Program-made: the position numbers and the translations under genes
Notes under the pieces: generated by a model
Databases searched by the model: none
What the model saw: only the letters and a program-made list of their open reading frames with translations
What the model was told of the DNA's origin: nothing
Part shown: positions 1-64,000 of the stretch, in pieces
How positions within the stretch are numbered: the first letter of the stretch is position 1
How the letters are laid out: every line of letters begins with the position of its first letter
Source of the DNA: Bacilli bacterium
GTDB taxonomy: Bacteria; Bacillota_I; Bacilli_A; RF39; UBA660
DNA: 64,000 bases
Direction of reading: 5' to 3'
Assembly: GCA_017484065.1 (NCBI GenBank)
Contig: JAFUTX010000031.1
Span: 98,581 to 162,580, forward strand

Positions 1-35
1 AGAAGTAATGTTTGGTTTACAGGAGTTGATTTTAA

Positions 36-434
36 ATGGGGAAAATATCACGAGATAAAATAAAAGGTTTTGGAATTAAAAGATTCTTTTTAAGTTTTAA
101 ATATTCAATAGAAGGTTTATTATATGCTTATCGTTATGAACAAAGCTTATGGGTTCATGCTATTGCTAGTATTTTTGTAATTATCATGGGAATAGTTTTT
201 GATATTAAGTTTAGTGAATGGGCAATTTTATTTATTGCTTTAGGTTCTATATTAAGTATTGAACTTATTAATACAGCTATTGAAGCTGCTGTTGATTTAA
301 CTACAACAGATATTCATCCGCTAGCTAAAATAGCTAAAGATTGTGGTTCTGCAGCAAGTTTTGTTTTAACCTTTGTTTCAATAGTGATTGCAATGTTTGT
401 ATTTGGACCATATATAACAGAATTAATTAAATAG
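36..434 (+). CDS. dgkA: diacylglycerol/undecaprenol kinase (DgkA family), polytopic membrane protein
   Basis: 132 aa, three TM segments, conserved DgkA-like motifs; classic dgkA-era-recO order. Confidence 0.8.
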   Translation: MGKISRDKIKGFGIKRFFLSFKYSIEGLLYAYRYEQSLWVHAIASIFVIIMGIVFDIKFSEWAILFIALGSILSIELINTAIEAAVDLTTTDIHPLAKIAKDCGSAASFVLTFVSIVIAMFVFGPYITELIK

Positions 435-451
435 AGATTAGGAGTGAAAGA

Positions 452-1336
452 ATGAAAAGTGGATTTGTAAGTATTATAGGAAGACCTAATGTTGGTAAGA
501 GTACATTACTTAATACTATAGTTAATTGTAAGGTGGCAATTACAAGTAATAAAGCTGGTACTACAAGAAATCTAATTCAAGGAATATATAATGAAAAAGA
601 CTTACAAATCGTTTTTGTAGATACTCCTGGAATTAATCGCCCAATGAATAAATTAGGCAAAGTTCTTAATAAGCAATCTTATACTGCTATGAAAGATGTT
701 GACGTTATTTTATTTGTTGTAGATGCTCTAGCAGGACTTGGTAAAGGCGATAAAATGATATTAGATAATTTATCTAAGAGTGAAGCTCCAGTTATATTAG
801 TATTAAATAAGATAGATAAGTTAACTAATGAAGAATTAATGTTTAGAATAAATGAATATAAAGATTTATTTCCATTTGCAGAGTTTGTACCAACTAGTGC
901 TTTAAAAAATGATAATGTTGATAGATTAATTCAAGTAATTCAAAAATACTTAACTGATAATATTAAATATTATGATGAAGATATAGTAACTAATAATAGT
1001 AAATATTTTATGTTAAGTGAATTAGTTAGAGAAAAGTTAATGCAAAAAACTATTGAAGAAGTACCTCATAGTTTAACTTGTCATTTAATTAATTATGAAG
1101 AAAAGAAAAATGTTATTAATGTATTTATTGATATTATTGTCGATAGAGATTCTATTAAAAAAATAGTAATTGGTAAACAAGGTGAACGTTTAAAAGAAAT
1201 AGGTATTCTAGCTCGTCAAGAGATGGAAGAAATGCTTGGCAAAAAAGTTTATTTAGAGTTATATGTTAAAACAATTAAGAATTGGAAAGACCGTGAAAAA
1301 TACTTAAGTGAATTAGGTTTCATGGATTTTGAATAA
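452..1336 (+). CDS. era: GTPase Era
   Basis: N-terminal G domain (GRPNVGKST, DTPG, NKID), C-terminal KH domain; 294 aa. Confidence 0.95.
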   Translation: MKSGFVSIIGRPNVGKSTLLNTIVNCKVAITSNKAGTTRNLIQGIYNEKDLQIVFVDTPGINRPMNKLGKVLNKQSYTAMKDVDVILFVVDALAGLGKGDKMILDNLSKSEAPVILVLNKIDKLTNEELMFRINEYKDLFPFAEFVPTSALKNDNVDRLIQVIQKYLTDNIKYYDEDIVTNNSKYFMLSELVREKLMQKTIEEVPHSLTCHLINYEEKKNVINVFIDIIVDRDSIKKIVIGKQGERLKEIGILARQEMEEMLGKKVYLELYVKTIKNWKDREKYLSELGFMDFE

Positions 1337-1346
1337 AAATAATAAA

Positions 1347-1387
1347 AAGTACCCATAATTAAAGTAAGAAGGGAAGGGTACTTTTTT
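1347..1387 (+). terminator. hairpin + T-tract after era (AGTACCC...GGGTAC TTTTTT)
   Basis: stem GTACCC/GGGTAC followed by T6; long loop so weak; directly abuts micro-ORF start. Confidence 0.35.
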
Positions 1388-1477
1388 ATGAATAAGAAAG
1401 AAGCTTGGAACAAATTTAAAAATTCAGGAAAGATAGAAGATTATTTAGAATATAAAAAAATAGAAAAGAAGGGTTAA
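1388..1477 (+). CDS. YqzL-like small protein (29 aa) between era and recO
   Basis: MNKKEAWNKFKNSGKIEDYLEYKKIEKKG; same position and W..F...G.IE.YL motif as Firmicutes YqzL; stop 2 nt before recO ATG; not in ORF track (too short). Confidence 0.45.
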   Translation: MNKKEAWNKFKNSGKIEDYLEYKKIEKKG

Positions 1478-1479
1478 TT

Positions 1480-2211
1480 ATGTTAACCAAAGTAGAAGGA
1501 ATTATTTTAAAGGAAACACCATATAGTAATACATCTAAAATTATTTCTTTATATACGAGGGAATACGGACTTATTAGTGTGCTATGTAAGGGAGCTAAAA
1601 GATTAAATAGTCCTTTAAGAGCTAATACTATTAAGTATACTTATGGATATTTTCATATAATGTATAAAGAAGATAAGTTATCTACACTAACAGATGTCGA
1701 TATAATAAATAATTTAACTAATATTAAAACTGATATTGTAAATGTTAGTTATTTAGGTTATATGTCTGAACTTACTATGCAAGTATTAAAACAAACAAGT
1801 GATGATATATTTGATATATTTATTAATGCAGTATTAAAGCTTAATGAAAATATGGATCCTTTAGTAATTACTAACATCTTAGAGATTAAATATTTACCTT
1901 ATTTGGGTATCGGACTTAATTTAGAAGGATGCTGTAAGTGTGGCAACCAAAATAGTATAGTTACTATTGATGGCGATGCCGGAGGATATATTTGTAGTAA
2001 TTGTTTAAGAAATGAAAAAATAGTGGATACTAAAGTATTACAAATGCTTAGAATGTATTACTATGTTGATATTAAAAGTATCAGTGAATTGAAAATAAGT
2101 AAGAGTGTTAAAAACGAGATTAATGATTTCTTAAATACATATTATGATAGATATTCAGGATTATATCTTTATAGTAAAGATTTTTTAAAAAGTTTGAGTA
2201 AATTAGGATAG
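1480..2211 (+). CDS. recO: DNA repair protein RecO
   Basis: N-terminal OB fold, C-terminal CxxC...CxxC zinc finger; 243 aa. Confidence 0.9.
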   Translation: MLTKVEGIILKETPYSNTSKIISLYTREYGLISVLCKGAKRLNSPLRANTIKYTYGYFHIMYKEDKLSTLTDVDIINNLTNIKTDIVNVSYLGYMSELTMQVLKQTSDDIFDIFINAVLKLNENMDPLVITNILEIKYLPYLGIGLNLEGCCKCGNQNSIVTIDGDAGGYICSNCLRNEKIVDTKVLQMLRMYYYVDIKSISELKISKSVKNEINDFLNTYYDRYSGLYLYSKDFLKSLSKLG

Positions 2212-2631
2212 GGTGATATATATGAAATCATTAACTAAAGTAGAAAATAATAAAGATTATAAAAATAAAAGTAATACTTTTGATAAACATATTTATAATA
2301 AATTGAAATAAGCTGAACAAGAAATGAACACCACTACGAAAAGATATACTGAAGCTGAAGTTTTAAAAAGTATGAATGATATTATAAGATAATATGTACA
2401 AATCCAATTGTTAGATTAATAACTGCATCGATGATGTAGTTTATTTCATAACACTCCTACCCATAAATTGTGTAGACATTTTAGATTATATCAATTTGAT
2501 ATAGTCCAAAGTGTCATTTTTTTATTTCTGCTATTATCTTCAGCTACTAAATAATTCCTGTTGACATTATATCAAGTTTGTTATTACTTATCAATAGTAA
2601 ACATTACAAATTGCAATCATAAACGTTAAAT

Positions 2632-2660
2632 TTGCAAAAATAGCCATTATGCTTTATAAT
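2632..2660 (+). promoter_or_regulatory. sigma-A type promoter for engB (TTGCAA-17-TATAAT)
   Basis: -35 TTGCAA 2632-2637, 17-nt spacer, -10 TATAAT 2655-2660, about 20 nt before engB ATG. Confidence 0.5.
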
Positions 2661-2678
2661 GTATGCAGGTGATTAAAG

Positions 2679-3266
2679 ATGCAAATTAACACTGTTGATT
2701 TAAAAAATGTTGCTGTACGTATTAGTCAGTATCCGACCGATAATTTACCAGAGTTTTTGTTGGTAGGTAGATCTAATGTAGGTAAAAGTAGTTTTATTAA
2801 CACAATGGTTAATAGAAAAAACTATGCAAGAACAAGTAGTAAGCCAGGTAAAACTCAAACACTTAATTTCTATTTATTAAATGATGAGTTCTATTTTGTA
2901 GATGTACCAGGATATGGATATGCAATAACTAGTAAGGAACGTCAACAAAAGTTTGGGTTAATGATTGAAGAGTATATTAAAAATAGAGATAATTTAAAAA
3001 AAGTATTCTTACTTATTGATTATCGTCATAAACCTACTGAAGATGATGTTTTAATGTATAATTTCTTAAAGTATTATAATTTAGAAGTTCAAGTAATAGC
3101 TACTAAATATGATAAAGTTACTAAGAATAATCGTATTAAACAAGATAAATTAATTAGAGATACATTAAAATTAAGTGAACAAGAAACATTTATTCCTTTT
3201 TCAACAATTACTAAAAAGGGTAAAGATGAAGTATTAGATTTAATAGAAAATAATATAAGAGGTTAG
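2679..3266 (+). CDS. engB: ribosome biogenesis GTP-binding protein YsxC/EngB
   Basis: GRSNVGKSS P-loop, DVPGYG, TKYDK; 195 aa. Confidence 0.9.
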   Translation: MQINTVDLKNVAVRISQYPTDNLPEFLLVGRSNVGKSSFINTMVNRKNYARTSSKPGKTQTLNFYLLNDEFYFVDVPGYGYAITSKERQQKFGLMIEEYIKNRDNLKKVFLLIDYRHKPTEDDVLMYNFLKYYNLEVQVIATKYDKVTKNNRIKQDKLIRDTLKLSEQETFIPFSTITKKGKDEVLDLIENNIRG

Positions 3267-3269
3267 ATT

Positions 3270-3695
3270 ATGAATAAAAAAGGATTTACATTAGTAGAAA
3301 TACTAGCAGTTATAGTTATTATTGCTTTATTATCAGTACTTGCAATAGCAGGAGCTACGGGTATTAGTAATAGAATTAAAAAAAAGAATTACGATACTAA
3401 AGTAGAAACATTAAAAACTGCTGCTTTAGATTATGCTGAAAGTTACTATAATGAAATAAAAAATAGCGGAGAAAAATGTGTAAGTATCGAAGATTTAATA
3501 GTTGGTGGATATATTAAAGCTGATAATGATCATATAACAAAAATTCCTAATTATCAAAATATATGTATGAATGGTGATAAATATACTGCAAAATGTTCAG
3601 TTGCAGATCCAACAGATGATACTAAATACATGTATGGAGTAGTAGTTAAATATGAAAATAAACAATTAAAAGCAGTTTATAACGGAAGTTGTTAG
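3270..3695 (+). CDS. type IV prepilin-like protein (N-terminal cleavage/methylation domain), 4 Cys
   Basis: MNKKGFTLVEILAVIVII leader (G/FTLVE class), 141 aa, C-terminal cysteines. Confidence 0.75.
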   Translation: MNKKGFTLVEILAVIVIIALLSVLAIAGATGISNRIKKKNYDTKVETLKTAALDYAESYYNEIKNSGEKCVSIEDLIVGGYIKADNDHITKIPNYQNICMNGDKYTAKCSVADPTDDTKYMYGVVVKYENKQLKAVYNGSC

Positions 3696-4124
3696 GTGAA
3701 GAAAATGAATAAAAAAGGATTTACATTAGTAGAAGTATTAGCTGTAATAGTTATAATTGGTATACTTGGAACTATAGCTTTTGTTAGTACTACAGCAGTA
3801 TCTAAAAAGAATAAAGAAAAAATATATAATAGTAAAGTTGATTCAATTGAACTAGCAGCTGTTAATTATATTCAAGAAAATAAAAATGTTTTTGATACTA
3901 GCCATAATTGTATATTTTTTAACGTAGCTTTTTTAATAGATCAAGGATATTTAAAAAAAGATAATGATAATTGTGGAGATGAAATTCGGTGTATAGAAGA
4001 CCCACGTGCAAAAGGGGAATATTTGGATTATTATTTTATAAAGATAATATTAGAAAATTACAAATATAAGGCAACTATGACAAAAAATAGACCATCATCA
4101 TCAACATGTAAAAGAATTAATTAA
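3696..4124 (+). CDS. type IV prepilin-like protein, second paralog (true start may be MNKKGF at 3705)
   Basis: KKGFTLVEVLAVIVIIGIL leader; 142 aa; Cys-containing C-terminus. Confidence 0.75.
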   Translation: MKKMNKKGFTLVEVLAVIVIIGILGTIAFVSTTAVSKKNKEKIYNSKVDSIELAAVNYIQENKNVFDTSHNCIFFNVAFLIDQGYLKKDNDNCGDEIRCIEDPRAKGEYLDYYFIKIILENYKYKATMTKNRPSSSTCKRIN

Positions 4125-4146
4125 TAAATGAAAGGGGGGAATTACC

Positions 4147-5454
4147 ATGAAAAAGCTAGTTTGTTTAATAGGTAAACCAAATGTTGGTAAAAGTAGTATT
4201 TTTAATCGACTTATTAAAGAACAAAAATCAATTATAATGGATACTCCAGGTATAACTCGTGATAGAATTTATGGAACTGTTAATTATCAAGATAAATCTT
4301 TTGATTTAATTGATACAGGAGGTATTGATTTAGGTAAAGAAGATTTTAATGAAGATATTAAGGTTCAAGCATCTTTAGCTATTAATGAATCAGATTTAAT
4401 TCTATTTGTTGTAGATGGTAAGATGGATTTAGATAGTAATGATTTAAAAATTAGAGATATGTTAATTAAAACTGATAAGAAAGTAATTGTTTTAGTTAAT
4501 AAAATAGATAACGAAAAAAGAATGGATAATATTTATAATTATTATGAACTTGGTTTTGAACATATAATTGGAGTTAGTGCAGAACATAATATAGGTTTTA
4601 GAGAATTACTTGAAGAAATAACTAAAGATATAACTGTAAAAGAAGAAGAAAAAGAAGATATTTTGAAATTTAGTATTATAGGTCGACCTAATGTTGGTAA
4701 AAGTAGTTTAATTAATGCATTGCTTAATGAAGACAGAGTAATAGTTAGTAATGTAGCAGGTACTACTCGTGATGCAATTGATACTAGATTTACTTATGAA
4801 AAAAAAGATTATATTGCTATTGATACAGCAGGGATGCGCAAAAAAGGTCGTATTTATGAAAATGTAGAAAAATATAGTTTACTACGTAGTCTAAGAGCTA
4901 TTGAACGTAGTGATGTATGTGTACTAGTTATAGACGCCGAAGAAGGTATTATTGAACATGATAAACATATAGTTAGTTATGCAGTAGAAAAGGGTAAAGG
5001 TATAGTTATTGTTGTTAATAAATGGGATACAGTAGAAGACCCTAATTTAGCAATTAAAAAATGGAAATTAGATGTAGAAAATAATTTTCAATTTATTCCT
5101 TATGCAAATATTGTATTCTTGTCAGCTTTAACTAAGAAAAGAATACATACTCTAATGCCAGAGATTATAAATGCTTATGAAAATAATCGTAAAGAAATAA
5201 AAACATCTTTACTTAATAATGTAATAGTTGATGCAGTTAGCCTACATCAACCACCTTCATATAAAGGTAAAAGATTAAAAATATATTTTGTAAGTCAAAC
5301 AGGTACATGTCCTCCTAAATTTACTTTTCAAGTAAATAATAAAGGATTAGTACATTTTAGCTATGAAAGATATTTAGAAAATAAAATTAGAGAAAACTTT
5401 GATTTTAGAGGAACACCAATAATATTCCAATATAAAAATAAAAATGAAAAATAA
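4147..5454 (+). CDS. der: ribosome-associated GTPase Der/EngA (tandem G domains + KH-like)
   Basis: two P-loops GKPNVGKSS and GRPNVGKSS; 435 aa. Confidence 0.95.
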   Translation: MKKLVCLIGKPNVGKSSIFNRLIKEQKSIIMDTPGITRDRIYGTVNYQDKSFDLIDTGGIDLGKEDFNEDIKVQASLAINESDLILFVVDGKMDLDSNDLKIRDMLIKTDKKVIVLVNKIDNEKRMDNIYNYYELGFEHIIGVSAEHNIGFRELLEEITKDITVKEEEKEDILKFSIIGRPNVGKSSLINALLNEDRVIVSNVAGTTRDAIDTRFTYEKKDYIAIDTAGMRKKGRIYENVEKYSLLRSLRAIERSDVCVLVIDAEEGIIEHDKHIVSYAVEKGKGIVIVVNKWDTVEDPNLAIKKWKLDVENNFQFIPYANIVFLSALTKKRIHTLMPEIINAYENNRKEIKTSLLNNVIVDAVSLHQPPSYKGKRLKIYFVSQTGTCPPKFTFQVNNKGLVHFSYERYLENKIRENFDFRGTPIIFQYKNKNEK

Positions 5455-5719
5455 GTTAGACTATTAAAAAATTGAATTGTTAATTTTTTGATAGTTTTTT
5501 TAATTACTATAAATCGGTATTATATTGTCGATATTTGTAATAATATTACTAATCTAATTTTATTACCTTCTTTTCTTTAACTGAATATTTAAAGTGTTAA
5601 ATATTCTTTGTATTTTACACAAATTTGTCACACAATTCACTTTTAAGTTAAGATAGTCTAAAAAAATTAAAGAAAATTGCAAGGAAAGCAGGGGATTTAA
5701 GATTTTTCTGACTATATGA

Positions 5720-5752
5720 ATAGTAGAGAAATATATTTATATTTCTACTATA
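5720..5752. repeat. near-perfect inverted repeat just upstream of the Rpn-family gene RBS
   Basis: TAGTAGAGAAATAT..ATATTTCTACTA read directly; one bulged base. Confidence 0.4.
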
Positions 5753-5773
5753 AATGAGAGGAGGTATAAGCTT

Positions 5774-6643
5774 ATGTCCAAAAAGAAATCTTTCTATACT
5801 TGTAAAGATGATAAAGTCTTTAAGACTATCTTTTGTAATTCTAATAATCCAGAACCAATGAAAGAATTATTAAGTCGTATATTAAAAGAAGAGATTAAAA
5901 CATTTGAGTTTCTAACTAATGAATTACCAGTTTCTTATGTATTGGAAAAATCTAAAAGAGTAGATTGCCTTATGTTAGTTAATAATAAGTATGTACACGT
6001 GGAATTAAATACTGAAACTGCAAAATTTATTAGAGTTAGAAATTATGCATCGTTTTCTTCGATATTTTCTAAAAATGTTATGGTCGGAGAAGAATATGAT
6101 GTAAATAAACAATTTATTCACATAGACATATCTTTTAACTTAAGTAAGAAAAAAGATTGTAAGATGAATAATACTGTTAATGATCATAAAGATGATTACA
6201 TAGAAAATTTACGATTAGTAGAATTTAATATGGACAAAATAATTGACTATTGGTATAATAATGATACAGAAATGATTAATAAGTATAAGCATTTAATCGT
6301 GTTGAATTTACCAAGAAAAGAATTAGAAAAAATAATTGAGAAAGAAGATGATGAATTTATGGTTTATGTTGGTAAGAGTATTTTAGAATTAAATGACCAA
6401 GAAAGATATGCTCCGTTAATAACTCCAGAAGAAGATTATATTTTAACTATGAATAGTTATAAACGTCTTGCTAGAGATGAGGGACTTGCAGAAGGTCGTG
6501 CTAAAGGCCTTGAAGAAGGACGCGCAGCTGAAAAGAATTCAATGGCACTTAATATGTTAAAAGAGAACTGTGATATAGCATTTATTACACGTATGACAAA
6601 ATTAAGTGAAAAAGAAGTTAAAGCTTTACAAACTACATTATAA
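5774..6643 (+). CDS. Rpn-family recombination-promoting nuclease / putative transposase (YhgA-like, PD-(D/E)XK)
   Basis: 289 aa; N-terminal nuclease-like region, C-terminal LAxxEGxAxGxxEGRAxE tail typical of Rpn/transposase_31 family. Confidence 0.65.
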   Translation: MSKKKSFYTCKDDKVFKTIFCNSNNPEPMKELLSRILKEEIKTFEFLTNELPVSYVLEKSKRVDCLMLVNNKYVHVELNTETAKFIRVRNYASFSSIFSKNVMVGEEYDVNKQFIHIDISFNLSKKKDCKMNNTVNDHKDDYIENLRLVEFNMDKIIDYWYNNDTEMINKYKHLIVLNLPRKELEKIIEKEDDEFMVYVGKSILELNDQERYAPLITPEEDYILTMNSYKRLARDEGLAEGRAKGLEEGRAAEKNSMALNMLKENCDIAFITRMTKLSEKEVKALQTTL

Positions 6644-6688
6644 AAAGCTGTTATGAAATTAACTATTTAATTTCTAGCAGCTTTTTTA
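6644..6688. terminator. bidirectional nested hairpin terminator between convergent genes
   Basis: AAAAAGCTG..GAAATTAA-CTAT-TTAATTTC..CAGCTTTTTT. Confidence 0.6.
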
Positions 6689-7612
6689 TTTATTGTATAA
6701 TCGATATAAATTAATACTTGAACGATTTAGAAATCTTATTTTAGTTGTTTTAGTACCAATACCATTATTTATATAAAGTTCAGTATCATTTACTTGGTAA
6801 TAATCACTTATGTAAGTTCTAGCACCTTTTATTTTTATTAATCCTTTAGTATATGGTAATCTTATTTGTCCACCAATAGAGTGTCCAGCTAAAATTAAAT
6901 TATAATTATTATCAGCTAATTCATTAATAGTATCAGGTTCATGAATGATACCAATTTTATAAGGTATACTTATATCATTATATAATGATGTATCATTAAT
7001 TTTATCCATATCTATTTTACTTGATATGCCAGTTAATAAAATAGGGGTATTACCATTGTTATAAAAGATTAATTCGTGTTCATTATCTAGTACTTTAAAA
7101 TTAGCATCTTCCATTATAGTAATATAGTTTTCTATTGATTCATAATCATCGTCACCAATAATAGCGTAAGATCCAATTGTAACGTTTATCTTTTTTAATT
7201 CCTTAATAATAGTTTTTACATCTTCTTCGTCGACATTACTAAATTTATCAAATAAATCACCATTATATATAACTATATCAGGTTCTAAATAGTTTATTTT
7301 TTTTACAACTCTTTTAATGGTATTAATATTAGTAGTAGATCCTAAATGAATGTCAGAAAATTGCACTATTTTTAAACCATTAAAATTTTGGGGGATATTG
7401 CTATTTATAATGGGATATTCATTAACCTTAATAAAATAACTTTCAAAGTACCTAGTGTAGCCATACATAATAAGTATTATTAATAAAATATATTTTATAG
7501 TTTTGAATATTTTTTTTCTTTTTGGATTTTCTTGTTTTTCTTCTTCGTCTTTTAAAGTTATTTCATCTTCAATAATATTATCTTCTTCTATAACTTCTTT
7601 ACTTCTTCTCAT
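6686..7612 (-). CDS. membrane-anchored metallophosphoesterase (calcineurin-like, YkuE-type)
   Basis: FSDIHLG, GDLFD, GHS/IIHEPD motifs; N-terminal TM; 308 aa. Confidence 0.8.
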   Translation of the reverse strand: MRRSKEVIEEDNIIEDEITLKDEEEKQENPKRKKIFKTIKYILLIILIMYGYTRYFESYFIKVNEYPIINSNIPQNFNGLKIVQFSDIHLGSTTNINTIKRVVKKINYLEPDIVIYNGDLFDKFSNVDEEDVKTIIKELKKINVTIGSYAIIGDDDYESIENYITIMEDANFKVLDNEHELIFYNNGNTPILLTGISSKIDMDKINDTSLYNDISIPYKIGIIHEPDTINELADNNYNLILAGHSIGGQIRLPYTKGLIKIKGARTYISDYYQVNDTELYINNGIGTKTTKIRFLNRSSINLYRLYNK

Positions 7613-8325
7613 ATAAATCTCTCCAAATACATTGCTAACATTACTAAGACTATAGTTAAACTATTATGAAATATATGTATTGTCATAGATGTATAAATAT
7701 TATCAGTTTCATAATAAGCTTTAGCAAAGTAATAACCAAGGCCACTATAAGAAACTATATATAATAATTCTATATAATTACCACTTTGTATAGAGGATAT
7801 CATATGTATAGATCCAAATATAAGTCCTGTAACTAAGCAAAATAGTTTTTTATTATTAAATATTTTTCTGAAGTTAGCTCTAAATACTAATTCTTCACAA
7901 ATTGGTCCAATTAACATAACTGATAGAATAGATGAAATAGGGCGAGCAGTAATCATTGCTCTATTAGCAGCTTCATTACTAGCTATATTACCAACTACTG
8001 TTAATATACAAGCATTACATATTATCATAAATAAAAATCCTTTACCCCAGTTTTTAAATACTGCTTTTATATTCGTTTTAAAATTTTTAAAAAACTTAGG
8101 TAAGGAAGTAGCAAGTTCTTCCCAAAATATTACTGAAAATACACACAATAATATTAAATATATTTCAAGCCTAGCTAAATCAGCAAGTATTGTATTAGAA
8201 CTATTATATGCCTTATAAAATAGAGGTACAATAAATGAGGGTAAAAATATATATAATAATATTAAAATAATTGCTAAAATAAACCTAAATATCTTTTTTT
8301 CTATAATATCTAACATGTTAATCAA
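7609..8325 (-). CDS. CPBP family intramembrane glutamic endopeptidase (CAAX protease/Abi-like)
   Basis: EELVFR and FGxxH motifs in polytopic membrane protein; 4-nt overlap with downstream gene. Confidence 0.75.
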   Translation of the reverse strand: MINMLDIIEKKIFRFILAIILILLYIFLPSFIVPLFYKAYNSSNTILADLARLEIYLILLCVFSVIFWEELATSLPKFFKNFKTNIKAVFKNWGKGFLFMIICNACILTVVGNIASNEAANRAMITARPISSILSVMLIGPICEELVFRANFRKIFNNKKLFCLVTGLIFGSIHMISSIQSGNYIELLYIVSYSGLGYYFAKAYYETDNIYTSMTIHIFHNSLTIVLVMLAMYLERFI

Positions 8326-8375
8326 TCCTTCTTAAATAAATATATCACAACCTTATTTTAATCTCAATTTAATGT

Positions 8376-8404
8376 TTGCAAAATTGTCTATTTTGTGTTA
8401 ACAT
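8376..8404 (+). promoter_or_regulatory. candidate promoter for the 8.4-21 kb cluster (TTGCAA-17-TGnTAACAT)
   Basis: -35 TTGCAA 8376-8381, extended -10 TG at 8396-8397 then TAACAT 8399-8404. Confidence 0.35.
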
Positions 8405-8416
8405 AGGAGCAAGAGG

Positions 8417-9133
8417 TTGGTGTATACTATGAAAAAAACATTTAATTTAGTCTTAACGACTGTATTATTGGGAGTATTTTGCTGTTTACCTGTAAAAGCA
8501 GCGGAGTGTAGTAATGATCTTTATCAAGCTGCTGATAAAGTAAAAGTAAGTAATGAGTTTGTGGAGGAAATTGATAACGAAACAGATATTGTTTTATCAA
8601 ATGGTTCTAAACCTATGATGTTGGTTGATAATATTAAAATAGAAAATGTTACAAATCAAATGACAATTGTAGTTACTGAAACCAAAAACAATACTTCAAA
8701 CACTTATAATTATAGTAATTCAAATAATGGTACAATAACTATTAAAGACACAATAGTAAGAAAAGTTAAAAACTATACAATAGATATATATGCTTCAGAT
8801 AGTACAAATTGTGGTGGAACTAAATTAAAAGTTAAATATCTAGAAACACTAGCTTATAATCCTTATTCAAAATCTACTAGATGTGAAGGTAATGAAAAAT
8901 TTGAATATTGTAAAGAATATTTAAATAGAGAAATTACTGAAGAAGAATTTCAAAAGAAACTTAGTGAATATTTAGGAGAAGATGAGGGGGAAAATGATAA
9001 AGAAGGAATATTAGCGTTTATTAACAAACACAAAGTATTATTAATTATAATTATTTCGTTGTTGGTAATAGGGGGTACTACTACCATAATAATTCGAAGA
9101 AGAAAAGGAGTAGATAAAAATGAAAAGAAATAA
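8417..9133 (+). CDS. signal-peptide protein with C-terminal TM anchor and charged tail (type I membrane protein); real start probably MKKTFN at 8429
   Basis: N-terminal signal sequence, Asn/Thr-rich ectodomain, C-terminal hydrophobic stretch + RRRKG; overlaps next ORF start by 14 nt (coupled). Confidence 0.5.
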   Translation: MVYTMKKTFNLVLTTVLLGVFCCLPVKAAECSNDLYQAADKVKVSNEFVEEIDNETDIVLSNGSKPMMLVDNIKIENVTNQMTIVVTETKNNTSNTYNYSNSNNGTITIKDTIVRKVKNYTIDIYASDSTNCGGTKLKVKYLETLAYNPYSKSTRCEGNEKFEYCKEYLNREITEEEFQKKLSEYLGEDEGENDKEGILAFINKHKVLLIIIISLLVIGGTTTIIIRRRKGVDKNEKK

Positions 9134-12100
9134 TTTAAAAAGATTAGGTATTGGTTTATTAAGTACAATACTTTTTGCTAGTTTTACTGGCGATGTAAAA
9201 GCTGGTACATGTGCAGATTATTCTCAAAGTTTTACAGTCACTGAAACTGGTGGAGCAAGCGGAATCACATCTCAAAATACTTATCAATCAAATTCCAATG
9301 GAAAATATCAATATTGGAACTATAGTGTTAAGTACAATGGTGGGAGTGGAAGTATTTCAGGTGTAGGATTCTGTATTGACCCTGCTAAAAGTGGTTGGAG
9401 CGGAACAGGATACTGTACAAGAGAGGTTAATCCATATGATTCAAGTAATGGAGTTAATGTTCAAAGATTTGATAGAGCTTTAACTTATTTATATGATAAA
9501 TATGCATATAACATTACTTCTAATAGAGAATTAGGAGATTTAACAGTTAAATTAATAACTTATTATTATGGTTTAGGAGAAAGCAATAATTCTTCTAATA
9601 ATACTATTAATTGGGGACCTTATAAATTAAGACATGAAACATTCTTAAAATACAGAAATAATGTTGGATATTCTGCTACTGATAAGAATGCACCTTTGTA
9701 TGATACTGCTAATAGCAATTATACAAAAGCATTATCTTATGCTAAAGAATCTGTAGAATATGCAAATAATGATGCAAATTGGACTACTATATCAAGTGAA
9801 AATATTGCATATATAAAAGATAAAGGTATAACAGAAAAAAATGCTGCAAATGCAAGTCAAAAAAGTAGTGAAGACTTATACTGGGCATTTACTGACGCTA
9901 GTGGTAAAGAAATTAATGCAACAAAAGCTGGAAATGTGTATGATTTAGGTGGATATACTGGAGAGTTTACTGCAACTGCTTATTTAAGAATACCATTTGT
10001 TGAAAAGCTAGCTTCAAATTATGAAACTGCATTAACAGCAGCAAAAAATATGTTTAATTTTAAATGTGATAATTCAACATGTCAATTAAGTAATATTACA
10101 AGTGTTGGAAATAAAAAATATATACTTGTAGGTATTTCTGTTAAAGGTAATACATCAACTTATAATGGTGGTATTGGTTCATTTAATGATACTAACAACT
10201 CTGCTTCTATACAATCTAAAGGTAATATTGTAATATTAAATTCAAAAAATGTTGATACTGGAAATCAAGGTACAGGAATGCAACGTTATGTATTCTTCTT
10301 AAACAATGAAATTAAAAAGAATGCTGATGGTAATAAAATTGCTGATATAATATTACCAAAATTACAAAGTGGTTGTAGAAAAGATGAATCTACTGGATTA
10401 TGCTATGGTCCAGATGGAAAAACTATAAGTTGTAGTGAATATGAAAAATATTGTCCATCAACTTGCTATATAAAAGATGGTAAATATTATGTATCAAATG
10501 GTAAAGAAGTTACGGAAAGTGAATATTTAAAACAATGTCCTATGACTTGTAAAGTCGAAACTGACGTAACTACAGGTAGAAAAATATATCGTGGTCAAGA
10601 TGGTAAAATAGTTGATGAAGCTACTTATAATACTCAATGTAAAAATGATAATGGACCTCAATGTGAAGTAAAAAATGGTAAATATTACATTGATGGTAAA
10701 TCAGTTAGCAAGAAAAAATACGAAGATGAATGTCCTTGTAGTTCATACATAAGAGCAGTAGATGCTTGTTATGAACCTGGTGATGCAGATAGTAAGAATT
10801 ATGACACTATCGCTGCTAAAATTTATGGACCTAGAAATGTAAAACAATGTTTCTTCCCAGATGGTGTAGAATTAAGTGATGATTCTAATAAAAAGGATGA
10901 AGCAAAAAATACATATAAACTATCAAATACTGATGAAGCAGTAGGAGTATTAGAAAATAAATATTGTGCTGTTTACTGTAAAGAAGATTATGTATTTGAA
11001 TATCCAAATGTTAAATATGGTAACCAAGGTGAATATTTCAAATTAAAATTAAATATTACTGGCGAGAAAACATGCTACGAAAAAGTAGATGTTGATAAAT
11101 TTAATAGTGATGTTGCAACACAACAACAAAAAGTTGTAGATGCTTATAATAAGTATTCTGCATTCAAGAAAATTAGTGATGCTTATAGATCATCTAGCAA
11201 AAATAGTTGTGGAGGAGCTTCATTTACTACATATTTTGATACTTATAACGTTAGTGGTAATAGAACTAGTAATACTGCTACAGTTAAAGTAGGTAAAGAT
11301 GAAAGTGAATTATTTGGTTGTGTAAGCGTTGCTGATTATCCAGATAGTTATCAATTTGCTGATTCAAACTCATTAGATAGTAAATTAAAAGCTACTAAAG
11401 AAGAATTTGACACAGCTAAAAAAGAATTAGATAAGATGTTAGAAGACATTGAAGACTGTATTCCAGAATCTGCTAAATCAGGTGGATGGGATGATGGTAT
11501 CAATGATAAATATACTACTTGGTATGATCCTGAAGTAAGTTATACTTACGATACTGAATACAAAAATCAAAAGGATATTACTATAGCTAAAGATAAAAAC
11601 TTCTCTGAGAATATCGATGATGATCAAGAAGTATGGTCATGTAATGGCGAAAGTAATAATTCATTAACAAGTTGTAATGGTACAAAATCTGATAAATTTA
11701 CATTTGATAGAAATCGTACATTTATAAACTGTACTGATAACGGTTGTTCAACTACTAGAAAAGATGTCCCAACAACTAAATACTATAAAGTAATTAGTTC
11801 AGTAGATGCTGATTATACAAGTAAAACACTATATAAATCTAGATATCCTGATGGTAAAACAACAAATACTGATATTAAAAATGATTATGAAATTAAAGAT
11901 AATTATAAAAACTTAGTTAATGGTGTTCCAATTCATATTGAAGAAACTGATGGATTACATAAATATTCAATAAACATTGACAACTTAGGACGTTATTACG
12001 ATAAAGATAAAGGTGATTTAGGACGTTTAATTGGTGGAAGTAAGAGTGTTTATGATAAATTTGATTTAGATAGTGAATACGTATGTAGTTACGATGTTAA

Positions 12101-12992
12101 TGATTGTGAAGAATACATTAAGGATCCAAATACTGGTGAATATTGTTGTATAACTGAAGCTATAAAAGGTGCTGATGGCAAATATTACTGTAGTAATCCA
12201 CAAAAAGATACATGTAAACTTGTAGTAGATGATAGAGACAATATTTGTTGTGAAGACGAAGAAGTGCTTCAACCAGATGGTACTAAACAATGTAGTGAAT
12301 GTACTGAATATACTGATAAAAATAACAATACATGTTGTAAAGAAGATGCTAAAGAGGATGATAAAGGCGATTTAGTATGTTGCCCTGAATGTAAGGTTGT
12401 TTGTTTCTGTCCATATACTGAAAAAGATGGTAAGAAGTGTGAAAAAATCGATGATTACACATGTAAATTTAGTAAAGATGAAGACAAATGTAAAGATGGA
12501 GAATGTAAGGTTGAATGTATTGGCTCTAACTGTATTAAATTAGAAGAAGGAAATGTTAATGTAAGACAAATTTCTGAAACTAATATTAATGCTAATGAAA
12601 CATCTAAAGTAAGTAACTGGACTGAGAAGAATGAAAAAGTTGAACAAACAATTAATCAAATTCAAAGTTCAGCTAGTGAAAATAAAACTCCTGAATATAA
12701 ATTTGTTTTATCTCCAAAAGCTTTAAGCTCTATTAGAGAATCAAATAAATCTTCTTGGAATGCATTATATCAATCTAAAGAAAATAATTACTTAACTTGT
12801 GATTATATTGGTACAAATACTCAAAGAATTGCATGTAAGAGTAATTATCTAGATTGGTTAGTTAAAGAAGTATATAATGGAAGTTGTCCAACTGATGGTA
12901 GTGGAGATTGTAAATATGATTTCAACAATACTGATAACTTCACAACTTGGACAGGTGCTTTAACTAAGGGCGTAGGTCCTGCTTGGAAATAA
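9120..12992 (+). CDS. giant (1290 aa) secreted Cys/Lys/Asn-rich protein with internal CPxxC-GKYY repeats; no LPXTG or TM anchor
   Basis: signal peptide MKRNNLKRLGIGLLSTILFASFTGDVKA; dozens of Cys in CxxC/CC pairs; uninterrupted ORF; immediately precedes Tad-like locus. Confidence 0.6.
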   Translation: MKRNNLKRLGIGLLSTILFASFTGDVKAGTCADYSQSFTVTETGGASGITSQNTYQSNSNGKYQYWNYSVKYNGGSGSISGVGFCIDPAKSGWSGTGYCTREVNPYDSSNGVNVQRFDRALTYLYDKYAYNITSNRELGDLTVKLITYYYGLGESNNSSNNTINWGPYKLRHETFLKYRNNVGYSATDKNAPLYDTANSNYTKALSYAKESVEYANNDANWTTISSENIAYIKDKGITEKNAANASQKSSEDLYWAFTDASGKEINATKAGNVYDLGGYTGEFTATAYLRIPFVEKLASNYETALTAAKNMFNFKCDNSTCQLSNITSVGNKKYILVGISVKGNTSTYNGGIGSFNDTNNSASIQSKGNIVILNSKNVDTGNQGTGMQRYVFFLNNEIKKNADGNKIADIILPKLQSGCRKDESTGLCYGPDGKTISCSEYEKYCPSTCYIKDGKYYVSNGKEVTESEYLKQCPMTCKVETDVTTGRKIYRGQDGKIVDEATYNTQCKNDNGPQCEVKNGKYYIDGKSVSKKKYEDECPCSSYIRAVDACYEPGDADSKNYDTIAAKIYGPRNVKQCFFPDGVELSDDSNKKDEAKNTYKLSNTDEAVGVLENKYCAVYCKEDYVFEYPNVKYGNQGEYFKLKLNITGEKTCYEKVDVDKFNSDVATQQQKVVDAYNKYSAFKKISDAYRSSSKNSCGGASFTTYFDTYNVSGNRTSNTATVKVGKDESELFGCVSVADYPDSYQFADSNSLDSKLKATKEEFDTAKKELDKMLEDIEDCIPESAKSGGWDDGINDKYTTWYDPEVSYTYDTEYKNQKDITIAKDKNFSENIDDDQEVWSCNGESNNSLTSCNGTKSDKFTFDRNRTFINCTDNGCSTTRKDVPTTKYYKVISSVDADYTSKTLYKSRYPDGKTTNTDIKNDYEIKDNYKNLVNGVPIHIEETDGLHKYSINIDNLGRYYDKDKGDLGRLIGGSKSVYDKFDLDSEYVCSYDVNDCEEYIKDPNTGEYCCITEAIKGADGKYYCSNPQKDTCKLVVDDRDNICCEDEEVLQPDGTKQCSECTEYTDKNNNTCCKEDAKEDDKGDLVCCPECKVVCFCPYTEKDGKKCEKIDDYTCKFSKDEDKCKDGECKVECIGSNCIKLEEGNVNVRQISETNINANETSKVSNWTEKNEKVEQTINQIQSSASENKTPEYKFVLSPKALSSIRESNKSSWNALYQSKENNYLTCDYIGTNTQRIACKSNYLDWLVKEVYNGSCPTDGSGDCKYDFNNTDNFTTWTGALTKGVGPAWK

Positions 12993-13010
12993 TAGAAAGG
13001 GAAGTATAAT

Positions 13011-13421
13011 ATGAAGAGTTCATACTGGGGATATTTGTTAGTAATCTTAGGAATATTTGTAGTGGCTATACTTATGTTAACTCAAAGTGTAACCACTTCT
13101 AATACTCAAGATTATTACATAGTAAAGGAAGTAACAGAGGCGGCAATGGTTGATGCTATAGATTACGGTTATTATCGTGAATATGGCGAGCTAAAAATAA
13201 ATAAAGAAAAGTTTGTTGAAAACTTTTTGCGTAGATTTGCTGATTCTGTTGGTTTAAGTAAAACCTATACAGTTGAATTCTATGATTTATACGAAGCTCC
13301 ACCTAAAGTTAGTGTACAAGTAAGTAGTGATGCTGGATCATTTACTGTTGGTACTGATACAACAGAAAAAAGTGTTACTAACAGAATAGATGCTATCTTA
13401 GAAATTAGTGGGGAGGAATAA
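13011..13421 (+). CDS. small N-terminally membrane-anchored protein (possible pseudopilin/assembly factor)
   Basis: 136 aa, single N-terminal TM; position between giant protein and cpaB-like gene. Confidence 0.4.
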   Translation: MKSSYWGYLLVILGIFVVAILMLTQSVTTSNTQDYYIVKEVTEAAMVDAIDYGYYREYGELKINKEKFVENFLRRFADSVGLSKTYTVEFYDLYEAPPKVSVQVSSDAGSFTVGTDTTEKSVTNRIDAILEISGEE

Positions 13422-13423
13422 GA

Positions 13424-14209
13424 ATGGGTAATATAGTTGCATCTCTTAAGCGTTTACTAGCTAATAAGAATACTGTTACATTCTTAGGTGTAATAGCTGC
13501 AGTAATAGTATTATATGTTGGATATAGTATACGTGTTGGACAAGCAATTAAACAAATTCCTATTCCTTATGCTAAAAAAGAAATAGGAGCTATGACCGAA
13601 ATAACTGAAGATATGATAGGAACAGTAGATGTTCCTTCTACTTTGGTTAGTAAACATAATTTAATAAGTAGTAAACAACAACTAGTTGATATGTATGTTA
13701 CTAGTGGAACCTCTATTCCTGAAGGAGGATTTTTCCATAAGAATCAAGTAGTTCAAAAAGGTTCTTTACCAAATTCAGTTTTAGAAGATATACCTGATGG
13801 TTATACTATTTATAGTTTATCAGTTAATAATCATTCAACTTATGGTAATTCCATTTATCCTGGTGATTATATCGATTTATATTTTAAATCAACTGATGAT
13901 ACTGGTAGAGTACAATTTGGTAAATTTATTGAAAGTATTCAAGTATTAGCTGTTAGAGATAGTTCTGGTAGAGATGTATTTAGTCAAACTCAAGCTGGAG
14001 TTCCTGCTGAATTATTATTCTCTGTAACTGATGAGTATTTCCAATTATTACGTAAAGCTGATTATATTAGTGGTTATTCAATTGAAATTACTCCAGTACC
14101 AAGAAATAAATCTTATACTGCTAAAGAAGGAGATACTTCAATAGTAAGTAATGATATTAAACAATTTATTTTAGCAAAATCAAGTCAAATAGATAGTAAT
14201 TTAAATTAA
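13424..14209 (+). CDS. cpaB: Flp pilus assembly protein CpaB/RcpC-like (SAF domain)
   Basis: N-terminal TM then IPIPYAKKEIGAMTEITEDMIG..VDVP pattern typical of CpaB; 261 aa. Confidence 0.65.
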   Translation: MGNIVASLKRLLANKNTVTFLGVIAAVIVLYVGYSIRVGQAIKQIPIPYAKKEIGAMTEITEDMIGTVDVPSTLVSKHNLISSKQQLVDMYVTSGTSIPEGGFFHKNQVVQKGSLPNSVLEDIPDGYTIYSLSVNNHSTYGNSIYPGDYIDLYFKSTDDTGRVQFGKFIESIQVLAVRDSSGRDVFSQTQAGVPAELLFSVTDEYFQLLRKADYISGYSIEITPVPRNKSYTAKEGDTSIVSNDIKQFILAKSSQIDSNLN

Positions 14210-14231
14210 TAAATAATTTAAGAATAAGAAG

Positions 14232-15410
14232 GTGTTTAGAGTGAATGAAGCTATATTTTCACAAATAGACTTTGGACCTTTGAAAGAATTTCTTAATGAT
14301 GAAGCTATCACCGATATATCTTATAGTAATAATGGACAAATTCATTTAAAAACTTTGGATAAAGGTGTATATGCAGTTAAAAGACCTGAAATTAACAATG
14401 CATTAATGGAGAAATTAGCATTTCAATGTTCCAATGTTATGGGTAAAACATTTAATATGGCCCATCCTTTTTTGGATGCTGAAAGTGCCGAGCTACGTTT
14501 AAATTTTATTCATGATTCTATTGCAACTAATGGTATAGCTTGCGTTATTCGTAAAACACCTGCTAAAATAAGATTAAATAAAGAAAAATTAATAAATGAA
14601 GAATATGTAACAGAAGATGTGTTAAACTTTTTATTACAATGCGTTAAGGGGCATTGTAATATTATCGTTAGTGGAGAAACTGGTTCTGGTAAAACTGAAT
14701 TAGTTAAGTATTTAGCTAGTAACACTAACGAAAATGAAAAAATAATAACAATAGAGGATACTCTTGAATTACACTTAGATAGAATATTTCCACATCGTGA
14801 TATAGTAGCTATGAAAACTAATAATATAGCTAGTTATTCTGATGTACTTGTTACATGTATGAGACAAAACCCTATTTGGATATTACTTTCCGAAGTACGT
14901 AGTGCTGAAGCAGTTATGGCAGTTCGTAACTCTATATCTTCAGGACACAACATTTTATCAACCATCCATAGTGATAAAGCAAGTAATATACCAATGCGTA
15001 TGTATAGTTTGTTGGAAAGTAATATTGATACTGAACAATTTATAAGAACTATACATAGATATGTTCAAATAGGAATATATGTAAAAGGTTATATGTCAAC
15101 TAAATTAAATAGATTTCAAAGAGAGATTATTGAAGTATGTGAATTTTATGTTGATGAAAATAATGAAGCTAAAGTTAATACTATATTTAGTAAATCATTA
15201 GATGGAACTTTTTCTTTAAATAATCCTACTAAGCATTTAAGAGATTATGTTAGTATTCAAGGTGTAACTTTTGAAGAAGATTTATTCCATATAAATAATA
15301 AAGTAGGTAACATTCAAAATCCTAATGCTAATCAAGTAACTCCACCTGTTGTTAATACACAGAATATTAAAGCTGAAGATGTTAATCAAGCTTTAATTGA
15401 AATGCTATGA
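14232..15410 (+). CDS. tadA: Tad/Flp secretion ATPase CpaF/TadA (VirB11/FlaI superfamily)
   Basis: Walker A GETGSGKT, Walker B ILLSEVRSAEA, His box STIHSDKAS; 392 aa. Confidence 0.85.
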   Translation: MFRVNEAIFSQIDFGPLKEFLNDEAITDISYSNNGQIHLKTLDKGVYAVKRPEINNALMEKLAFQCSNVMGKTFNMAHPFLDAESAELRLNFIHDSIATNGIACVIRKTPAKIRLNKEKLINEEYVTEDVLNFLLQCVKGHCNIIVSGETGSGKTELVKYLASNTNENEKIITIEDTLELHLDRIFPHRDIVAMKTNNIASYSDVLVTCMRQNPIWILLSEVRSAEAVMAVRNSISSGHNILSTIHSDKASNIPMRMYSLLESNIDTEQFIRTIHRYVQIGIYVKGYMSTKLNRFQREIIEVCEFYVDENNEAKVNTIFSKSLDGTFSLNNPTKHLRDYVSIQGVTFEEDLFHINNKVGNIQNPNANQVTPPVVNTQNIKAEDVNQALIEML

Positions 15411-15423
15411 AAGGAGTGAATTT

Positions 15424-16317
15424 ATGGAACTTATATTATTACTCATCATAGCTTTAACTGTAGTAGGATACCGTAAAGGTGGTAAAGCTGGTGTATCTAA
15501 ATTTTTCACTGGCCAAGTTACATCTATTTATAATAAATATGTACCTTATAGTTATGAAGTTGTTAAAGCAAAAGTTAAAGAATTAGGACAAGATTATAGT
15601 GTAAAACAATATACTACACAAGTAATTATCTTTGCAGTAGGAGGATTTGGTATATCATTTTTATATTTCTATAATATAATGATATCAGCTATTTATGCTG
15701 TAATTGCTGTAATGTTTGTACCATATCTTGCATATCTTAGAAGTCAAAGATTATATAGTGAATACATATTTGAACAAATACAAATATATACTACTAATAC
15801 TATAATGGAATTTAATACTACACAAAGTTTTGTTAAATCATTAGAAGGTGTTAGAGATAGTGGTATATTAGAAGATCCGGTTTTGACAGATGTTAAAAGA
15901 ATGATTGATATGTCTTATCAAAATGGTGTTATAGATGAATCGATAGAGTATTTTAATGCTAAATATCCATATTATATGGTTAAGAATATGCATCAATTAT
16001 TCCTACAAATAACTAAAGAAGGTGCTAAAGATAGTGGCGATGCCTTAGAGAACATGTCAATGGATATTGACTCATTAGTTGAAGGTGTATATCGTGACCA
16101 AATGGATCGTAAAGAATTCCATAAAAAGTTCTTAACATTTGGTGTTATGTTATATTTCTTAGTTATGACAATGCAATTCTTATTAGGTAGAGATGAATAT
16201 AAGAAAATGTTAGATTTATGGTATGTTAATCTAATCTTACATGTAATTATAATCATTAATACTTACTTCTTAGTAAGTGGAGAAAAGTATTATAATGAAG
16301 ATGTGGGGGTAGAATAA
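15424..16317 (+). CDS. tadB: TadB-like polytopic membrane platform protein (T2SS-F fold); ORF track start 15397 likely upstream extension
   Basis: AGGAG RBS 7 nt before ATG 15424; TM-cytoplasmic domain-TM topology; position after ATPase. Confidence 0.55.
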   Translation: MELILLLIIALTVVGYRKGGKAGVSKFFTGQVTSIYNKYVPYSYEVVKAKVKELGQDYSVKQYTTQVIIFAVGGFGISFLYFYNIMISAIYAVIAVMFVPYLAYLRSQRLYSEYIFEQIQIYTTNTIMEFNTTQSFVKSLEGVRDSGILEDPVLTDVKRMIDMSYQNGVIDESIEYFNAKYPYYMVKNMHQLFLQITKEGAKDSGDALENMSMDIDSLVEGVYRDQMDRKEFHKKFLTFGVMLYFLVMTMQFLLGRDEYKKMLDLWYVNLILHVIIIINTYFLVSGEKYYNEDVGVE

Positions 16318-16318
16318 T

Positions 16319-17107
16319 ATGTATATAGAGATATTTATAATTGGTGGAATAATTCTATTTGTATTATTCTATACTGGTCAAATTAATAGAAATAAGTTCT
16401 TTAATGATAATCATGCTTATTTTTCTAAGCTTAAAGAAGAAGATTATGATTTCTTAGTAAAAGTTAAATATGGTGAAGGTGTTAATGCTGATATCTTATT
16501 TAATAAGAGAATTAAAAATGCAGTTATGGTAGGAGCAGTTGTTCTAATTGTTACCTTAGGTGAAGCTTCTTACCTAACAGTGTTATTATCTTTAGGAGTA
16601 GGAGTATTTATTTTTAAATCGGGTTATTCTAGTTTAAAAAGATACTATAAAGCTCATTTAAATCAAGTTAATACAATGTTACCTTATTATTTAAAAAGCT
16701 TAGAGATTCTTATTCAACACTATACTGTACCAGTAGCTATTGGTAAGAGTTTAAATGATGCTCCAGGTATATTTAAAGATGGTTTACAAGAGCTCGTAAA
16801 TGCAATTAATGCTGGTGATGATTCAATTCAACCGTATATGGATTTTGCCAAGAAATATCCAGTAAGAGATTCAATGCGTATGATGCGTTTATTATATCGT
16901 TTAAGTTTAGGTAAACAAGAGAGAAAACAAGAACAATTAGTTACATTCTCTCATTCAATATCTAACTTACAACAAAAAGCAAGAGAATCTAAATATAAAG
17001 CCCGTCTTGATAAGATGGAAGGTAAAACAATGAAAATGCTTATGGTAACAGGAGCAGGAGTAATGGGTTTACTACTTTTATCTGTATTTATGTTAATGGG
17101 AATGTAA
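16319..17107 (+). CDS. tadC: TadC-like membrane platform protein
   Basis: 262 aa, N-terminal TM, helical cytoplasmic domain, C-terminal TMs; pairs with TadB-like. Confidence 0.5.
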   Translation: MYIEIFIIGGIILFVLFYTGQINRNKFFNDNHAYFSKLKEEDYDFLVKVKYGEGVNADILFNKRIKNAVMVGAVVLIVTLGEASYLTVLLSLGVGVFIFKSGYSSLKRYYKAHLNQVNTMLPYYLKSLEILIQHYTVPVAIGKSLNDAPGIFKDGLQELVNAINAGDDSIQPYMDFAKKYPVRDSMRMMRLLYRLSLGKQERKQEQLVTFSHSISNLQQKARESKYKARLDKMEGKTMKMLMVTGAGVMGLLLLSVFMLMGM

Positions 17108-17186
17108 AGTATAATTAAAATATTGATAATTATTAAAAAAAAAGTTATAATATAAATAGTTAAACTAAAGGAGGAATTAATAATTT

Positions 17187-17396
17187 ATGAAAGAAGCAAC
17201 AGGAGAACTAAATATGACAGTTATTGTTGTTATAGCATTAGCAGCTATTTCAGCATTATTTGTAACATTTATTATGCCAATGATACAAAATAGTATTACT
17301 ACTAATTCATGCCATTCTTCAGGATATAATACAAAAGATGTCAATGGTAAATTAGAATGTGACTATAGTAGTACATATACTGCTCCATCAAATTAA
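17187..17396 (+). CDS. Flp/Tad-type prepilin-like protein 1 (69 aa, leader MKEATGELN, 2 Cys)
   Basis: short charged leader ending in G, followed by hydrophobic helix TVIVVIALAAISALFVTFI; RBS AGGAGG upstream. Confidence 0.5.
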   Translation: MKEATGELNMTVIVVIALAAISALFVTFIMPMIQNSITTNSCHSSGYNTKDVNGKLECDYSSTYTAPSN

Positions 17397-17407
17397 GGTG
17401 ATATAAT

Positions 17408-17629
17408 ATGAAAGAGGCAACGGGAGAACTTAATTCAACAGTTATTGTTGTTATAATAGTAGGGCTTGTTATTGCCTTTTTCTTTTCTGTTGTATGGCCA
17501 ATGATTGATAGAGATGTTAGCGATACTGCAGATTGTAGTAAAGCAGTATGTGGGACAGATGTTGGTGATGACGGAAAAGTTGATTGCAAAAACGGAAACA
17601 AAACTATAAGATGTCCTTATAAGGGGTAG
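17408..17629 (+). CDS. Flp/Tad-type prepilin-like protein 2 (73 aa, identical leader, 4 Cys)
   Basis: MKEATGELNSTVIVVIIVGLVIAFFF; paralog of previous. Confidence 0.5.
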   Translation: MKEATGELNSTVIVVIIVGLVIAFFFSVVWPMIDRDVSDTADCSKAVCGTDVGDDGKVDCKNGNKTIRCPYKG

Positions 17630-17639
17630 GTGGTCATAA

Positions 17640-18056
17640 TTGAAAGAATCAATTGAAGGGACTACTTTATTAACAATTGTTATGGTATTTTTATTTGTAT
17701 TCACAGCAGTTATATGTGTATCTTTAAACTATTCAAATGCCTTTAAAACTAAAAATGATTTGATTAAGTATATAGAAAGACATGGTATAGAAGCTGCTAA
17801 AGATGCGGAATATATAGAAAATCTTAAACAAAATGGTTATACTGCAACTGGAACATGTCCTAATGAAGAGGGTTTTACACCGGTTGGCGATGATGACGGA
17901 ACTTTGTTTTGTTATAAAGAAAATAAAAGTAACAGTTCAGCAGAATTAAGTAATAGCAAATATTATGATATTGTTGTTTTTTATAAAATTGATGTACCAT
18001 TGGTTAATAAAATATCTTTTCAAGTTCGTGGTAGTACAAAAAGTATTTATAATTAG
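17640..18056 (+). CDS. TadE-like pseudopilin (TTG start), ATGTCP motif, 2 Cys
   Basis: N-terminal TM LLTIVMVFLFVFTAVICV then globular domain; RBS AAGGGGTAGGTGG. Confidence 0.45.
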   Translation: MKESIEGTTLLTIVMVFLFVFTAVICVSLNYSNAFKTKNDLIKYIERHGIEAAKDAEYIENLKQNGYTATGTCPNEEGFTPVGDDDGTLFCYKENKSNSSAELSNSKYYDIVVFYKIDVPLVNKISFQVRGSTKSIYN

Positions 18057-18071
18057 AAATGCGGTGATATA

Positions 18072-18650
18072 ATGAGAGAAAGTATGGGTTCGACTTGGAT
18101 AATGAGTTTAATGATTAGCTTTATCTTTATATTCACTGCTTTTTTAATACTTGCAATGAATTTTACTAAAGTTTATAAGATGAAAAATGAAGTAACTACT
18201 ATTTTAGAAAAATACGAAGGTGTAACAAGGAGTTCTAAAGGAGAAAAAAGCAATGGCTGGGGGTCTATATCACTAGTTAAAAATTATTTATCAGCTAGTG
18301 GTTATTCAGCAACTGGTAATTGTCCAGTAGATACTGAATCTGATCCTAAAGGTGAGAGATTAGGTTTGTGGTATGGAGCTACCGATTTAGTTGCTAATAA
18401 TGGAGTTTTAAAAAAAGTAAGTGATTCTAATGAAAAGTTTTATTTTTGTGTTAGAGCTAATAATATTGACAATTCCAAAATGACTTATTTTGATATAAGG
18501 TTATTTTTAAAATTTAATTTACCTGTAATTGGAAATATTACTGCTTTTAGAATTAATGGAAGTACCATAGATATAAAAAATGCCTATTGTAACGGATTTG
18601 AAAGTGGATATAGTACTGGTAAATGTATAGCTACTAAAGTAACTACTTAA
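18072..18650 (+). CDS. TadE/TadG-like pseudopilin paralog, ATGNCP motif, 5 Cys
   Basis: N-terminal TM IMSLMISFIFIFTAFLILA; shares GYxATGxCP motif with previous ORF. Confidence 0.45.
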   Translation: MRESMGSTWIMSLMISFIFIFTAFLILAMNFTKVYKMKNEVTTILEKYEGVTRSSKGEKSNGWGSISLVKNYLSASGYSATGNCPVDTESDPKGERLGLWYGATDLVANNGVLKKVSDSNEKFYFCVRANNIDNSKMTYFDIRLFLKFNLPVIGNITAFRINGSTIDIKNAYCNGFESGYSTGKCIATKVTT

Positions 18651-18681
18651 ATTTTGATTAACAGGAAGAAAAGAGGATAAT

Positions 18682-19695
18682 ATGAATATACTAGTAACAA
18701 ATAAACATAGTATGGAATTAACTAATCTGAATATTGATACTATTCAAGCTATTAATGGTGAATTTAGTATAGATGATTTAGTTAATCAATTTAGTAATTT
18801 TGTATTTAATAAAATGATTATTGATATAACTGCAATAAAAGATTATCAAAATATTAATACTATTCAACAATTATCAACTAAGTTTGATATGAGTAGGGTA
18901 ATATTATTATTAGACGATAGTATTACATCAGATATTTATTTATCAGAGTTAGTAGCATTCGGTATATATAATTTTACTAAAGATATAAATCAAATTAATT
19001 ATTTAATTGAACATACTAATTCTTATGATGAAGTTAAACAGTATCATAAGCAAGATATAGTAACTAGTAATAATGTTGAAAATAGAGAAAATGTTAATAA
19101 CTCACCAGTTACTAACACTGTAAGTGAAGGTTTAAAAATACTAGGTGTAAAAAATGTAACTCCTCATGCTGGAGCTACTACACTGGTATACATGTTAAAG
19201 AAACAATTAGAAGCATATTATAAAGTAGTAGCAGTAGAAGTTGACAATAAGGATTTTCTATATTTAAATGATCCTACTTTAAAGAATACAACTTCTCTAG
19301 ATTTACCAGCATTTATTGCTACAAACAGAGATGTAGAAGTAATATTAGTTGATTTAAATGATAAAGCATCTACAAATTCTTGTACTGATGTAATATATTT
19401 AATTGAACCAGGACTAATTAAACTAAATAAGTTAATTGGTAAAGATAAAAACGCTTTTGAAAGAATTAAAAATAATAAGCTAGTTCTAAATAAAAGTGTA
19501 TTAACTGATGCTGATAAATACGATTTTGAATATGAAAGTAAAACTAAAATATTCTATAATATTCCATATTTAGATGATAAAAAGAGTTATCATCCAGAAT
19601 TAGATGAATTTTTAGCTAATTTAGGCTTTAGTAAAATAAAACAAGGTGAAAAAAAGAAAAAAGGGTCATTCTTTGATCTATTTAAAAAATCTTGA
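18682..19695 (+). CDS. TadZ/CpaE-like protein: receiver-like N-domain + ParA/MinD-like domain with degenerate Walker A
   Basis: N-terminal REC-like fold pattern; GVKNVTPHAGATT in place of GGVGKTT; 337 aa. Confidence 0.45.
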   Translation: MNILVTNKHSMELTNLNIDTIQAINGEFSIDDLVNQFSNFVFNKMIIDITAIKDYQNINTIQQLSTKFDMSRVILLLDDSITSDIYLSELVAFGIYNFTKDINQINYLIEHTNSYDEVKQYHKQDIVTSNNVENRENVNNSPVTNTVSEGLKILGVKNVTPHAGATTLVYMLKKQLEAYYKVVAVEVDNKDFLYLNDPTLKNTTSLDLPAFIATNRDVEVILVDLNDKASTNSCTDVIYLIEPGLIKLNKLIGKDKNAFERIKNNKLVLNKSVLTDADKYDFEYESKTKIFYNIPYLDDKKSYHPELDEFLANLGFSKIKQGEKKKKGSFFDLFKKS

Positions 19696-19748
19696 CATAG
19701 ATATTAATGTTTAATATAATTAAAGAGTAAAGAAAGAGGTGTTTATTA

Positions 19749-20096
19749 ATGACTGAAACAGCTGAATTATGTAATAATGCCGCTCCATTTTTGAAAATTA
19801 TAGGTGTTGTATTATTAGTTGTAAAAATTGCAGTACCTATTATTCTTTTATTAACAGGTGCTATAGCTTATGGATCAGCAGTTATCTCAAACGATGAAAA
19901 AGCAATGAAAGGTGCTACTAGTAAATTAATTAGTAAAATTATTGCAGCAATAGTAATATTCTTATTACCTTATTTATTAAATACACTATTTAATTTAATT
20001 GATGATTATGCTCAATTAGGTAAAAGTTATAAGGCTTGCTGGAATTGTGTATTAAAACCTGACACTTGCCCAAAAACTGAAACTGTAAGTAACTAA
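19749..20096 (+). CDS. small 2-TM protein with C-terminal Cys motif (paralog 1 of 3)
   Basis: 115 aa; shared IxFxLP(T/Y) TM2 motif; tail CWNCVLKPDTCP. Confidence 0.4.
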   Translation: MTETAELCNNAAPFLKIIGVVLLVVKIAVPIILLLTGAIAYGSAVISNDEKAMKGATSKLISKIIAAIVIFLLPYLLNTLFNLIDDYAQLGKSYKACWNCVLKPDTCPKTETVSN

Positions 20097-20204
20097 AAGG
20101 AATAATTAGAATATGTCTATAAATAGACATGTTTTTTTATTTATTATCTTATTGCTAAGAAACTAATGCTTATGTTATAATAATCATGAAAGTAAGTGAT
20201 TTAA

Positions 20205-20636
20205 ATGTTAATTCTTGCCGAATTTTGTGAAGGTGGAGTTCTAAAAGTATTTAGAGCTACTGGTTATATATTATTAATTATAAAAATTATAATACCAATT
20301 GTATTATTAGTTATGGGTATAGTCGATTTATTTCAGGCTATATTTGGCACAGATCCTAAGGCATTAAATACATCAATTCATGCATTTATTCAAAGAATAA
20401 TTGCGGGAGTTATAGTATTTTTTGTTCCAACATTTCTTCATATAGTATTATGGTTATTAAGTGAAGCAGGAACTGCCGATGGCAATAAATTTGTTGGAGA
20501 AAATTTTCCTGTATGTAATGAATGTTTATATCGTCCAAGTGGTACAGATTGTAATAGTCATGTTGACAGCACTAAAGACTGGATGGAAAATGTTGAAGAT
20601 AAGATTGATGAATTAGATAAAAAAGCTGGTGATTAA
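20205..20636 (+). CDS. small 2-TM protein with C-terminal Cys motif (paralog 2)
   Basis: 143 aa; tail CNECLYRPSGTDCNSH. Confidence 0.4.
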   Translation: MLILAEFCEGGVLKVFRATGYILLIIKIIIPIVLLVMGIVDLFQAIFGTDPKALNTSIHAFIQRIIAGVIVFFVPTFLHIVLWLLSEAGTADGNKFVGENFPVCNECLYRPSGTDCNSHVDSTKDWMENVEDKIDELDKKAGD

Positions 20637-21017
20637 ATGAAAAAAAATAAATTAGAAATAATCATTATTATAATATTAACTTTTTTTGTTGGATTTTTTA
20701 TTAATCCAACAAATACATTAGCTGCGCAATGTGTTGATATTATAGGTAATCCTGAATCAGAGGGGACATTTGGTTATTATTTACAATTAATATTTAATAT
20801 TATGAAATATGCTGCTATTATATTATTTGCTGTTTTTTCGGTTAAAGATTTCTTTACTGCAATAATTAACCAAGATCAAAAAGGAGTAAAAAAAGCGTTT
20901 CCAGTTTTTACTAAAAGAGCAGTTTCAGTAGTTATCATATTTTTGCTACCAACTATAGTAAAATTTGTTATTTCAATCTTTGGAAAATTACAAGATCCAA
21001 CTTGTAATATATTCTAG
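20637..21017 (+). CDS. small signal-peptide 2-TM protein (paralog 3)
   Basis: 126 aa; N-terminal signal peptide ending AAQC; tail DPTCNIF. Confidence 0.4.
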   Translation: MKKNKLEIIIIIILTFFVGFFINPTNTLAAQCVDIIGNPESEGTFGYYLQLIFNIMKYAAIILFAVFSVKDFFTAIINQDQKGVKKAFPVFTKRAVSVVIIFLLPTIVKFVISIFGKLQDPTCNIF

Positions 21018-21043
21018 AATCACAATAAAGTTGTGATTTTTTC
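21018..21043 (+). terminator. rho-independent terminator (AATCACAA-TAAAG-TTGTGATT-TTTT)
   Basis: perfect 8-bp stem plus T-tract immediately after the third small gene. Confidence 0.7.
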
Positions 21044-21063
21044 TTTGGGGTGTAGACAACTGA

Positions 21064-21092
21064 TTTACATTTTGATACAATTTAACTATAGT
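21064..21092 (+). promoter_or_regulatory. promoter for tagA-like gene (TTTACA-17-TATAGT)
   Basis: read directly; 16 nt before ATG region. Confidence 0.45.
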
Positions 21093-21108
21093 AGAAAGAA
21101 GAAGCGAT

Positions 21109-21804
21109 ATGAAAGACTATATTAAAGATATTCCTGTTGATAATAAATCATATGAAGATATATTATTAGAAATTAAAGATGCTATTAAGAATAATCAAAA
21201 ATATACAATTTTTAGTATTAATCCTAAAAAAATAATGCATTCAATGCAAGATGAAAAACTAAAAAAGGGATTAATTAATGCTAGTGCTCATATACCTGAT
21301 GGTATGTTGGTTGTAAAAAAATGTAAATATATTAATAAACGTGTTACGGGTGTAGACCTAATGAATAAAATCTGTGAAAATTGTCATGATATTAATGGTA
21401 AAATATTTTTTTATGGAGCTAAAAAAGAAGTAGTAGAAAAACTAAATGTAGTTTTAAAAGAAAAATATCCAAATATTACGATAAGTGGTTATATAGATGG
21501 TTATTCTGATAGTGATAAAGTAATAAATGCTATAAATAAGTCTAAAGCTAATATATTATTTGTAGCTATGGGTTCTCCCAAACAAGAATTATGGGTTATT
21601 GACAATATAGATAATCTTAATGTCAATGTAATTATGGGGGTAGGAGGATCTTTTGATGTTTTATCTGGAACTAAGAAAAGAGCACCTAAATTCTTTACTA
21701 AACTTAATTTAGAATGGTTATATAGAATGGTGTGTGAACCAAAAAGAATGAAGGAACTACCGTTATATTTAAAATTTTTATTTACTGTTAAAAGAGATAA
21801 ATGA
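21109..21804 (+). CDS. tagA: WecB/TagA/CpsF family glycosyltransferase (ManNAc transferase-like)
   Basis: 231 aa, FFYGAKKEVVEKL..GSPKQELW pattern of TagA/WecG family. Confidence 0.8.
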   Translation: MKDYIKDIPVDNKSYEDILLEIKDAIKNNQKYTIFSINPKKIMHSMQDEKLKKGLINASAHIPDGMLVVKKCKYINKRVTGVDLMNKICENCHDINGKIFFYGAKKEVVEKLNVVLKEKYPNITISGYIDGYSDSDKVINAINKSKANILFVAMGSPKQELWVIDNIDNLNVNVIMGVGGSFDVLSGTKKRAPKFFTKLNLEWLYRMVCEPKRMKELPLYLKFLFTVKRDK

Positions 21805-21812
21805 GGTAAAAT

Positions 21813-23120
21813 ATGAAATATAAAGTATTATTAATTACTAATGAATATAATGAAGAATTATTAAAAAAACTAAATAGTGATTTTGTAGTAGATTGTCTAA
21901 ATAAAGATATAGTAGAAAATATTGATAAAAATAATATCAAATACTTAGACTATAAAAACTATATAAAGAATTATCAAAGTTTAGATGAGCTAATTGAAGT
22001 ATTAGATAAGTATAGAGATTATTCATTTATTCTTAGTTATAAAGAATTAAAAAATGATAAATATTGTAATGTAAATGATTTTATTAGTGATGATATTAAT
22101 CTTAAAAAATATGAATTAAAGAAACTAAACTTATTAATAGCAGGACATGACCTTAAATTTATTAATGGAATTATTCCGATGCTAAAACAAAGTTTTAATA
22201 TAGAAACTATTGAAAATAGTGATTATTTAGTTATAGATAAGAAAAAATATAAAGAAGCTATAATGAGTTGTGATATAGTATGGTGTGAATGGTTAGTAGA
22301 TAATGCAGTATGGTTTAGTAATAATCTATTATCCCATCAAAGATTAATTATTAGAGCTCATCGTTTTGAACTATTTAAAAATTATGGTTATAAATTAAAT
22401 ATGGATAATGTAGAAAAAATAATAACAGTAGGATATTACTATTATGAAGAATTTATAAAAAAATTTAGTATTCCAAGATGTAAAATGACTATTATTCCAA
22501 ACTTTATTGATACAAAGAAATATACTACTGATAAAGTAAAAGATTATAAGAAGAATATTGCTATTATTGGAACTCTTCCTAAAAGAAAAGGATTTCATCG
22601 AGCTTTAGAAGTACTATTTGAATTAAAAAAATTGGATAAAGATTATAAGTTACATGTATTAGGATTAAACCAAAATGATTTATCAAGTACTAAATTTGAT
22701 AAAGAAGAAGCTAGTTATTATGAACAAATATTAAGAGATATAAAAGTATTTAATCTAGAAGAAGATGTTGTTTTTACAGGATGGGTAGATACTAAGAAGT
22801 ATTTAAAAAATATTGGTTATGTTTTATCAGTTTCAGATAATGAAAAACCAGAGAGTTTTCATTTAACTCCTGCAGAAGGGTTAGTGAGTGGTGCTCTTGC
22901 TTTAGCAACTTATTGGCAAGGTATAGAATATATTTATCCAGATTATATTATAAAGAAAGATGTTAGAGAAATTGTTGATACAATAGTAGAATTAGAAACT
23001 GATGATAAAAAGTATCAAAAGTTAGTTAATGATGGAAGAAACTTTATTATAGATAATTATGATATTGAAGTTGTTTATAAATATTTTATGAATTTATTAG
23101 AGGGTTATTATGAAAGATAA
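21813..23120 (+). CDS. glycosyltransferase, GT-B fold (family 1/4-like) C-terminal domain
   Basis: 435 aa; GTLPKRKG..H..E motifs in C-half; N-half unassigned. Confidence 0.5.
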   Translation: MKYKVLLITNEYNEELLKKLNSDFVVDCLNKDIVENIDKNNIKYLDYKNYIKNYQSLDELIEVLDKYRDYSFILSYKELKNDKYCNVNDFISDDINLKKYELKKLNLLIAGHDLKFINGIIPMLKQSFNIETIENSDYLVIDKKKYKEAIMSCDIVWCEWLVDNAVWFSNNLLSHQRLIIRAHRFELFKNYGYKLNMDNVEKIITVGYYYYEEFIKKFSIPRCKMTIIPNFIDTKKYTTDKVKDYKKNIAIIGTLPKRKGFHRALEVLFELKKLDKDYKLHVLGLNQNDLSSTKFDKEEASYYEQILRDIKVFNLEEDVVFTGWVDTKKYLKNIGYVLSVSDNEKPESFHLTPAEGLVSGALALATYWQGIEYIYPDYIIKKDVREIVDTIVELETDDKKYQKLVNDGRNFIIDNYDIEVVYKYFMNLLEGYYER

Positions 23121-23454
23121 AATTATTAAAACTATTAGAAGTAATAAAATACTATTTAATATAGCTAAGAAAGCAAATAATATAATAGATAAACCAAGTA
23201 AAAATGTATATAAAGATAATTATACTTATTTTGTATATAAGCTTAATAACATTGATGATATTGATTCTATTATAAAAAAATATAATGAAAAAAAACATAA
23301 TAATTCTAGATTAGTTATTATGGTAGATGAAAATAATTATAATTCTATATATAATATAGTGAATAATTATGATGTAAGTATTATTACTCTAAAAGAATTT
23401 AATCTATTAAATAATAGTAATTATAAGTTGGTAGAGCCAAAAATTGTCGATTAA
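23110..23454 (+). CDS. hypothetical protein (114 aa)
   Basis: ORF in operon context only. Confidence 0.3.
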   Translation: MKDKIIKTIRSNKILFNIAKKANNIIDKPSKNVYKDNYTYFVYKLNNIDDIDSIIKKYNEKKHNNSRLVIMVDENNYNSIYNIVNNYDVSIITLKEFNLLNNSNYKLVEPKIVD

Positions 23455-23521
23455 TATTAAACGGCAATTTTTTATTGTTTAAATAATTAATTTATGGTAT
23501 CTTTATAATAGGAGTAAAGTA

Positions 23522-24592
23522 GTGTATATGAAGTATTTAAAAAGTGTTTTTAAACAAGATAATATGATTACTGGATATCTATATTTTTATGTTCATTTTA
23601 TAACAGAAATAGTATGTTTTTTCTATCTTTCGAGAGAGTTAGGAACAACATCACTTTATGTATGGTTAATACCTTTATTATATGACGCATTAGCCTTTGT
23701 ACCTCAATCTTTAATAGGAGCAATAAGCGATAAATATCCTAAAATAAATATTGGATTAGTTGGAGTCTTTTTACTTATTTTAGCTATAGTATTTAAAATA
23801 TTAAGTGTTAATTTATTTATACCTTTAATTATTCTTTGTTTAGGCAATGGTTGTTTACATATTGAAGGTGCTACTACAACATTAACTTCTTCTAAGGGAA
23901 AATTAAGTCATAGTGCTATCTTTGTTGGAGGAGGATCCTTTGGAGTTATTACCGGAAGAATAATGGCTAAAAGTAGTTTAAATATTAGTGTTTTAATCCC
24001 ATTAATACTTACGATGATACCTTTTATATTACTGGCTAGTACTTATAAAAATAGAAATTATTATAATAGTATTTGTAAAGAATTTGATTATCAGAATAAA
24101 CATATTAATTCTAAAGTAATTGTATGGTTAATGTTGTTTGTTGTAATTATAAGAGGGTATATTGGTTATGGTATTCCAACTAGTTGGAATAAAACAACTT
24201 ATCAAGCAGTATTACTTTATTCATTTATGGGAATAGGTAAATGTTTAGGTGGTATTTTATCAGATGCTTTTGGAATTAGAAAAGTAGCAATGCTATCAAC
24301 AATAGTAGCTATCCCATTTTTAATATTTGGTGATAACTATATGACTATCTCATTAATAGGAGTAATGTTTTTTAGCATGACAATGGCTATTACATTAGCT
24401 ATGCTTGTATCTGTTTTAAAAAGAACACCAGGATTAGCTTTTGGGATTACAACAATCGGTTTATTTTTAGGAACACTACCAATTTTCTTTTATAAAGTTA
24501 TAAATAATAATATTAATATTATTTTAATAGTTATTAGTTCATTATTATGTTCTTATATAATGATGAAAGTTATAGATAAGGAGGGTGGTTAG
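23522..24592 (+). CDS. polytopic membrane protein (10-12 TM; transporter- or flippase-like)
   Basis: hydrophobicity pattern only. Confidence 0.4.
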   Translation: MYMKYLKSVFKQDNMITGYLYFYVHFITEIVCFFYLSRELGTTSLYVWLIPLLYDALAFVPQSLIGAISDKYPKINIGLVGVFLLILAIVFKILSVNLFIPLIILCLGNGCLHIEGATTTLTSSKGKLSHSAIFVGGGSFGVITGRIMAKSSLNISVLIPLILTMIPFILLASTYKNRNYYNSICKEFDYQNKHINSKVIVWLMLFVVIIRGYIGYGIPTSWNKTTYQAVLLYSFMGIGKCLGGILSDAFGIRKVAMLSTIVAIPFLIFGDNYMTISLIGVMFFSMTMAITLAMLVSVLKRTPGLAFGITTIGLFLGTLPIFFYKVINNNINIILIVISSLLCSYIMMKVIDKEGG

Positions 24593-24731
24593 TTATTAAA
24601 AAAGTGTTTTTTAAAGAGTATCTTCATCTTCATTTTGTACCATTAATATTATTACTAATTAGTATACTAATATGTCTAATTACAACATTTATTTTAGTAA
24701 AAAAACAAATTGAAAATAGAAGTGATAAAAA

Positions 24732-25076
24732 ATGAATTTAAGATATTTCCCTTTATATATGCTTAAGTTCTTAATTATTACTATAATTATAGAAATTATA
24801 TTTGCTTTTATCCTAGGGTTAAGAAAGAAAGAGTTACTAAATGTAGTGTTAGTTAATATATTAACTAATCCTTTAGTAGTAAGTATAACTGTATATGTAA
24901 ATATAACTTATGGATTATATTATAGAAAAATCACCTTAATTATACTAGAAGTTCTTACTATTATAATAGAAGCATTTATTTATAAAAAATATATAAAAAA
25001 TAAAAATTCTATCAGATTAGCAATACTTTTGAATTTAGCATCATTTTTCGTAGGAGAATTAATTAATTATTTATAA
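24732..25076 (+). CDS. small integral membrane protein
   Basis: 114 aa, 3-4 TM. Confidence 0.3.
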   Translation: MNLRYFPLYMLKFLIITIIIEIIFAFILGLRKKELLNVVLVNILTNPLVVSITVYVNITYGLYYRKITLIILEVLTIIIEAFIYKKYIKNKNSIRLAILLNLASFFVGELINYL

Positions 25077-25091
25077 AAAGGAGTAGAAAAA

Positions 25092-26405
25092 ATGAAAAAA
25101 ATTTATTTATTATTATTAAGTATATTATTAATTATACCGATGAGCGTAAAAGCAGATATGTCAGCTCCATACATTGAACCTTATGAAGCTACTGTATCTA
25201 ATCCAGATGGAGCAATTTATTATAATATGGCTTATTCTGATAAACAATATTTATATAAAGAAGATAAATTAGCTTATGGAAAAAAGATTAAAATAGATTA
25301 TGAAGAAAAAATTAATAATGATTATTATGGTTCATATTTTGATGAGAATAAAAACAGGAATTATTATATTAAGTTAAGTGATATTATTAGAATTAATAAG
25401 AAATATACTTATGATGAAAGTGATTATAAAAAAGCTAAAGATGGTATAGTGCTATATCCAAATGGTATTGTTATGAAAAGTGGACCTAGTGCTGCTTTTG
25501 ATGATGTAGCTGTTGTACCTGGTAATACTAAATTAGAATTAAAGCAAACAAAGGATATTGAGTATAATGATAGTGGATGGTATTTAACTACTTATAAAGG
25601 TAAAACTGGATTTGTTTGTGAATTAGAGGGTGCCATTGGTTATGAATTAGCCGAAGAAAACAATGGGGCTTTATTTACCTCAACTGATTTAGATATAAAG
25701 AATGAAGAAGGAGATACTATTGAAGTTATACCTGCTAATACTTTGATAGAAAAAAATAATAAGAAATATGATTTAGATGCATGGTCAAGAAGTTATTATA
25801 TAGAGTATAATGGAGTAAAAGGCTATATAAGTTATCTAGATTTAGCTTCAGAAAATCTAGGAAAGCTTAACGTTCTTTATGATAATATCAAGTTATATGA
25901 AAAAGGAGTAGATACTTCTAAGGTCCTTGTTAAGAGTTTACCTAAGAATGAAGAATTAGATGCTTATTATTCTAGTTGTGATTGGGGTAGTTGTATATAT
26001 TATGTTAAATACAAAGATAATTATGGCTGGATTTTAAAAACTTATATTGATGATGAAACAGAAACTGTAGAATTTAAAGAATCTGGTGATGTTAAGCCTT
26101 TAATTAAAAAAGAAGAAAATAAAAAAGAAGAAAAAGAAGATTCAAATGAAGAAGAAGTTATTGAAGTTAATACACTTACTAATAGAGAAATAGTTATCTA
26201 TTCAGTAGGGGGAGCTATTATCTTAGCTTTAACAATGATAGTTATTATTATGCTAGTTAATAAGAAAAAAAATAGTAAAGTAAATAATAATTATATTAAA
26301 GATGAAAGTAATCATATCGAAGAAGATTTGAAAGAATCAAGTGTTATAGAAGATCAAGATGATGATAATAATGATAATACAGAAGAAGATGATGGTACAA
26401 TGTAG
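25092..26405 (+). CDS. secreted protein with repeated SH3b-like modules, C-terminal TM anchor and acidic tail
   Basis: signal peptide, repeated GW/GY-containing ~70-aa modules, TM VIYSVGGAIILALTMIVIIML, D/E-rich tail. Confidence 0.45.
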   Translation: MKKIYLLLLSILLIIPMSVKADMSAPYIEPYEATVSNPDGAIYYNMAYSDKQYLYKEDKLAYGKKIKIDYEEKINNDYYGSYFDENKNRNYYIKLSDIIRINKKYTYDESDYKKAKDGIVLYPNGIVMKSGPSAAFDDVAVVPGNTKLELKQTKDIEYNDSGWYLTTYKGKTGFVCELEGAIGYELAEENNGALFTSTDLDIKNEEGDTIEVIPANTLIEKNNKKYDLDAWSRSYYIEYNGVKGYISYLDLASENLGKLNVLYDNIKLYEKGVDTSKVLVKSLPKNEELDAYYSSCDWGSCIYYVKYKDNYGWILKTYIDDETETVEFKESGDVKPLIKKEENKKEEKEDSNEEEVIEVNTLTNREIVIYSVGGAIILALTMIVIIMLVNKKKNSKVNNNYIKDESNHIEEDLKESSVIEDQDDDNNDNTEEDDGTM

Positions 26406-26428
26406 ATTTTTGTCTACATTTTTTTATA
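26401..26428 (+). terminator. hairpin + T-tract after SH3b gene
   Basis: GTAGA-TTTTTG-TCTAC then TTTTTTT. Confidence 0.5.
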
Positions 26429-26605
26429 TTATGTAATAAGTTTAAAAGTTGTGGCATTGCTACAAATTTTTTTAATGTTGTTTACATAATATTCATTATT
26501 TAAAGGATAATAATAATTAGTTAAAAGTGTTAAAAAATGTCAAAATGTTTGGTAAAGATTAAGATGTATGATATAATAGTAACGAGTAAAGATGGAGGAT
26601 ATAAA

Positions 26606-27343
26606 GTGAAGAAAGAAAAAAATGCTATAGAAGTTGTTAATATGTCAAAGAATTTTAAACTTCATTATGATAAACCTACAACTTTAAAAGAAAGATTAGT
26701 TTTTTGGAATAATAAAAAAAGTGAAGAACGAACTGTTCTAAAAAATATAAATTTAGAAATAAAAAAAGGTGAAACTGTTGCGTTAATTGGTGTTAATGGT
26801 AGCGGTAAATCTACATTATTAAAACTAATGACTAAAATAATATATCCAACTAAAGGAAATATTGAAGTTAATGGTAAACTTACTTCCTTACTTGAATTAG
26901 GAGCAGGTTTTCATCCGGATTTTACAGGAAGAGAAAACATTTATTTTAATGCATCAATATTTGGGTTAACTAGAGCGGAAATAGAAAAAAGAGTAGATGA
27001 TATAATTGAATTTTCTGAACTAGGAGAATTTATCGATAATCCAGTTAGAACATATTCATCTGGTATGTATATGAGATTAGCATTTAGTGTTGCTATTAAC
27101 GTTGATGCTGAAATATTACTTATTGATGAAATTCTTGCAGTAGGTGATCAACATTTTCAAGATAAGTGTTTTAAAAAATTAGAAGAGTTAAAGAATAGTG
27201 AAAAAACAATAGTAATTGTCTCTCATAGTTTAGGGTCTATTGAAAAATTATGTGACAGAGCTATTTGGATTTATAATGGTGAAGTCTATCGTGATGGTAA
27301 TTCTTCCGAAGTTATAAAAGAATATTTAGAGACTTGTAAGTAG
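26606..27343 (+). CDS. tagH: teichoic acid/polysaccharide export ABC transporter ATP-binding protein (TagH-like); GTG start with GGAGGA RBS preferred over ORF-track ATG 26537
   Basis: Walker A GVNGSGKST, signature SSGMYMRLAFS, Walker B ILLIDE. Confidence 0.85.
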   Translation: MKKEKNAIEVVNMSKNFKLHYDKPTTLKERLVFWNNKKSEERTVLKNINLEIKKGETVALIGVNGSGKSTLLKLMTKIIYPTKGNIEVNGKLTSLLELGAGFHPDFTGRENIYFNASIFGLTRAEIEKRVDDIIEFSELGEFIDNPVRTYSSGMYMRLAFSVAINVDAEILLIDEILAVGDQHFQDKCFKKLEELKNSEKTIVIVSHSLGSIEKLCDRAIWIYNGEVYRDGNSSEVIKEYLETCK

Positions 27344-27351
27344 GTGATATA

Positions 27352-28131
27352 ATGAGTTTTTTTAAAGAATTATATAATTATAGAGAACTATTAAAATCTA
27401 ATGTAAAAAAAGATATTAGAGGTAAATATAAAGGTTCCTTTTTAGGAATATTATGGTCATTTGTAAATCCACTTTTGATGACGCTTGTATATGCTATGGT
27501 GTTTCCATTCTTGATGCGAAGTGCAAACTATGAGCATTATACAACTTTTGTTGTAATAGGTGTACTTGCATGGAACTGGTTTACAACTAGTATTGCTCAA
27601 GGCACATATACAGTATTAGGTAATGCAGGTATTATAAAAAAAGTTTATTTTCCTAGAGAAATATTACCAATATCAGTAGTAACAAGTGGCTTAGTTAATT
27701 ACCTTATTTCTTGTATAATAATTGCTATATTTTTAATAGCGAGTGGTATAGGATTTTCGAAATATTTATTGTTTTTACCATTAATAGTAATTACTCAGTA
27801 TTTATTAACATTAGGAATTGTTTTTATTACTAGTGCAATAAATGTATATGTTAGAGATTTTGAATATATAGTTAACTTTATAATTCAAATGATGTTTTAT
27901 GCAACACCAATACTATATTCAATGGATATATTTAAAGGAAGCAAAATTGCTGATATTATAAAACTTAATCCTATGGCAACTATAATGAATAGTTATAAAG
28001 ATATAATGTATTGGCAACAAGCACCTATGTGGGGAAATTTATTAATAATCTTAGGATTTAGTATTATGCTTTGTATATTAGGTAGATTATTCTTTAAAAA
28101 ATTAGCAAAAGGATTTGCAGAAGAAGTTTAG
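27352..28131 (+). CDS. tagG: ABC-2 type polysaccharide/teichoic acid export permease (TagG-like)
   Basis: 259 aa, 6 TM, ABC-2 pattern; adjacent to tagH. Confidence 0.85.
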   Translation: MSFFKELYNYRELLKSNVKKDIRGKYKGSFLGILWSFVNPLLMTLVYAMVFPFLMRSANYEHYTTFVVIGVLAWNWFTTSIAQGTYTVLGNAGIIKKVYFPREILPISVVTSGLVNYLISCIIIAIFLIASGIGFSKYLLFLPLIVITQYLLTLGIVFITSAINVYVRDFEYIVNFIIQMMFYATPILYSMDIFKGSKIADIIKLNPMATIMNSYKDIMYWQQAPMWGNLLIILGFSIMLCILGRLFFKKLAKGFAEEV

Positions 28132-28142
28132 TAGAGGTTAAT

Positions 28143-29006
28143 ATGATTTCATTTATTATTTTACATTATAAAAATTTAAAAGATACTATAGAATGTATTG
28201 ATTCAATAAAAAAAATAAATTATAACAAAGATAAAATATCTATTATTGTTGTTGATAATGGTACTTTAGATAATGAAGGCAAAGAACAATTATCAAATTA
28301 TACAAATGATTTGATAGCTTTAGAAGAAAATGTAGGATTTGCAAAAGCTAATAATATTGGTTGTAAATATGCTATTAATAAATATAATCCTGATTTTCTT
28401 TGTGTAATTAATAATGATACAATTATAAAACAGTCTAACTTTATAAAAATAATAAATGAAGCTTATGAAAAGTATGAATTTGATATATTAGGACCAAAGA
28501 TAATTTGTCCGGCAGGAAGTGGATCAGTTAATCCCTATAAACCTTTAAAAAATAGACAAGAAGTTATTGATAAACTTAATTATCAAAAAAGATTATTGAA
28601 AATATATCAAAATAAATTATTAAGATTAATATTAAATATTTATTTGAATATAAAGAAGAAAATAAAAAAAGTAAACATACCAGTTAATGGAGATAAAGAA
28701 GAAATTAATTGTGCATTACATGGTTGTGCAATCATATTTTCAAAAAAATATTATAAAAAGTATCAAGATGTTTTTTATAATGAAACCTTTTTATATCATG
28801 AAGAGGATTTCTTATATCATAGAATAGTTAAGGATGAGCTTAAGTCTTTATATTTACCAAAATTAGAAATAGAACATAAAGAAGGGGCAAGTCTTGATTT
28901 AACTTTTAATGGTGATAAATATAGTAAGTTGATTTTTAGAACAAAAGAAATAATAATTTCATTAGAAAAATTACTAGAATTATATAACAATGGAGGAGAA
29001 AAATGA
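28143..29006 (+). CDS. family 2 glycosyltransferase
   Basis: IIVVDNGT, DxD-like motifs. Confidence 0.7.
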   Translation: MISFIILHYKNLKDTIECIDSIKKINYNKDKISIIVVDNGTLDNEGKEQLSNYTNDLIALEENVGFAKANNIGCKYAINKYNPDFLCVINNDTIIKQSNFIKIINEAYEKYEFDILGPKIICPAGSGSVNPYKPLKNRQEVIDKLNYQKRLLKIYQNKLLRLILNIYLNIKKKIKKVNIPVNGDKEEINCALHGCAIIFSKKYYKKYQDVFYNETFLYHEEDFLYHRIVKDELKSLYLPKLEIEHKEGASLDLTFNGDKYSKLIFRTKEIIISLEKLLELYNNGGEK

Positions 29007-30958
29007 AGAAAGAAAGTAAAAAAGAATTATCAATTATAATACCTTGTTATAATTCGGAAAAGTATATTGTAAAATGTTTAAATTCTCTAAAAAAACAGTT
29101 ACAAAACATCAATCATGAGATTATTATAGTTGATGATTGTTCTCAAGATAATACTGTGAATGTTATAAAAGAATATATAAATAATAATATTCTAAATATC
29201 ATATTTCTACAAAATGAAAATAATAAAGGAGCTGGATATTCAAGAAATAAAGCTATTAAAATTGCCAAGTTTGATTATATATCTTTTATTGATTCAGATG
29301 ATTATTTAGATGATAATTATTATGAAACATTATTAAATATATTATATACTAATAATTTAGATGTTGTTGTTTGCGACATTAATTGTGTTTATGAAGATCA
29401 AACTCCATCAGTTATTGGTGAAGGATGCTGTGGAAAAGTTTCTAATATTAATATTATAAATACAGGTTTTGCTGCATCGCCTTGTAATAAAATTATTAGA
29501 AAAAATTTGTTAGAAAAATATCCTTTTGCTGAAGGTATTATGAATGAAGATATAGCATCTATTATTGCAATTATAGCAAATTGTGAAAGGATAGGTTATA
29601 CTAATAAAACGAAATATAATTATGTACAACATAGCAGTTCCGTTCAAAACTCAGGTTTATCTGACAAAAGGTTTGATATTTTTAAATCTATTGAGTTATT
29701 AGAAAAAAGAATTAGGGATAATGAAAACCATGATAAAATAATGAAAATTATATGTTATCAACAATTGTTTTTATTCTTTATTTATGTAATTCCAAGAGAA
29801 AAGAAATTATTAAAAAGAACTAAATTTTTAAGAAAGTTTAATAGAATGTCTAAAAAGTATAACTTAAAACAGAATAATCTGTGCTTTGAAAACTTGGAGA
29901 GAAGAGGCAAAAAAGCTTCATTCTATTATAAATTACTATTTTATTTGAATTATTATGGTTTTAGTTTTCTTACTAGTTTAATTATATCGGCATATAATAG
30001 TTATCATAAATTTAAATATAGTAGTTTTATTGTTAATAAAAAATCTGTTATAAAGAAGAACATTGATATAAAGGATTTGATTAATGTTGCTAAAAAGCAA
30101 AGTAAAATGCATGATAACAAAATTAAGCTAACGGCTATTATACCTAATTATAATTATGAAAAATTTATGTATCAAAGAGTATATAGTATTTTGAATCAAG
30201 ATTATAAAATTGATGAATTAATAATACTTGATGATTGTTCTAAAGATAATTCGAGAGAATTAATAGATTGTATTGTAGATAATTTGAAAGAATATATAAA
30301 TATAAAAAAGATATATAATGAAAAGAATAGTGGTAGCCCTTTCAAACAATGGAAAAAAGGTTTTGATAATGCTTCTGGTGATTATGTATGGATTGCAGAA
30401 GCAGATGACTATTGTGAAAATAATATGGTTTCTTGTTTGATGAATACAATAAAAAGAAATAATGATATAGTTTTAAGTTATGTAGATACTGCCTTTGTTG
30501 ATGAATTTGGAGTGGTTAGAGTAAAATCAATTAAGCCAGAAATAGATATTCAAAAGACAAATCATTGGAATAAAGATTTTATTAATGATGGTGTCGATGA
30601 AATTAAGAATTATTGTTATCTGAATTGTACAATAGCCAATGTGTCTAGTGTTATTTTTAAAAATGGTGATTATGATCAATATTTCAAAATTTCAAGTGAA
30701 TTTAAGCAAGCTGGCGATTGGTTATTTTATGTTAATGTAATAAAAAACGGGAATATATCTTTTATAAATAAACCATTAAATTATTATAGAGTGCATGGAA
30801 ATAATGTTACAAGTACAACAAAAAAAGAAATGCATTTAGAAGAAATAAAGAAAATACATAAAATTATAAATGACGAATTTAATTTAAATGATACATGCCA
30901 TGATAATATGAAAAAAAGAATTGAATTTTTGAAAAAAGTATGGGATTTAAATAAGTAA
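29003..30958 (+). CDS. tandem two-domain family 2 glycosyltransferase
   Basis: two GT2 modules (LSIIIPCYN..IIVDDCS and LTAIIPNYN..LIILDDCS); 651 aa. Confidence 0.75.
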   Translation: MKKESKKELSIIIPCYNSEKYIVKCLNSLKKQLQNINHEIIIVDDCSQDNTVNVIKEYINNNILNIIFLQNENNKGAGYSRNKAIKIAKFDYISFIDSDDYLDDNYYETLLNILYTNNLDVVVCDINCVYEDQTPSVIGEGCCGKVSNINIINTGFAASPCNKIIRKNLLEKYPFAEGIMNEDIASIIAIIANCERIGYTNKTKYNYVQHSSSVQNSGLSDKRFDIFKSIELLEKRIRDNENHDKIMKIICYQQLFLFFIYVIPREKKLLKRTKFLRKFNRMSKKYNLKQNNLCFENLERRGKKASFYYKLLFYLNYYGFSFLTSLIISAYNSYHKFKYSSFIVNKKSVIKKNIDIKDLINVAKKQSKMHDNKIKLTAIIPNYNYEKFMYQRVYSILNQDYKIDELIILDDCSKDNSRELIDCIVDNLKEYINIKKIYNEKNSGSPFKQWKKGFDNASGDYVWIAEADDYCENNMVSCLMNTIKRNNDIVLSYVDTAFVDEFGVVRVKSIKPEIDIQKTNHWNKDFINDGVDEIKNYCYLNCTIANVSSVIFKNGDYDQYFKISSEFKQAGDWLFYVNVIKNGNISFINKPLNYYRVHGNNVTSTTKKEMHLEEIKKIHKIINDEFNLNDTCHDNMKKRIEFLKKVWDLNK

Positions 30959-31005
30959 TAATGTATAATATTTTTATATTACATGAAATTTAGGGAGGTA
31001 GTACA

Positions 31006-32700
31006 ATGAATATAGATATTGTGTTTGTAACTTATAATTCTGAAAAATGGATAGATGGGTGCATAAATAGTATATTAAAAAACAAATATGATTTAAGCAA
31101 AATTTCATTAATTTTTTACGATAACAATTCAAAAGATAACACTTTAAAAAAGTTAGAAGAAATAAAGAGTAAAAACAAAAAAATATTTAAAGACTTTATT
31201 GTTGTTAAATCTAATAAAAATAAGGGATTTGGGTATGGTAATAATATTGGTGCAAGATATGGCAATTCACCCTATATTTTCTTTTTAAATGTTGATACAG
31301 AAATTAATGAAGACACTTTTTCTAAATTAGAAAATGCCATAAAAAATTCTGATGAAAAATTTGCAATGTGGGAATTGGCACAAAGGCCATATGAACATCC
31401 TAAATTTTATAATCCAATTACTGGTGAAACATCGTGGGCTAGCGGAGCTTGTATGATAGTTAAAAGAAATGTATATGAAAAGCTTGGCGGATTTGATACC
31501 AAAATATTTATGTATTGTGAAGATGTAGAAATAAGTTGGAATTTTAGAAAAAATGGCTATGCCATAAAGTATTTATTTGATATTCCAATTATCCATTATT
31601 CTTATGAAAAACCTAACGAATTTAAATATACACAATTTGTTTATGGTTTTATTAGCAATTGGTATATAAGAGCAAAGTATGGACAATTTAAAAATTTTAT
31701 GCGAGGTACACAATATATGTTTCAAACTGCATTTAAAGGAACTAGTATACCAAAAAGTTTAGATAAAAATACTATTAAAAAAATAAAAAGTTCTTTACGA
31801 TATGAAATTTTTAAACATTTCTTTAGAAATCTATTTATTAACATATTTACTGAGAAAATGTGTTTTGAACCAAGATTTATTTTTGGATTAGATTATGAAA
31901 TATCTAATGAGAATCCATTTTATATTCAACCTGATATAAAATCTAATCCTCTAGTAAGTATAATTGTACGTACCTGTGATCGAAAAGAAGCTTTAAGAGA
32001 AAATTTAATTTCTTTACGCAATCAAACATATAAAAATATTGAAATTATAGTAATAGAAGACGGGGAAAATATCTCAGAACAGATGGTAAAAAGAGAATTT
32101 TCTGATTTAAATATATTGTATGAAGCAACAGGAAAAAATGTGGGACGTTCAAAAGCTGCGAATATTGCTATGTCAAAAGCAACAGGAAAATATTTAAATT
32201 TTTTAGATGATGACGATGTTTTTTTTCCAAATCATGTAGAAACATTAGTAAAAGTTATTGAAAATAACAATTATGATATTGTTTATGATGGTGCCTTTGA
32301 AACTAAAATCAATGTTATTAGTAAAAAACCGTATAAATATGAAGTCAAAGCAAAAGGATTATGTGAAAGTAAAAAATATAGTAAAAAGAGACTATATAGA
32401 GTTAATTTATTTCCAATTCAAACAGTTATGTTTAAAAGAGATTTATTTATTGAATGTGGTGGATTTGATGAAAACATAGATGCATTAGAGGATTGGGATT
32501 TTTGGGTAAGGTTATCTTTAAAGCACGAATTCCATCAAGTTTTAGCTACTACGAGTATTTTTAGAACACCTTATGATAAAACAATTGAAAAAGAAAGAGA
32601 TAAATTTTTGTTAAGCACTTTAAATTATTTGAATGATAAGTTTAAAACATATAAACCAGAATTATCTGTTTCTGATTTTTATATAGATGATAAATATTAA
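31006..32700 (+). CDS. tandem two-domain family 2 glycosyltransferase
   Basis: two GT2 modules (DIVFVTYNS.. and VSIIVRTCDR..IIVIEDG); 564 aa. Confidence 0.75.
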   Translation: MNIDIVFVTYNSEKWIDGCINSILKNKYDLSKISLIFYDNNSKDNTLKKLEEIKSKNKKIFKDFIVVKSNKNKGFGYGNNIGARYGNSPYIFFLNVDTEINEDTFSKLENAIKNSDEKFAMWELAQRPYEHPKFYNPITGETSWASGACMIVKRNVYEKLGGFDTKIFMYCEDVEISWNFRKNGYAIKYLFDIPIIHYSYEKPNEFKYTQFVYGFISNWYIRAKYGQFKNFMRGTQYMFQTAFKGTSIPKSLDKNTIKKIKSSLRYEIFKHFFRNLFINIFTEKMCFEPRFIFGLDYEISNENPFYIQPDIKSNPLVSIIVRTCDRKEALRENLISLRNQTYKNIEIIVIEDGENISEQMVKREFSDLNILYEATGKNVGRSKAANIAMSKATGKYLNFLDDDDVFFPNHVETLVKVIENNNYDIVYDGAFETKINVISKKPYKYEVKAKGLCESKKYSKKRLYRVNLFPIQTVMFKRDLFIECGGFDENIDALEDWDFWVRLSLKHEFHQVLATTSIFRTPYDKTIEKERDKFLLSTLNYLNDKFKTYKPELSVSDFYIDDKY

Positions 32701-32718
32701 GAAAGGATTGTTAGCAAA

Positions 32719-34584
32719 ATGACTTATTTGATTCCAATTTTATATTTTCTATTTTTTACTATATCTTTAGTAGTTATAACTAAGAAGAGCTTTGGTAAAT
32801 GTTTGCCTCTTTCAGTTTTTATTAGCTCATTTATTATGTTTTTTAGTGTAATACTATTTAAAACTTTTAATATAGGCTTTTGGATAAATGTTCTATTAGC
32901 ATTGTCATTTATAATTATAATTCCTTTTTATATATGGAAAAAAACTATTAAGTTAGAAGAAATAAAAAATCTTGTTTTTACAAAGGGATTTTACGCTTAT
33001 ATTATTTGTTCAATAGCTGTATTTGTATATGACTATAATAGAGGATTTACTGGTTGGGATGAATTTTCTCATTGGGGTGTAATGATAAAAGAAATGTTAA
33101 GGCTTGATTCTCTTTATTCAGTTAAATCTTCAACATTATTAGTTCATAAGGATTATCCACCGATTGTTCAAATTTATGAATTGCTATTTGTAAAACTTTC
33201 AGGAGGATTTAGTGAAGAAAGATTAATTAGTTCTATTCATTTGTTGGAAATGATGCTTTTTATACCAGCAATTTGTGAAATAAGGCTGAACAAGAGTAAA
33301 ATAAGTGAATATTTTTCTGGAATTGCTTTATTTTTTATAGTCTTGTTTTTAATTTTGTTTCTTGATTGCCATTCTGTTATGAATTGCATATATACTGATT
33401 ATGTTATGGCAATTTTAGTTGGATATATTATGTTTTCAATTATATCAGAAAAGGACAATTTTAAATTATTTCAAATAGTAAATTTAACCTTAGCATTTTC
33501 CTTCTTATTACTAACTAAACAAATGGGATTACCTCTATTTGCAATGTGTATTTTTTTAATTATATTAGATATGATTTTGAAAAAACAAATAAAATTGAAA
33601 AATGTAGTTAAACTAGCAGTTATCATTATTATTCCATTCTTATTCTGGAAAGGCTGGGATATTTATGTAAACAAATTAGATTTAGTTAGACAATTTAAAT
33701 TTTCAGACATAAATCTATCTAATTTATATAATATTATTCTTGGAAGTGGAGGAGAAGAATGGCAGCATACAACTGTTATGAATTATTTAAAGGGGATAAG
33801 TAATATACCTAATACAACTTCTTATATTCAATTAAACTATTATCAATTAGTAGCGTTTGGATTAGCTATGCTACTAGTATTATATAAATTTTTTAATAAA
33901 TATTTTTATAAAAAACAAGTTCAATCAATATTTATTACATTATTAATTGGAGCATTAGGATATGCGTTTACGATGCTTGTTTTATATGTATTTTCTTTTG
34001 GAGCAGGTGAAGGACCTACATTAGCTTCTTTTAATAGATATATGCCTACATACGTTATGATTATATTTTCCATGTTAATTATGTTATTTTTACATTTTTC
34101 TAATTTATCTAAAAAGTATAATAATATATACTTTTTAGCAATATTAATGTTGATTATACAATCGCCAAATGTATTAGATAGAATTACTTTCCCAATTATA
34201 GATAATACTAATAGTATATATAAACTTAATGCGGAATGTATAGAAAATGATATTAAAGATGATTCTAAAGTATATATTATAGCGCAAGATAGTGCGGCTG
34301 AATATCAATATTTTATAAAGTATTATTTAGATGATAATATTGTTAATACTACTTTTTATAATTTGGAAAATGATAACTCAATTGATATTATAGATTATTT
34401 CTACAGTCAAGTTTATCCTTTAATCAAAAATTATGATTATCTATATTTAGCAAAAATAAATGATGACTTTAAGAATAATTATAGTTTTTTATTTGATAAC
34501 GAAGTTATCGAACATCAATTATATAAGATTATAGTAAATAAAGGTAAAATAAAATTCATTTTGGAAGAGTGGTGTGAGCTATAA
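32719..34584 (+). CDS. large polytopic membrane protein (candidate GT-C glycosyltransferase/polymerase)
   Basis: 621 aa, >12 TM, large extracytoplasmic C-terminal domain. Confidence 0.4.
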   Translation: MTYLIPILYFLFFTISLVVITKKSFGKCLPLSVFISSFIMFFSVILFKTFNIGFWINVLLALSFIIIIPFYIWKKTIKLEEIKNLVFTKGFYAYIICSIAVFVYDYNRGFTGWDEFSHWGVMIKEMLRLDSLYSVKSSTLLVHKDYPPIVQIYELLFVKLSGGFSEERLISSIHLLEMMLFIPAICEIRLNKSKISEYFSGIALFFIVLFLILFLDCHSVMNCIYTDYVMAILVGYIMFSIISEKDNFKLFQIVNLTLAFSFLLLTKQMGLPLFAMCIFLIILDMILKKQIKLKNVVKLAVIIIIPFLFWKGWDIYVNKLDLVRQFKFSDINLSNLYNIILGSGGEEWQHTTVMNYLKGISNIPNTTSYIQLNYYQLVAFGLAMLLVLYKFFNKYFYKKQVQSIFITLLIGALGYAFTMLVLYVFSFGAGEGPTLASFNRYMPTYVMIIFSMLIMLFLHFSNLSKKYNNIYFLAILMLIIQSPNVLDRITFPIIDNTNSIYKLNAECIENDIKDDSKVYIIAQDSAAEYQYFIKYYLDDNIVNTTFYNLENDNSIDIIDYFYSQVYPLIKNYDYLYLAKINDDFKNNYSFLFDNEVIEHQLYKIIVNKGKIKFILEEWCEL

Positions 34585-36263
34585 TGAATTTAAAATGTTT
34601 TAATAAAATAAGTAATAAAAAATTGTTAATTACTTTTTTTATCAGCATCTTTATTTTTGGATTGCTCTTTTTACCAAAAATAAGTCCAAATTTTGATGAA
34701 AATATAGAACAAAATATATTAAGAAGTAATATTTTGCAATATTCAAAAATATTAAAATTAAATAGTTTGACAGAATATTATGAGAATATGGGAATAGTCC
34801 CCATTTCCCAAAGTAGTGAAAAAGATCATGGAATAGCCTCTTATTATTTAGCTTCACCAATATTATTATTATATAACGTTTCAGCTAATTATGTATCTGT
34901 TCTTTGGCATATTTATACATATTCTATATTTTTCTTAAGTGTTATATATATATTTAAATTGATTATGTATTTATATAAAAAACGGTCAGTTGCTTTTATT
35001 ACTACTATGATGTATTTCTTTTCGCCGAGAATATTGATTGATTCATTACACAATAATAAAGATATTATATTTATGTCATTGCTTATAATAATGCTATATT
35101 ATGGATTAAGATTTACTAATGAACGTAAATATAAAGATTCTATTAAATTTGCAATAGTAAGTGCATTTGTGTGCAACATTAAAGTATTAGGACTTTATTT
35201 TTTAGGTGTTGTAGGATTAGCTTATATATATAAAATGATTGTTAATAAAGAATTTAATCGGAAAAATTTTTGTTGTGGATTGGTCGCTGCTATTATATCA
35301 TTAGTGTTATATTTTTTGCTAACGCCAGCAATATATGGTTCGGGTAGTTTTGATTTAGTTAATTTTATTACTTACTGTTTGAGTAATTCTATTAATTTTA
35401 GAGGAACCCCTAATGTTTTATTTGAAGGTAATATATATAATAAATCTATTAATCCATTACCTTGGTATTATGTTCCTAAGATGATATCTGTAACATTACC
35501 TTTGTTTTTAATAGTAATGTTCTTAATATCTTTTATGTTAATTATATACAATAATTTTGTTTATTTAAAAAAAATTATTACTTTTAAGAATAAAAATAAA
35601 AAAGTAAAATATAATGAAAATTTGTTGAATCTAAATGTAGTATTATTAATATTTATAGTTCCATTGGCAATAGCAATCTTTACAAGGCCAAATTTATATA
35701 ATGGGTGGAGACATTTCTATTTCTTGTATGGTTTAATACTAATAATAACATCCTTTGGTATAAATCATATATATGTTAAATATTTAAATAAAAAAATGAT
35801 ATATTATATATTTACTATTTCATTAATTATATCATTAACTTATAATAGCTATTGTTTATTGAAATATTCTGTAGCTAATACAGCTTACTTTAATATATTA
35901 GTAAAAAAGAGTAATTTAGAAAATTACTATGAATTAGATTATTATGGAGTTACAACAGGTGAAGCTTTGGTAGAGTTTTTAAATACTAATCCTAAAACAG
36001 GTCCGGATGGAAAGGTTAATTTGTATGGATTTGGTTTTAATAGTAGAGTTATAGGAGATTTTTTTAGAACAGCTAATGGACATTTAAGAAAACAAATAAA
36101 TTATTTAAATAACGAACAATATGATGAATATGTTGATAAAAAATATCCAATATATATAGTTAGTAATAGTGTATATCAGACAAAAGAGTATGAGAATTAT
36201 CCTATTGTATTTAATTATAAAATATTTGATAATCACATAATTGATATTTATGAAAAAAAATAG
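34584..36263 (+). CDS. GT-C fold membrane glycosyltransferase (PMT/ArnT-like, Und-P-sugar dependent)
   Basis: 559 aa; DE motif (NFDENIEQ) in first extracytoplasmic loop; polytopic. Confidence 0.5.
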   Translation: MNLKCFNKISNKKLLITFFISIFIFGLLFLPKISPNFDENIEQNILRSNILQYSKILKLNSLTEYYENMGIVPISQSSEKDHGIASYYLASPILLLYNVSANYVSVLWHIYTYSIFFLSVIYIFKLIMYLYKKRSVAFITTMMYFFSPRILIDSLHNNKDIIFMSLLIIMLYYGLRFTNERKYKDSIKFAIVSAFVCNIKVLGLYFLGVVGLAYIYKMIVNKEFNRKNFCCGLVAAIISLVLYFLLTPAIYGSGSFDLVNFITYCLSNSINFRGTPNVLFEGNIYNKSINPLPWYYVPKMISVTLPLFLIVMFLISFMLIIYNNFVYLKKIITFKNKNKKVKYNENLLNLNVVLLIFIVPLAIAIFTRPNLYNGWRHFYFLYGLILIITSFGINHIYVKYLNKKMIYYIFTISLIISLTYNSYCLLKYSVANTAYFNILVKKSNLENYYELDYYGVTTGEALVEFLNTNPKTGPDGKVNLYGFGFNSRVIGDFFRTANGHLRKQINYLNNEQYDEYVDKKYPIYIVSNSVYQTKEYENYPIVFNYKIFDNHIIDIYEKK

Positions 36264-36283
36264 ATTTAAAGAGGAAGTATTGT

Positions 36284-37249
36284 ATGAAAAAAAATGATGT
36301 TTTATATGTTGTAGTGCCTTGCTACAATGAAGAAGAGGTATTAGAAGAAACTAACAAGAGATTAGTTGAAAAACTAAAAGATTTAATTAATAAAAGTAGT
36401 ATTTCAAAGAATAGTCGTATTATGTATGTAAATGATGGCTCAAAAGATAAAACTTGGGAATTGATTGAAAAACTACATAAAAGCAATGAACTAGTTTGTG
36501 GATTAAAACTATCTAGAAATCGTGGACACCAAAATGCATTATTTGCAGGTTTGATGACTGCTAAAGATAAAGCAGATATGATTATTTCAATGGATGCTGA
36601 TTTACAAGATGATATAAACGCGGTAGATGAAATGATTGAAAAGTACTATAATGGTTGTGAAGTTGTATATGGTGTTAGAAGTTCTAGAAAAAAAGATACA
36701 TTTTTTAAAAAATTTACTGCAGAAGGCTTTTATAAGATTATGAAATTTATGGGAGTTGATATTGTATTCAATCATGCAGATTACAGATTGACATCTAAAA
36801 GAGTTCTAAGCGAACTATCTAATTATAAAGAAGTTAATTTATTTTTAAGAGGTTTATTTCCAGTTATTGGTTTTAAATCAGATGTAGTATATTATGAAAG
36901 GGCTGAAAGGTTTGCAGGTGAATCTAAATATCCATTAAAGAAGATGGTGAGTTTTGCTTGGGAAGGAATAACATCATTTACTGTAAAGCCTTTAAAAATG
37001 ATTATGAATTTAGGCTTAATAATAGCGTTATTTAGTTTTATATTTTTGATTTATGTAATAATAGGTTATTTTACAGGAAATAGTGTTTCTGGTTGGACTA
37101 CTATTATTGTATTACTATGTTTATTTAGCGGTATTCAAATATTTTGTATTGGGATTATTGGTGAATATTTAGGAAAGGTATATATTGAAACAAAAGAAAG
37201 ACCTAGATATATAATTGCTCAAGCGTTAATTCATGAGGGAAAGGAATAA
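36284..37249 (+). CDS. gtrB: undecaprenyl-phosphate sugar synthase (GtrB/CsbB/ArnC-like GT2 with C-terminal TMs)
   Basis: YVVVPCYNEEE, DGSKD, DADLQDD motifs; two C-terminal TM. Confidence 0.8.
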   Translation: MKKNDVLYVVVPCYNEEEVLEETNKRLVEKLKDLINKSSISKNSRIMYVNDGSKDKTWELIEKLHKSNELVCGLKLSRNRGHQNALFAGLMTAKDKADMIISMDADLQDDINAVDEMIEKYYNGCEVVYGVRSSRKKDTFFKKFTAEGFYKIMKFMGVDIVFNHADYRLTSKRVLSELSNYKEVNLFLRGLFPVIGFKSDVVYYERAERFAGESKYPLKKMVSFAWEGITSFTVKPLKMIMNLGLIIALFSFIFLIYVIIGYFTGNSVSGWTTIIVLLCLFSGIQIFCIGIIGEYLGKVYIETKERPRYIIAQALIHEGKE

Positions 37250-37490
37250 GAAAAAAACACCTTTTATAGTAACATATACCAAAATTTTTGTATTACTATT
37301 TTTGTAACATAATTAATAAGAATAATTATGATAATATGGTGAACTATAAAAAGTATAGTAAAAAAACATTATAATATTTATGCAGAGTAAAATAGTAGTA
37401 ATTTTTGCTCATCACAACCTTATGAAGTGCATTATGAATATTGGTTACAGCAATATTTTGATATACCAGATACTATAGAAATGAAATGGA

Positions 37491-38687
37491 GTGAATGTAA
37501 TGAATAAATACAAAGGAATGATAAAACAGTTTATAAGATTTGGGATAGTAGGTTGTATTAATACTTTTAGTTCTTGGTTTTTTTATTATCCTTTAATATT
37601 TATTAATGTTAATTATAAAATAGCAACGACAATTGCTTATATTTTAAGTTCTATTATTGGTTATATTTTAAATAATGGTTGGGTATTTAAAAAAACAATT
37701 TATGATTCGAACTCTGTACTTAAGTATTATGTTGTATATGGTAGTTCATATATTTTAAATATTGGATGTATGTATTTATGGGTAGAAGTATTACAATTAT
37801 CAGCTTATATTGCACCAATATTAACGTTATTCATAACCGTACCATATAATTTTATATTTAGTAAACTATGGGTCTTTACTAAAAAGAAAAATATATATTT
37901 GAATAATCCTAAAAAATATCATACATTTGCAATATGCGCTTATAAAGAGTCAAAATATTTAGAAGAATGTATTAAATCAATAAAAAAACAATCAATAAAG
38001 ACTAATATTATTATTACATCATCTACCAAAAATAAGCATATAGAAAATTTAGCTAAAAAATATAATATTCAAACATATTTTAGAAATGGCAAAAGTGATA
38101 TTCAAGACGATTGGAATTTTGCAGTAAAAAAATGCAAAACTGAACTAGTAACTGTAGCTCATCAAGATGATATATATAATGAATATTATGTAGAAAATAT
38201 TTTGTCAAATTATACTGGAAAAGAGATAATGTTATCAACAAATAATTATTATTTAGTAAAAAATAAAAATTTATATAATAAAAATTTAAAATTAAAGGGA
38301 ATATTAAAAATACCATTAACTATCCCAGGTATATCCAATATAAGATGGATAAGAAAAATGACATTATCACTTGGAAATACAATTCAATGTCCTTCAGTTA
38401 CATACAATAAAAATATAATTGGTGATGATATTTTTACTTCGAATTTGAAATTTGGATTAGATTGGGATACTTTTTTTAAGTTATATAAAATGAAAGGTAA
38501 AATAAGATATATACCTAGAAAACTACTATCATTTAGAATAAGTAATGAATCTACGACAAAGCAATGTATGGATAATTCTTTAAGAATTAAAGAAGATAAT
38601 ATAATGTTTAAAAAATTTTGGCCAAGTTGGTTAGTAAAGATAATTATGAAATACTATGTAAAATGTTATGATGTATATAATGAGTAA
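37491..38687 (+). CDS. GtrA-like flippase domain fused to a GT2 domain
   Basis: N-terminal 4-TM GtrA pattern (FIRFGIVGCINT...), C-terminal GT2 (AICAYKES..). Confidence 0.6.
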   Translation: MNVMNKYKGMIKQFIRFGIVGCINTFSSWFFYYPLIFINVNYKIATTIAYILSSIIGYILNNGWVFKKTIYDSNSVLKYYVVYGSSYILNIGCMYLWVEVLQLSAYIAPILTLFITVPYNFIFSKLWVFTKKKNIYLNNPKKYHTFAICAYKESKYLEECIKSIKKQSIKTNIIITSSTKNKHIENLAKKYNIQTYFRNGKSDIQDDWNFAVKKCKTELVTVAHQDDIYNEYYVENILSNYTGKEIMLSTNNYYLVKNKNLYNKNLKLKGILKIPLTIPGISNIRWIRKMTLSLGNTIQCPSVTYNKNIIGDDIFTSNLKFGLDWDTFFKLYKMKGKIRYIPRKLLSFRISNESTTKQCMDNSLRIKEDNIMFKKFWPSWLVKIIMKYYVKCYDVYNE

Positions 38688-38778
38688 CTAAATATATTAG
38701 TAGATTTAAATGAAATAAGTAAAATTATATGTAAATCTTAGAAGTTGTGTTATAATATGTCTAAAGGAGTAATTATTT

Positions 38779-39720
38779 ATGAAAAAAGAAAATAAAAAAG
38801 TTGCAGTATTAATACCTTGCTATAACGAAAGTAAGACAATAGAAAAAGTTGTAAAGGATTATCAAAAAGTTTTGCCAGAAGCTGATATATATGTTTATGA
38901 TAATAATAGTAAAGATCATACTGATGAAATTGCTCAAAAAGCTGGTGCCATAGTTCGATATGAATATAAACAAGGTAAAGGTAATGTTATTAGGTCAATG
39001 TTTAGGCAAATTGATGCTGATTGTTATCTTATGATTGACGGTGATGATACATATCCAGCTGAAAATGCTCGAGAAATGTGTGATTTAATTCTTAGTGGTA
39101 AAGCAGATATGGTAGTGGGCGATCGTTTATCTAGTACATATTTTACTGAAAACAAAAGACCATTCCATAATTTTGGTAATAGAATAGTTAGATTATTGAT
39201 TAATAGATTATTTAAAAATGATGTTAAAGATATAATGACTGGATATAGAGCATTTAGTTATGAATTTGTAAAGGGTTTTCCAGTTCTATCTAAAGGATTT
39301 GAAATAGAAACTGAAATGACTATTCATGCAGTAGATAAAAACTTTAAAATAGTAGAAGTTCCTGTAACTTATCGTGATAGACCAGAAGGAAGTGTATCAA
39401 AACTTAATACTTACTCTGATGGTTTTAAAGTATTAAAGACTATAGCTACCTTATTTAAAGAATATAAGCCTATGGGATTCTTCGGATTATTAAGTTTCTT
39501 ATTGGCTATTATTTCATTAATATTTATTATTCCACCATTCAAAGAATACTTTGATACTGGATTAGTAATGAAAGTTCCTTCATTAATAGTAGGTTGTTTT
39601 ATAATTCTTACAGCTATATTAATGTTAGTATGTGGAATTATATTACAAGTAATAGTTAAAAAAAATAAACAAGAATATGAGTTATATTTAAATACGTTAC
39701 CTAAAAGAGAACAAGAGTAG
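38779..39720 (+). CDS. second GtrB/DPM1-like undecaprenyl-phosphate sugar synthase
   Basis: VAVLIPCYNES, DNNSKD, DGDDTYP motifs; C-terminal TMs. Confidence 0.8.
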   Translation: MKKENKKVAVLIPCYNESKTIEKVVKDYQKVLPEADIYVYDNNSKDHTDEIAQKAGAIVRYEYKQGKGNVIRSMFRQIDADCYLMIDGDDTYPAENAREMCDLILSGKADMVVGDRLSSTYFTENKRPFHNFGNRIVRLLINRLFKNDVKDIMTGYRAFSYEFVKGFPVLSKGFEIETEMTIHAVDKNFKIVEVPVTYRDRPEGSVSKLNTYSDGFKVLKTIATLFKEYKPMGFFGLLSFLLAIISLIFIIPPFKEYFDTGLVMKVPSLIVGCFIILTAILMLVCGIILQVIVKKNKQEYELYLNTLPKREQE

Positions 39721-39762
39721 AAATATTCTTGTTTTTATTATAAAATAAGTGTATATGGAGAT

Positions 39763-40473
39763 GTGTTTATGAAAATAGGGATTATATTTGCAATGCAAGA
39801 AGAATTGGATGCTCTAAAAAAGCATTTATCAATAGAAAATGAATATAATATATTTGATTTAAATTTTTATGAAGGGAATATCGAAGGAGTTAATTGTATA
39901 CTAGTAGAAAGTGGTATAGGCAAAGTTAATGCAGCACGTACTACACAAATATTAATAGATAACTTTAAAGTTGATTATATCTTTAATGTTGGTGTAGCTG
40001 GAGGTATATCAAATAATCTAGCAGTAGGTGATATAGTAATAGGTGAAAAACTAGTTCAACATGATTTTGATTTAACAGCATTTAATCACGAAAAAGGATT
40101 TATACCTAGTGTTGGAAAGTACATAGATGCTGATACATATTTACTTAGTATAGCAAGCCAAACACTAAATAATATTAAAGATATTAATGTAGTAAGAGGA
40201 GTTATAGCTTCAGGTGATATCTTCTGTACTGAAAGTAGTATGGCTAGTAAAATAAATAATAAATTTAATGCATTATGTGTTGAAATGGAAGGAGCAAGTA
40301 TAGCTCAAGTATGTTTCTTAAGTAATATACCTTTCTTGATACTTAGAAGTATATCGGATGTACCTAATAATGATAATGTTATTACTTATGAAAAGTTTAT
40401 GGAGAGTAGTGCAATAAATATTGCTAATGGTATGAAAGAAATATTAAAAACATTGAAACAGGAATTAGAATAA
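39763..40473 (+). CDS. mtnN: 5-methylthioadenosine/S-adenosylhomocysteine nucleosidase
   Basis: MKIGIIFAMQEE..; 236 aa PNP/UDP family. Confidence 0.9.
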   Translation: MFMKIGIIFAMQEELDALKKHLSIENEYNIFDLNFYEGNIEGVNCILVESGIGKVNAARTTQILIDNFKVDYIFNVGVAGGISNNLAVGDIVIGEKLVQHDFDLTAFNHEKGFIPSVGKYIDADTYLLSIASQTLNNIKDINVVRGVIASGDIFCTESSMASKINNKFNALCVEMEGASIAQVCFLSNIPFLILRSISDVPNNDNVITYEKFMESSAINIANGMKEILKTLKQELE

Positions 40474-40488
40474 TTCTTTTTTTTTATG
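40453..40488 (+). terminator. hairpin (GAATTA-GAA-TAATTC) + T9 at mtnN end
   Basis: read directly. Confidence 0.5.
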
Positions 40489-40643
40489 ACAAAATATGAC
40501 AATATATTTTATTGATTGTAATAATTACTTGAGGCAAAATATATATATCAAAACATTAGTGATAGTCATTATAAAAAAAGATTTTTGAACTTTACAAGTA
40601 ACTGGACACCAATAAAGCATTAATCTAAGAGGAGTGATAAAAA

Positions 40644-41492
40644 ATGAATGAGATAAAAGATTATACAGAAAAATTATTTGACGATATTAAACATATTGAT
40701 TAATATGGTAATGAATATTGGCTAGCGAGAGAACTGATGATAGCGCTTAATTATGTACAATGGAGAAGATTTTCAGATGTAATATATAAATCAAAAATAG
40801 CTTGTGAGAATAGTAACTATAATATTTGTGACCATTTTGCCAACGTCGGCAAAATGGTTAAAACAGGAGATTCAAAAAGAATAATTGAAGATTATAAATT
40901 ATCAAGATATGCATGCTACCTTATAGCACAAAATGGAGATAGTAGGAAAAAAGTAATAGCACTTGCTCAAACTTACTTTGCAATTCAAACAAGAAAACAA
41001 GAAATATTAGAAAGTGATTATAATTCTTTGAATGAAGATGAAAAAAGATTATATCAAAGAAGTTTAACTAAAAAAGGTAACAATTCACTTAATCAAACAG
41101 CAAAGAATGCTGGGGTTAAAAATTTTGATAAATTTCATAATGCTGGATATAAAGGATTATATAATGGTGAAACTGCTAATGATATAGCTAAAAGAAAAGG
41201 TTTAAGATATCGGGAGGATATTTTAGATAATATGGGAAGTGAAGAGCTAGCTGATAATATTTTTCGAATAGTTCAAACAGATGCTAAACTTAAAAGAGAT
41301 AATGTAAAAGGTGAAATTAATGCTAATAATACTCATTATAATATGGGTAAAAATATTAGAGAGTTTATAGCTAGACAAGGAGGTACAATGCCAGAAGATT
41401 TACCAACACCAGATAAAAGTTTAAAAGAAATAGAAAAAAATCATAAGATACATGAAAATAAATTAGAAGTAAAATTAATAAAAGATAATTAA
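40644..41492 (+). pseudogene. dinD: DNA-damage-inducible protein D (DinD-like) interrupted by in-frame TAA at 40701-40703
   Basis: MNEIKDYTEKLFDDIKHID*YGNEYWLARELM... single nonsense codon 20; 5-prime 19 codons have good RBS GGAG; downstream 251-aa ORF in same frame. Confidence 0.6.
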
Positions 41493-41531
41493 CAATAGTG
41501 CCAAAATACTAAAACTAACATATAATTAAAT

Positions 41532-41915
41532 ATGAATAGTAGAGAGTTAAATGAAAGAATAAAAGAGTTAAATATTGAAGATTTTATTTGGGTAATTTAT
41601 ATCGGGATAATTGCCTTAAGTTTTTATTCTAATAGTTTAGAAAGAAAATATTTTTTATCAAATAACCAGTTTTTTAAAGATAAGTATCGTAGCATTATGA
41701 TTTTAATATTTTCTATTTTAATTATTGTATATCTTTATTTTCTAAAAGATTCTTATGATTCAGTAAGAGAATTAAAACCAGATGATTCTGAGAGTAAAAA
41801 AAATCTTGTATGGTTATCTTTCATTGCATCTTTACTAATTGCTATTAGTGGTGCTATCTTCTTATACATTGCATTTAGTGATGAACAGTTAGATGTTGAA
41901 CTAGCTTTTAATTAG
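41532..41915 (+). CDS. small integral membrane protein (3 TM)
   Basis: 127 aa hydrophobic pattern. Confidence 0.35.
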   Translation: MNSRELNERIKELNIEDFIWVIYIGIIALSFYSNSLERKYFLSNNQFFKDKYRSIMILIFSILIIVYLYFLKDSYDSVRELKPDDSESKKNLVWLSFIASLLIAISGAIFLYIAFSDEQLDVELAFN

Positions 41916-41973
41916 TTTTTACTTAAACTTTTTTATGATTAATGATATAATTAATTAGGAAAGTAGAGGTAAC

Positions 41974-42432
41974 ATGAAAACAAGAGGATTTGAAATAGCA
42001 AAAGGATTTGAAGATAAAGGAATTAATTTACCTGTTAGAAAAACTAAACATGCAGCAGGTTATGATATTGAAGCTGCAGAAGATACTGTAATTCCTAAAT
42101 TTGTACCAGGAGTTAAACCAGTATTAGTTTCTACTGGTGTTAAAGCATATATGATGGATGATGAAGTATTATATTTATATAATAGAAGTTCTAATCCTAA
42201 AAAGAAAGGTTTAGTATTAGCTAACTCAGTAGGAGTAGTAGATGCTGATTATTATGGTAATGAATCAAATGATGGTCATATAATGTTTGCTTTTTATAAT
42301 TTTTTTGATGAAGATGTAACTATTAAAAAAGGTGAAGCAATTGGTCAAGGTGTATTTGCTAAGTACTTAATTACTGATAATGATGAGGCTAGTGCAGAAC
42401 GTACTGGTGGATTTGGTTCAACTGATAAATAG
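41974..42432 (+). CDS. dut: dUTP diphosphatase (dimeric/Firmicutes-type dUTPase fold)
   Basis: 152 aa; AAGYDI, NSVGVVDADYYG motifs. Confidence 0.8.
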   Translation: MKTRGFEIAKGFEDKGINLPVRKTKHAAGYDIEAAEDTVIPKFVPGVKPVLVSTGVKAYMMDDEVLYLYNRSSNPKKKGLVLANSVGVVDADYYGNESNDGHIMFAFYNFFDEDVTIKKGEAIGQGVFAKYLITDNDEASAERTGGFGSTDK

Positions 42433-42440
42433 TATTTAAC

Positions 42441-42478
42441 ATATAACTTTTATAAGAGTTATATGTTTTTTCTTGCAT
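42441..42478 (+). terminator. rho-independent terminator after dut
   Basis: ACATATAACT..AGTTATATGT stem + TTTTTT. Confidence 0.65.
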
Positions 42479-42674
42479 TGAACTATTTAATATGATAAAT
42501 TGGTTTTGAGGTAATAGTGATGAATATCCAAAAGTTAATTAAAATCATGTATTGTTTAATATATTTATTTACTGCTCTTATTGGTGTATGTATAGGAACT
42601 TTATTATCTAAAATATTTTAGTATAAATAATATAATAAAACATATAATAATTAATGAAAAAATAAAAAAATATA

Positions 42675-42703
42675 TTGACAAAAAAATATATAGGTTATAT
42701 AAT
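42675..42703 (+). promoter_or_regulatory. consensus sigma-A promoter for tRNA-Asn (TTGACA-17-TATAAT)
   Basis: perfect hexamers read directly; 11 nt upstream of tRNA 5-prime end. Confidence 0.7.
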
Positions 42704-42714
42704 GAATGAGTAAT

Positions 42715-42790
42715 GCCCGATTAGCTCAGTCGGTAGAGCGCACGGCTGTTAACCGGTAGGTCGTAGGTTCGAGTCCTACATCGGGCGCCA
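42715..42790 (+). tRNA. tRNA-Asn (anticodon GTT), CCA encoded
   Basis: cloverleaf: acceptor GCCCGAT/ATCGGGC, T-arm GTAGG-TTCGAGT-CCTAC, loop CTGTTAA; anticodon stem has two mismatches at its outer end as read. Confidence 0.7.
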
Positions 42791-42839
42791 TTAAGAATTT
42801 AAGCTATTATCTTATGATAATAGTTTTTTTGATATAGGA

Positions 42840-43706
42840 ATGATGTTTATGATAGTAGCAATAGTTGGGCCTACTGGAGTAGGTAAGACTAAAATGAGTG
42901 TTGAACTAGCCAAGAAGTTTGATGGTATTGTAATTAATTGTGATGCTATGCAAGTCTACATTGGTATGGATATAGGTACAGCTAAAGTAACTGAAGATGA
43001 AAAAGAAGGTGTGCCTCATTATTTATTTGATATTTGCGATGTTACAAAAAATTATACGGTGTATGACTATCAAAAAGATTTAAGACTTCTATTAGAAAAA
43101 TATAAAGATAAAAATATTTTCATTGTTGGAGGTACTGGTTTATATTTAAAGAGTGGTTTATTTGATTTTAGATTTCCTTTAGAAGAGAATATCAGTAATA
43201 ACTATGATGAATTAACTAATGAAGAATTATATAAAATGGCATTAGAAAAAGATAAGAATATGAATATTCATGTTAATAATCGTAAAAGGCTAGTTAGATT
43301 TTTAAATAAAGAAAATATAGAGATTGTAGAGCCTAAACAGTTGTATAATGCATTATTTATTGGCTTAACCACCGATAGAGAAAATCTTTATAACATAATT
43401 AATAATAGAGTAGATAAGATGTTTAATAATGGTTTATTAGAAGAAGCTAGAAAGTTTTATGATATGCATATAGAATCTAAGGCTTTATCTACTGCTATTG
43501 GATATAAAGAATTATTTGAATACTTTGATGGTAGTATTTCTTTAGAAGAAGCTAAAGAATTAATAAAACAACGTTCAAGAAGATATGCTAAAAGACAATA
43601 TACATATTTTAATAATCAGTTAGATGTTAATTGGTTTAATGTTGATTATGATAACTTTAATAATACTATTAATGAAGTAGTAGAGTACATAAAAAAATCA
43701 TCTTAA
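42840..43706 (+). CDS. miaA: tRNA dimethylallyltransferase
   Basis: GPTGVGKT P-loop, 288 aa. Confidence 0.9.
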   Translation: MMFMIVAIVGPTGVGKTKMSVELAKKFDGIVINCDAMQVYIGMDIGTAKVTEDEKEGVPHYLFDICDVTKNYTVYDYQKDLRLLLEKYKDKNIFIVGGTGLYLKSGLFDFRFPLEENISNNYDELTNEELYKMALEKDKNMNIHVNNRKRLVRFLNKENIEIVEPKQLYNALFIGLTTDRENLYNIINNRVDKMFNNGLLEEARKFYDMHIESKALSTAIGYKELFEYFDGSISLEEAKELIKQRSRRYAKRQYTYFNNQLDVNWFNVDYDNFNNTINEVVEYIKKSS

Positions 43707-43715
43707 TTGATGATT

Positions 43716-44678
43716 TTAGTTTGCATTAAATTCTTGATAAACACTGTGATTAAATTTATGTTCAATAACTTCAGCATCTTTATTATCGCTTTTATCTGCT
43801 AGAGCCATTTCTTCAGTAGTTATTAAGAAATAATTATGAAATAGTTGATGTGATCCATCACTCATAACTGGATCGTCCCAAGTTAAATCTAAATGACGCC
43901 ATTCGTTGTTTATATATACAGCATTCCAAACATGTCCAGTTTTACCTTCTCCAATTTCTTCAGGAGTAGAACCTACTTTAAAGTTTTGGATACCGAATCT
44001 ATCTAAGAATAAAGCCATAACATCGGTATAACCATTACAAGTAGCATAACCATCTATTAATGGTCCATAAGCAATATAGGATAAGTAAGTACTTTCTCCT
44101 GTATTATTTCTTTTTATATCATAATCACTATTATTAATAATGTAATCATGTATTACCTTTATTTTATCTATTGTATCCATATTATCAGTAATTTTTTCAC
44201 TTATAATTTTGCTGATTTCAGCATTAATAATCTCTATTTGTTCTTTTGTATATAAGTATTTAACGCTTAAACTTATTTCTCCAGAATCTGATATAGTAGT
44301 TTGGATATTAGTAAAACTATTAAATGGACTAACAAAATTATTAATATGAGTTAACAATATGTTGTTACCACTTAATTCTTCCATATCTTTTGTACAATTA
44401 GTATATTCACTAGGACAATAGAAAGTAAATGTTTCCCAGCCATTATTTATTGTACTATATATTATATTTACTAAATCTTGTTTACTTAATGGTTTATAAT
44501 CGACAGATTGTTTAACATATTTATATTCGTAATCTCTTTTATATTCATTACTAGAAGCTATTATTACTTTAGGATCATTTTCAATTAAGTCAGCCACTTT
44601 ATTAGATATAGGGTCTAAGTTAAAAATAACAAAAGCAATTACAAATAAACATAAAATAGGAATAATTGTTTTTTTCAT
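43716..44678 (-). CDS. secreted/lipo-protein with transglutaminase-like cysteine protease domain
   Basis: signal peptide; C..H..D triad context CNGYT, GHVWN, DLTWDDP. Confidence 0.7.
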   Translation of the reverse strand: MKKTIIPILCLFVIAFVIFNLDPISNKVADLIENDPKVIIASSNEYKRDYEYKYVKQSVDYKPLSKQDLVNIIYSTINNGWETFTFYCPSEYTNCTKDMEELSGNNILLTHINNFVSPFNSFTNIQTTISDSGEISLSVKYLYTKEQIEIINAEISKIISEKITDNMDTIDKIKVIHDYIINNSDYDIKRNNTGESTYLSYIAYGPLIDGYATCNGYTDVMALFLDRFGIQNFKVGSTPEEIGEGKTGHVWNAVYINNEWRHLDLTWDDPVMSDGSHQLFHNYFLITTEEMALADKSDNKDAEVIEHKFNHSVYQEFNAN

Positions 44679-44704
44679 AGTATCACCATATTTATTTTAA
44701 CATT

Positions 44705-44741
44705 AAAAAATGAAGTACACAATTATTACTTCATATTTTTT
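44705..44741. terminator. bidirectional terminator for rpsT (ATGAAGTA..TACTTCAT flanked by A/T tracts)
   Basis: 8-bp perfect stem with T6 on both strands. Confidence 0.7.
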
Positions 44742-44989
44742 ACTTTTTGAGATAATCTAGATTTTTGTCTATCAGCAGTATTCTTCTTAATTAAACCTTT
44801 GCTTACTGACTTATCAATATATTTTTGAACGTCTTTACAAATTGAAGTAGCAGTTTCTACATCATTACTAGCTATAGCTTTTTCGCAATTTTTAATTAAG
44901 TTTTTAACTCTTGCTTTTAGTTCATGATTGTTATCTGTTTTCTTTGCGATAACTTTTATAGCTTTTTTAGAACTTTTAATATTTGCCAT
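44726..44989 (-). CDS. rpsT: 30S ribosomal protein S20
   Basis: MANIKSSKKAIKVIAKK...; 87 aa. Confidence 0.95.
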   Translation of the reverse strand: MANIKSSKKAIKVIAKKTDNNHELKARVKNLIKNCEKAIASNDVETATSICKDVQKYIDKSVSKGLIKKNTADRQKSRLSQKVKNMK

Positions 44990-45068
44990 TATAATCTCCT
45001 TCCATTCGATACATGTCTAATTGTAACAAAAGATTGGCTTATTTGCAAGAATTTTGTGCAAAAATGTG

Positions 45069-45098
45069 TTGACATGATAAAAATAGTTATGTTATAAT
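45069..45098 (+). promoter_or_regulatory. promoter for tRNA cluster (TTGACA-18-TGnTATAAT)
   Basis: -35 45069-45074, extended -10 TG + TATAAT 45093-45098. Confidence 0.65.
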
Positions 45099-45117
45099 CA
45101 ACGTGTTGGCAGAGATT

Positions 45118-45210
45118 GGAGGAATACCCAAGTCTGGTTGAAGGGACCGGTCTTGAAAACCGGGAGGTCGAGCAATCGGCGCAGGGGTTCGAATCCCTTT
45201 TCCTCCGCCA
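45118..45210 (+). tRNA. tRNA-Ser (anticodon TGA), type II with long variable arm
   Basis: GGAGGAA acceptor, loop CTTGAAA, long extra arm, CCA encoded. Confidence 0.85.
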
Positions 45211-45226
45211 TTTTGAATTTTGTTAT

Positions 45227-45303
<77 letters not shown>

Positions 45304-45306
45304 TTT

Positions 45307-45383
45307 GGTTCCGTAGTGTAGCGGTCTATCACGTCTGCCTGTCACGCAGAAGATCGCGGGTTCAAATCCCGTCGGAACCGCCA
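45307..45383 (+). tRNA. tRNA-Asp (anticodon GTC)
   Basis: GGTTCCG acceptor, loop CTGTCAC; 3-nt spacer from previous tRNA. Confidence 0.85.
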
Positions 45384-45391
45384 TTTTTTTT

Positions 45392-45467
<76 letters not shown>

Positions 45468-45478
45468 TTTAGTATATT

Positions 45479-45505
45479 AAAGCCTTTATTTAAAGGCTTT
45501 TTCTT
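45479..45505 (+). terminator. rho-independent terminator of tRNA operon
   Basis: AAGCCTTTA-TT-TAAAGGCTT + TTTTC. Confidence 0.75.
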
Positions 45506-45629
45506 ATGCAATCAATTATTAAAACACACTTGTAAACACATTTTTATTAATTTCAAGTTTAGATAGTTCGGGTTTTATTATTCTTAAATTTGTGATATTC
45601 TAGTTTTAGTAAAGAGTTGATTTAATAAT

Positions 45630-46028
45630 ATGAGAAAAGTACATAACATGAACAATGAAATATTAAGACAGATGAGAAAGATATACTATGATAAAGAACA
45701 TGAATATATTGACTGGATGGGTTATAAAATAACTCTAGAAAATAAACCGAGTTATCATCATATAGTAAAAGCTGAAAATTTAAAAGAAAACAATGAAGAT
45801 TATACAGCTACTATTGATAATGGTGCTTATTTAGGTAAAATAAGTCATGACTTATTACATGTTATTGAAAAGTTAGATATAGATTTATATCATACTTGGA
45901 ATAACCTTTTCTTACTTATTAATAAATCAAGGAAATATCCCACTGAAGAGATGTGGAGTATGATTTATTCTTTACAAGAAAAAACAAATGAAAAAATTTT
46001 AGAATACAAAAATACTAAAAAGAGATAA
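45630..46028 (+). CDS. hypothetical small protein with HNH-like His pattern (YHHIV...N...HDLLH)
   Basis: 132 aa; motif-level only. Confidence 0.3.
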   Translation: MRKVHNMNNEILRQMRKIYYDKEHEYIDWMGYKITLENKPSYHHIVKAENLKENNEDYTATIDNGAYLGKISHDLLHVIEKLDIDLYHTWNNLFLLINKSRKYPTEEMWSMIYSLQEKTNEKILEYKNTKKR

Positions 46029-46058
46029 AATTAAATTATAAATAGGAGTGAAACAATT

Positions 46059-47201
46059 ATGGCAAATATAAATGATTATTTAGAATGGAGAGGAGATCTA
46101 TCATTAAGAGATTATCAATTTAATGAAATAGATAGTATGATCTTAGCAAGGTTTTCTTATCTTAGATTTGATAAAATTAAATTTAATAATGGTGATACAA
46201 TAAAATCAATCTCTAAAAAAATGAGTAATTTAGATAATGATGAGTTTTTATATAATGGTGATAAGGAACTGATAACTAATTTAGGTAATAGTGATAGATT
46301 TAATAATATGTTGATAACTGATTATGTAAATAATTCTTCTAAGGAAATAGAAAAACAATTTGGAGCTATTACTATTCATTTAAATAACGATGAGATGTAT
46401 GTTTCATTTATTGGTACAGATAGTACAATTAATGGTTGGAAGGAAGACTTAAATATGTCTTTTATGGAAAATGTTCCGTGTCAACTTGATGGTAAAAAAT
46501 ATTTAGAAGATATAGCAAGCAAATATCCAAATAAAAAAATTAGAATAGGTGGTCATTCTAAAGGTGGCAATGTAGCTATTTATTCAGCTATAACTGTTGA
46601 TTCTCTAATTCAAGATAGAATTATTAAAGTTGATAACTACGATGGACCTGGCTTTAACAAAAAAATTGTTAATCAATATGGCAATAGTAAAATAATAAAA
46701 AAAATAGAAACTTATATACCACAAGACTCTGTAGTAGGTCGTATTCTTTATCATAAAGAAAAGGTAAGTATTTCATATAGTAATGAAAAAGGAATATATC
46801 AACATGATATATATTCATGGCAAGTTATTAAAGATAAAATGATTAAATCAGAAAAGAATACAGAAAATAGTGAAAATATAACTAAGACAATTAATAATTG
46901 GTTAGAAACTACTACTAACGAACAAAGAAAAATATTTATTGATTCAGTATTTGAATTATTCTATAAAACAGAGTCTAATACCTTTAAAGAAGTATCTAGT
47001 AATTTAGGAAGTAATGTTTTAAAAATATTACAAGAATATAGTAGTATATCTAAAGAAGATAAAAGGGTTATAACTGATATGTTAAAGAATATGACTAAAT
47101 ACTATTTAACTATTTTAAAAGATAATCAAACTATGAAGTTTGAAAATATGAAAGAACATTATAAAGCTGAATTAGAAAAGACTTTTAAGAATAAAGATTA
47201 A
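46059..47201 (+). CDS. DUF2974 (Mbeg1-like) alpha/beta-hydrolase/lipase-like protein
   Basis: GGHSKGGN nucleophile elbow; 380 aa. Confidence 0.55.
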   Translation: MANINDYLEWRGDLSLRDYQFNEIDSMILARFSYLRFDKIKFNNGDTIKSISKKMSNLDNDEFLYNGDKELITNLGNSDRFNNMLITDYVNNSSKEIEKQFGAITIHLNNDEMYVSFIGTDSTINGWKEDLNMSFMENVPCQLDGKKYLEDIASKYPNKKIRIGGHSKGGNVAIYSAITVDSLIQDRIIKVDNYDGPGFNKKIVNQYGNSKIIKKIETYIPQDSVVGRILYHKEKVSISYSNEKGIYQHDIYSWQVIKDKMIKSEKNTENSENITKTINNWLETTTNEQRKIFIDSVFELFYKTESNTFKEVSSNLGSNVLKILQEYSSISKEDKRVITDMLKNMTKYYLTILKDNQTMKFENMKEHYKAELEKTFKNKD

Positions 47202-47219
47202 GAAGGAGTTGAATTTTTA

Positions 47220-47444
47220 ATGAAAATGATTGATAAAGGTAGTACTAAACATTTAATATTATTAATAATTATTACGGCGATTATTGCTATGATAATTTAT
47301 CCATTACTTGATTACTTCTATTACAAGTTAATTGTGAACAGAGAGTTTGTGTATACAGTACATAACTATATAGTAGAGCCAATTGTATTTGCTTGTATAT
47401 TTGGAACAACGTGTTGGATATTAAGCAAGGATAGCAGAAAATAG
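47220..47444 (+). CDS. small 2-TM membrane protein
   Basis: 74 aa hydrophobic. Confidence 0.3.
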   Translation: MKMIDKGSTKHLILLIIITAIIAMIIYPLLDYFYYKLIVNREFVYTVHNYIVEPIVFACIFGTTCWILSKDSRK

Positions 47445-47456
47445 TTAGGTGATTTC

Positions 47457-48923
47457 ATGAAAAAACATTATATACTGAAATTTGGTTTATTAGCTATTAT
47501 TTTATTTATTATATCTTTTTTTGTTATCTTAACTAGTGGTAAAACAATAATTTATAAAACTAATATAAATCAAAATATTAAATCTATAAATGATATTGAA
47601 ATAAAAATAGTACAAAATAAAAAAATTATAAAAATAGTTGATAAAAAAATGAAGGATAATAATTTATTATTAAAAATTAAATCAGTAAATAAAGGTAAAG
47701 CTTATATTGATATAGGTAATGATGATTCATATATGTCGGAAGTTTTCTATGTTCATAATTTAGGTATAATTACACAAAATTCTTATTTTGGAAAAAGTAG
47801 AGGAGATTCAGTTATTCCACTATCAGTAATAATATATATTAGTTTACTATTAATAGTACTAATTAGAAAATATAGGCATAATGTAAAAACAAATCTTTAT
47901 CAGTATAAAAATGTAGCTTACTTAGGTATTATTATCTTTTTATCTTTTACACTTGTATATCAAATATTACAACTATCTAATAATACAGGATTAATAAACT
48001 CAATAAATAGTATAATAGCTTCATTTAATTTCTTTTCAATTATAATATTTCCTGTTGCTACCATAGTATCCATTTTAGTTATATTGAGCAACATAAAACT
48101 ATTGAGAAAAGAAGGATTTACATGGCGAAATATGTTAGGGATTATTCTTGGCATATTAATAATTCTTGGTACGATGTTTCCGGATTTTGCATACAATCAA
48201 TTACAAAATACTGCATTTATAGATATTCATAATCAAAAAGGACTTGCTTTATATATTTATGAATTTATTGAGACATTTATTTATATAGGTATAGCTTATT
48301 TAGAATGTGTTTTATTGGCAACAGTAATTCTAGGAATAAAATCAGCTAAACATAAACCTTTATATAACAAAGATTATATAATAATACTTGGATGTATGAT
48401 AAAAAAAGATGGAACGTTAACTCCTTTATTAAAAGGAAGAGTTGATAAAGCAATACAGTTTAGTATGGAACAAAAAGAAAAGACTAATAAAGATATAATA
48501 TTTGTTCCATCAGGTGGTCAAGGTAATGATGAAGTAATTAGTGAAGCACAAGCTATGAAAAATTATTTAATAGAGCAAGGAATAAGTAATGATAATATAA
48601 TTATAGAAGATAAATCTAAAAACACGTATGAAAATATTAAGTTTTCTTATAAATTAATAAATAAAAACAGTAAGATTGCTAATATAGCATATGCTACAAC
48701 TAATTACCATGTGTTTAGAGCAGGAATAATTGCTACTAATCAAAATATTAAATTAGAAGGCATAGGATCCAAGACAAAATCTTATTTTTGGGTTAATGCT
48801 TTTATAAGAGAATTTATAGCAACACTTTCTAGCGAGAAAAAGAAACATATAGTGGTAGTTAGTGTAATACTTTTATTTTCTATAGCAATAATATTACTAA
48901 AATATGTATCTAATTTATTGTAA
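47457..48923 (+). CDS. polytopic membrane protein with C-terminal YdcF/ElyC (DUF218) domain
   Basis: IIILGCMIKKDG..VPSGGQG motif of DUF218; 488 aa. Confidence 0.6.
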   Translation: MKKHYILKFGLLAIILFIISFFVILTSGKTIIYKTNINQNIKSINDIEIKIVQNKKIIKIVDKKMKDNNLLLKIKSVNKGKAYIDIGNDDSYMSEVFYVHNLGIITQNSYFGKSRGDSVIPLSVIIYISLLLIVLIRKYRHNVKTNLYQYKNVAYLGIIIFLSFTLVYQILQLSNNTGLINSINSIIASFNFFSIIIFPVATIVSILVILSNIKLLRKEGFTWRNMLGIILGILIILGTMFPDFAYNQLQNTAFIDIHNQKGLALYIYEFIETFIYIGIAYLECVLLATVILGIKSAKHKPLYNKDYIIILGCMIKKDGTLTPLLKGRVDKAIQFSMEQKEKTNKDIIFVPSGGQGNDEVISEAQAMKNYLIEQGISNDNIIIEDKSKNTYENIKFSYKLINKNSKIANIAYATTNYHVFRAGIIATNQNIKLEGIGSKTKSYFWVNAFIREFIATLSSEKKKHIVVVSVILLFSIAIILLKYVSNLL

Positions 48924-48955
48924 ATAACTAAAGGACTATTTAAGTCTTTTTTTTC

Positions 48956-49004
48956 TTGCTTTAATGATAAACTATATGTATAATAAATATGAAAATCATT
49001 TTCA
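48956..49004 (+). promoter_or_regulatory. promoter (TTGCTT-17-TATAAT) with overlapping 7-1-7 palindrome TGAAAATCATTTTCA (Fur-family operator) at 48990-49004
   Basis: perfect inverted repeat immediately downstream of -10, upstream of Fur-family regulator start. Confidence 0.55.
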
Positions 49005-49023
49005 AATTCAAAGGACAGATTAT

Positions 49024-49425
49024 ATGATAATAAATGATAGTTACAATACTAAACAAAAAGAATTAATATTAGAAGAAATAAAAAAACAAAAAGGTGAATT
49101 TACAATTAAAGATATTTATACTAATCTTAAAAATAAAACGGGGTTAACTACTGTATATAGATTTGTGGATAAACTATTTAAAGATGAAAAGCTTAATAAA
49201 TTTATTGGTAAAGATAATATTACATATTATGAGTATTTAGAAGATTGCAGTGAATCTAATCATTTTTATCTTAAATGTATTTATTGTAAAAAATTAATTC
49301 ACATAGATTGCGATTGTATAACAGAATTGTCAAATCATATATTAAAAAAACATAAATTTAGACCTAGTAAAGAACATATAATTATTAATGGAATTTGTCA
49401 AGAGTGTTTTAATGAAGGAGAATAG
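49024..49425 (+). CDS. zur: Fur-family metalloregulator (Zur-like by context); ORF-track start 48964 lies upstream of promoter so 49024 preferred
   Basis: HTH region + CxxC...CxxC structural zinc site; RBS AAAGGA 7 nt before ATG 49024. Confidence 0.65.
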   Translation: MIINDSYNTKQKELILEEIKKQKGEFTIKDIYTNLKNKTGLTTVYRFVDKLFKDEKLNKFIGKDNITYYEYLEDCSESNHFYLKCIYCKKLIHIDCDCITELSNHILKKHKFRPSKEHIIINGICQECFNEGE

Positions 49426-49430
49426 AGCAT

Positions 49431-49721
49431 ATGAAAGCAAAATATAAAGTTGTTGCTACGATATTACTAATATCAATAATATTTCGTTTTTGTTTTGTTA
49501 TAACTCATCTAAAACATGACTGTTCTCATGATGATAATTGTCCTATTTGTGAAATAATTCATCGATTAAAAAATGATATAGATTTAATAACTCCAAATAT
49601 AAATAATATAATAATTGCTATAATTTTATTATTTCCTCCAATAGCATTGTATTGTAAATATTGGTTAAGCGACAAAAATGAAAGTACCTTAGTAGGATTA
49701 AAAGTCAAATTACTTAATTAA
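49431..49721 (+). CDS. small 2-TM protein with CSHDDNCPIC motif
   Basis: 96 aa; Cys/His cluster between TMs. Confidence 0.35.
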   Translation: MKAKYKVVATILLISIIFRFCFVITHLKHDCSHDDNCPICEIIHRLKNDIDLITPNINNIIIAIILLFPPIALYCKYWLSDKNESTLVGLKVKLLN

Positions 49722-49758
49722 AATCTATCTAAAAAATAATTATATAGATGGAGGAAAA

Positions 49759-50712
49759 ATGAAAATAGTAAGAAGAATAATAATTATTGCAATGCTGTTT
49801 TTTTCTATAGTTAGTTTAGCAGGTTGCAATAAAAATAACGAGAATAATAAATTAACTATAATATCAACCAGTTTTCCTGGGTATGATTTAGCAAGAGCTA
49901 TTATAAAAAATAATAGTAATATAGAGGTAAATATGCTATTAAAACCGGGAGCAGAATTACATGATTTTGAGCCTACACCACAGGATATTAAGAATATAAA
50001 AAATAGTGATATTTTTATTTATGTAGGTGGCGATTCAGATGCATGGATAGAAGATATATTAGATGATATTGATACTGATAAAACGAAAATAATTAAATTA
50101 ATGGATTTAGTTGATACGGTAGAGGAAGAACACGTTGAAGGCATGGAAGAAAATCATGATGAAGATGAAGAAGAGGAAGTTGAATATGATGAACACGTAT
50201 GGACTAGTCCTATTAATGCAATTACTATAACTGATAAATTAAAAGAAAAAATAATAAAAATTGATACTGCTAATAAAGATTTATATGAAAAAAATGCAAG
50301 TAATTATATCAATGAATTAAATATTATTGATAAAAAAATTAGAGATTTGGTAGATAATTCTAAGAAAAAAGAAATAATTTTTGGGGATAGATTTCCATTA
50401 CGTTATTTTGTTATGGAATATAATTTGAATTATTATGCTGCTTTTCCTGGATGTAGTGAAGCAACTGAAGCTAGTGCTAAAACTGTCAGTTTTTTAGTGA
50501 ATAAGGTAAAGCAAGATAAAATACCTGTAGTATTTAAAATAGAACTATCAAGTGGTAAGATAGCTGAAACTATAGCTAAAGAAACTGGGGCAAAGGTATT
50601 AGAATATAATACTGCTCATAATATAACTCAACAGGATTTTGATAAAGGTGTAACTATTGTAGATATAATGAATAATAATATAAAAGTATTGAAAGAAGCT
50701 CTTGTATCTTGA
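49759..50712 (+). CDS. znuA: metal (zinc-type) ABC transporter substrate-binding lipoprotein with His/acidic loop
   Basis: lipobox LAGC; ZnuA/AdcA fold pattern; EEHVEGMEENHDEDEEEEVEYDEH loop. Confidence 0.85.
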   Translation: MKIVRRIIIIAMLFFSIVSLAGCNKNNENNKLTIISTSFPGYDLARAIIKNNSNIEVNMLLKPGAELHDFEPTPQDIKNIKNSDIFIYVGGDSDAWIEDILDDIDTDKTKIIKLMDLVDTVEEEHVEGMEENHDEDEEEEVEYDEHVWTSPINAITITDKLKEKIIKIDTANKDLYEKNASNYINELNIIDKKIRDLVDNSKKKEIIFGDRFPLRYFVMEYNLNYYAAFPGCSEATEASAKTVSFLVNKVKQDKIPVVFKIELSSGKIAETIAKETGAKVLEYNTAHNITQQDFDKGVTIVDIMNNNIKVLKEALVS

Positions 50713-51389
50713 ATTTGATTGAATTAAATAATCTTTCTTTAGGTTATAATAATAATATAGTTATTGATAATATTAATCTAAATATTGAAGATGGTGACTT
50801 TTTATGTATAGTTGGGCCTAATGGAAGTGGAAAATCAACGCTTATTAAAGGAATATTAGGTTTAATTAAACCAATTAAAGGTAAAATTATTTATAATGAT
50901 TTAAAACCAAATTTTATTGGCTATATGCCACAAGAAACTAAGGTTAATTCTAATTTTCCAGCAACTGTTTTTGAAATAGTATTATCTGGGACACTAAATA
51001 GGTTAGGATTAAAGTCATTTTACACAAAAAAAGAAAAGCAAATAGCTTTAAGTAACTTAAAAATACTTGGCATTGAAAGTTTAAAAAATAAAAGTTTTGG
51101 TGATTTATCTGGTGGTCAAAGACAAAAAGTATTATTAGCTAGAAGTCTTTGTGCCACTTCTAAATTACTTATTTTAGATGAACCATCTAATAATTTAGAT
51201 AGCAAGTCTAAAAAAGAATTATATAAAATAATATTAGATTTAAATAATAATTATAAGATTACAATTATAATGATTACTCACGATTTAGACCATAATAATT
51301 TAATTGGTAATAAAATATTATCTTTAAAAGATGATGATATATTTTATGGAACTGTTGATGAGTTTGTAAGGAAAGTCCATCATGAATAA
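50709..51389 (+). CDS. znuC: metal ABC transporter ATP-binding protein (TTG start overlapping znuA stop)
   Basis: GPNGSGKST, LSGGQRQ, LILDEP. Confidence 0.85.
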   Translation: MNLIELNNLSLGYNNNIVIDNINLNIEDGDFLCIVGPNGSGKSTLIKGILGLIKPIKGKIIYNDLKPNFIGYMPQETKVNSNFPATVFEIVLSGTLNRLGLKSFYTKKEKQIALSNLKILGIESLKNKSFGDLSGGQRQKVLLARSLCATSKLLILDEPSNNLDSKSKKELYKIILDLNNNYKITIIMITHDLDHNNLIGNKILSLKDDDIFYGTVDEFVRKVHHE

Positions 51390-52203
51390 TATTATTGAAA
51401 TGTTTTCTTACGCTTTTATGGTAAGAGCTTTTATAGTAGGTACTCTAATATCTTTATGTGCTTCTTTAATTGGTGTATCTTTAGTTTTAAGAAAAAATTC
51501 TATGATAGGAGATGGACTTTCACATGTTGGGTTTGGGGCATTTTCTATTGCTACTATTCTAGGTTTCTCACCAATTGAGTTTTCTATTCCAGTTGTAGTA
51601 ATTGTTTCATTTTTAATCCTAAAACTAAATGACAGTAATAAAATTCATGGGGATAGTGCTATAGCTCTAATTTCAGCAAGCTCTTTAGCAATAGGCACGT
51701 TTTTGGTATCAATAGTTAAAGGGGTTAATACAGATATAAATAATTATTTATTTGGTAGTATATTATCACTTAATAATACTGATGTACTTTTAAGTATAAT
51801 ACTATCTATATTAATAATGCTATTATACATAATTTCTTATAATAAAATTTTTGCAATTACTTTTGACGAAAGGTTTTCTAAAGGAATAGGCATTAATACT
51901 AATTTTTATAATATGATTTTTGCTTCTCTATGTAGTATAGTGATAGTTTTAGGAATGCGTTTAATGGGAGCATTACTTATTTCAAGCTTAATTATTTTTC
52001 CAACTATATCTTCTATGCAATATTTTAAAAGTTTTAAAAGTGTAGTTATATCAAGTGCCTTTATTGGAGTATTATCCTTTATTGTAGGATTAATTATTTC
52101 ATATAGTTTTGAAACTCCCACTGGATCAACTATTGTAATTATTAATCTAATCATGTTATTATTATTTAAGGTGATAAATTATTTAAGAATAAGGAGGATA
52201 TGA
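51382..52203 (+). CDS. znuB: metal ABC transporter permease
   Basis: 273 aa, ZnuB/ABC-3 family TM pattern. Confidence 0.85.
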   Translation: MNNIIEMFSYAFMVRAFIVGTLISLCASLIGVSLVLRKNSMIGDGLSHVGFGAFSIATILGFSPIEFSIPVVVIVSFLILKLNDSNKIHGDSAIALISASSLAIGTFLVSIVKGVNTDINNYLFGSILSLNNTDVLLSIILSILIMLLYIISYNKIFAITFDERFSKGIGINTNFYNMIFASLCSIVIVLGMRLMGALLISSLIIFPTISSMQYFKSFKSVVISSAFIGVLSFIVGLIISYSFETPTGSTIVIINLIMLLLFKVINYLRIRRI

Positions 52204-53120
52204 TGGACGTAATAAAAAACATATCAATAATATTTACTTCAATATTTTTTGAAAGTTTACCTTTTTTACTATTAGGTTCGCTTTTATCAGCTATTATTGA
52301 GACATATGTATCAAATGAAACAATAAGTAAGCTTATCCCAAAGAATAAAGTATTAGGTTCTATTGTGGGTGTGTTTTTAGGCTTTTTCTTACCAGCTTGT
52401 GATTGTGCAGTAATACCTGTATCTAAAAGGTTATTAAAAAAGAAAGTACCTATTAATGTAGCAATATCATTTATGTTAGCATCGCCGATTATTAATCCGG
52501 TAGTTCTACTTTCAACTTATAATGCTTTTTATCGAACTAATCCGAAGATTTTTTGGTATCGATTATTATTTGGCATCATAATTTCATTACTTATTGGAAT
52601 TATTATGGGAATTATCTTCAATAAAAAAGAGGTAATAACTAATAATATGGATGAAGATTGTTGTCATAATCATGATGAAGAATGTGGATGTAATCATACG
52701 CATCATCATGGTTTAAAAAAGGATACAATGTCTATATGTCGACATACTGCAATTGATTTATTTGAAGTTGTTAAATATCTAATTTTTGGAGCATTAATTG
52801 CATCGTTTGTTCAAGTACTGTTACCAAGAAATATATTAATGATATTTAATAATAATCAAGTATTATCTATTATTGTATTAATGTTATTTGCTTATCTAAT
52901 ATCTTTATGTTCAACTTCAGATTCTTTTGTTGGTAAATCTTTATTAGGAGTGTTTAATCAAAGTTCAATAATTGCTTATCTTTTACTTGGGCCAATGATT
53001 GATATTAAAAATACGATAGTTTTATTAGGTAATTATAAGAAGAGTTTTGTTATAACTTTAATATCATTAATATTTATTATCATCTTTATATGTAGTTTAT
53101 TGGTGGTGAAGATATTATGA
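52200..53120 (+). CDS. COG0701-type permease with Cys/His-rich loop (CCHNHDEECGCNHTHHHG)
   Basis: two 4-TM halves split by metal-binding loop; pairs with TIGR03943 gene. Confidence 0.6.
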   Translation: MMDVIKNISIIFTSIFFESLPFLLLGSLLSAIIETYVSNETISKLIPKNKVLGSIVGVFLGFFLPACDCAVIPVSKRLLKKKVPINVAISFMLASPIINPVVLLSTYNAFYRTNPKIFWYRLLFGIIISLLIGIIMGIIFNKKEVITNNMDEDCCHNHDEECGCNHTHHHGLKKDTMSICRHTAIDLFEVVKYLIFGALIASFVQVLLPRNILMIFNNNQVLSIIVLMLFAYLISLCSTSDSFVGKSLLGVFNQSSIIAYLLLGPMIDIKNTIVLLGNYKKSFVITLISLIFIIIFICSLLVVKIL

Positions 53121-53962
53121 GTAAGAGATATTTAGGAGTAATTTGTCTATTATATTCAGGTATTATTACTTATGTATGGATATTTGATAAGTTAAAAAAC
53201 TATTTAGCTCCAACTTTACAAATATACCTTAAGCTATCTTTAATACCAATGATTTTCATCGGACTTGTAATGTTATTTAATAATAAAGTTCATTATCATT
53301 TTAAGATTAGTGACTTAATTTTAATATTACCGCTTATATTATTAATTTTATCTAATGATGGTAGATTAACATCTAGTTTTGCTAGTAATAGGACAATGAA
53401 TATAAAAATGGATAATAAAAAAAGTATCAAAAAAGATAATCAAATAACAAATAAAAAAGAAGAACAAGAGAGTACTAAAGAATTAGAAGTTAATAATGAA
53501 GAAATAAAAGAAGAAAAACAAGCAGAAAAGTATGATTTTTCTAATGTTGATTTTGATATAATTGATTCAGTTTATGATGAGTTATCTAACTATCTTACTT
53601 TTGCTCCAATGGCTAATAAATATGAAGGAAAGACTATAAAATTAAAAGGTTTTGCTTTAAATGATGCAGTATTTTTACCTAAAGGATATTATGCAATAGG
53701 GAAGTATTTAATTAGTTGTTGTGCTGCTGATGCTGAGTTTACCGGTTTTGTTATTAAGTATGACGGTAATATCATTAATGATAATTGGTATGATATAGAA
53801 GGAGTACTTAAACCAGGTAAAGATAAAGATGGTAATGATATAATGTATATTGAAGTTATTAATATAAAAGATATAGCTAAAGAAGAACAATATGTTTATC
53901 CTTGTTATGCTTATGATGATGGTAAATGTGCAGATGTAGCTAAATATAACTTAGAATATTAG
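53117..53962 (+). CDS. TIGR03943-family putative permease partner subunit
   Basis: N-terminal TMs + C-terminal CCAADAE-containing domain; canonical partner of COG0701. Confidence 0.55.
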   Translation: MSKRYLGVICLLYSGIITYVWIFDKLKNYLAPTLQIYLKLSLIPMIFIGLVMLFNNKVHYHFKISDLILILPLILLILSNDGRLTSSFASNRTMNIKMDNKKSIKKDNQITNKKEEQESTKELEVNNEEIKEEKQAEKYDFSNVDFDIIDSVYDELSNYLTFAPMANKYEGKTIKLKGFALNDAVFLPKGYYAIGKYLISCCAADAEFTGFVIKYDGNIINDNWYDIEGVLKPGKDKDGNDIMYIEVINIKDIAKEEQYVYPCYAYDDGKCADVAKYNLEY

Positions 53963-53998
53963 TAATATAATTATAGTCTATTATTATGGAGTGAAAAT

Positions 53999-54742
53999 AT
54001 GAAAAAGAAAAGATTAAAAATATGGATAGTAATTATTTTTGCAATTATATGTTTAGGGTTATGTATATATTCAATTTATAATATTGTTATTTGGAAATTA
54101 AATGTAGATTCTAATAATGATATTAATGAAAAAGTAAAAGAGTATATCAATATAGATGATGATGGTACAGAGAATTATGATATTGATTTTAAATCTTTAA
54201 GAATTATTAATTCTGAAGTAGTAGGATATATAAAAGTTAATGGAACTAACATTGATTACCCTGTAGTACAAGGAACTAACAATAGTTATTATCTTAAACA
54301 TAATTTAAAAAAAGAATATAATATTGCCGGATGGATATTTGCTGATTATAGAAATAAACTAGATGGTAGCGATAAAAATTTAATTATATATGGTCATAAC
54401 ACTAAAGATGGTAGTATGTTTGGCTCTTTAAAAAATATATTAGATAGTACTTGGCAAAATAATAAAAATAATTTACAAGTAATCCTTGTTACAGAAAAAG
54501 GTCAATTTAAATATCAAGTATTTTCTACATATAGTATAGAACCAGAAGATTATTATATAAATACTAACTTTAATAGTGATACTGATTATGAAAAGTTTTT
54601 AAAGACAATTAAGAATAGATCTAATCATGATTATAGTGTATCAATTAGTACTAATGATAAAATACTTACATTATCTAGTTGTATGAATGCTGGTCAAAAA
54701 AGAGTGGTATTACATGCTAAATTAATAGAAGGAGAGGATTAA
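53999..54742 (+). CDS. srtB: class B sortase
   Basis: N-terminal TM, YGHN His, LTLSSC (TLxTC) catalytic Cys, R near C-terminus; 247 aa. Confidence 0.85.
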   Translation: MKKKRLKIWIVIIFAIICLGLCIYSIYNIVIWKLNVDSNNDINEKVKEYINIDDDGTENYDIDFKSLRIINSEVVGYIKVNGTNIDYPVVQGTNNSYYLKHNLKKEYNIAGWIFADYRNKLDGSDKNLIIYGHNTKDGSMFGSLKNILDSTWQNNKNNLQVILVTEKGQFKYQVFSTYSIEPEDYYINTNFNSDTDYEKFLKTIKNRSNHDYSVSISTNDKILTLSSCMNAGQKRVVLHAKLIEGED

Positions 54743-54744
54743 TA

Positions 54745-55731
54745 ATGGAAAATTTAAAAATAACACAAGAATGGGATAAAGTATTTGAAAAAAGGGAGAA
54801 TGTTAAACATAAGAAAGTAACATTTAAAAATCATTTTGGCATTACCTTAGTAGCAGATATGTATGCTCCTAAAAACTATAGTGGTAAGCTAGCTGCTGTT
54901 ATAGTAAGTGGCCCATTTGGCGCAGTAAAAGAACAAGCTAGTGGTTTGTATGCAGAGGAAATGGCTTCTAGAGGTTTTATGAGTTTGGCATTTGATCCTT
55001 CATTTACTGGTGAATCAGGTGGTGAACCAAGATATATGAACTCACCTGATATAAATGTTGAAGATTATCAAGCCGCTATAGATTACGCATCTAACTTAGA
55101 TTTTGTTGATCCAGAAAAAATAGGTATTATTGGTATTTGTGGATGGGGAGGTATGGCTTTACAAACAGCTTGTATTGATACAAGAATAAAAGCAACTGTA
55201 TCATCTACTATGTATGATATGTCTAGAATTGCTGGTAATGGCTATTTTGATGAAGGCGATAATGAAGAAGCTAGATATGAAGCAAGAGTTAATATAAATA
55301 AACAAAGAACTGAGGATTTTAAAAATGGTAGTTATAAGCTAGGCGGAGGATGTTTGGATTTACCAGTACCTGTAGATGCTCCATTCTTTGTAAAAGATTA
55401 TAGTGAGTATTATAAAGGAAGAGCTTATCATAAAAGAAGTTTAAATTCAAATGGTGGATGGAATATTACAGCTAATACATCTTTAATGAATACTAGATTA
55501 TTACATTATTCTAACGAAATTAGAAGTGCAGTTTTAATAATTCATGGTGAAAAAGCTCATTCTTGTTATATGAGTAAAGATGCTTATAAAAATATGATTG
55601 ATAATAGCAAGTATAAAGATAATAAAGAATTACTTATTATTCCTAATGCTGTACATACTGATTTATATGATAATAAAGAGGTAATACCGTTTGATAAAAT
55701 AGAAATATTCTTTAAGGAAAATTTTAAATAA
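54745..55731 (+). CDS. alpha/beta hydrolase (dienelactone-hydrolase/peptidase S9-like)
   Basis: 328 aa; GICGWGG nucleophile elbow region. Confidence 0.65.
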   Translation: MENLKITQEWDKVFEKRENVKHKKVTFKNHFGITLVADMYAPKNYSGKLAAVIVSGPFGAVKEQASGLYAEEMASRGFMSLAFDPSFTGESGGEPRYMNSPDINVEDYQAAIDYASNLDFVDPEKIGIIGICGWGGMALQTACIDTRIKATVSSTMYDMSRIAGNGYFDEGDNEEARYEARVNINKQRTEDFKNGSYKLGGGCLDLPVPVDAPFFVKDYSEYYKGRAYHKRSLNSNGGWNITANTSLMNTRLLHYSNEIRSAVLIIHGEKAHSCYMSKDAYKNMIDNSKYKDNKELLIIPNAVHTDLYDNKEVIPFDKIEIFFKENFK

Positions 55732-56156
55732 TGAAAAAAATATTGTTATTTAGTTTAATTATTGTTTTACTAACTAGTTGTAATAATAATAATGAAAGTG
55801 TAAAGGTAAGTGATAACTTGATATCAGTTTTAAAAGTAAATATTAATAACGTAGATTATACTATGAATCTAGAAAACAATAAAACAGTAGAAGAATTTGT
55901 TAATATATTGCCTAAAACATTTAAAATGAATGAATTAAATGGAAATGAAAAATATGTATATTTGGATGAATCTCTTACAACAAATAGCAGTAATCCTAAA
56001 ACTATAAATGTAGGTGATGTAATGTTATATGGTGATAATTGCCTAGTTATTTTTTATAAAACATTTGATACATCATATAGTTATACTAAGATTGGTCATA
56101 TTGATAATTTACCTGATTTAGGTGCTTCTAGTATAACTATCAGTATAAGTAAATAA
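55731..56156 (+). CDS. lipoprotein, cyclophilin-like fold family
   Basis: lipobox LTSC; 141 aa. Confidence 0.4.
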   Translation: MKKILLFSLIIVLLTSCNNNNESVKVSDNLISVLKVNINNVDYTMNLENNKTVEEFVNILPKTFKMNELNGNEKYVYLDESLTTNSSNPKTINVGDVMLYGDNCLVIFYKTFDTSYSYTKIGHIDNLPDLGASSITISISK

Positions 56157-56229
56157 ATATACTCTATATTTTATCTTGCATAAATAGATAATTGTGTTAG
56201 AATATTTGGCAAGAGAGGAGTTATTATTT

Positions 56230-56664
56230 ATGAAGAGTGGAAAAATTATTATAGCAAGTTTATTAGCAGTATTTTTACTAACAGGATGTGCATCTAAAGA
56301 ATCAAAATTAACTTGTACTCAAACAACTAGTGGAGTAGATGTAATATTTATTGTTGATTTTAAAGGTAATGTAATTGATAATATGGATATTAATTATAAT
56401 ATGGATTTATCTAAATATTCAGATGCTCAAATAGAAGCAGTAGGTAAACAAGATTTTTGTTCATCAGTAAAAAATGCTTTTGGTTCATATAAAGAAGCTT
56501 TTAATAATTGTAAGCAAAATATAGCTGATAAGAAATTAGAAGTAACTGCTGATTTAGAAATTGAAAAAGTTTCTGATAGTATTCTTGATAAATTAGCATC
56601 ACCTGAAGCTGCTAAAGAAGAATTAGAAGACGAAGGTTATACTTGTACATTAGAAACAAAATAG
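56230..56664 (+). CDS. YehR-like lipoprotein (DUF1307); ATG 56230 with RBS preferred over 56194
   Basis: lipobox LTGC, conserved Cys pairs. Confidence 0.5.
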   Translation: MKSGKIIIASLLAVFLLTGCASKESKLTCTQTTSGVDVIFIVDFKGNVIDNMDINYNMDLSKYSDAQIEAVGKQDFCSSVKNAFGSYKEAFNNCKQNIADKKLEVTADLEIEKVSDSILDKLASPEAAKEELEDEGYTCTLETK

Positions 56665-56752
56665 TTTTAATTAATAATAATTGATAGATTGAAATACATC
56701 TATCTTTTTTTGATTTTTAAAATATGATAAGATGATATTAGGTGAAGTTCTG

Positions 56753-57481
56753 ATGGATTTTAATAGAGATTTAATAGTACGTAAAATAACTTTACAAAGG
56801 GATAAAATAGAATCATTTGATAAGTATCCATTTAACATTGAAGTTATTAAAAGTTTCAATGAATTAAAGTTTGACAGCCAAGTTACTTTTCTAGTTGGGG
56901 AAAATGGAGTAGGTAAATCAACATTTATAGAAGCTTTAGCAGTAGCTCTAGGTATGCCAGCTGAAGGTGGAACTAATAATTTTAGGTATGAAACAAAGAA
57001 TACTACATCAGAATTATCGGATTATTTAATAGTTAGTTTATATAACAAAGCTAAAACAAAATTTTTCTTAAGAGCAGAGAGCTTTTATAATTTTTGCAGT
57101 GAAGTAGATAATATTAGGGCTACGTGTTACTATGGTGGAAGTTTACATGAATGTTCTCACGGAGAGTCTTTTATTCAATTAATACAAAATAGATTTTCTG
57201 ATCATGGATTATATATTTTAGATGAACCAGAAGCGGCATTATCTGCACAAAGACAATTATCACTTCTTTGTTTAATTGATCAATTAGTTAAAGATGGAAG
57301 TCAGTTTATAATAGCTACTCACTCTCCAATTTTAATAAGTTATCGAGATGGTAAAATCTTAGATTTAAATAATAATTTTAAAGAGATTAAATATGAACAA
57401 ACTGATATTTATACTTTATATAAAATGTATTTAGATAATCCAGATGCAATGCAACATAGATTATTTGATACGTATGATTAG
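56753..57481 (+). CDS. standalone ABC/AAA_21-type ATPase (Walker A GENGVGKST)
   Basis: P-loop, Q-loop, signature-like and Walker B DEPE; RBS AGGTGA 8 nt before ATG 56753. Confidence 0.6.
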   Translation: MDFNRDLIVRKITLQRDKIESFDKYPFNIEVIKSFNELKFDSQVTFLVGENGVGKSTFIEALAVALGMPAEGGTNNFRYETKNTTSELSDYLIVSLYNKAKTKFFLRAESFYNFCSEVDNIRATCYYGGSLHECSHGESFIQLIQNRFSDHGLYILDEPEAALSAQRQLSLLCLIDQLVKDGSQFIIATHSPILISYRDGKILDLNNNFKEIKYEQTDIYTLYKMYLDNPDAMQHRLFDTYD

Positions 57482-57579
57482 AATAAAACTTTTATTCTAG
57501 TTAATAGTATGATACTATTATTATGTAATTAAGTGGGTATTACAAAAGTGAAATTTCAATATTAGAAAGGAATGATAAA

Positions 57580-57894
57580 ATGATATTGGTTAATATTGAA
57601 AGTATTCCAGGTAAAGAAATATCTGAAGTATTAGGTTTAGTAAAAGGAGAAGTTGTACAATCTAAACATGTTGGTAAAGATTTTATGGCAGGCATGAAAA
57701 CACTAGTTGGAGGAGAAATTAAAGGTTATACTGAAATGATGAAAGAAGCGAGAATTATTGCTACAGATAGAATGATTGAAGAAGCTAAAAGTTTAGGTGC
57801 TGATGCTATAGTTGGTGTAAAATATGGTTCTTCAGCTGTTATGCAAGGTGCTAGTGAAATACTTGCTTATGGTACTGCAGTTAAGTTAAAATAA
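57580..57894 (+). CDS. ybjQ: YbjQ/UPF0145 family protein
   Basis: 104 aa, characteristic GGE..GY and GADAIVG motifs. Confidence 0.8.
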   Translation: MILVNIESIPGKEISEVLGLVKGEVVQSKHVGKDFMAGMKTLVGGEIKGYTEMMKEARIIATDRMIEEAKSLGADAIVGVKYGSSAVMQGASEILAYGTAVKLK

Positions 57895-57959
57895 TCTAAG
57901 TTATTTTAACTTTTTTTGTTATTCTTTTTTTGATAATATAAATATGGAGGTAAACTATT

Positions 57960-59159
57960 ATGAATGAGATTAAATGTCCTAAATGTGGAACAGTATTTCA
58001 AATAGATGAAAGTGATTATGATTCTATTGTTAAACAAATAAGAGATAAAGAGTTTGCTAAAGAATTAGAAGCTCATGATAATTTACATAAACTAGATAAA
58101 GAAAGTGCAATTAAAATAGCTTTAAATAATCTTGAAAAGAACTATAATGAAAAGTTAAAACAAAATGAAATAGAAATAAATGAATTGAATAATAAATTGA
58201 AATTACAAGAAACAAAAAATGAACTAGCTATAAAAGATGCATTATCTTTAAAAGAAAAAGAAATAAGTTCACTACAAAATAAATTAGAATTAAGTAATAA
58301 TGAGTATTTAATTAAAGAAAAAAATTTAAAAGAAAGTTATGAAGAAAAAATTAAAACTAAAGATGAACAAATATCTTATTATAAAGACTTTAAAGCTAAA
58401 CAATCTACTAAAATGATAGGAGAATCTCTAGAAGTACATTGTAGTACTGAATTTAATAAATTAAGGCCATTATTTAAAAATGCTTACTTTGAAAAAGATA
58501 ATGATGTTAAAACTGGTTCTAAGGGAGATTTTATATTTAGAGATTATGATGATGATAATACTGAGATAGTTTCTATTATGTTTGAAATGAAAAATGAAGC
58601 CGATGAAACTGCTACTAAACATAAGAATGAAGATTTCTTTAAAGAATTGGATAAAGATAGAAAAGAAAAAAAGTGTGAGTATGCGGTATTAGTATCTTTA
58701 CTAGAAATTGATAATGATTATTATAATAATGGAATAGTGGATGTATCTTATAAATATGATAAGATGTATGTTATACGTCCTCAATTCTTTATTCCTTTAA
58801 TAACTTTAATAAGAAGTTTGGCAATTAATTCATTAACTTATAAAAAGGAATTACAAGTAATTCAAAATCAAAATATAGATATATCTCATTTTGAAGAAAA
58901 TATGAATGCTTTTAAAGAAGGGTTTAGTAGGAATTATCGCTTAGCTAGTGAAAAATTTAATAAAGCTATTGAAGAAATAGATAAAACTATTGATCATTTA
59001 CAAAAAACTAAAGATGCTTTATTATCAAGTGAAAACAATCTAAGATTAGCTAATAATAAAGCTGAGGATTTATCAATTAAAAGATTAACTAAGAATAGTG
59101 AAACTATGGCTAAAATGTTTGAAGAACTACATAGTGATGAAGAAAAAGTTAAAATATAG
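57960..59159 (+). CDS. DUF2130 protein (N-terminal zinc ribbon CPKCG, coiled coil, C-terminal globular domain)
   Basis: 399 aa. Confidence 0.55.
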   Translation: MNEIKCPKCGTVFQIDESDYDSIVKQIRDKEFAKELEAHDNLHKLDKESAIKIALNNLEKNYNEKLKQNEIEINELNNKLKLQETKNELAIKDALSLKEKEISSLQNKLELSNNEYLIKEKNLKESYEEKIKTKDEQISYYKDFKAKQSTKMIGESLEVHCSTEFNKLRPLFKNAYFEKDNDVKTGSKGDFIFRDYDDDNTEIVSIMFEMKNEADETATKHKNEDFFKELDKDRKEKKCEYAVLVSLLEIDNDYYNNGIVDVSYKYDKMYVIRPQFFIPLITLIRSLAINSLTYKKELQVIQNQNIDISHFEENMNAFKEGFSRNYRLASEKFNKAIEEIDKTIDHLQKTKDALLSSENNLRLANNKAEDLSIKRLTKNSETMAKMFEELHSDEEKVKI

Positions 59160-59249
59160 ATAATAGTTATTTTGATAATTAATATTTATTAGATTTAGTT
59201 TATATTAATTGAATAATGTGATAGAATAACAATCGAGGGTAGTGATAAA

Positions 59250-60419
59250 ATGTACCGTAAAACATATGCAACAATCGATGGTAATATTTTAAAAGAGAAT
59301 ATAAATAAAATAATTAATAAATATAATAGTTATCAATATTATATTGGAGTAGTTAAGAATAATGCTTATAATCACGGAATGTATGTAGTTAATGATTTAA
59401 TAGCAGGTGGTATCAATTATTTAGCAGTAGCAAATTTTGATGAGGCTTTGCATGTACGTAAATACAATATAGAAATACCAGTTCTTTTATTAGAACCAAT
59501 AGATATAGAATATATTTATGATTGTATAAATAATAATGTTACCATAACTATTGAAAGATTAGATTATTTAAAAAAATTGATTGAATTAGATTTAAGAGAT
59601 GATTTAAAAATACATCTAAAAATAGATAGCGGTATGAACAGATTAGGATTTAAAACTAAGGATGAGATTAATACATCTATCAAACTAATTAATGAAACAA
59701 ATCATTTAATCTTAGAGGGCATTTATACTGATTTTGCTACTAATGGTATTAATGATCCTTATTGGGATATTCAACTTTCTAATTTTAAAGAGTTAACTAG
59801 TGATATAAACTTAAAAAATATTCCTATTGTCCATTTAGGAAAAAGTGAAACTTTGATTCATCATGATAAAATAGGTTTTTGTAATGGAGTAAGACTTGGA
59901 TTAATTATGTATGGTATTGTTCCTTCTTATGATGAAGGTGGCTTTTTTAAGAAAACTAAAAGAAATATAAGAATAAAAAAATATGATATTAGTGATACTT
60001 ATTTAAATAGTGAAATAGATTTAAAAACTGCTTTTATATTAAAAAGTGAAGTAATGAGTATTAGGCATGCTAATGTTGATGAATTTGTCGGATTTGGCGC
60101 TCATATTAAAGTAGTAGATGATATGAATATCGCAACAATTCCTGTAGGTTATGCAGATGGTATAGATAAAAAATATAATGTTGTATCTATTAATAATGAA
60201 TTATGTGATATTCTATCTGATTCAATGGATATGTTAATGGTTAAAGTTAATGATAATGTTAAAGTTGGAGATGAAGTAGAAATATTTGGTAATAATATTA
60301 ATATAGATTCAGTAATGTCTACATTAGATATAGATGCCTATCATTTGTTTAATAATATCACTACTAGAGTACCGAGATTACATTTAAGAGATAAAGAAAA
60401 AGAAGAAGTCAAATATTAA
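59250..60419 (+). CDS. alr: alanine racemase
   Basis: PLP-Lys motif VVKNNAYNHG, 389 aa. Confidence 0.9.
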   Translation: MYRKTYATIDGNILKENINKIINKYNSYQYYIGVVKNNAYNHGMYVVNDLIAGGINYLAVANFDEALHVRKYNIEIPVLLLEPIDIEYIYDCINNNVTITIERLDYLKKLIELDLRDDLKIHLKIDSGMNRLGFKTKDEINTSIKLINETNHLILEGIYTDFATNGINDPYWDIQLSNFKELTSDINLKNIPIVHLGKSETLIHHDKIGFCNGVRLGLIMYGIVPSYDEGGFFKKTKRNIRIKKYDISDTYLNSEIDLKTAFILKSEVMSIRHANVDEFVGFGAHIKVVDDMNIATIPVGYADGIDKKYNVVSINNELCDILSDSMDMLMVKVNDNVKVGDEVEIFGNNINIDSVMSTLDIDAYHLFNNITTRVPRLHLRDKEKEEVKY

Positions 60420-60437
60420 ATAAACTTCTTCTTTTAT
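60401..60437. terminator. bidirectional terminator between alr and lexA
   Basis: AGAAGAAGT..ACTTCTTCT stem + T-tract. Confidence 0.65.
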
Positions 60438-60443
60438 ATTGAT

Positions 60444-61076
60444 TTAAAATTTACGATATAAGCCAATAGCTTTACCAAGTATTGTACATGTATCTAGTAT
60501 TATAGGAGCCATAGTATCATTTTCTGGTTGTAATCTAATGTGTCCATCTTCTTTATAAAATGTTTTTAGTGTAACTTCATTTTCAGTAGTCATTGCAACA
60601 ACCATATCACCATTACGAGCTACTCTAGATCTTTCTACTATTACATAATCTCCATCCAATATACCAGCATTAATCATACTCGTACCACTAACTTCTAATG
60701 TAAAAACTTCTTTTTTCTTAGGAACTAATGCAGCTGGTAGGTCAAAAAATTCATTTGGCCTTTCAATAGCTTCAATAGGTAATCCTGCAGTAACTTTACC
60801 AAGTAAAGGAACTTTAACAACGTTTTCATCTTTTTCTAAATATTCATTGTCAACAAGTATTTCAATTGTTCTAAATTTTGAATTAGCTTTTTTGATATAT
60901 CCAGCATCTTCTAATTTTTTTAAATGTGTATGTACTGTAGCAGGACTAGACAATCCTAATGCTGCGCATATTTCTCTGATAGCAGGAGGGTAGCCATGAG
61001 TAGCACTATATTTTTTTACGTAGTCTAATACCTCAGTTTGTTTAGCAGTTAGTTCTTTTTTTACAAAATTAACCAT
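60444..61076 (-). CDS. lexA: LexA repressor (ATG 61076 with AGGTGA RBS; ORF-track 61157 is an upstream extension)
   Basis: wHTH + S24 peptidase with Ala-Gly cleavage site context and Ser/Lys dyad (GTSM..K). Confidence 0.9.
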   Translation of the reverse strand: MVNFVKKELTAKQTEVLDYVKKYSATHGYPPAIREICAALGLSSPATVHTHLKKLEDAGYIKKANSKFRTIEILVDNEYLEKDENVVKVPLLGKVTAGLPIEAIERPNEFFDLPAALVPKKKEVFTLEVSGTSMINAGILDGDYVIVERSRVARNGDMVVAMTTENEVTLKTFYKEDGHIRLQPENDTMAPIILDTCTILGKAIGLYRKF

Positions 61077-61121
61077 TATTTCATCACCTATATGTATATT
61101 AACACAAAAAAATGTAAAGGT

Positions 61122-61135
61122 CAAACATTTGTTTG
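61122..61135. promoter_or_regulatory. Cheo-type LexA box 1 (CAAACATTTGTTTG)
   Basis: palindrome AAAC-N4-GTTT read directly between divergent lexA and small ORF. Confidence 0.5.
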
Positions 61136-61144
61136 AAAATGTTA

Positions 61145-61176
61145 TTGACACGAACAAATGTATTATGATAATATCA
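61145..61176 (+). promoter_or_regulatory. promoter TTGACA-17-ATAAT region overlapping LexA box 2 (CGAACAAATGTATT, 61151-61164)
   Basis: TTGACA 61145-61150; GAAC-N4-GTAT half-degenerate box inside spacer. Confidence 0.45.
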
Positions 61177-61197
61177 ATTTGAAAGAAGGTAAGTTTT

Positions 61198-61338
61198 ATG
61201 GAAAAAGTAATTAAAAAATATTTTGGAGTAGTATTATTCTACTTAACAATTATCGGCGGTATACTTCTACTAAATGAAAGATTTAGTTTAATTAATAGCC
61301 AAAATGTTAATAATGAAATCTCCATAATGCAGAAATAA
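61198..61338 (+). CDS. 46-aa single-TM protein divergent from lexA (candidate SOS-induced division inhibitor, SosA/YneA-like)
   Basis: RBS GAAGG 8 nt upstream; MEKVIKKYFGVVLFYLTIIGGILLLNERFSLINSQNVNNEISIMQK; not in ORF track. Confidence 0.35.
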   Translation: MEKVIKKYFGVVLFYLTIIGGILLLNERFSLINSQNVNNEISIMQK

Positions 61339-61418
61339 TGCATTTTTTTTATGCTTTATACCTTAATTCGACAAAATATTTAACATTCATCTGATATAGT
61401 AAAGATGGTGATAATAAT

Positions 61419-61835
61419 ATGAGAAATTTTTATATGTTTAATATTTCAGATGAAATAGCTATTTTAACAAAAAATAATCCTTATAATTTGTTTAAAGTAT
61501 TTGAGAATATCTATTATTTAGATAAAGATGAATATAATACTGCTATGGATGTATTAGAACAAATTACTTTACCTATGGAAAAAGAGGTAATCAAAGATAA
61601 TATATTAGCTAAATATAAAGATAACGACTTTTATAGTGTCGTTAATAATAAACATACTTTTAATAACTTGTATTTAGCTGAAGTTACTAACCTTTATGTT
61701 AAATCTACTTATCTTTTATTAAAATCTAGTGCTATAAGACCAGTATTCTTTAAAGAATTACAAGATATTAGTAATCTATTTATTTGTGATTTTGAAAACA
61801 AAGATTACTTTTGGTTAAAAGAACTGGCTATATAA
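61419..61835 (+). CDS. hypothetical protein (138 aa)
   Basis: ORF only. Confidence 0.3.
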   Translation: MRNFYMFNISDEIAILTKNNPYNLFKVFENIYYLDKDEYNTAMDVLEQITLPMEKEVIKDNILAKYKDNDFYSVVNNKHTFNNLYLAEVTNLYVKSTYLLLKSSAIRPVFFKELQDISNLFICDFENKDYFWLKELAI

Positions 61836-61836
61836 T

Positions 61837-62757
61837 TTAAACTAATTCATATTCTCTAGATATAATTCTTTCATCGCTAGAGTATTTAACTATGTACTTA
61901 TTATCTTTTCTTACTAGGATAATACCAATAGTTTTATCATGATTAATCTTTTTAACATTAGTATCTATATAATTCATATAAACTTGTATTTGTCCTAAAT
62001 GTTCTTTTTTTAATTCAGTTACTTTTAGTTCAATAACAACGTAACAATTATATTCAATATTAAATAGCAGTAGATCGATGTAATTAAAAGTATTACCTAT
62101 CTTTATTTTATATTCGTTACTAACATAGGTATAACCAGATCCAAGCTGAGATAAGAAATTATCTAAATCATCAAGTATTGTTTCTTTTAATACATATTCC
62201 TTAATATGTTCTTTATCTTTAATATTACTACTTTTTATAACTATGGGATTAGGTACTAAATCAGTAATAGTAGTATCTTCTTTATTAATTAATTTTAATT
62301 TGGTTTCATCATCTAATCTTTCATATTCTTTTAATTTAATTCTTTCGTGTAGTTGTCTTTTGGAAATATTTTTTATTGATATTTGTTTTATATAGTAATT
62401 TATCTTATTAATATCTTTTAATGGTAGTAAAAGTAAGCAATGACTCCATGTTAAATGTGGCGCCAGCGGTGCCACTTTCTCATTAGAAAAAACTAAATAA
62501 AACTTTCTTATTTTATACAAAGTACTTTTATCATATTTTCTACCAACCTCAGTAATTAGTTTTTCAGCATATTTTCCAATAATATTATTGCCATAATGTT
62601 TACCAGCTTCTGCTAACATTTTACCTACGTCATAATAAGTTTCTAATCTATGTCTTTCTTTAGACATATCTTTTATAGCACTATAAGCTATATCTTCAAG
62701 TAATCTTTCTTTTATTTCACTATAATAATTATCTTTTAATTTGCTTGTTTTATTCAT
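61837..62757 (-). CDS. DUF1016/YhcG-like PD-(D/E)XK nuclease family protein, tandem copy A
   Basis: 306 aa; C-terminal E..D..ELK nuclease core (IDLLLFN..VVIELK). Confidence 0.6.
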   Translation of the reverse strand: MNKTSKLKDNYYSEIKERLLEDIAYSAIKDMSKERHRLETYYDVGKMLAEAGKHYGNNIIGKYAEKLITEVGRKYDKSTLYKIRKFYLVFSNEKVAPLAPHLTWSHCLLLLPLKDINKINYYIKQISIKNISKRQLHERIKLKEYERLDDETKLKLINKEDTTITDLVPNPIVIKSSNIKDKEHIKEYVLKETILDDLDNFLSQLGSGYTYVSNEYKIKIGNTFNYIDLLLFNIEYNCYVVIELKVTELKKEHLGQIQVYMNYIDTNVKKINHDKTIGIILVRKDNKYIVKYSSDERIISREYELV

Positions 62758-62808
62758 TGTGTTATCCTCTTTTCTAATATTTAGTAAATCAACTTAACCC
62801 CTTTATTT

Positions 62809-63726
62809 TTAAATTAATTCATATTCACGAGATATAATTCTTTCATCGCTAGAGTATTTAACTATGTACTTATTATCTTTTCTAACAAGGATTATACCTA
62901 TAGTTTTATTATGATTAATCTTTTTAACTTTAGTATCTATATAATTCATATAGACTTGTATTTGTCCTAAATGTTCTTTCTTTAATTCACTAACCTTAAG
63001 TTCAATAACTACATAACAATCGTATTCAATATTAAATAGCAGTAAATCTATGTAATTAAAAGTATTACCTAGCTTTATTTTATATTCACTTTTTATAAAG
63101 GTGTATCCCGCACCTAATTGTTCTAAAAAATCTTCAATATTATCTACTATTAATTTTTGTAATGCCTTTTCCTTTATTGTTGCCAATGAATTAGTATTTT
63201 TTATAATAATAGGATTGGGTACTAAATCAGTAATAGTAGTATCTTCTTTATTAATTAACTTTAATTTAGTATCATCATCTAACCTTTCATATTCTTTTAG
63301 TTTGATTCTATCTCTTAACTGTCTTACTGATAAATTTTGCTTATTAACTAAATTAATATAATAATTAATAGCTGATATATCTTTTAGAATTAATAATTCT
63401 GAATAGTGGCTCCAAGATAATCTGGTCGACAATGTCGACCATTTTTGATGAGTACTAAATAATAAATAAAACTGCCGATATCTTCTTAATGTACGCTCAT
63501 TATATTTTTTATCAATCTCATTCATAAGTTTGATAGAATAGTTTTTAATAATACCTTCTCCGTAACGTTTGCCAGCATTAGCTAACATCTGACCTACATT
63601 ATAATAAGTTTCTAAATCGCTTTTGTTTTTGCTGTAATCTTTAACTTTATTAGTTATTTCATTATTTAATAATTGATTTTTTATTTCATTATAATAATCA
63701 TCTTTTAAGTTTTTTGCTTTATTCAT
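62809..63726 (-). CDS. DUF1016/YhcG-like nuclease family protein, tandem copy B
   Basis: 305 aa; C-terminal 120 aa nearly identical to copy A. Confidence 0.6.
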   Translation of the reverse strand: MNKAKNLKDDYYNEIKNQLLNNEITNKVKDYSKNKSDLETYYNVGQMLANAGKRYGEGIIKNYSIKLMNEIDKKYNERTLRRYRQFYLLFSTHQKWSTLSTRLSWSHYSELLILKDISAINYYINLVNKQNLSVRQLRDRIKLKEYERLDDDTKLKLINKEDTTITDLVPNPIIIKNTNSLATIKEKALQKLIVDNIEDFLEQLGAGYTFIKSEYKIKLGNTFNYIDLLLFNIEYDCYVVIELKVSELKKEHLGQIQVYMNYIDTKVKKINHNKTIGIILVRKDNKYIVKYSSDERIISREYELI

Positions 63727-63777
63727 TTTGTTATCCTCTTTTCTATAGTTTAGTAAATCAACTTAACCCCTTTATTT

Positions 63778-64000
63778 TTAACTTAATTCATATTCTCTAG
63801 ATATAATACGTTCATTGCTAGAGTATTTAACTATGTACTTATTATCTTTTCTTACTAGGATTATACCAATAGTTTTATTATGATTAATCTTTTTAACATT
63901 ATTATCTATATAATTCATATAGACTTGTATTTGCCCTAAATGTTCTTTTTTTAATTCAGTTACTTTTAGTTCAATAACAACGTAACAATTATATTCAATA
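63778..64000 (-). CDS. DUF1016/YhcG-like nuclease family protein, tandem copy C (3-prime part only; runs off window)
   Basis: nucleotide near-identity to the 3-prime ends of copies A and B. Confidence 0.5.
   Translation of the reverse strand, partial: IEYNCYVVIELKVTELKKEHLGQIQVYMNYIDNNVKKINHNKTIGIILVRKDNKYIVKYSSNERIISREYELS

Follow-up and report, generated by a model that had tools for sequence, protein, structure and literature searches.

The region at positions 8417–21017 of the window, the 64-kb stretch of DNA that was analyzed, contains 15 co-directional genes, A to O, with each ORF on the + strand (ORF listing), as an earlier note made from the sequence alone had described. All 80 related genome loci contain the whole cassette, as do 43 of the 47 metagenome loci whose upstream sequence was long enough for a call, indicating that the 15 ORFs are real genes and not chance reading frames. 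Genes A and B overlap by 14 nt, also as previously described, with the AAGGAG ribosome-binding site of B located within the 3′ end of A, and are translationally coupled. The cluster consists of three separable blocks, A–G, H–L, and M–O; a promoter-like site ahead of H fits the separability of H–L and a second lies ahead of M, with no overall enrichment of such consensus matches. Two divergent genes precede A. The metallophosphoesterase gene is upstream of A in 30/53 related loci and the CPBP protease gene in 17/53, and both also adjoin a separate H–L block in loci L096–L098. It is uncertain whether the metallophosphoesterase is part of the system. The CPBP protease is, speculatively, a candidate leader peptidase, and an E. 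faecium conjugative plasmid likewise encodes a CPBP protease, two genes upstream of its adhesin. Motif scans and Pfam searches of membrane proteins detected neither a secretin nor an A24 prepilin peptidase in the window, in agreement with their reported absence from the locus.

Table 1 Features of the locus and its divergent neighbors (positions in the window)
Feature	Start	End	Strand	Description and evidence
Metallophosphoesterase	6686	7612	-	Membrane-anchored, conserved divergent neighbor; Pfam Metallophos 5.5e-8
CPBP/CAAX (Rce1-like) protease	7609	8325	-	Intramembrane, conserved divergent neighbor; Pfam Rce1-like 4e-15
A	8417	9133	+	Type I membrane protein; signal peptide, ~170-aa ectodomain, C-terminal TM segment, basic tail
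B, whole gene	9120	12992	+	Secreted giant, 1290 aa; Sec-type signal peptide, 55 Cys
B residues ~30–400	9207	10319	+	Hypervariable N-terminal domain, candidate thioester domain
B Cys85 codon	9372	9374	+
B Gln388 codon	10281	10283	+
B residues 419–550	10374	10769	+	Cys-rich repeat linker; Cys positions, repeated C..DGK..C.EYEK.CP..C pattern
B residues 551–988	10770	12083	+	Family-conserved core; beta-sheets plus long helical hairpin
B residues 989–1290	12084	12989	+	Second Cys-rich knot (989–1138) and conserved C-terminal domain, end GPxWK
C	13011	13421	+	DUF5411 protein; Pfam DUF5411 190 bits (cut-off 30), E 2e-56
D	13424	14209	+	CpaB/RcpC-like, N-terminal TM segment; TIGR03177 7e-10, Pfam RcpC 2e-6, both below cut-offs
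E	14232	15410	+	Hexameric-type secretion ATPase; Walker A GETGSGKT; Pfam T2SSE 100.6 bits (cut-off 24.9)
F	15397	16317	+	Polytopic membrane protein; N-terminal TM, ~130-aa conserved cytoplasmic domain, 2 C-terminal TM
G	16319	17107	+	Second polytopic membrane protein; homolog of pLS20 p39
Promoter-like site ahead of H–L	17123	17151	+	TTGATA-17-TATAAT; consensus match only
H	17187	17396	+	69-aa pilin-like; MKEATG|ELN leader, hydrophobic helix, Cys-containing tail
I	17408	17629	+	73-aa paralog of H
J	17640	18056	+	138-aa pilin-like, MKESIEG leader; weak relative of plasmid DUF4320/p40 family
K	18072	18650	+	192-aa paralog of J
L	18682	19695	+	337-aa cytoplasmic protein; invariant degenerate P-loop-like motif KNVTxHAGATTL (alignment)
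Promoter-like site ahead of M	19692	19720	+	TTGACA-17-TATAAT; perfect consensus, 12/12 match
M	19749	20096	+	2-TM VirB2-like (T4SS_pilin family), conserved Cys; Pfam PF18895 0.002
N	20205	20636	+	2-TM VirB2-like paralog; Pfam PF18895 0.0025
O	20637	21017	+	VirB2-like paralog with own signal peptide; Pfam PF18895 0.033

Protein A, which matched no Pfam or NCBIfam family, has four conserved cysteines in its ectodomain and likely starts at the ATG at 8429, since Met5 is conserved among homologs. It was present in 67–69 of the 80 loci at ~31% identity, every time directly 5′ of B. The description of B as a Cys-rich secreted giant without an anchor held, as a sequence scan found neither an LPXTG motif nor, beyond the signal peptide, any hydrophobic segment. 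In 72/80 loci B is flanked by A and the DUF5411 gene, and the neighborhood survey proposed earlier showed that it co-localizes with the ATPase gene in 72/80, forming a conserved unit with the machine. The B family comprises 284 representatives (50% identity); of the 150 listed, nearly all are 900–1400 aa in length, save ~27 shorter entries. Only residues ~550–1000 and 1150–1290 are conserved, and residues 1–500 are hypervariable. Within this variable part, Cys85 is invariant across the family in the motif YC[ILM]DP (FCIDPAKSG in B) and Gln388 is at least 90% conserved in QR[YFLM][VILM] (MQRYVF in B), the same in form as the motifs VYCIDPDKP (Cys68) and SYQRLMS (Gln256) of the pLS20 adhesin Tie (PMC8092201). 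Pfam TED matched only 2/43 relatives of B, and a Foldseek search of the PDB with a mediocre model (pLDDT 66.6) did not recover the thioester fold. Judged from its sequence, B is probably a fast-evolving adhesin that binds covalently. The linker at residues 419–550 is predicted by the structure model to form small beta/alpha units, the core is proposed as the docking part, and the C-terminal region has invariant cysteines C989, C1044, C1091, C1124, and C1138, with low model confidence there.

The DUF5411 gene, C, was left out of the earlier gene list. Its product carries a short leader (MKxxxWG), a hydrophobic helix at the N-terminus, and an ectodomain of ~110 aa. In relatives it is often fused to wall hydrolase domains (Peptidase_M15, Big_2+SH3_3+M15, or Peptidase_C39_2), and 20 of 78 are longer than 200 aa. 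These fusions and an alignment with the plasmid p36 family (hhalign 81%, E 1e-5) suggest that C is a wall-zone component homologous to pLS20 p36. The proposed CpaB-like identity of D was borne out by hhalign (98.8% against the CpaB set) and by a match of the D family HMM to annotated pXO1 CpaB at 1.6e-34, making D a CpaB homolog. The assignment of E as a VirB11/CpaF ATPase also stood. Among solved structures CpaF ranks as the best relative of E, followed in the PDB by FlaI and VirB11, and NCBIfam ranked VirB11 first, with TadA, TrbB, and FlaI close by and all below cut-off. E is an intact T2SSE-superfamily ATPase of a Firmicutes ‘CpaF/VirB11’ clade; in a neighbor-joining tree it grouped with pLS20 p37 and the pXO2 ATPase at 95% bootstrap, separately from CpaF and VirB11.

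The names TadB, TadC, prepilin, and TadE given previously to six of the following genes were not supported, with no T2SSF, Flp, or TadE signal from Pfam, NCBIfam, or PDB profiles or from hhalign. Profile searches and hhalign gave no Pfam, PDB, or T2SSF signal for F, whose homologs fill more than 8000 database clusters, every one named hypothetical; F is a putative platform subunit and the positional equivalent of pLS20 p38, with weak links to its counterparts in pXO1 and pLS20 (2.6e-5 and 1.6e-3 against a small database; hhalign 13–20%). Profile searches likewise gave no T2SSF match for G, which aligned with the plasmid p39 family (hhalign 96.5%, E 9e-10) and whose family HMM matched the positional equivalents in 5/5 plasmids; G, too, is a putative platform subunit. 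One p39 homolog carries the UniRef name ‘GspF domain’.

Proteins H, I, J, K, and C share the leader M[KR]E[AST]xxG, which in H is almost invariant among relatives. H, a candidate major filament subunit, adjoins the machine genes in 44–45/80 loci and lies elsewhere in the others, and profile searches returned no Flp_Fap or N_methyl match for it. J, a candidate minor subunit without a TadE match in profile searches, aligned weakly with DUF4320 proteins (HMM about 2e-3 in a small database; hhalign 28%). The Flp G/XXXXEY motif is missing from the pilin-like proteins, and no subunit falls in a recognized pilin family, as Flp, TadE, and N_methyl profiles all failed; the filament is a prediction. For L, previously called TadZ-like with a degenerate P-loop, the motif is invariant, but CpaE/TadZ profiles gave no support; no Pfam, NCBIfam, or PDB match was found, and hhalign with TadZ/CpaE-like proteins reached 6.5%, confined to the P-loop region, leaving a putative TadZ-like role. 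M, N, and O, formerly listed as unknown 2-TM proteins, are relatives of T4SS_pilin, with PF18895 matching 46/55 family members at E ≤ 0.01 (best 7e-6) and CagC matching 2, by which they are classed as VirB2-like. A short cassette variant still keeps one VirB2-like gene.

Given this composition, we considered whether the locus encodes a regular Tad/Flp pilus of the monoderm kind found in Bifidobacterium breve or Micrococcus, with genes too diverged for profiles and with A and B as neighbors lacking a mechanistic link. The order of CpaB, ATPase, two membrane proteins, and small then larger pilin-like genes mimics Tad loci, with Curtobacterium and Rhizobium loci as the comparison; the best solved relative of E is CpaF, and Tad systems have been detected computationally in Bacilli and Clostridia (PMC6668835). 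However, four of the defining families (T2SSF, Flp, TadE, TadZ) fail in the searches and the Flp motif is absent, the ATPase clade is separate from CpaF, VirB2-like genes are no part of Tad systems, A is always directly before B and coupled to it, and plasmid modules have an adhesin in the same place. This explanation has little chance of being correct, and of the Tad/Flp-like label only the CpaB homolog and the T2SSE-superfamily ATPase are supported; placement in the Tad/Flp family proper is not.

By sequence comparison, the closest relatives of the cluster are the conjugation-operon modules of pLS20/pXO2 type, in which a thioester adhesin (Tie) is followed by p36, the “VirB11” p37, p38, p39, p40, and a VirB2-like gene. 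The same order occurs in pLS20, a P. bifermentans plasmid, an E. faecium plasmid, pXO2, and a Peribacillus plasmid, with a TrbC/VirB2 gene at the place equivalent to M–O. C, E, and G together with the adhesin, the DUF4320-like gene, and the VirB2-like gene are syntenic and homologous with pLS20 genes 34–45, whereas F is linked only weakly to p38, and J/K to p40. For E, G, and C, and more weakly for F, the nearest homologs lie in Gram-positive plasmid conjugation operons beside VirD4/TraG-type coupling proteins. The earlier note had counted conjugative kinship, or a giant that never co-localizes with the machine genes, against its proposal; the kinship was found for E, G, and C, but the giant does co-localize.

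The plasmid relationship raises the possibility of a DNA or protein transfer apparatus, either a reduced or atypical type IV secretion system or the domesticated remnant of an integrative conjugative element, in which B would be only a contact adhesin and the core would carry out macromolecule transfer or uptake through a VirB11/VirB2/VirD4-type channel. We consider both the apparatus and this division of labor rather unlikely. The VirB2-like genes and the first-ranked VirB11 match of E agree with it, as does a VirD4 gene (Pfam 2e-54), joined directly to the cassette with a 795-aa membrane protein and a lipoprotein in 8/160 related chromosomal loci; VirB2-like genes, and VirD4 in some relatives, are as compatible with a transfer channel as with an adhesion pilus. 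Against it, VirD4 was not found in the other 152/160 loci by tblastn with plasmid VirD4 and four further plasmid transfer-region genes without known function; no cassette ORF matched VirB4, VirB6, or relaxase profiles, and none of these, nor VirD4, is in the window. CpaB and the pilin-like genes are filament features, and the cassette flanks are housekeeping genes that differ from genome to genome. The ATPase is ~80% identical over hundreds of species, unlike a decaying mobile-element remnant.

The cluster is chromosomal and vertically inherited, and at least 458 species-level genomes of RF39-like, uncultured gut Bacilli carry the cassette. The host is such an RF39-like gut member of the Bacilli and not the classical thick-walled Firmicute previously assumed, and peptidoglycan synthesis genes are mostly kept in RF39 genomes (PMC7301438). 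Identity across the lineage falls from cytoplasm to surface (E 82%, F 69%, G 63%, C 57%, D 47%, H/I about 46%, J/K and M/N each about 33%, A 31%, B 26%), as would be expected if the motor is conserved and the exposed parts diversify.

The best reading is the pilus-associated adhesin idea of the earlier note, in the form of a type-IV-filament-like envelope machine that presents the anchorless thioester adhesin B, to which we assign about an even chance. ATPase E would drive the F/G membrane platform to polymerize the pilin-like H and I, with J, K, and possibly C serving as minor or priming subunits, their common leader probably cut off by a peptidase encoded elsewhere. The product would be a short pilus or stalk passing through a CpaB ring (D) and crossing a wall opening kept by DUF5411-linked hydrolase function. 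Once exported by Sec, B would first be retained by A, its membrane partner, and would next be loaded on the filament tip or stalk via its conserved core and C-terminal domain. The variable thioester domain would thereby be exposed and could bond covalently with a ligand carried by host mucus, food particles, or other cells. For A, L, and M–O, the roles in this model are guesses. A T2SS-like wall-crossing route, in which a short pseudopilus pushes A-held, Sec-exported B through peptidoglycan and releases it, which would make B a substrate instead of a pilus-borne adhesin, is unlikely. B is very large, Sec-dependent, anchorless, and encoded with the machine; the wall hydrolase fusions on C suggest that wall passage is a problem solved by the system, and related DUF5411 operons have been put in a secretion-related class (Miller et al. 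2022). Nevertheless, a released B would need no conserved C-terminal two-thirds co-occurring with a conserved machine while only the N-terminus varies, and a thioester adhesin is useful to the cell only if still attached.

The filament reading is also consistent with what is known of Tie. The earlier statement that nothing comparable is characterized in Firmicutes needs qualifying, since Tie of pLS20 has been shown to be genetically required for mating in liquid (PMC8092201). Tie is secreted without an anchor, and how the cell holds it is explicitly an open question in that work. In the same study, ectopic expression of Tie is reported to have restored mating in donors and not in recipients, indicating that Tie acts in the donor cell, which also argues against a released product. 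The place of the adhesin in the plasmid module, itself so far unexplained, matches that of B. On the present interpretation, the plasmid version would act likewise in mating-pair formation.

The cluster consists of 15 co-directional ORFs in the order A, B, C, D, E, F, G, H, I, J, K, L, M, N and O, separated by tiny gaps or overlaps (table). The start of the giant, B, overlaps the final 14 nt of A, the AAGGAG site for B lies inside A, and B contains neither an LPXTG motif nor a second hydrophobic segment beyond its signal peptide. An anchored protein coupled in this way to an anchorless, Cys-rich giant is what the earlier note had described, and its gene layout also held, apart from C, which had been overlooked. 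The GC content of the window is ~25%, which first suggested Clostridium, an origin that was rejected. Housekeeping genes flank the cluster: the Der GTPase lies upstream, and downstream come a TagA/WecG glycosyltransferase and a wall-polymer cluster. A prophage or plasmid location was dismissed on the basis of these flanks (Der, TagA, tRNAs). The Rpn-family gene between der and the cluster occurs at that position in just three related loci. The long co-directional cluster downstream contains TagA/WecG, a GT4 glycosyltransferase and an SH3_3 protein, along with ORFs that resemble, by eye, an ABC transporter pair and large polytopic proteins, and probably represents a locus for wall teichoic acid or polysaccharide.

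Positions of the genes and sites discussed, in the window unless a related locus (L plus number) is named
Feature	Position	Strand	Remarks
Cluster, genes A to O	8417-21017	+	
A	8417-9133	+	start probably 8429; signal peptide, ectodomain with 4 conserved Cys, C-terminal TM helix, basic tail
B	9120-12992	+	1290 aa; Sec-type signal peptide; 55 Cys
C	13011-13421	+	DUF5411
Promoter-like site, sigma-70-type	17123-17151	+	near-perfect; G-H gap
Promoter-like site, sigma-70-type	19692-19720	+	perfect match; L-M gap
Two classical type IV pilin/pseudopilin genes	3270-3695, 3696-4124	+	N-terminus KGFTLVE
Rpn-family gene	5774-6643	+	recombination-promoting nuclease or putative transposase; TIGR01784 4e-12, below cut-off
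Protease/metallophosphoesterase	6686-8325	-	
Protease/metallophosphoesterase, L096-L098	about 6770-8300		
Protease/metallophosphoesterase, L086	2593-3036		
Long downstream cluster	21109 to ~40500	+	
SH3_3 protein	25092-26405		within the long downstream cluster
tRNA-Asn	42715-42790	+	
tRNA cluster Ser-Met-Asp-Phe	45118-45467	+	
87-aa 'ORF'	45138-45401		rejected as an artefact; overlies the tRNA cluster
Duplicated giant, L064	144-3515, 4355-7966		tandem
Duplicated giant, L077	80-3784, 5038-8736		tandem
Long DUF5411 gene, L081	6585-8033		
Long DUF5411 gene, L006	2564-4249		
Long DUF5411 gene, L060	7940-9088		
Long DUF5411 gene, L036	8326-9132		
Related locus on pXO1, L089	1130-2000, 6974-12708		
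VirD4-bearing locus L100	11081-16422		
VirD4-bearing locus L073	34-3201		

The cluster falls into three units, A-G, H-L and M-O. Many genomes carry a short form, A-B-C-D-E-F-G followed by a single 2-TM gene, and others have the long form seen in the window; in several loci unrelated YfhO and GDPD genes are inserted between G and H, and in four metagenome loci the H-L block occurs by itself. Scanning the window for promoters and terminators produced matches not above those in shuffled sequences, and just two strong intergenic promoter-like sites are noteworthy; these, as consensus matches of a class that is not enriched overall, agree with the three separable gene blocks. Tandem CpaB-like genes were present in 22 of 78 loci, and the VirB2-like genes number one to four per locus, some of them fused to larger proteins of unrecognised type.

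A scan of the ATPase E against one genome per species returned at least 458 confirmed relatives. The best 80 of these are 74-84% identical to E and belong to uncultured gut 'Bacilli', 'Tenericutes', 'Mycoplasma sp. CAG:776', 'Clostridium sp. CAG:609', Candidatus Onthocola (Bacilli incertae sedis in the NCBI taxonomy) and Ventrenecus, a group that we take to be the GTDB order RF39. The whole cassette was recovered in related loci by tblastn and blastp, with a median identity that drops going from the cytoplasmic to the surface proteins: 82% for E, 69% for F, 63% for G, 57% for C, 52% for L, 47% for D, about 46% for H and I, 31-36% for J, K, M and N, 31% for A and 26% for B. The giant gave no matches in a word-indexed protein search, and its family was recovered by exhaustive search as 284 representatives; among the 150 listed, nearly all are 900-1400 aa, ~27 are shorter, and the closest shares ~36% identity across the conserved part. 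The window giant, and any protein more than ~40% identical to it, is missing from both large protein libraries, and no species representative has an E above 84% identity; by these comparisons, the source species of the window seems to be unsampled in those protein and genome collections. The giant and the machine genes, which the earlier note proposed to be associated, clearly occur together: in 72 loci the giant sits between A and C, with a length of 418-1528 aa (median 1171), and two loci contain a second, tandem copy. The earlier note had named a giant that never co-localises with these genes as counter-evidence, and this is clearly contradicted: the linkage of the giant with the machine genes is real.

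E matched Pfam T2SSE with 100.6 bits (cut-off 24.9) and is an intact T2SSE-superfamily ATPase. In NCBIfam, VirB11, TadA, TrbB and FlaI rank close together and all far under their cut-offs, with VirB11 on top (TIGR02788, 9e-30, 103.7 bits against a cut-off of 250) and slightly above TadA (94.5 against 373), while the nearest solved structure in the PDB is CpaF (8e-17), followed by FlaI and VirB11. Against 72,556 plasmids, the best matches to E were Firmicutes conjugative plasmids (E 1e-30 to 1e-39), namely pLS20 ('tadA', gene 37), pXO2, pXO1 and the E. faecium, P. bifermentans and Peribacillus plasmids, which far outscore proteobacterial CpaF and VirB11. The RF39 and plasmid ATPases form one clade with 95% bootstrap, outside the CpaF, VirB11 and TrbB clades, in a rough distance (NJ) tree that leaves the order among those three unresolved. 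On the VirB11/CpaF label originally given to this ATPase the results are divided: the T2SSE match and the CpaF structure favour a CpaF/TadA type and the top NCBIfam rank favours a VirB11 type, and the sub-cut-off NCBIfam scores and the tree, with its unresolved deep branches, favour neither.

Five plasmids, pLS20, pXO2 and those of E. faecium, P. bifermentans and Peribacillus, share a fixed gene order around this ATPase. A large secreted adhesin of the thioester/isopeptide type is followed by small genes, a ~125-aa protein and the ATPase, then by two ~250-280-aa membrane proteins, a 120-aa DUF4320 protein and 47-80-aa hydrophobic proteins, and finally by a TrbC/VirB2 family protein, further genes and VirD4; three of the plasmids carry the TrbC/VirB2 annotation, whereas pLS20 and the P. 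bifermentans plasmid have at this place a 2-TM protein without a name. The window cluster has an order in common with this module (genes 34-45 of pLS20, with Tie, p36-p41 and p45; also pXO2/pAW63-type, E. faecium and P. bifermentans), running from an anchorless adhesin through a DUF5411-like protein, the ATPase, two polytopic proteins, a DUF4320-like protein and tiny hydrophobic proteins to a 2-TM VirB2-like protein. Homology to the plasmid module is strong for E (150-170 bits), good for G (against p39, the product of pLS20 gene 39: hhalign 96.5%, E 9e-10) and C (against p36: hhalign 81%), and weak for F (against p38 and the pXO1 F) and for J and K (against p40 and other plasmid DUF4320 proteins: hhalign 28%). 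Family HMMs and hhalign did not demonstrate homology for H/I, M-O or the adhesin body, and none was found between A and the proteins upstream of the plasmid adhesins. Unlike the plasmid module, the window cluster is chromosomal and lineage-wide, has no VirD4, VirB6 or VirB4 downstream, and is extended by a CpaB gene, by L, which is cytoplasmic, by the anchored partner A and by multiple VirB2-like genes; the body of its adhesin is Cys-rich and conserved, where the plasmid adhesin has CnaB-type domains. A related locus on B. anthracis pXO1 bridges the plasmid and chromosomal forms. This locus carries DUF5411-like and DUF4320 genes, then CpaB, an AAA ATPase and CpaF/VirB11, as well as a membrane protein with a faint T2SSF match (E 0.015) and three identical-type 67-aa pilin-like genes.

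In pLS20, p37 is listed as 'putative VirB11', which is unusual for Gram-positive systems, and p36 and p38-p47 are listed as 'unknown' (PMC8557374). We infer a machine from both the window cluster and the pLS20 module. The pLS20 adhesin Tie is secreted and sortase-independent, with its attachment to the cell an open question, and is needed in the donor for mating in liquid (PMC8092201); as such it provides a functional precedent for B. A search of open-access papers found none on the cluster in RF39 or tying the plasmid module to a filament machine, and a 2022 review of conjugation in the B. cereus group does not mention a pilus or a Tad link.

B itself is probably a thioester adhesin, judging from two conserved residues. 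In family alignments Cys85 (FCIDPAKSG; family YC[ILM]DP) is invariant and Gln388 (MQRYVF; family QR[YFLM][VILM]) is at least 90% conserved, and motifs of the same form surround Cys68 (VYCIDPDKP) and Gln256 (SYQRLMS) in Tie, whose C68S variant is non-functional (PMC8092201). The Cys column of the B-family HMM aligns on the Cys of Tie, and the strict motif [YFL]C-phi-[DNE] is present in 88 of 127 B-family representatives; the Cys-to-Gln distance is 303 residues in B and 188 in Tie. Pfam TED does not match the window B and matches 2 of 43 relatives (best 7.6e-5). Because an AF2 model of the N-domain of mediocre quality (pLDDT 66.6) found nothing in the PDB below E 0.08 with Foldseek, we regard this domain as supported by its motifs and its thioester fold as putative. 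Beyond this domain, B comprises repeats rich in Cys, a conserved core that was modelled with confidence and includes a long helical hairpin, and a C-terminus that is likewise conserved; for these parts no known fold was matched and no homology to the plasmid adhesins was found outside the thioester region. Conservation is confined to the C-terminal two-thirds, the N-terminal 500 residues being hypervariable.

Among the machine proteins, C matched DUF5411 (PF17424) with 190.2 bits (cut-off 30) over positions 1-132 of 134. In 20 of 78 relatives C is longer than 200 aa, and when five of these long forms were scanned with Pfam, three contained Peptidase_M15, Big_2+SH3_3+M15 or Peptidase_C39_2, as did the copy in the related loci L081/L082, and two showed no additional domain. 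These fused peptidase and SH3_3 domains place C on the outer side of the membrane, at the wall. The earlier proposal that D is a homolog of CpaB holds: matches to TIGR03177 (7e-10) and RcpC (2e-6) are both sub-threshold, and D aligns with a CpaB set (hhalign 98.8%, E 1e-16) and its family HMM detects the annotated pXO1 CpaB (1.6e-34).

The assignments of F to L to Tad families were not supported by profile comparison. F and G, taken for TadB and TadC, are both polytopic with a conserved cytoplasmic middle, and topology and position alone fit; there was no Pfam T2SSF match, PDB profile searches with RF39-only and mixed alignments were empty, and in hhalign comparisons with the Rhizobium and Curtobacterium TadB/TadC the values were 1.4% and 9%. 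In ten plasmid F/G equivalents the sole Pfam trace of T2SSF was that in the pXO1 F, and a database search with the p39 family returned 25 matches, none with a Pfam domain; UniRef names one p39 homolog 'GspF domain', which Pfam did not reproduce. F has more than 8000 clusters in its database family, every one named 'hypothetical', and F and G as paralogs of each other were rejected (hhalign 0.8%). H, I, J, K and C share a start, M[KR]E[AST]xxG followed by a hydrophobic helix, with no match to the Flp, TadE or N_methyl motifs. H and I, thought to be prepilins, begin MKEATG-ELNMTV and lack the Glu-Tyr at +5/+6 (G/XXXXEY), and none of the 37 H/I members of a 79-sequence J/K plus H/I set matched Flp_Fap; J and K, thought to be TadE-like pseudopilins, matched TadE in none of 42 members. 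L, described as TadZ-like, carries the motif KNVTxHAGATTL without variation; it matched nothing in Pfam, NCBIfam or the PDB, and its similarity to TadZ/CpaE (hhalign 6.5%) is confined to a P-loop-like motif. M, N and O match PF18895 T4SS_pilin at 0.002, 0.0025 and 0.033, all under the 26.6-bit cut-off, as do 46 of 55 family members at E <= 0.01 (best 7e-6); on these profile matches they are VirB2-like, with hhalign giving 1% against five plasmid TrbC/VirB2 proteins.

A motif scan, together with Pfam searches of the membrane proteins, detected no A24 prepilin peptidase (TadV) in the locus, as noted before, or anywhere else in the 64-kb window. The two pilin genes near the start of the window, which are apart from the cluster, match Pfam N_methyl above cut-off, unlike the pilin-like proteins of the cluster; their presence implies a PilD/ComC-type peptidase encoded at another place in the genome. 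Divergently upstream of the cassette are a membrane metallophosphoesterase in 30 of 53 loci and a CPBP/CAAX intramembrane protease in 17 of 53; both adjoin the H-L block where it stands alone, and a CPBP protease is also encoded shortly before the adhesin on a conjugative plasmid of E. faecium. To see in the CPBP protease the leader peptidase of the cluster is pure speculation.

A filament- or stalk-building machine that carries an adhesin, the first of two hypotheses in the earlier note (a pilus tip adhesin), fits these data best, given that the motor and membrane parts are constant and the exposed parts diverge, and that the anchorless B, whose 'handle' is constant and whose 'head' varies, is in every case encoded alongside an anchored partner. 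The other hypothesis, a secretion route that would take B across the wall as its substrate, is a less likely rival. Beyond the component homologies, which are shown, H and I would polymerise in an adhesin-carrying machine, the leaders would be cleaved, B would dock on the filament or stalk, and A, L and M-O would have roles of their own. The cluster would then operate in the manner of a Tad-type pilus whose tip bears an adhesin.

A transfer apparatus or ICE remnant would account for the VirB2-like genes and for a sub-lineage of eight loci among 160 (L003, L037, L073, L100, L121, L135, L136 and L159), whose cassettes are linked to genes for a membrane protein of 795 aa, a lipoprotein of 229 aa and, as coupling protein, a bona fide VirD4 type (Pfam T4SS-DNA_transf 2e-54). 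In these loci VirB2-like genes are absent and housekeeping genes come after VirD4; the C-terminal end of the 795-aa protein looks NlpC/P60-like by eye. Against a transfer function, no cassette ORF in the window matched VirB4/CagE/AAA_10 profiles, none matched a VirB6 or relaxase profile, tblastn with three plasmid VirD4 proteins found no VirD4 in the window, and the cluster is strongly conserved between housekeeping flanks.

It is conceivable, and we put it forward tentatively, that the chromosomal and plasmid forms together represent an unrecognised class of Firmicutes surface machine. Such a machine would join VirB2-like subunits, and optionally a VirD4, to a type-IV-filament-like motor, platform and CpaB ring, and would serve to retain anchorless thioester adhesins and extend them. 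In RF39-like gut bacteria it might be a core, lineage-wide attachment organ, and on pLS20/pXO2-type plasmids it might be the long-missing Gram-positive 'mating pilus', keeping Tie on the donor surface. RF39-like Bacilli, which are uncultured and have reduced genomes, are widespread in the gut communities of humans and animals, and a conserved surface organ with a fast-diversifying, probably covalent adhesin would be central to their attachment to host or partner cells. The homology to the pLS20/pXO2 module makes the display of Tie and the roles of p36-p45, including the odd 'VirB11', testable in the tractable B. subtilis, and the mix of Tad-like and T4SS-like parts bears on the exchange of components between these two families of envelope machines.

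Compared with known systems, the cluster resembles Tad/Flp (type IVc) pili and the Tad-like locus of pXO1 in its CpaB homolog, in having CpaF as the best solved relative of its ATPase, in the two medium-sized polytopic proteins after the ATPase, and in the clustered small proteins with a short leader and hydrophobic helix. It also lacks a secretin and probably has its peptidase elsewhere, both of which are usual in monoderm Tad systems (e.g. B. breve). A plain, diverged Tad pilus would explain these likenesses; the cluster differs from it in that T2SSF, Flp_Fap, TadE and CpaE/TadZ matches and G/XXXXEY are missing, the ATPase lies outside the CpaF clade, and VirB2-like genes and an obligatory adhesin pair are present. 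Four of seven tests of Tad membership were negative, as were the VirB4, VirD4 and relaxase tests of T4SS membership. In type IVa pili, PilY1/PilC is a large, Sec-exported, anchorless non-pilin tip adhesin; its N-terminal binding domain varies, and its C-terminal part is conserved and attaches to minor pilins at the tip. With B it shares, as a functional analogy only, the missing anchor, the variable N-terminus and the conserved C-terminal part. TIE (thioester-isopeptide-ester) adhesins of Gram-positive bacteria resemble B in the N-terminal Cys within [YFL]C-phi-[DNE], the partner Gln and their secretion as surface adhesins, whereas B lacks an LPXTG/sortase signal (as does pLS20 Tie) and a CnaB stalk and is not matched by TED. 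An operon of DUF5411, CpaF and PilC/GspF, predicted to be secretion- or pilus-related, has been described in Roseburia, Ruminococcus and Eubacterium (Miller et al. 2022, Nat Commun, PMC9523054). Compared by description, it too unites, within a single operon of gut Firmicutes, DUF5411, an ATPase of the CpaF type, a membrane platform protein and a large surface protein of 'cell-invasion' type, and differs in its genera, its recognisable PilC/GspF platform and a big protein that is internalin-like and not thioester/Cys-rich. The cluster is best grouped with the adhesin/'VirB11' module, itself uncharacterised, of pLS20/pXO2-type plasmids and, by description, near these DUF5411 operons of other gut Clostridia.

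Follow-up and report, generated by a model that had tools for sequence, protein, structure and literature searches.

Two short open reading frames lie in tandem on the forward strand of the window, by which we mean the whole 64-kb stretch of DNA analyzed here. Each is preceded by a Shine-Dalgarno-like sequence, and the translations bear out the description in the first-pass annotation: an identical MKEATGELN start, followed by a hydrophobic helix and a short cysteine-containing tail, with two cysteines in the first protein and four in the second, and with the EY and FTLxE motifs absent from both. The features are:

17187..17396, + strand: putative pilin paralogue 1, 69 aa, 2 Cys, MKEATGELNMTVIVVIALAAISALFVTFIMPMIQNSITTNSCHSSGYNTKDVNGKLECDYSSTYTAPSN
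17408..17629, + strand: putative pilin paralogue 2, 73 aa, 4 Cys, C-terminal C-P-Y-K-G, MKEATGELNSTVIVVIIVGLVIAFFFSVVWPMIDRDVSDTADCSKAVCGTDVGDDGKVDCKNGNKTIRCPYKG
17123..17151, + strand: promoter-like site TTGATA-17-TATAAT, 11/12 matches, 36 bp 5' of the first pilin gene

The promoter-like site is only a hint; similar matches are common in AT-rich DNA here. In paralogue 1, the proposed leader MKEATG is followed by a hydrophobic helix beginning ELNMTV, an invariant proline (P31) and a small beta-hairpin head. Its AF2 model (pLDDT 87.7) has a helix at residues 5-44 and a hairpin at residues 47-63, and this long N-terminal helix with a beta-hairpin is predicted to be a minimal pilin 'lollipop'. 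A Foldseek search of the PDB with the model gave no match at E<=0.001, the fold being too small to inform. Between the two genes, the leaders show three synonymous codon differences (gaa/gag, aca/acg, cta/ctt) and no non-synonymous one; their identity is therefore kept at the protein level.

The surrounding operon

Both genes are held in a conserved operon of 14-16 genes, in which a secreted giant protein, a DUF5411 protein, CpaB, a CpaF/VirB11-family ATPase and two polytopic proteins precede the pilins, and two minor pilins, a 337-aa protein and three VirB2-like proteins follow them. The order ATPase, two polytopic proteins, one to three pilins, and one or two minor pilins is kept in about 60-80 of 83 related loci. 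The remaining genes of the operon in the window are:

8417..9133, + strand: 238-aa protein (ORF) with Sec-type signal peptide and C-terminal TM anchor, operon gene 1
9120..12992, + strand: 1290-aa secreted Cys-rich protein, without recognizable domain in Pfam/NCBIfam scans
13011..13421, + strand: DUF5411 protein, 136 aa, N-terminal TM, start MKSSYWG (PF17424, E 1.8e-56)
13424..14209, + strand: CpaB/RcpC-like protein, 261 aa, N-terminal TM (TIGR03177, E 6.8e-10)
14232..15410, + strand: CpaF/TadA/VirB11-family secretion ATPase, 392 aa (T2SSE, PF00437, E 9e-29)
15397..16317, + strand: 306-aa polytopic protein in TadB position, putative platform subunit, no Pfam match
16319..17107, + strand: 262-aa polytopic protein in TadC position, putative platform subunit, no Pfam match
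17640..18056, + strand: minor pilin-like protein, 138 aa, MKESIEG then hydrophobic helix, homologues in 76/83 loci
18072..18650, + strand: minor pilin-like protein, 192 aa, MRESMG then hydrophobic helix, with the N-terminus of the minor pilin family
18682..19695, + strand: 337-aa soluble protein, operon-conserved, in 79/83 loci
19749..21017, + strand: three small two-TM proteins (115, 143 and 126 aa) with Cys-rich tails and weak VirB2/T4SS_pilin similarity

For the 238-aa protein, homologues stand in the same position at 20 of the 83 loci, and scans of Pfam and NCBIfam returned no family. The 1290-aa protein is a candidate adhesin or pilus-associated surface protein; it occupies the slot held in pLS20-type modules by the Tie adhesin or an isopeptide fimbrial protein, and no sequence similarity to either was found. 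The DUF5411 protein, with 1325 homologues of which the best 120 are at least 61% identical, is present in 51 of 83 loci. Against RcpC (PF16976), the CpaB/RcpC-like protein scored 27.9 bits, just below the cut-off of 28.8; phmmer matched it to the CpaB of pXO1 (E 3.3e-27), which itself lies above the RcpC cut-off. The solved structure nearest to the ATPase is CpaF (8e-17), followed by FlaI and VirB11, and the protein scores alike against VirB11, TadA-type and FlaI models; its median identity is 76% (69 loci).

Neither polytopic protein matched the T2SSF domain, and hhalign related the two with a probability of 12.7%. Family members in TadB position match the 'TadB' of pXO1 (E 1e-8), whose own match to T2SSF is weak (E 0.014). 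The 262-aa protein has at least 7200 homologue clusters and is exactly 262 aa long in 116 of 120 among the matches listed; it matches the pXO1 'TadC' (E 2e-3) and a homologue of the pLS20-type gene 39 (E 5e-4) weakly. Its AF2 model is of low confidence (pLDDT 65), and Foldseek found nothing with it.

The minor pilins, for which Pfam and NCBIfam returned no meaningful family, share the N-terminus M-[KR]-E-[AS]-x-G, the same six-residue prefix as the major pilins. For the 337-aa protein, which is possibly a TadZ-like accessory protein, no match was obtained in Pfam, NCBIfam or the PDB. The three two-TM proteins scored below the cut-off of PF18895 (E 0.002-0.03), with homologues in 36-59 of 83 loci.

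Since the ATPase and two polytopic proteins precede the tandem genes, with CpaB upstream and minor pilins downstream, their products are very probably type IV filament subunits; the first-pass annotation had likewise called them prepilins. It is improbable that they are other small bitopic membrane proteins, either accessory or anchor proteins of the machine whose N-terminus faces outward, as in the ATP synthase b anchor, or precursors, with a conserved leader, of Cys-rich peptides for secretion. Pilin models do not match the family, basic residues frequently stand behind its hydrophobic segment, and a conserved N-terminus joined to a hypervariable Cys-rich C-terminus is superficially peptide-precursor-like; against this, the operon slot is exactly that of major pilins in Tad-type loci, one to three copies per locus with hypervariable C-termini are typical of surface-exposed subunits, and the same prefix recurs on the larger minor pilin-like proteins. 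A profile of the family searched against PDB sequences returned only a non-significant likeness of the LN-T...FVWP region to ATP synthase subunit b (E 0.1; NCBIfam E 0.15-0.25), which was set aside as convergence of TM segments. The number of cysteines is even in 177 of 187 members and, in all but one, no cysteine falls within the first 36 residues; this pattern fits an exported, disulfide-bonded head and thus speaks against the alternative. A RiPP or bacteriocin precursor was also considered and rejected, since enzymes for peptide maturation and transporters are missing from the operon and the conserved part takes in a full TM helix.

Conservation of the N-terminus

An exhaustive HMM search placed the pilin family at 891 representative clusters at 50% identity, and species-representative genomes hold it in at least 527 stretches; nearly all hosts are uncultured gut Bacilli. 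No Pfam or NCBIfam model matches the family (both window pilins were scanned), no match was found in 72,556 plasmids, and a full-text literature search for the MKEATGELN motif found no mention. The N-terminus is shared by 44 of 44 word-seeded homologues, by the best 150 of the 891 proteins of the HMM search, every one aligned from residue 1, and by 112 gene copies in 77 related genomic loci. As all listed matches align from residue 1, the leader length is fixed, and given its recurrence in these three sets, the identity of MKEATGELN lies far beyond chance.

Across 187 major pilins, each residue of M1-K2-E3-A4-T5-G6-E7-L8-N9 is at least 91% conserved (at least 93% when T5 is left aside). At A4, T5 and G6, each of the four synonymous codons is in use, which places selection at the level of the protein. 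Position 2 is K or R in 186 of the 187. The first-pass annotation had proposed aligning the leaders of homologues to see whether Gly6 and the glutamate behind it are invariant; the outcome speaks for that annotation, as both proved nearly so (G180/S7 at position 6, E178/D6 at position 7). Behind the leader follow about 25 mostly hydrophobic residues, uncharged from L8 to I33 and with Pro31 invariant. The C-terminal motif C-x-[WYF]-[KR]-G ends 59 of the 187 members, and paralogue 2 belongs to this subfamily.

Type and processing of the leader

Class III signal peptides have a hydrophilic or neutral leader that ends in Gly or Ala, with a small residue at -1 (Pelicic 2023, PMC10191384). MKEATG is net neutral and carries a small residue (G/S) at position 6, and the stretch of 20-25 hydrophobic residues looked for directly behind such a leader is present (L8-I33, within the AF2 helix 5-44). 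The Glu at +5, frequent and not obligatory, is replaced by Thr (175 of 187), and a conserved acidic residue stands at +1 instead; in the minor pilins, there is no acidic residue near the N-terminus, and L, I or F is found near +5. Neither N_methyl (PF07963) nor TIGR02532 matched the two pilins at E<=1. Of Flp pilins, the G/xxxxEY motif is absent (ELNMTV follows G6), no Flp match was obtained in Pfam, NCBIfam or the PDB, and the family HMM did not match Azospirillum Flp. The first-pass annotation had called the leader noncanonical, and the signal indeed departs from each motif described so far, with neither Glu5 nor EY and no match to the N_methyl, TIGR02532 and Flp models. Judged by its residues, the leader is compatible with a class III signal peptide as long as those of type IVa, except that +1 is Glu and +5 is Thr.

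Position 6, restricted to G or S in the major pilins, accords with the small-residue rule for -1. In the minor pilins (n=116), it is G in 85%, S in 9% and A in 3%. Ser occurs in 4-9% of members, inside operons whose other pilins have Gly, and a check for co-variation at this position between major and minor pilins of one operon found none.

Our preferred reading, to which we assign a probability of roughly 55%, is that both genes code for major subunits, paralogous to each other, of a Tad-like (type IVc-related) filament which the surrounding operon builds, and that these subunits are cleaved at G6. The precursor would insert in the membrane with the six-residue N-terminus M-K-E-A-T-G in the cytoplasm and the small disulfide-bonded head outside. 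An A24 peptidase encoded at another site of the genome, probably the ComC/PilD-type enzyme on which the GFTLVE pilins at 3270-4124 must depend, would then cut after Gly6, and the same enzyme would cut both minor pilins (M-[KR]-E-[AS]-x-G). The mature subunit, E-L-N-M-T-V-I-V-V..., would be pulled from the membrane and polymerized by the CpaF-like ATPase via the proteins in TadB and TadC position; CpaB, DUF5411 and the minor pilins would assist or prime this assembly. What is observed is the sequence features and how well they are conserved, the operon, and the homology to CpaF, CpaB and pXO1-type loci; from these we infer how the proteins lie in the membrane, that they are cut at G6, which peptidase cuts them, and that a filament forms. 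Points against this reading are the net neutral leader, the Glu at +1 in place of +5, the Ser at position 6 of some members, pilins that match no pilin model and no solved pilin, and putative platform proteins whose own scans returned no T2SSF match.

Searches of the 64-kb window and the 84 related loci (1.38 Mb) for GxGD-type motifs in polytopic ORFs, with Pfam, and by phmmer with a genuine A24 sequence as query yielded no A24 peptidase, which also counts against the reading. The lone apparent GxGD-type match, in locus L007, was rejected as a VirB2-like protein, and a walk past both ends of the window likewise found no A24 peptidase. As the window encodes two canonical GFTLVE prepilins at 3270-4124 (starts 3270 and 3696), which pass TIGR02532 and N_methyl, an A24 peptidase should exist at some other place in the genome, and a shared ComC/PilD-type enzyme is the more likely candidate. 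For some type IV filament systems it is normal that the locus has no peptidase gene, and loci that borrow the enzyme are documented (MSH loci, loner tadV; Denise 2019, PMC6668835).

The first-pass annotation had taken the identical leaders to suggest a dedicated peptidase recognition site. For a dedicated peptidase we find no support: the conserved operon, in the window and in the 84 loci, holds neither an A24 enzyme nor another candidate protease. A CPBP/Rce1-like protease next to the operon (7609-8325) was rejected in this role; it is present in only 9 of 83 loci and lies outside the system. We hold it for highly improbable that a dedicated peptidase of a new, non-A24 class, encoded in the operon or elsewhere, reads the invariant MKEATG. 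That the full leader is so strictly conserved on major and minor pilins which otherwise diverge would suit such an enzyme, and the 337-aa protein, DUF5411 and the VirB2-like proteins are conserved operon parts without assignable function; but the unannotated operon proteins show no protease motif and no match to a protease family, and a shared A24 enzyme is the simpler account of the data.

It is atypical of a discarded leader that all six residues are near-invariant over hundreds of clusters, as usually only G-1 and a basic residue are kept, and from the alignment an uncleaved N-terminus is also conceivable. The proteins would then be pilin-like subunits of the same machine that keep MKEATGE as a short cytoplasmic tail, which would either dock onto the platform or ATPase or let K2 pair in charge with E3/E7 in the filament core, and the system would need no prepilin peptidase. 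We judge this unlikely. Conservation of at least 91% over the whole nine-residue N-terminus, beyond G6, argues for it, as do an M-[KR]-E-[AS] start common to the minor pilins and partly to DUF5411, the absence of a peptidase from the operon and the 84 loci, and an AF2 helix that begins as early as residue 5. On the other hand, all characterized type IV filament subunits are processed (Pelicic 2023, PMC10191384), position 6 allows only G, S or A, as for a -1 site, three charged residues would have to be placed inside a normally hydrophobic filament core, and a peptidase should be at hand in a genome that has canonical prepilins.

Related machineries

Among known systems, Flp/Tad (Caulobacter CpaA-F/PilA, Aggregatibacter Flp1-TadV) likewise places a small major subunit (~60-90 aa) beside a CpaF/TadA-type ATPase, and shares with the window a CpaB/RcpC-like protein, polytopic proteins encoded as a consecutive pair, and two minor subunits of pseudopilin type with the leader type of the major ones. 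It differs in that the pilins and operon of the window have no G/xxxxEY and no match to Flp, TadE or T2SSF models, that the window leader is only six residues long and near-invariant, with Glu at +1 and a Cys-rich head behind it, that the window locus is without TadV and without recognizable TadZ, and that its operon has DUF5411, the giant secreted protein and the VirB2-like proteins in addition. The window system has no secretin, because the host is a monoderm.

The window pilins resemble type IVa/Com prepilins (GFxxxE) in the length of the leader, which is also six residues in Pseudomonas aeruginosa PilA, in its early basic residue and its small residue at -1, in the conserved Pro of a hydrophobic helix of ~25 residues, and in the predicted lollipop shape. 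They differ in a +1 Glu instead of Phe/Met, a +5 Thr instead of Glu, the absence of an HMM match, and a leader that contains an acidic residue, lacks a basic one at -2 and is conserved throughout. Divergent Tad-like clusters with unannotated pilin-like proteins are also described from uncultured or little-studied gut Firmicutes: a secretion operon with DUF5411, CpaF and platform proteins has been predicted in Roseburia/Ruminococcus/Eubacterium (Miller 2022, PMC9523054), and the TANB77 pilus cluster has CpaB/TadZ/TadA/TadBC assigned by fold (PMC11680825). Unlike the window system, both are from Clostridia lineages, with pilins of 143-236 aa or undescribed, and neither the MKEATGELN family nor its leader is mentioned there.

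Two kinds of plasmid module resemble the operon in gene content and order. The Tad-like locus of Bacillus anthracis/cereus pXO1, uncharacterized in annotation and in the literature searched, encodes CpaB, an AAA ATPase, CpaF/VirB11, two polytopic proteins, DUF4320, a DUF5411-like protein and two proteins of 67-68 aa. Homology extends over CpaB (E 3e-27), the ATPase (E 4e-40), the protein in TadB position (E 1e-8) and the DUF5411-like protein (E 7e-5). Its small subunits, too, are in tandem and without EY, their hydrophobic stretch ends in FVW-x-x-IQ where the window family has FVWPMIQ, and a G stands directly before this stretch, a point in favor of the cleaved reading; in contrast, their leader has 21 residues and ends in ENG, the Cys-rich head is missing, and their sequences do not match the pilin family significantly. 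A ParA/MinD-type TadZ-like ATPase is present in pXO1 but not recognizable in the window, and with the pXO1 TadZ as query no relative was found in the related loci.

In the pLS20 family, genes 36-45 of the conjugation operon form a putative VirB11 module of which all but the ATPase are listed as 'unknown' (Val-Calvo 2021, PMC8557374). They follow the same order: an adhesin, a DUF5411-like protein, a VirB11/CpaF-like ATPase (31-33% identity), two polytopic proteins, a DUF4320/minor-pilin-like protein, tandem tiny TM proteins and a VirB2/T4SS_pilin-like protein. The pXO1 and pLS20 counterparts match DUF5411 weakly; the pLS20-type gene 45, in the VirB2-like position, lies above the PF18895 cut-off, and its Peribacillus counterpart is annotated TrbC/VirB2. 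Unlike the window operon, the pLS20-type modules examined have no annotated CpaB in the operon region. Their small subunits, unlike the MKEATG pilins, begin ML[DE]xNxxR and lack the Gly. This is a hint that A24 cleavage may be dispensable in this group of systems, and counts in favor of an uncleaved tail in the window pilins as well.

A tblastn search found no VirD4, extended VirB6/p028 or Tie homologue in the window or, within 10 kb, at the 84 loci; the window operon and its 83 relatives are therefore stand-alone chromosomal systems. A conjugative element was rejected on this absence and that of a plasmid match. Gene set and order are shared with the VirB11-like Firmicutes plasmid modules of pLS20 and pXO1 type. 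Tentatively, and as an unlikely reading, one may place the operon in a branch of the type IV filament superfamily that is specific to Firmicutes, as its chromosomal and self-contained form, with a signal that is not A24-processed, serving instead as a docking tail or as the substrate of another enzyme; pLS20 genes 36-45 and the pXO1 locus would be the overlooked plasmid forms of this branch. If this held, a new class of pilin signal would be defined, and some Gram-positive conjugation systems might build a Tad-like filament.

The homology also offers a hypothesis for the unexplained gene blocks of pXO1 and of pLS20-type conjugative plasmids. The invariant six-residue leader, with Glu at +1 and no Glu5, would broaden the range of class III signals, and makes a simple test case for what a prepilin peptidase and an assembly platform read. 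At present, every protein of the family is annotated 'hypothetical', and GFxxxE, Flp and PilFind-type detectors are blind to it, although homologues of the machine number in the thousands and the hosts are prevalent, yet uncultured, gut Bacilli. This large unannotated family probably provides the major fiber subunits of a Tad-like pilus in many of these bacteria, and its recognition gives them a probable surface filament with hypervariable, disulfide-bonded tips, of relevance to adhesion, host interaction and immune recognition.

The tandem candidate pilin genes and their operon

Both candidate pilin genes lie inside one co-directional block (8417-21017), composed as follows:

8417, + strand: secreted protein of 238 aa
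9120-12992, + strand: secreted Cys-rich protein of 1290 aa, without Pfam or NCBIfam domain
13011-13421, + strand: DUF5411 protein (E 2e-56)
13424, + strand: CpaB/RcpC-like protein
14232, + strand: T2SSE ATPase, best solved relative CpaF (8e-17), then FlaI and VirB11
15397, + strand: polytopic protein of 306 aa, following the ATPase
16319-17107, + strand: polytopic protein of 262 aa, directly before the pilins
17187-17396, + strand: pilin 1, 69 aa, 2 Cys in the polar tail, Shine-Dalgarno-like sequence upstream
17408-17629, + strand: pilin 2, 73 aa, 4 Cys in the polar tail, Shine-Dalgarno-like sequence upstream
17640 and 18072, + strand: two larger proteins with pilin-like N-terminus (minor pilin-like proteins)
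18682, + strand: conserved protein of 337 aa, no family matches
19749-20096, 20205-20636 and 20637-21017, + strand: three paralogous small two-TM proteins, weakly VirB2/T4SS_pilin-like (PF18895), with Cys-rich C-termini

Reading of the ORFs bore out the first-pass annotation's description of tandem genes with an identical MKEATGELN start and 2 and 4 Cys; on inspection, neither sequence contains an EY or FTLxE motif. After this start, each protein has about 24 residues that carry no charge and are mostly hydrophobic; then comes an invariant Pro, and a short polar tail ends the protein. The leader codons of the two genes show three synonymous and zero replacement differences. A sigma-70-like site (11 of 12 matches) 36 bp upstream of pilin 1 offers a hint, chance matches being common at 25% G+C.

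A scan with one genome per species yielded at least 527 confirmed stretches. Among the best 80, nearly all come from MAGs of uncultured gut Bacilli, which carry the labels Bacilli, Clostridium sp. CAG:628/CAG:1000, Mollicutes/Tenericutes or Ca. Coprovivens. About 60-80 of 83 loci keep the gene order DUF5411, CpaB, ATPase, 306-aa protein, 262-aa protein, pilin(s), minor pilin(s), 337-aa protein, VirB2-like; across the fetched loci the ATPase reaches a median identity of 76% and the polytopic proteins one of about 60%. One pilin copy is present in 46 loci, two in 27 and three in 4. Two genes transcribed divergently from the operon start, for a CPBP/Rce1-like intramembrane protease (7609-8325, - strand) and a calcineurin-like phosphoesterase (6686-7612, - strand), were rejected as operon parts, as they co-occur with it in only 9 of 83 loci. 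In a closed MAG chromosome (L051, CP091739.1, 3900-11900) the pilin gene is intact, but the genes for DUF5411, CpaB, the ATPase, the polytopic proteins and the 337-aa protein are seemingly split into several short ORFs, which could reflect a decaying operon or assembly errors.

DUF5411 is the operon's most conserved small protein (among 1325 homologues, the best 120 share at least 61% identity); its start, MKE[TS][YF]W[GTS]Y, recalls the pilin prefix, and some loci have it with a fused C-terminal extension of 330-430 residues (L006:4391-6097, L008:3021-4427, L028:3853-5319). For the polytopic proteins, examined as candidate T2SSF platforms, no Pfam match was found, hhalign between the two gave a probability of 12.7%, and a PDB profile search was empty. 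The 262-aa protein, whose homologues measure exactly 262 aa in 116 of 120 listed, was modelled by AF2 with a pLDDT of 65 and uninformative Foldseek matches, its two most invariant stretches (residues 127-143, YLKSLEILIQHYTVPVA, and 181-214, YPVRDSMRMMRLLYRLSLG) having the lowest confidence (pLDDT <50). No relatives of known function were detected for the 337-aa protein in Pfam, NCBIfam or PDB. The 1290-aa protein has a very high content of Cys, Asn and Lys and repeated C-x-x-C-rich stretches. Homologues of the two-TM VirB2-like genes stand behind the operon in 36-59 of 83 loci.

Elsewhere, the window holds a sortase gene (53999-54742) and tandem paralogous DUF1016/YhcG-type (PD-(D/E)XK-like nuclease) genes (61837-62757 and 62809-63726, - strand), the latter in three copies in a related contig (L085:6886-9602). 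Just upstream of the window start, a related contig (L084:3072-4473) carries the sporulation genes yabP and yqfD ahead of ybeY-dgkA-era. The host is therefore probably a spore-forming Bacillota, contrary to those MAG labels that point to a wall-less Mollicute.

A proposed six-residue leader

A word-seeded search returned 44 homologues, all metagenomic, 'hypothetical' and starting MKEAT.EL. As such a search favours shared words, an exhaustive HMM search of 1.84 billion representatives was run, giving 891 proteins at E<=0.001, among them 335 at E<=1e-10. In all of the best 150 of the 891, the alignment begins at residue 1 in the query as well as in the target, and the leader length is thus fixed. 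Among 187 members, Gly6 and Glu7, which the first-pass annotation had singled out, are nearly invariant (G 180, S 7; E 178, D 6). The other conserved positions are 1 (M 186), 2 (K 178, R 8), 3 (E 182), 4 (A 185), 5 (T 171, S 8), 8 (L 184), 9 (N 174, S 9), 11 (T 175), 25 (F 178), 30 (W 158) and 31 (P 186). Since the codons of A4, T5 and G6 occur in all four forms (101 gene copies from related loci), conservation acts on the protein and not on a DNA or RNA element. The C-termini are hypervariable, about a third ending in C-x-[WYF]-[KR]-G, pilin 2 included. All but one of the members have no Cys within the first 36 residues, and the even Cys number in 177 of 187 argues for an exported C-terminus.

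The minor pilin-like N-termini (116 sequences) read M-[R/K]-E(79%)-[A/S]-[I/M/F/V]-G(85%; S 9%, A 3%), and a hydrophobic helix comes next. Major and minor pilins thus share a six-residue prefix of fixed length with a small last residue, and diverge directly after it (ELNMT versus G/T/S-T-W-L). Classical type IVa leaders likewise have six residues. Class III signal peptides have a leader that is hydrophilic or neutral, with Gly or Ala as its last residue, and then 20-25 hydrophobic residues, Glu5 being frequent, not obligatory (Pelicic 2023, PMC10191384); judged by sequence, prefix and helix match this definition. With the family alignment, AF2 predicted a long helix (residues 5-44) plus a beta-hairpin (pLDDT 87.7), a model that has a minimal pilin shape.

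Both genes very probably encode type IV filament subunits. A role other than as pilins is quite improbable. Profile and structure searches found no known pilin with detectable sequence or fold kinship to them. Residues 8-35 (17208-17290) resemble, as LN-T-(17-18 residues)-FVWP-x-I at nearly equal spacing, the N-terminal membrane anchor of F-type ATP synthase subunit b; independent matches (PDB E 0.1, NCBIfam E 0.15-0.25) are not significant, and the likeness is probably convergence.

Possible processing of the leader

No Peptidase_A24 match was found among the window ORFs, with all polytopic candidates scanned, and no GxGD-type motif in polytopic ORFs of the window or 84 loci (1.38 Mb), one apparent match in the loci being a VirB2-like protein. 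Queried by phmmer with a bona fide A24 peptidase of an Azospirillum tad operon region, the same set gave no match, and related contigs reaching past both window ends added none. The system is thus conserved without a prepilin peptidase. Two tandem canonical prepilins, both passing TIGR02532 and N_methyl and resembling ComGC, are flanked by the GTPase genes engB and der in a neighbourhood free of other pilus genes:

3270-3695, + strand: MNKKG/FTLVEILAV...
3696-4124, + strand: MKKMNKKG/FTLVEVLAV...

Prepilins of this FTLVE type need an A24 enzyme. A peptidase-free operon does not refute cleavage, since a prepilin peptidase is always missing from MSH loci, and tadV may occur as a 'loner' (Denise 2019, PMC6668835).

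We favour, with a probability of roughly 0.55 for the chain as a whole, a reading in which the two paralogous genes would supply the major pilins of a Tad-like filament specific to Firmicutes, and MKEATG would be a very short leader of class III type, with the cut after Gly6 made by a housekeeping A24 peptidase encoded elsewhere in the genome; cleavage, membrane topology and filament formation are all things that we infer. The main rival, an N-terminus kept uncleaved, would account for the unusual conservation of the whole leader and agrees with the pLS20-type sister modules, whose subunits lack the Gly; we hold it unlikely. A new dedicated peptidase, as proposed in the first-pass annotation, is very unlikely. 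G, S and A at position 6 coexist inside single operons, so that nothing points to co-evolution with a specialised enzyme.

Relatives on Firmicutes plasmids

Searched by tblastn against 72,556 plasmids, the ATPase matched best on Firmicutes plasmids (pLS20 family, Paraclostridium, Peribacillus, pXO1- and pXO2-type; 31-33% identity, E 1e-32 to 1e-39). The pXO1 locus encodes CpaB (E 3e-27 to the window CpaB, above the RcpC cut-off), a ParA-type ATPase, CpaF/VirB11 (E 4e-40 to family members in related loci), two polytopic proteins (the first E 1e-8 to related loci; 'TadB' weakly matching T2SSF, E 0.014), a DUF5411-like protein (E 7e-5 to related loci) and two tandem proteins of 67-68 aa (MLTKMKNWLKNEDSQLSSENG/MLIALAVIIVLVIGPFVWKAIQG). 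The latter have a long leader ending in Gly, without EY, and a helix end resembling the family's FVWPMIQ, with no significant sequence match to the MKEATG pilins.

The pLS20-type block has its genes in the order of the window operon: an adhesin comes first, then gene 36 (DUF5411-like, E 6e-5), the VirB11-like gene 37, the polytopic genes 38 and 39, the DUF4320 gene 40, a tandem of 47-aa proteins and gene 45, which scores above the T4SS_pilin cut-off. Of genes 36-45, all except the ATPase are described as 'unknown' (PMC8557374). Here, as in Peribacillus modules, a bona fide VirB2-like gene has the same relative place as in the window. The 1290-aa protein holds the slot of the plasmid adhesins (Tie, isopeptide fimbrial protein), with no similarity to them.

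A Tad-like pilus with a class III-type signal is a known kind of system, and similar unannotated Tad-like clusters exist in gut Clostridia, namely a DUF5411 operon (Miller 2022, PMC9523054) and the TANB77 pilus cluster (PMC11680825). Neither paper mentions the MKEATGELN pilins, and a full-text literature search for the motif was empty. As far as searched, literature and family libraries describe neither the pilin family, with its invariant six-residue leader and Glu+1/Thr+5, nor the operon's extra parts and its connection with the gene blocks on pXO1 and pLS20.

A conjugative element was considered and rejected: VirD4, VirB6 and Tie homologues are absent from the 84 chromosomal loci, and the pilin family from the 72,556 plasmids, which makes the window system a stand-alone chromosomal relative. 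The tiny tandem TM subunits of pLS20-type modules (47-48 aa; L087:12134-12446, L086:12268-12671, L090:10077-10223) start, unlike MKEATG, with the Gly-less ML[DE]xNxxR, which loosely parallels MKEATGE (acidic 3, small 6, acidic/aromatic 7). These proteins may be filament subunits that have gone unrecognised in Gram-positive conjugation systems.

Follow-up and report, generated by a model that had tools for sequence, protein, structure and literature searches.

Three small consecutive genes that follow a Tad-like pilus locus in a 64-kb stretch of Bacilli DNA (hereafter the window) probably encode an array of divergent T4SS-pilin-like membrane proteins, VirB2-like in role, that may build a filament; we put the probability of this reading at roughly 0.55. 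As such arrays lie between the Tad-like locus and a Mycoplasma-type T4SS in related gut Bacilli, they are most likely pilin-like machine parts, and it is this synteny that provides the decisive evidence. Judged by sequence comparison, the best explanation is that the triad belongs to an unnamed Cys-bearing branch related to PF18895 and to the Mycoplasma ICE protein CDS15/Mbov_0395.

Three paralogous genes and their transcription signals

The initial annotation described three consecutive ORFs of 115, 143 and 126 aa, and their coordinates on the + strand (Table 1) proved exact, directly 3' of a 337-aa gene. In-frame stops 6 and 0 codons before their starts prevent any upstream extension of ORF1 and ORF2, and the stop of ORF2 abuts the start of ORF3 (TAAATG). 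The genes are true paralogs, as had been proposed, and their resemblance is not due to chance: pairwise BLASTP gives 27-28% identity (E-values of 6e-9, 1e-6 and 6e-8), and the two subtypes that they represent, 4C and 2C, match each other in profile-to-profile comparison with 99.5% probability (E 1e-22). The description as two-TM proteins with Cys-rich tails holds for all three, and the tails had been read correctly (CWNCVLKPDTCP in ORF1, CNECLYRPSGTDCNSH in ORF2 and DPTCNIF in ORF3). The motif given for the second helix was approximately right, the actual sequences being VIFLLPYLL, IVFFVPTFL and IIFLLPTIV.

Table 1. Positions of the array genes, their transcription signals and the upstream locus within the window
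Feature	Position	Strand	Remarks
Tad-like pilus locus	9120..19695	+	same gene order in L003-L012, L094 and many of L013-L092
Perfect sigma-70-type promoter, TTGACA-17-TATAAT	19692..19720	+	overlaps the stop codon of the TadZ-like gene
ORF1	19749..20096	+	115 aa; 4C subtype; leaderless
Intrinsic-terminator-like hairpin with U7	20100..20145	+	between ORF1 and ORF2
Second promoter-like site, TTGCTA-18-TATAAT, extended TG	20152..20181	+	upstream of ORF2
ORF2	20205..20636	+	143 aa; 4C subtype
ORF3	20637..21017	+	126 aa; 2C subtype with signal peptide
Terminator-like hairpin, 11-bp stem and U-run	21016..21046	+	closes the array

ORF1 is laid out as Cys8, helix 1, a Lys-rich loop, helix 2 and the tail C97-x2-C100-x6-C107; C8, P30, P74, C97 and C100 are invariant in its alignment, and C107 is nearly so. 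ORF2, which matches the family HMM with an E-value of 4e-36, likewise carries Cys8 and has the tail C104-x2-C107-x8-C116, followed by an acidic C-terminal extension. In ORF3, Cys32 lies inside the motif C-x2-IIG-x-P...YYLQ..FN..KY, and the protein has two helices and ends in ...TCNIF. The N-terminal Cys, overlooked in the initial annotation, is conserved and gives each protein an even Cys count (four in ORF1, four in ORF2 and two in ORF3). Each protein contains two hydrophobic 19-mers, and a two-helix membrane hairpin is predicted for each. The AF2 model of ORF1 has helices at 4-47, 50-83 and 85-102 (pLDDT 76); that of ORF3 has a hairpin at 45-77/81-115 (pLDDT 74) preceded by a helix at 5-22. 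This first helix agrees with the signal peptide proposed earlier for ORF3, whose signal-peptide-like N-terminus reads MKKNKLEIIIIIILTFFVGFFINPTNTLA before AQC. The closest species (locus L013) has the same 4C-4C-2C triad, and dN/dS values of 0.25-0.50 between the two orthologous triads imply expressed genes under selection.

About 30 nt 5' of the ORF1 start lies a perfect promoter that had gone unnoticed. It is the sole 12/12 match within 8-22 kb and one of three in the entire window. A promoter of at least 11/12 occurs at the equivalent position in 22/45 related loci, compared with 27/3000 (0.9%) random windows. The hairpin between ORF1 and ORF2, also overlooked, has a folding energy of -14 kcal/mol (z -4.3) and is stronger than the one 3' of ORF3; like elements follow the first 4C gene in nine of 43 related loci, against 24 of 1500 background windows. 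The site upstream of ORF2 may be a further promoter, for which a 10/12 match alone is weak evidence. The strong terminator reported after ORF3, beyond which tagA follows, has the classical form (-10 kcal/mol), but its statistics are weak (z -1.4). The array had been assigned to the Tad-like transcription unit. This assignment was not supported, as ORF1 is flanked by a perfect sigma-70 promoter and a terminator of its own; with a conserved strong promoter in front, the array is more than a mere extension of the Tad operon.

The Tad-like locus itself encodes a giant Cys-rich protein of 1290 aa, DUF5411, an RcpC/CpaB-like protein, a T2SSE/CpaF-like ATPase, two polytopic membrane proteins, two small Cys-rich pilin-like ORFs and two TadE-like ORFs, and it ends with the 337-aa gene (18682-19695). 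The label 'TadZ-like', which we keep for this gene, reflects position and sequence pattern only: its product has no Pfam match and a single weak, evidently spurious NCBIfam match (TIGR00166, ribosomal S6, E 0.0069).

A large unnamed family and its nearest named relatives

The triad genes are not orphans but members of a large and so far unnamed family. A profile search with the triad retrieved 9,236 cluster representatives at E<=1e-3 and 3,027 at E<=1e-10; a word-indexed homolog search with ORF1 alone returned three proteins, and the exhaustive profile search was needed to reveal the family size. No account of the family was found in the literature on DUF5411, the RF39 T4SS or Mycoplasma ICE pilins. 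The 4C subtype (ORF1 and ORF2) combines an N-terminal Cys with a CxxC...C tail, and its four Cys are near-invariant. The 2C subtype (ORF3) has a signal peptide, present in all relatives, a single Cys ahead of helix 1 and TC(N/G)I(K/F) at the C-terminus; C32 is conserved in at least 90% and C123 is invariant. Across the family, the hairpin domain usually lies at the C-terminus, preceded by a signal peptide or by a long ectodomain, and 104 of the 152 top relatives begin with a signal-peptide-like N-terminus.

All matches of the triad to named families are weak and below curated thresholds. PF18895 (T4SS_pilin) is the top or near-top Pfam match for all three proteins, with 18.6 bits for ORF1, 18.3 for ORF2 and 14.7 for ORF3 against a gathering threshold of 26.6, and these matches rival obviously spurious TM matches (Frizzled, GPCRs). 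Consensus sequences of the subtypes score 22.8 and, for 2C, 20.4 bits. Among 80 relatives, 43 match PF18895 at E<0.01 and only three at about the gathering score. The two-helix TM hairpin of PF18895 is also seen in the AF2 models of ORF1 and ORF3. Together, the profile scores point to a distant relative of PF18895 and not to a formal member. NF045849 (Mbov_0395 pilin-like) is matched by the 2C consensus at 20.2 bits (E 3.6e-4; cutoff 40) and at E<0.01 by 4/80 relatives, with no match of the window proteins at E<=1; the 2C consensus also matches NF045848 and NF045889 weakly.

The initial annotation had compared the triad loosely with VirB2/TrbC-type pilins or with bacteriocin-immunity and holin-like peptides. 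The pilin analogy proved the best lead, given the sub-threshold PF18895 matches and the VirB6, VirB3 and VirB4 genes downstream in relatives, but it does not extend to membership of the classical family. When the family alignments A3 and A6 were compared by hhalign with a seven-sequence proteobacterial VirB2/TrbC alignment built from Ti-type plasmids, the probability was 0.3-0.4%, and no PF04956 match was obtained at E<=1. Flp/Tad pilins and TadE/F pseudopilins were rejected on the basis of two TM helices and the lack of any Flp or TadE Pfam match. A class III signal peptide (G/xxxxEY) was likewise rejected, as ORF3 has a Sec-type AxA-like site instead and ORF1 and ORF2 are leaderless. Foldseek searches of the PDB with the models of ORF1 and ORF3 gave generic TM hairpins only (E>1), a sequence-profile search of the PDB gave GPCR noise only (E>=0.075), PHROGs gave nothing meaningful and tblastn with the 4C consensus found no match in 72,556 plasmids.

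Gene neighbourhood and possible roles

A genome census of related loci (L numbers) was anchored on the TadZ-like protein. Among the 39 Tad-like loci with the ATPase upstream, the array lies within 10 kb of the TadZ-like gene in 28 and directly adjoins it in 25, which confirms the expectation that orthologous loci would carry such genes; 11 have no array. The order TadZ-like gene, array, VirB6-like, VirB3-like, TraC-like, VirB4, hydrolase and T4CP is found in L006, L007, L009/10 and L094-97, and TadZ-like gene, array and T4SS stand in this order in 11 of the 28 array-bearing genome loci for which 9 kb or more of downstream sequence is available. The gene that immediately precedes VirB6 is nearly always of the 2C subtype (13 related loci). 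The VirB4 parts of the relatives match the Mycoplasma ICE VirB4 (NF045975) with an E-value of 1.9e-103 and Gram-positive plasmid VirB4 with 29-31% identity, and in full clusters a separate ORF of ~105 aa matches positions 2-96, the VirB3-like N-terminal segment, of the fused VirB3-VirB4 protein in Mycoplasma. Further, the Mycoplasmatota plasmid CP074574.1 carries type IV-filament and VirB4-type systems together. No relaxase was found within the stretches examined. In this species, no VirB4, VirB6 or T4CP is encoded within the window, and none of its assemblies has the T4SS half within 10 kb of the triad.

Based on these observations, the array may be regarded as the 5' part of a Mycoplasma-ICE-type (MPF-FATA) T4SS module that is joined to the Tad-like locus at the 3' end of the latter; in many related gut Bacilli, the module lies directly downstream and comprises VirB6-like, VirB3-like and split VirB4 proteins, a wall hydrolase and a coupling protein. 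Each array protein would sit in the membrane as a helical hairpin whose two ends face the outside of the cell, with the Lys-rich loop inside. The Cys outside would most likely staple the N- to the C-terminus by disulfides, which would mirror the head-to-tail cyclisation of TrbC/VirB2 pilins without a covalent closure of the backbone. ORF1, with its own strong promoter and terminator, looks like an abundant major subunit, and ORF2 and ORF3 look like minor or base subunits, the ORF3 subtype adjoining VirB6. We infer that the proteins would be pulled out of the membrane to form, or to line, a surface filament or conduit associated with the T4SS, which would act jointly with the Tad-like pilus. 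If so, the ATPase and channel genes of this species would have to lie elsewhere in the genome, unless the Tad-like machine has taken over the array. To our knowledge, a filament has yet to be demonstrated for a T4SS of any member of the Bacillota, and given the wall-polymer genes of this organism (tagA among them), a filament would need to pass through peptidoglycan.

Two other roles are each considerably less probable than the pilin-like one. The proteins could be accessory inner-membrane parts of the Tad-like machine (platform, anchor or pilin-chaperone) that cooperate with the CpaF-like ATPase and need no T4SS. The position directly after the TadZ-like gene fits such a role, as does the persistence of one or two short 4C genes without an adjacent T4SS in 17/28 array-bearing loci with at least 9 kb downstream (including this species, L003-5 and L011/12), where purifying selection still acts; further extracellular proteins of the Tad-like locus are Cys-rich too. 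However, array and locus also part company: L008 has an array and a T4SS with no Tad locus upstream, and the arrayless Tad-like loci are the reverse case. The array has its own promoter and terminator in place of operon continuity, the 2C subtype follows VirB6 and not Tad genes, and the similarities of the family are only to T4SS pilin-like and ICE proteins, with none to Flp, TadE or TadG. On comparable odds, the hairpin could instead be a non-polymerising T4SS membrane anchor or docking module, the long members of the family displaying adhesin-like ectodomains to contact a mating partner or the host, and the short ones, this triad among them, scaffolding VirB6. The many relatives with ectodomains of 300-450 aa count against a pilin, and an anchor role fits them at least equally well. 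An N-terminal extension of more than 45 aa ahead of the hairpin is present in 92 of the 152 top relatives, 82 of which have a signal-peptide-like start, and T4SS-adjacent arrays mix short forms with forms of 250-550 aa. Both pilin termini face outward in F-type pili, so N-terminal fusions are compatible with a filament. The VirB6-like proteins have a weakly similar hairpin near their N-terminus (family HMM a1, E 1.3e-5; NF045849 match at residues 56-113), and Gram-positive T4SSs are known to depend on adhesins (PMC12857230). ORF1-3, however, are short and have no ectodomain to display, and the strong dedicated promoter of ORF1, together with its terminator, suggests a high-copy structural subunit.

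The remaining candidates are far less probable. VirB3-like inner-membrane subunits would also be small 2-TM proteins encoded near VirB4 and VirB6, and Mycoplasma ICE CDS13 and CDS15, the latter the positional equivalent of the array, have been called VirB3-like (PMC12857230). We consider this identity very unlikely, as the ~105-aa ORF already fills the VirB3 position in full clusters and divergent multi-copy arrays are typical of pilins and not of VirB3. Further, the N- and C-termini of VirB3 are cytoplasmic (PMC12857230), whereas the signal peptides, ectodomains and terminal Cys seen here would place the termini outside. Least probable are holin-like peptides, or peptides for bacteriocin immunity, that have nothing to do with the adjacent machinery. 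Only small size and two TM helices speak for them; there is no family match in Pfam or PHROGs, no bacteriocin, lysin or phage genes occur among the Tad-like, T4SS and wall-polymer neighbours, and the conservation of Tad-like/T4SS synteny in dozens of species effectively refutes the idea.

Significance and comparison with known systems

According to reviews, VirB2 homologs are absent from Gram-positive T4SSs, and Patescibacteria are the unique monoderms that possibly make conjugative pili (PMC4027160; PMC12857230). The present family comprises thousands of sequence clusters and occupies the pilin-gene position in Mycoplasma-ICE-type T4SS clusters of abundant gut Bacilli, which extends the 'pilin array' theme to Bacillota and singles out specific proteins as candidates for a T4SS filament or conduit in Gram-positive bacteria. 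That a Tad-like pilus locus and a T4SS are physically joined, and that this linkage is conserved, points to a contact-and-transfer apparatus made up of two machines in gut bacteria that are uncultured and have reduced genomes, and the conserved terminal Cys lead to a simple prediction, namely a disulfide-stapled, pseudo-cyclic pilin. More tentatively, and with the odds rather against so broad a claim, walled Bacillota, besides Patescibacteria, may build a VirB2-type T4SS filament or conduit, with a widespread chromosomal supercluster of gut Bacilli (RF39/'Tenericutes'-like MAGs) coupling the Tad-like pilus to a Mycoplasma-ICE-type T4SS via a disulfide-stapled array of pilin-like hairpins that, in lineages like the present one, would be uncoupled from the T4SS genes and perhaps assembled or used by the Tad-like machine.

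A close parallel comes from Patescibacteria (CPR), in which arrays of 2-11 divergent (~25% identity) VirB2-like pilins, detected with PF18895, lie beside virB4 (PMC12102498; PMC12857230). Both sets consist of small 2-TM hairpins encoded by tandem divergent paralogs in monoderms, with MPF-FATA-type VirB4, VirB6 and VirB3 adjacent, a co-occurring type IV-filament system and PF18895 as the best Pfam match. Here, however, the host belongs to the Bacillota (gut Bacilli/'Tenericutes' MAGs), the window proteins fall below the PF18895 threshold, and the array is fused to a Tad-like locus and has no adjacent T4SS in this species. Terminal Cys and a 2C subtype, both present here, are unmentioned in PMC12102498 and PMC12857230. 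In Mycoplasma ICEs, the series CDS15-CDS16-CDS17 mirrors the order in the relatives of a small hairpin protein, a VirB6-like protein and VirB3/VirB4, the corresponding families being NF045849 (Mbov_0395 pilin-like), NF045889/NF045848 (VirB6-like, Mbov_0396) and NF045975 (VirB4_plasma, Mbov_0397 VirB4). The hairpin matches are sub-threshold, and the VirB4 of the relatives is split into three ORFs. Arrays with additional Cys and signal peptides stand here in place of a single gene, and the relatives' clusters include a wall hydrolase because, unlike the hosts of Mycoplasma ICEs, these organisms have a cell wall.

The proteobacterial conjugative pilins RP4 TrbC and Ti VirB2 share with the triad a hairpin with an inside loop and outside termini (as predicted here), a signal peptide (ORF3) and a place at the head of a T4SS operon. 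Their termini are joined by cyclisation, those of the triad by a putative disulfide; there is no detectable sequence or profile similarity, the envelope here is monoderm, and no TraF cyclase or VirB5 was identified. Finally, the thin pilus and T4SS of IncI R64 and the archaeal Ups and Ced systems resemble the present cluster in that a type IV filament is encoded with a VirB4-type system. What sets the gut Bacilli apart from them is a filament system that is Tad-like, with a CpaF-type ATPase, and a cluster that is chromosomal and widely conserved.

Features of the window in and around the triad (4C and 2C, subtypes by conserved Cys)
Feature	Position	Strand	Description
Two type IV pilin/pseudopilin-like genes	3270-4124	+	141 and 142 aa, N_methyl motifs
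Rce1-like CAAX protease gene	7609-8325	-	divergent, upstream of Tad-like locus
Secreted giant protein gene	9120-12992	+	1290 aa, very Cys-rich, first gene of Tad-like locus
Small pilin-like ORF	17187-17396	+	69 aa
Small pilin-like ORF	17408-17629	+	73 aa
TadZ-like gene	18682-19695	+	337 aa, immediately 5' of triad
Promoter TTGACA-17-TATAAT	19692-19720	+	perfect consensus match
ORF1	19749-20096	+	115 aa, 4C, leaderless
Hairpin + U7	3' of ORF1	+	-14 kcal/mol, z -4.3
Second promoter-like site	5' of ORF2	+	
ORF2	20205-20636	+	143 aa, 4C, leaderless
ORF3	20637-21017	+	126 aa, 2C, Sec-type signal peptide (…TLA/AQC)
Hairpin + U-run	3' of ORF3	+	
Cell-wall polymer gene run	21109-39720	+	directly 3' of triad
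Two more perfect TTGACA-N16-18-TATAAT sites	42675, 45069	+	

The triad and its protein family

The triad (locus tags IJ574_05820-05830, in a MAG labelled 'Bacilli bacterium') consists, as the initial annotation had proposed, of three consecutive ORFs directly after the TadZ-like gene, and the Cys-rich tails and helix-2 motif quoted there are present. The starts of ORF1 and ORF2 are fixed by in-frame stops 6 and 0 codons 5' of the ATG, and ORF3 begins at a TAAATG junction shared with ORF2. The claimed paralogy holds in BLASTP pairs (27-28% identity; E 6e-9, 1e-6 and 6e-8), and ORF3 does have a signal peptide. A Cys directly before helix 1, conserved in each protein, had been overlooked; with it, every protein has an even number of Cys (4, 4 and 2).

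While a word-indexed search with ORF1 returned only three proteins, an exhaustive HMMER search with the triad profile returned 9,236 cluster representatives at a cutoff of E ≤ 1e-3, of which 3,027 remain at E ≤ 1e-10. Among the top 152 matches the conserved domain of ~110 aa is mostly C-terminal; 31 lack a leader, as ORF1 and ORF2 do, 22 carry a short signal-peptide-like leader as in ORF3, and 82 combine a signal-peptide-like start with an ectodomain of >45 aa, at protein lengths of up to 575 aa. The 4C proteins show an N-terminal Cys, helix 1 with KI.(V/I)P, a Lys-rich loop (SSDEKAIKKA…KR), helix 2 with IFF(I/L)PT and C-x2-C-x5-8-C; C8, P30, P74, C97 and C100 are invariant in their alignment and C107 nearly so. 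The 2C proteins all have a signal peptide, followed by C-x2-(I/L)(F/L)G-x-P…YYLQ..FN..K(Y/F), two helices and the terminus …TC(N/G)I(K/R/F). Profile comparison shows 4C and 2C to be homologous (hhalign probability 99.5%, E 1e-22), and both domains are fused in some proteins (e.g. the family members P0006, P0065 and P0130).

The only recurrent sensible Pfam match is PF18895 (T4SS_pilin). ORF1, ORF2 and ORF3 score 18.6, 18.3 and 14.7 bits, none reaching the gathering score of 26.6, and the subtype consensus sequences 22.8 and 20.4 bits; 43/80 relatives match at E<0.01, with only 3/80 at about threshold. Since spurious TM matches (Frizzled, GPCRs) score similarly, sequence alone is inconclusive. 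The 2C consensus matched three Mycoplasma-ICE families of NCBIfam, all sub-cutoff: NF045848 (E 6.9e-7), NF045889 (E 2.4e-6) and NF045849, 'Mbov_0395 family pilin-like conjugal transfer protein' (E 3.6e-4). Classical VirB2/TrbC shows no similarity: the Pfam search gave no PF04956 match to the triad, and hhalign against an alignment of annotated plasmid VirB2/TrbC proteins, assembled for this comparison, gave a probability of 0.3-0.4%. A PHROGs search and tblastn of plasmids were negative.

AlphaFold2 with family alignments predicts a helical hairpin for ORF1 (helices 4-47, 50-83 and 85-102; pLDDT 76) and, for ORF3, a signal helix (5-22), a low-confidence irregular linker and a hairpin (45-77/81-115; pLDDT 74). 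Neither Foldseek against the PDB nor a PDB sequence-profile search gave a significant match. A signal peptide or ectodomain lies N-terminal to the hairpin in 104/152 relatives, the loops carry net charges of +2, +1 and +3, and the short N-tails are acidic, which argues for an N-out/C-out topology with a cytoplasmic loop. All conserved cysteines would then be extracellular. In the simplest reading, putative disulfides would link the C-terminal tail back to the N-terminal segment; in ORF3, a bond from mature residue 4 to the fourth-last residue would yield a pseudo-cyclic hairpin. The cysteines may alternatively form a putative metal (Zn) site.

Gene neighbourhoods and census

Genomic context is the decisive evidence for reading the triad as T4SS-pilin-like. 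Contexts of family members are of three kinds (related loci carry L numbers). The Tad-like locus is followed by an array, a tandem run of hairpin genes, with nothing T4SS-like 3' of it in the window, L003-5 and L011/12. Tad-like locus, array and a full T4SS module succeed one another on one strand with short gaps in L006, L007, L009/10 and L094-97, and L008 has array and T4SS with no Tad locus. In the second kind, the module comprises a VirB6-like protein (650-1025 aa), a ~105-aa protein, a ~190-aa PF26593 'TraC-like' protein, a ~595-aa VirB4-type ATPase, a wall hydrolase (CHAP, NlpC/P60 or SpoIID) and a T4CP. By its sequence matches, this module is a Mycoplasma-ICE-type T4SS. Its VirB6-like component has matches in the Mbov_0396/MMCAP2_0566 families, and ORFs of 107, 187 and 594 aa correspond to consecutive segments 2-96, 99-276 and 296-891 of NF045975 VirB4_plasma (ATPase part, E 1.9e-103). 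The ATPase is 29-31% identical to VirB4 from about 2,000 Gram-positive plasmids; in the best plasmid match, CP074574.1 (Mycoplasmatota), a Tad-like module (SAF, AAA ATPase, CpaF, TadB/C-like) adjoins the T4SS.

In this cold-seep sequence (L093, 6640-24022), the T4SS precedes the Tad-like genes (SAF, AAA ATPase, CpaF, T2SS-F), the order opposite to that of the gut Bacilli supercluster. It also encodes a pilin-like hairpin of 112 aa that lacks Cys (NF045849, 18.4 bits), as well as a surface protein of 792 aa with a weakly similar hairpin at its end. The split VirB4 (~105, ~190 and ~595 aa; L009 14466-17105) has equivalents in L006, L007, L008 and L094, and its three consecutive ORFs together cover the undivided Mycoplasma ICE VirB4 of 894 aa (NF045975) from end to end; in L010 the ATPase ORF is itself interrupted and forms two pieces, perhaps through a frameshift or as a pseudogene. 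VirB6-like proteins (L006 10966-13305; L009 12231-14441) show a weak resemblance to the pilin-like hairpin over their N-terminal ~50-135 residues (triad HMM E 1.3e-5; NF045849 at residues 56-113), a hint that VirB6 of this lineage carries a fused pilin-like module.

A census of GTDB species representatives used the TadZ-like protein, which is well conserved, as its alignment anchor and yielded at least 549 relatives, the top matches all being gut MAGs (with labels such as Bacilli, Tenericutes, 'Mycoplasma sp. CAG:776', 'Clostridium sp. CAG:609' and Ca. Caccenecus); the 80 loci retrieved were scored with custom HMMs. The array does recur at Tad-like loci: among 39 with a CpaF-like ATPase upstream and enough downstream sequence, it lies <400 bp from the TadZ-like stop in 25 and within 10 kb in 28, with none in 11. 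Where the downstream sequence spans at least 9 kb (49 loci), 11 loci have array and T4SS, 17 array only, 20 neither and one T4SS only. Arrays have 1-6 members, and 2C is almost always the final gene, directly 5' of VirB6 (L006, L008, L009, L019, L028, L034, L044, L054, L057, L058, L069, L090, L094/96). Where only the array is present, 2C is normally missing and the short 4C genes number one or two. The exceptions are the window and its closest relative, L013 from a rabbit-gut MAG (TadZ-like 73% identical), where 4C-4C-2C runs straight into tagA; all assemblies with the exact ORF3 sequence and flanking genes share this context. The triad thus resembles what would be left of the supercluster, its pilin-array part, if the channel/ATPase genes had been deleted or moved away with the break exactly behind 2C. 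It is under purifying selection (dN/dS vs L013: ORF1 0.38, ORF2 0.50, ORF3 0.25) and evolves faster than the neighbouring TadZ-like gene (0.17). Surface or pilin genes are often fast-evolving.

Transcription and neighbouring genes

The triad had been assigned to the Tad-like transcription unit; its own promoter and terminators argue against this. A promoter with at least 11/12 consensus positions lies at the same distance 5' of the first 4C gene in 22/45 distinct loci (vs 27/3,000 random windows), and a terminator-like element follows that gene in 9/43 loci (vs 24/1,500). Strong promoter, small gene and attenuating terminator, then lower-expressed paralogs, would match the classic layout of major and minor structural subunits.

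Within the Tad-like locus, the 1290-aa protein has no Pfam match and has equivalents of about 1030-1860 aa at the same position in L003, L005-7, L009 and L094. The 69- and 73-aa ORFs share the N-terminus MKEATGELN, which leads into a hydrophobic helix; their C-terminal part is Cys-rich, and neither has a Flp Pfam match; no prepilin peptidase gene was recognised within the locus. The TadZ-like protein has no Pfam match and one weak, spurious-looking NCBIfam match (ribosomal protein S6, E 0.0069); it looks like a receiver-like N-domain joined to a ParA/MinD-like domain whose Walker A is degenerate (KNVTPHAGATTL). The pseudopilin-like genes lie apart from this locus, between engB-like and der-like GTPase genes. 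The wall-polymer run (TagA/WecG-type, several GT2/GT1 glycosyltransferases, ABC-2 exporter pair, GtrA, PMT_2-like) shows that the organism is walled, despite the 'Tenericutes'-type labels of relatives.

Interpretation and relation to known systems

Taken together, family, fold, weak matches, gene context, census and transcription signals favour a T4SS-pilin-like array, with a rough probability of 0.55 for family assignment and pilus formation combined. That the proteins actually form a pilus is itself a tentative proposal. They might only line or anchor a channel instead of polymerising into a filament, and an anchor or adhesin role would suit the many relatives with long ectodomains. VirB3 identity is unlikely, because another ORF already takes the place of VirB3 and the topology inferred for the family is the reverse of that of VirB3. 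For the T4SS-pilin-like array, the partner in this species could be a T4SS encoded elsewhere or the Tad-like machine.

The literature searched contained no description of the Cys-bearing family or of a fused Tad-like and T4SS supercluster in gut Bacilli. MPF-FATA systems are described without pilin homologs and monoderms without VirB2 (PMC4027160), while Patescibacteria have been called unique among monoderms for VirB2-like pilin arrays (PMC12102498; PMC12857230). An NLP-based study predicted a secretion system from DUF5411 and CpaF operons of Clostridia (PMC9523054). The array is not a new category, since Pfam includes PF18895 and the name 'pilin-like' is already in use at NCBIfam for the Mycoplasma ICE protein. 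By family and evolutionary assignment, the triad is probably a T4SS-pilin-like array akin to the 'VirB2-like pilin arrays' of CPR and to Mycoplasma ICE CDS15/Mbov_0395.
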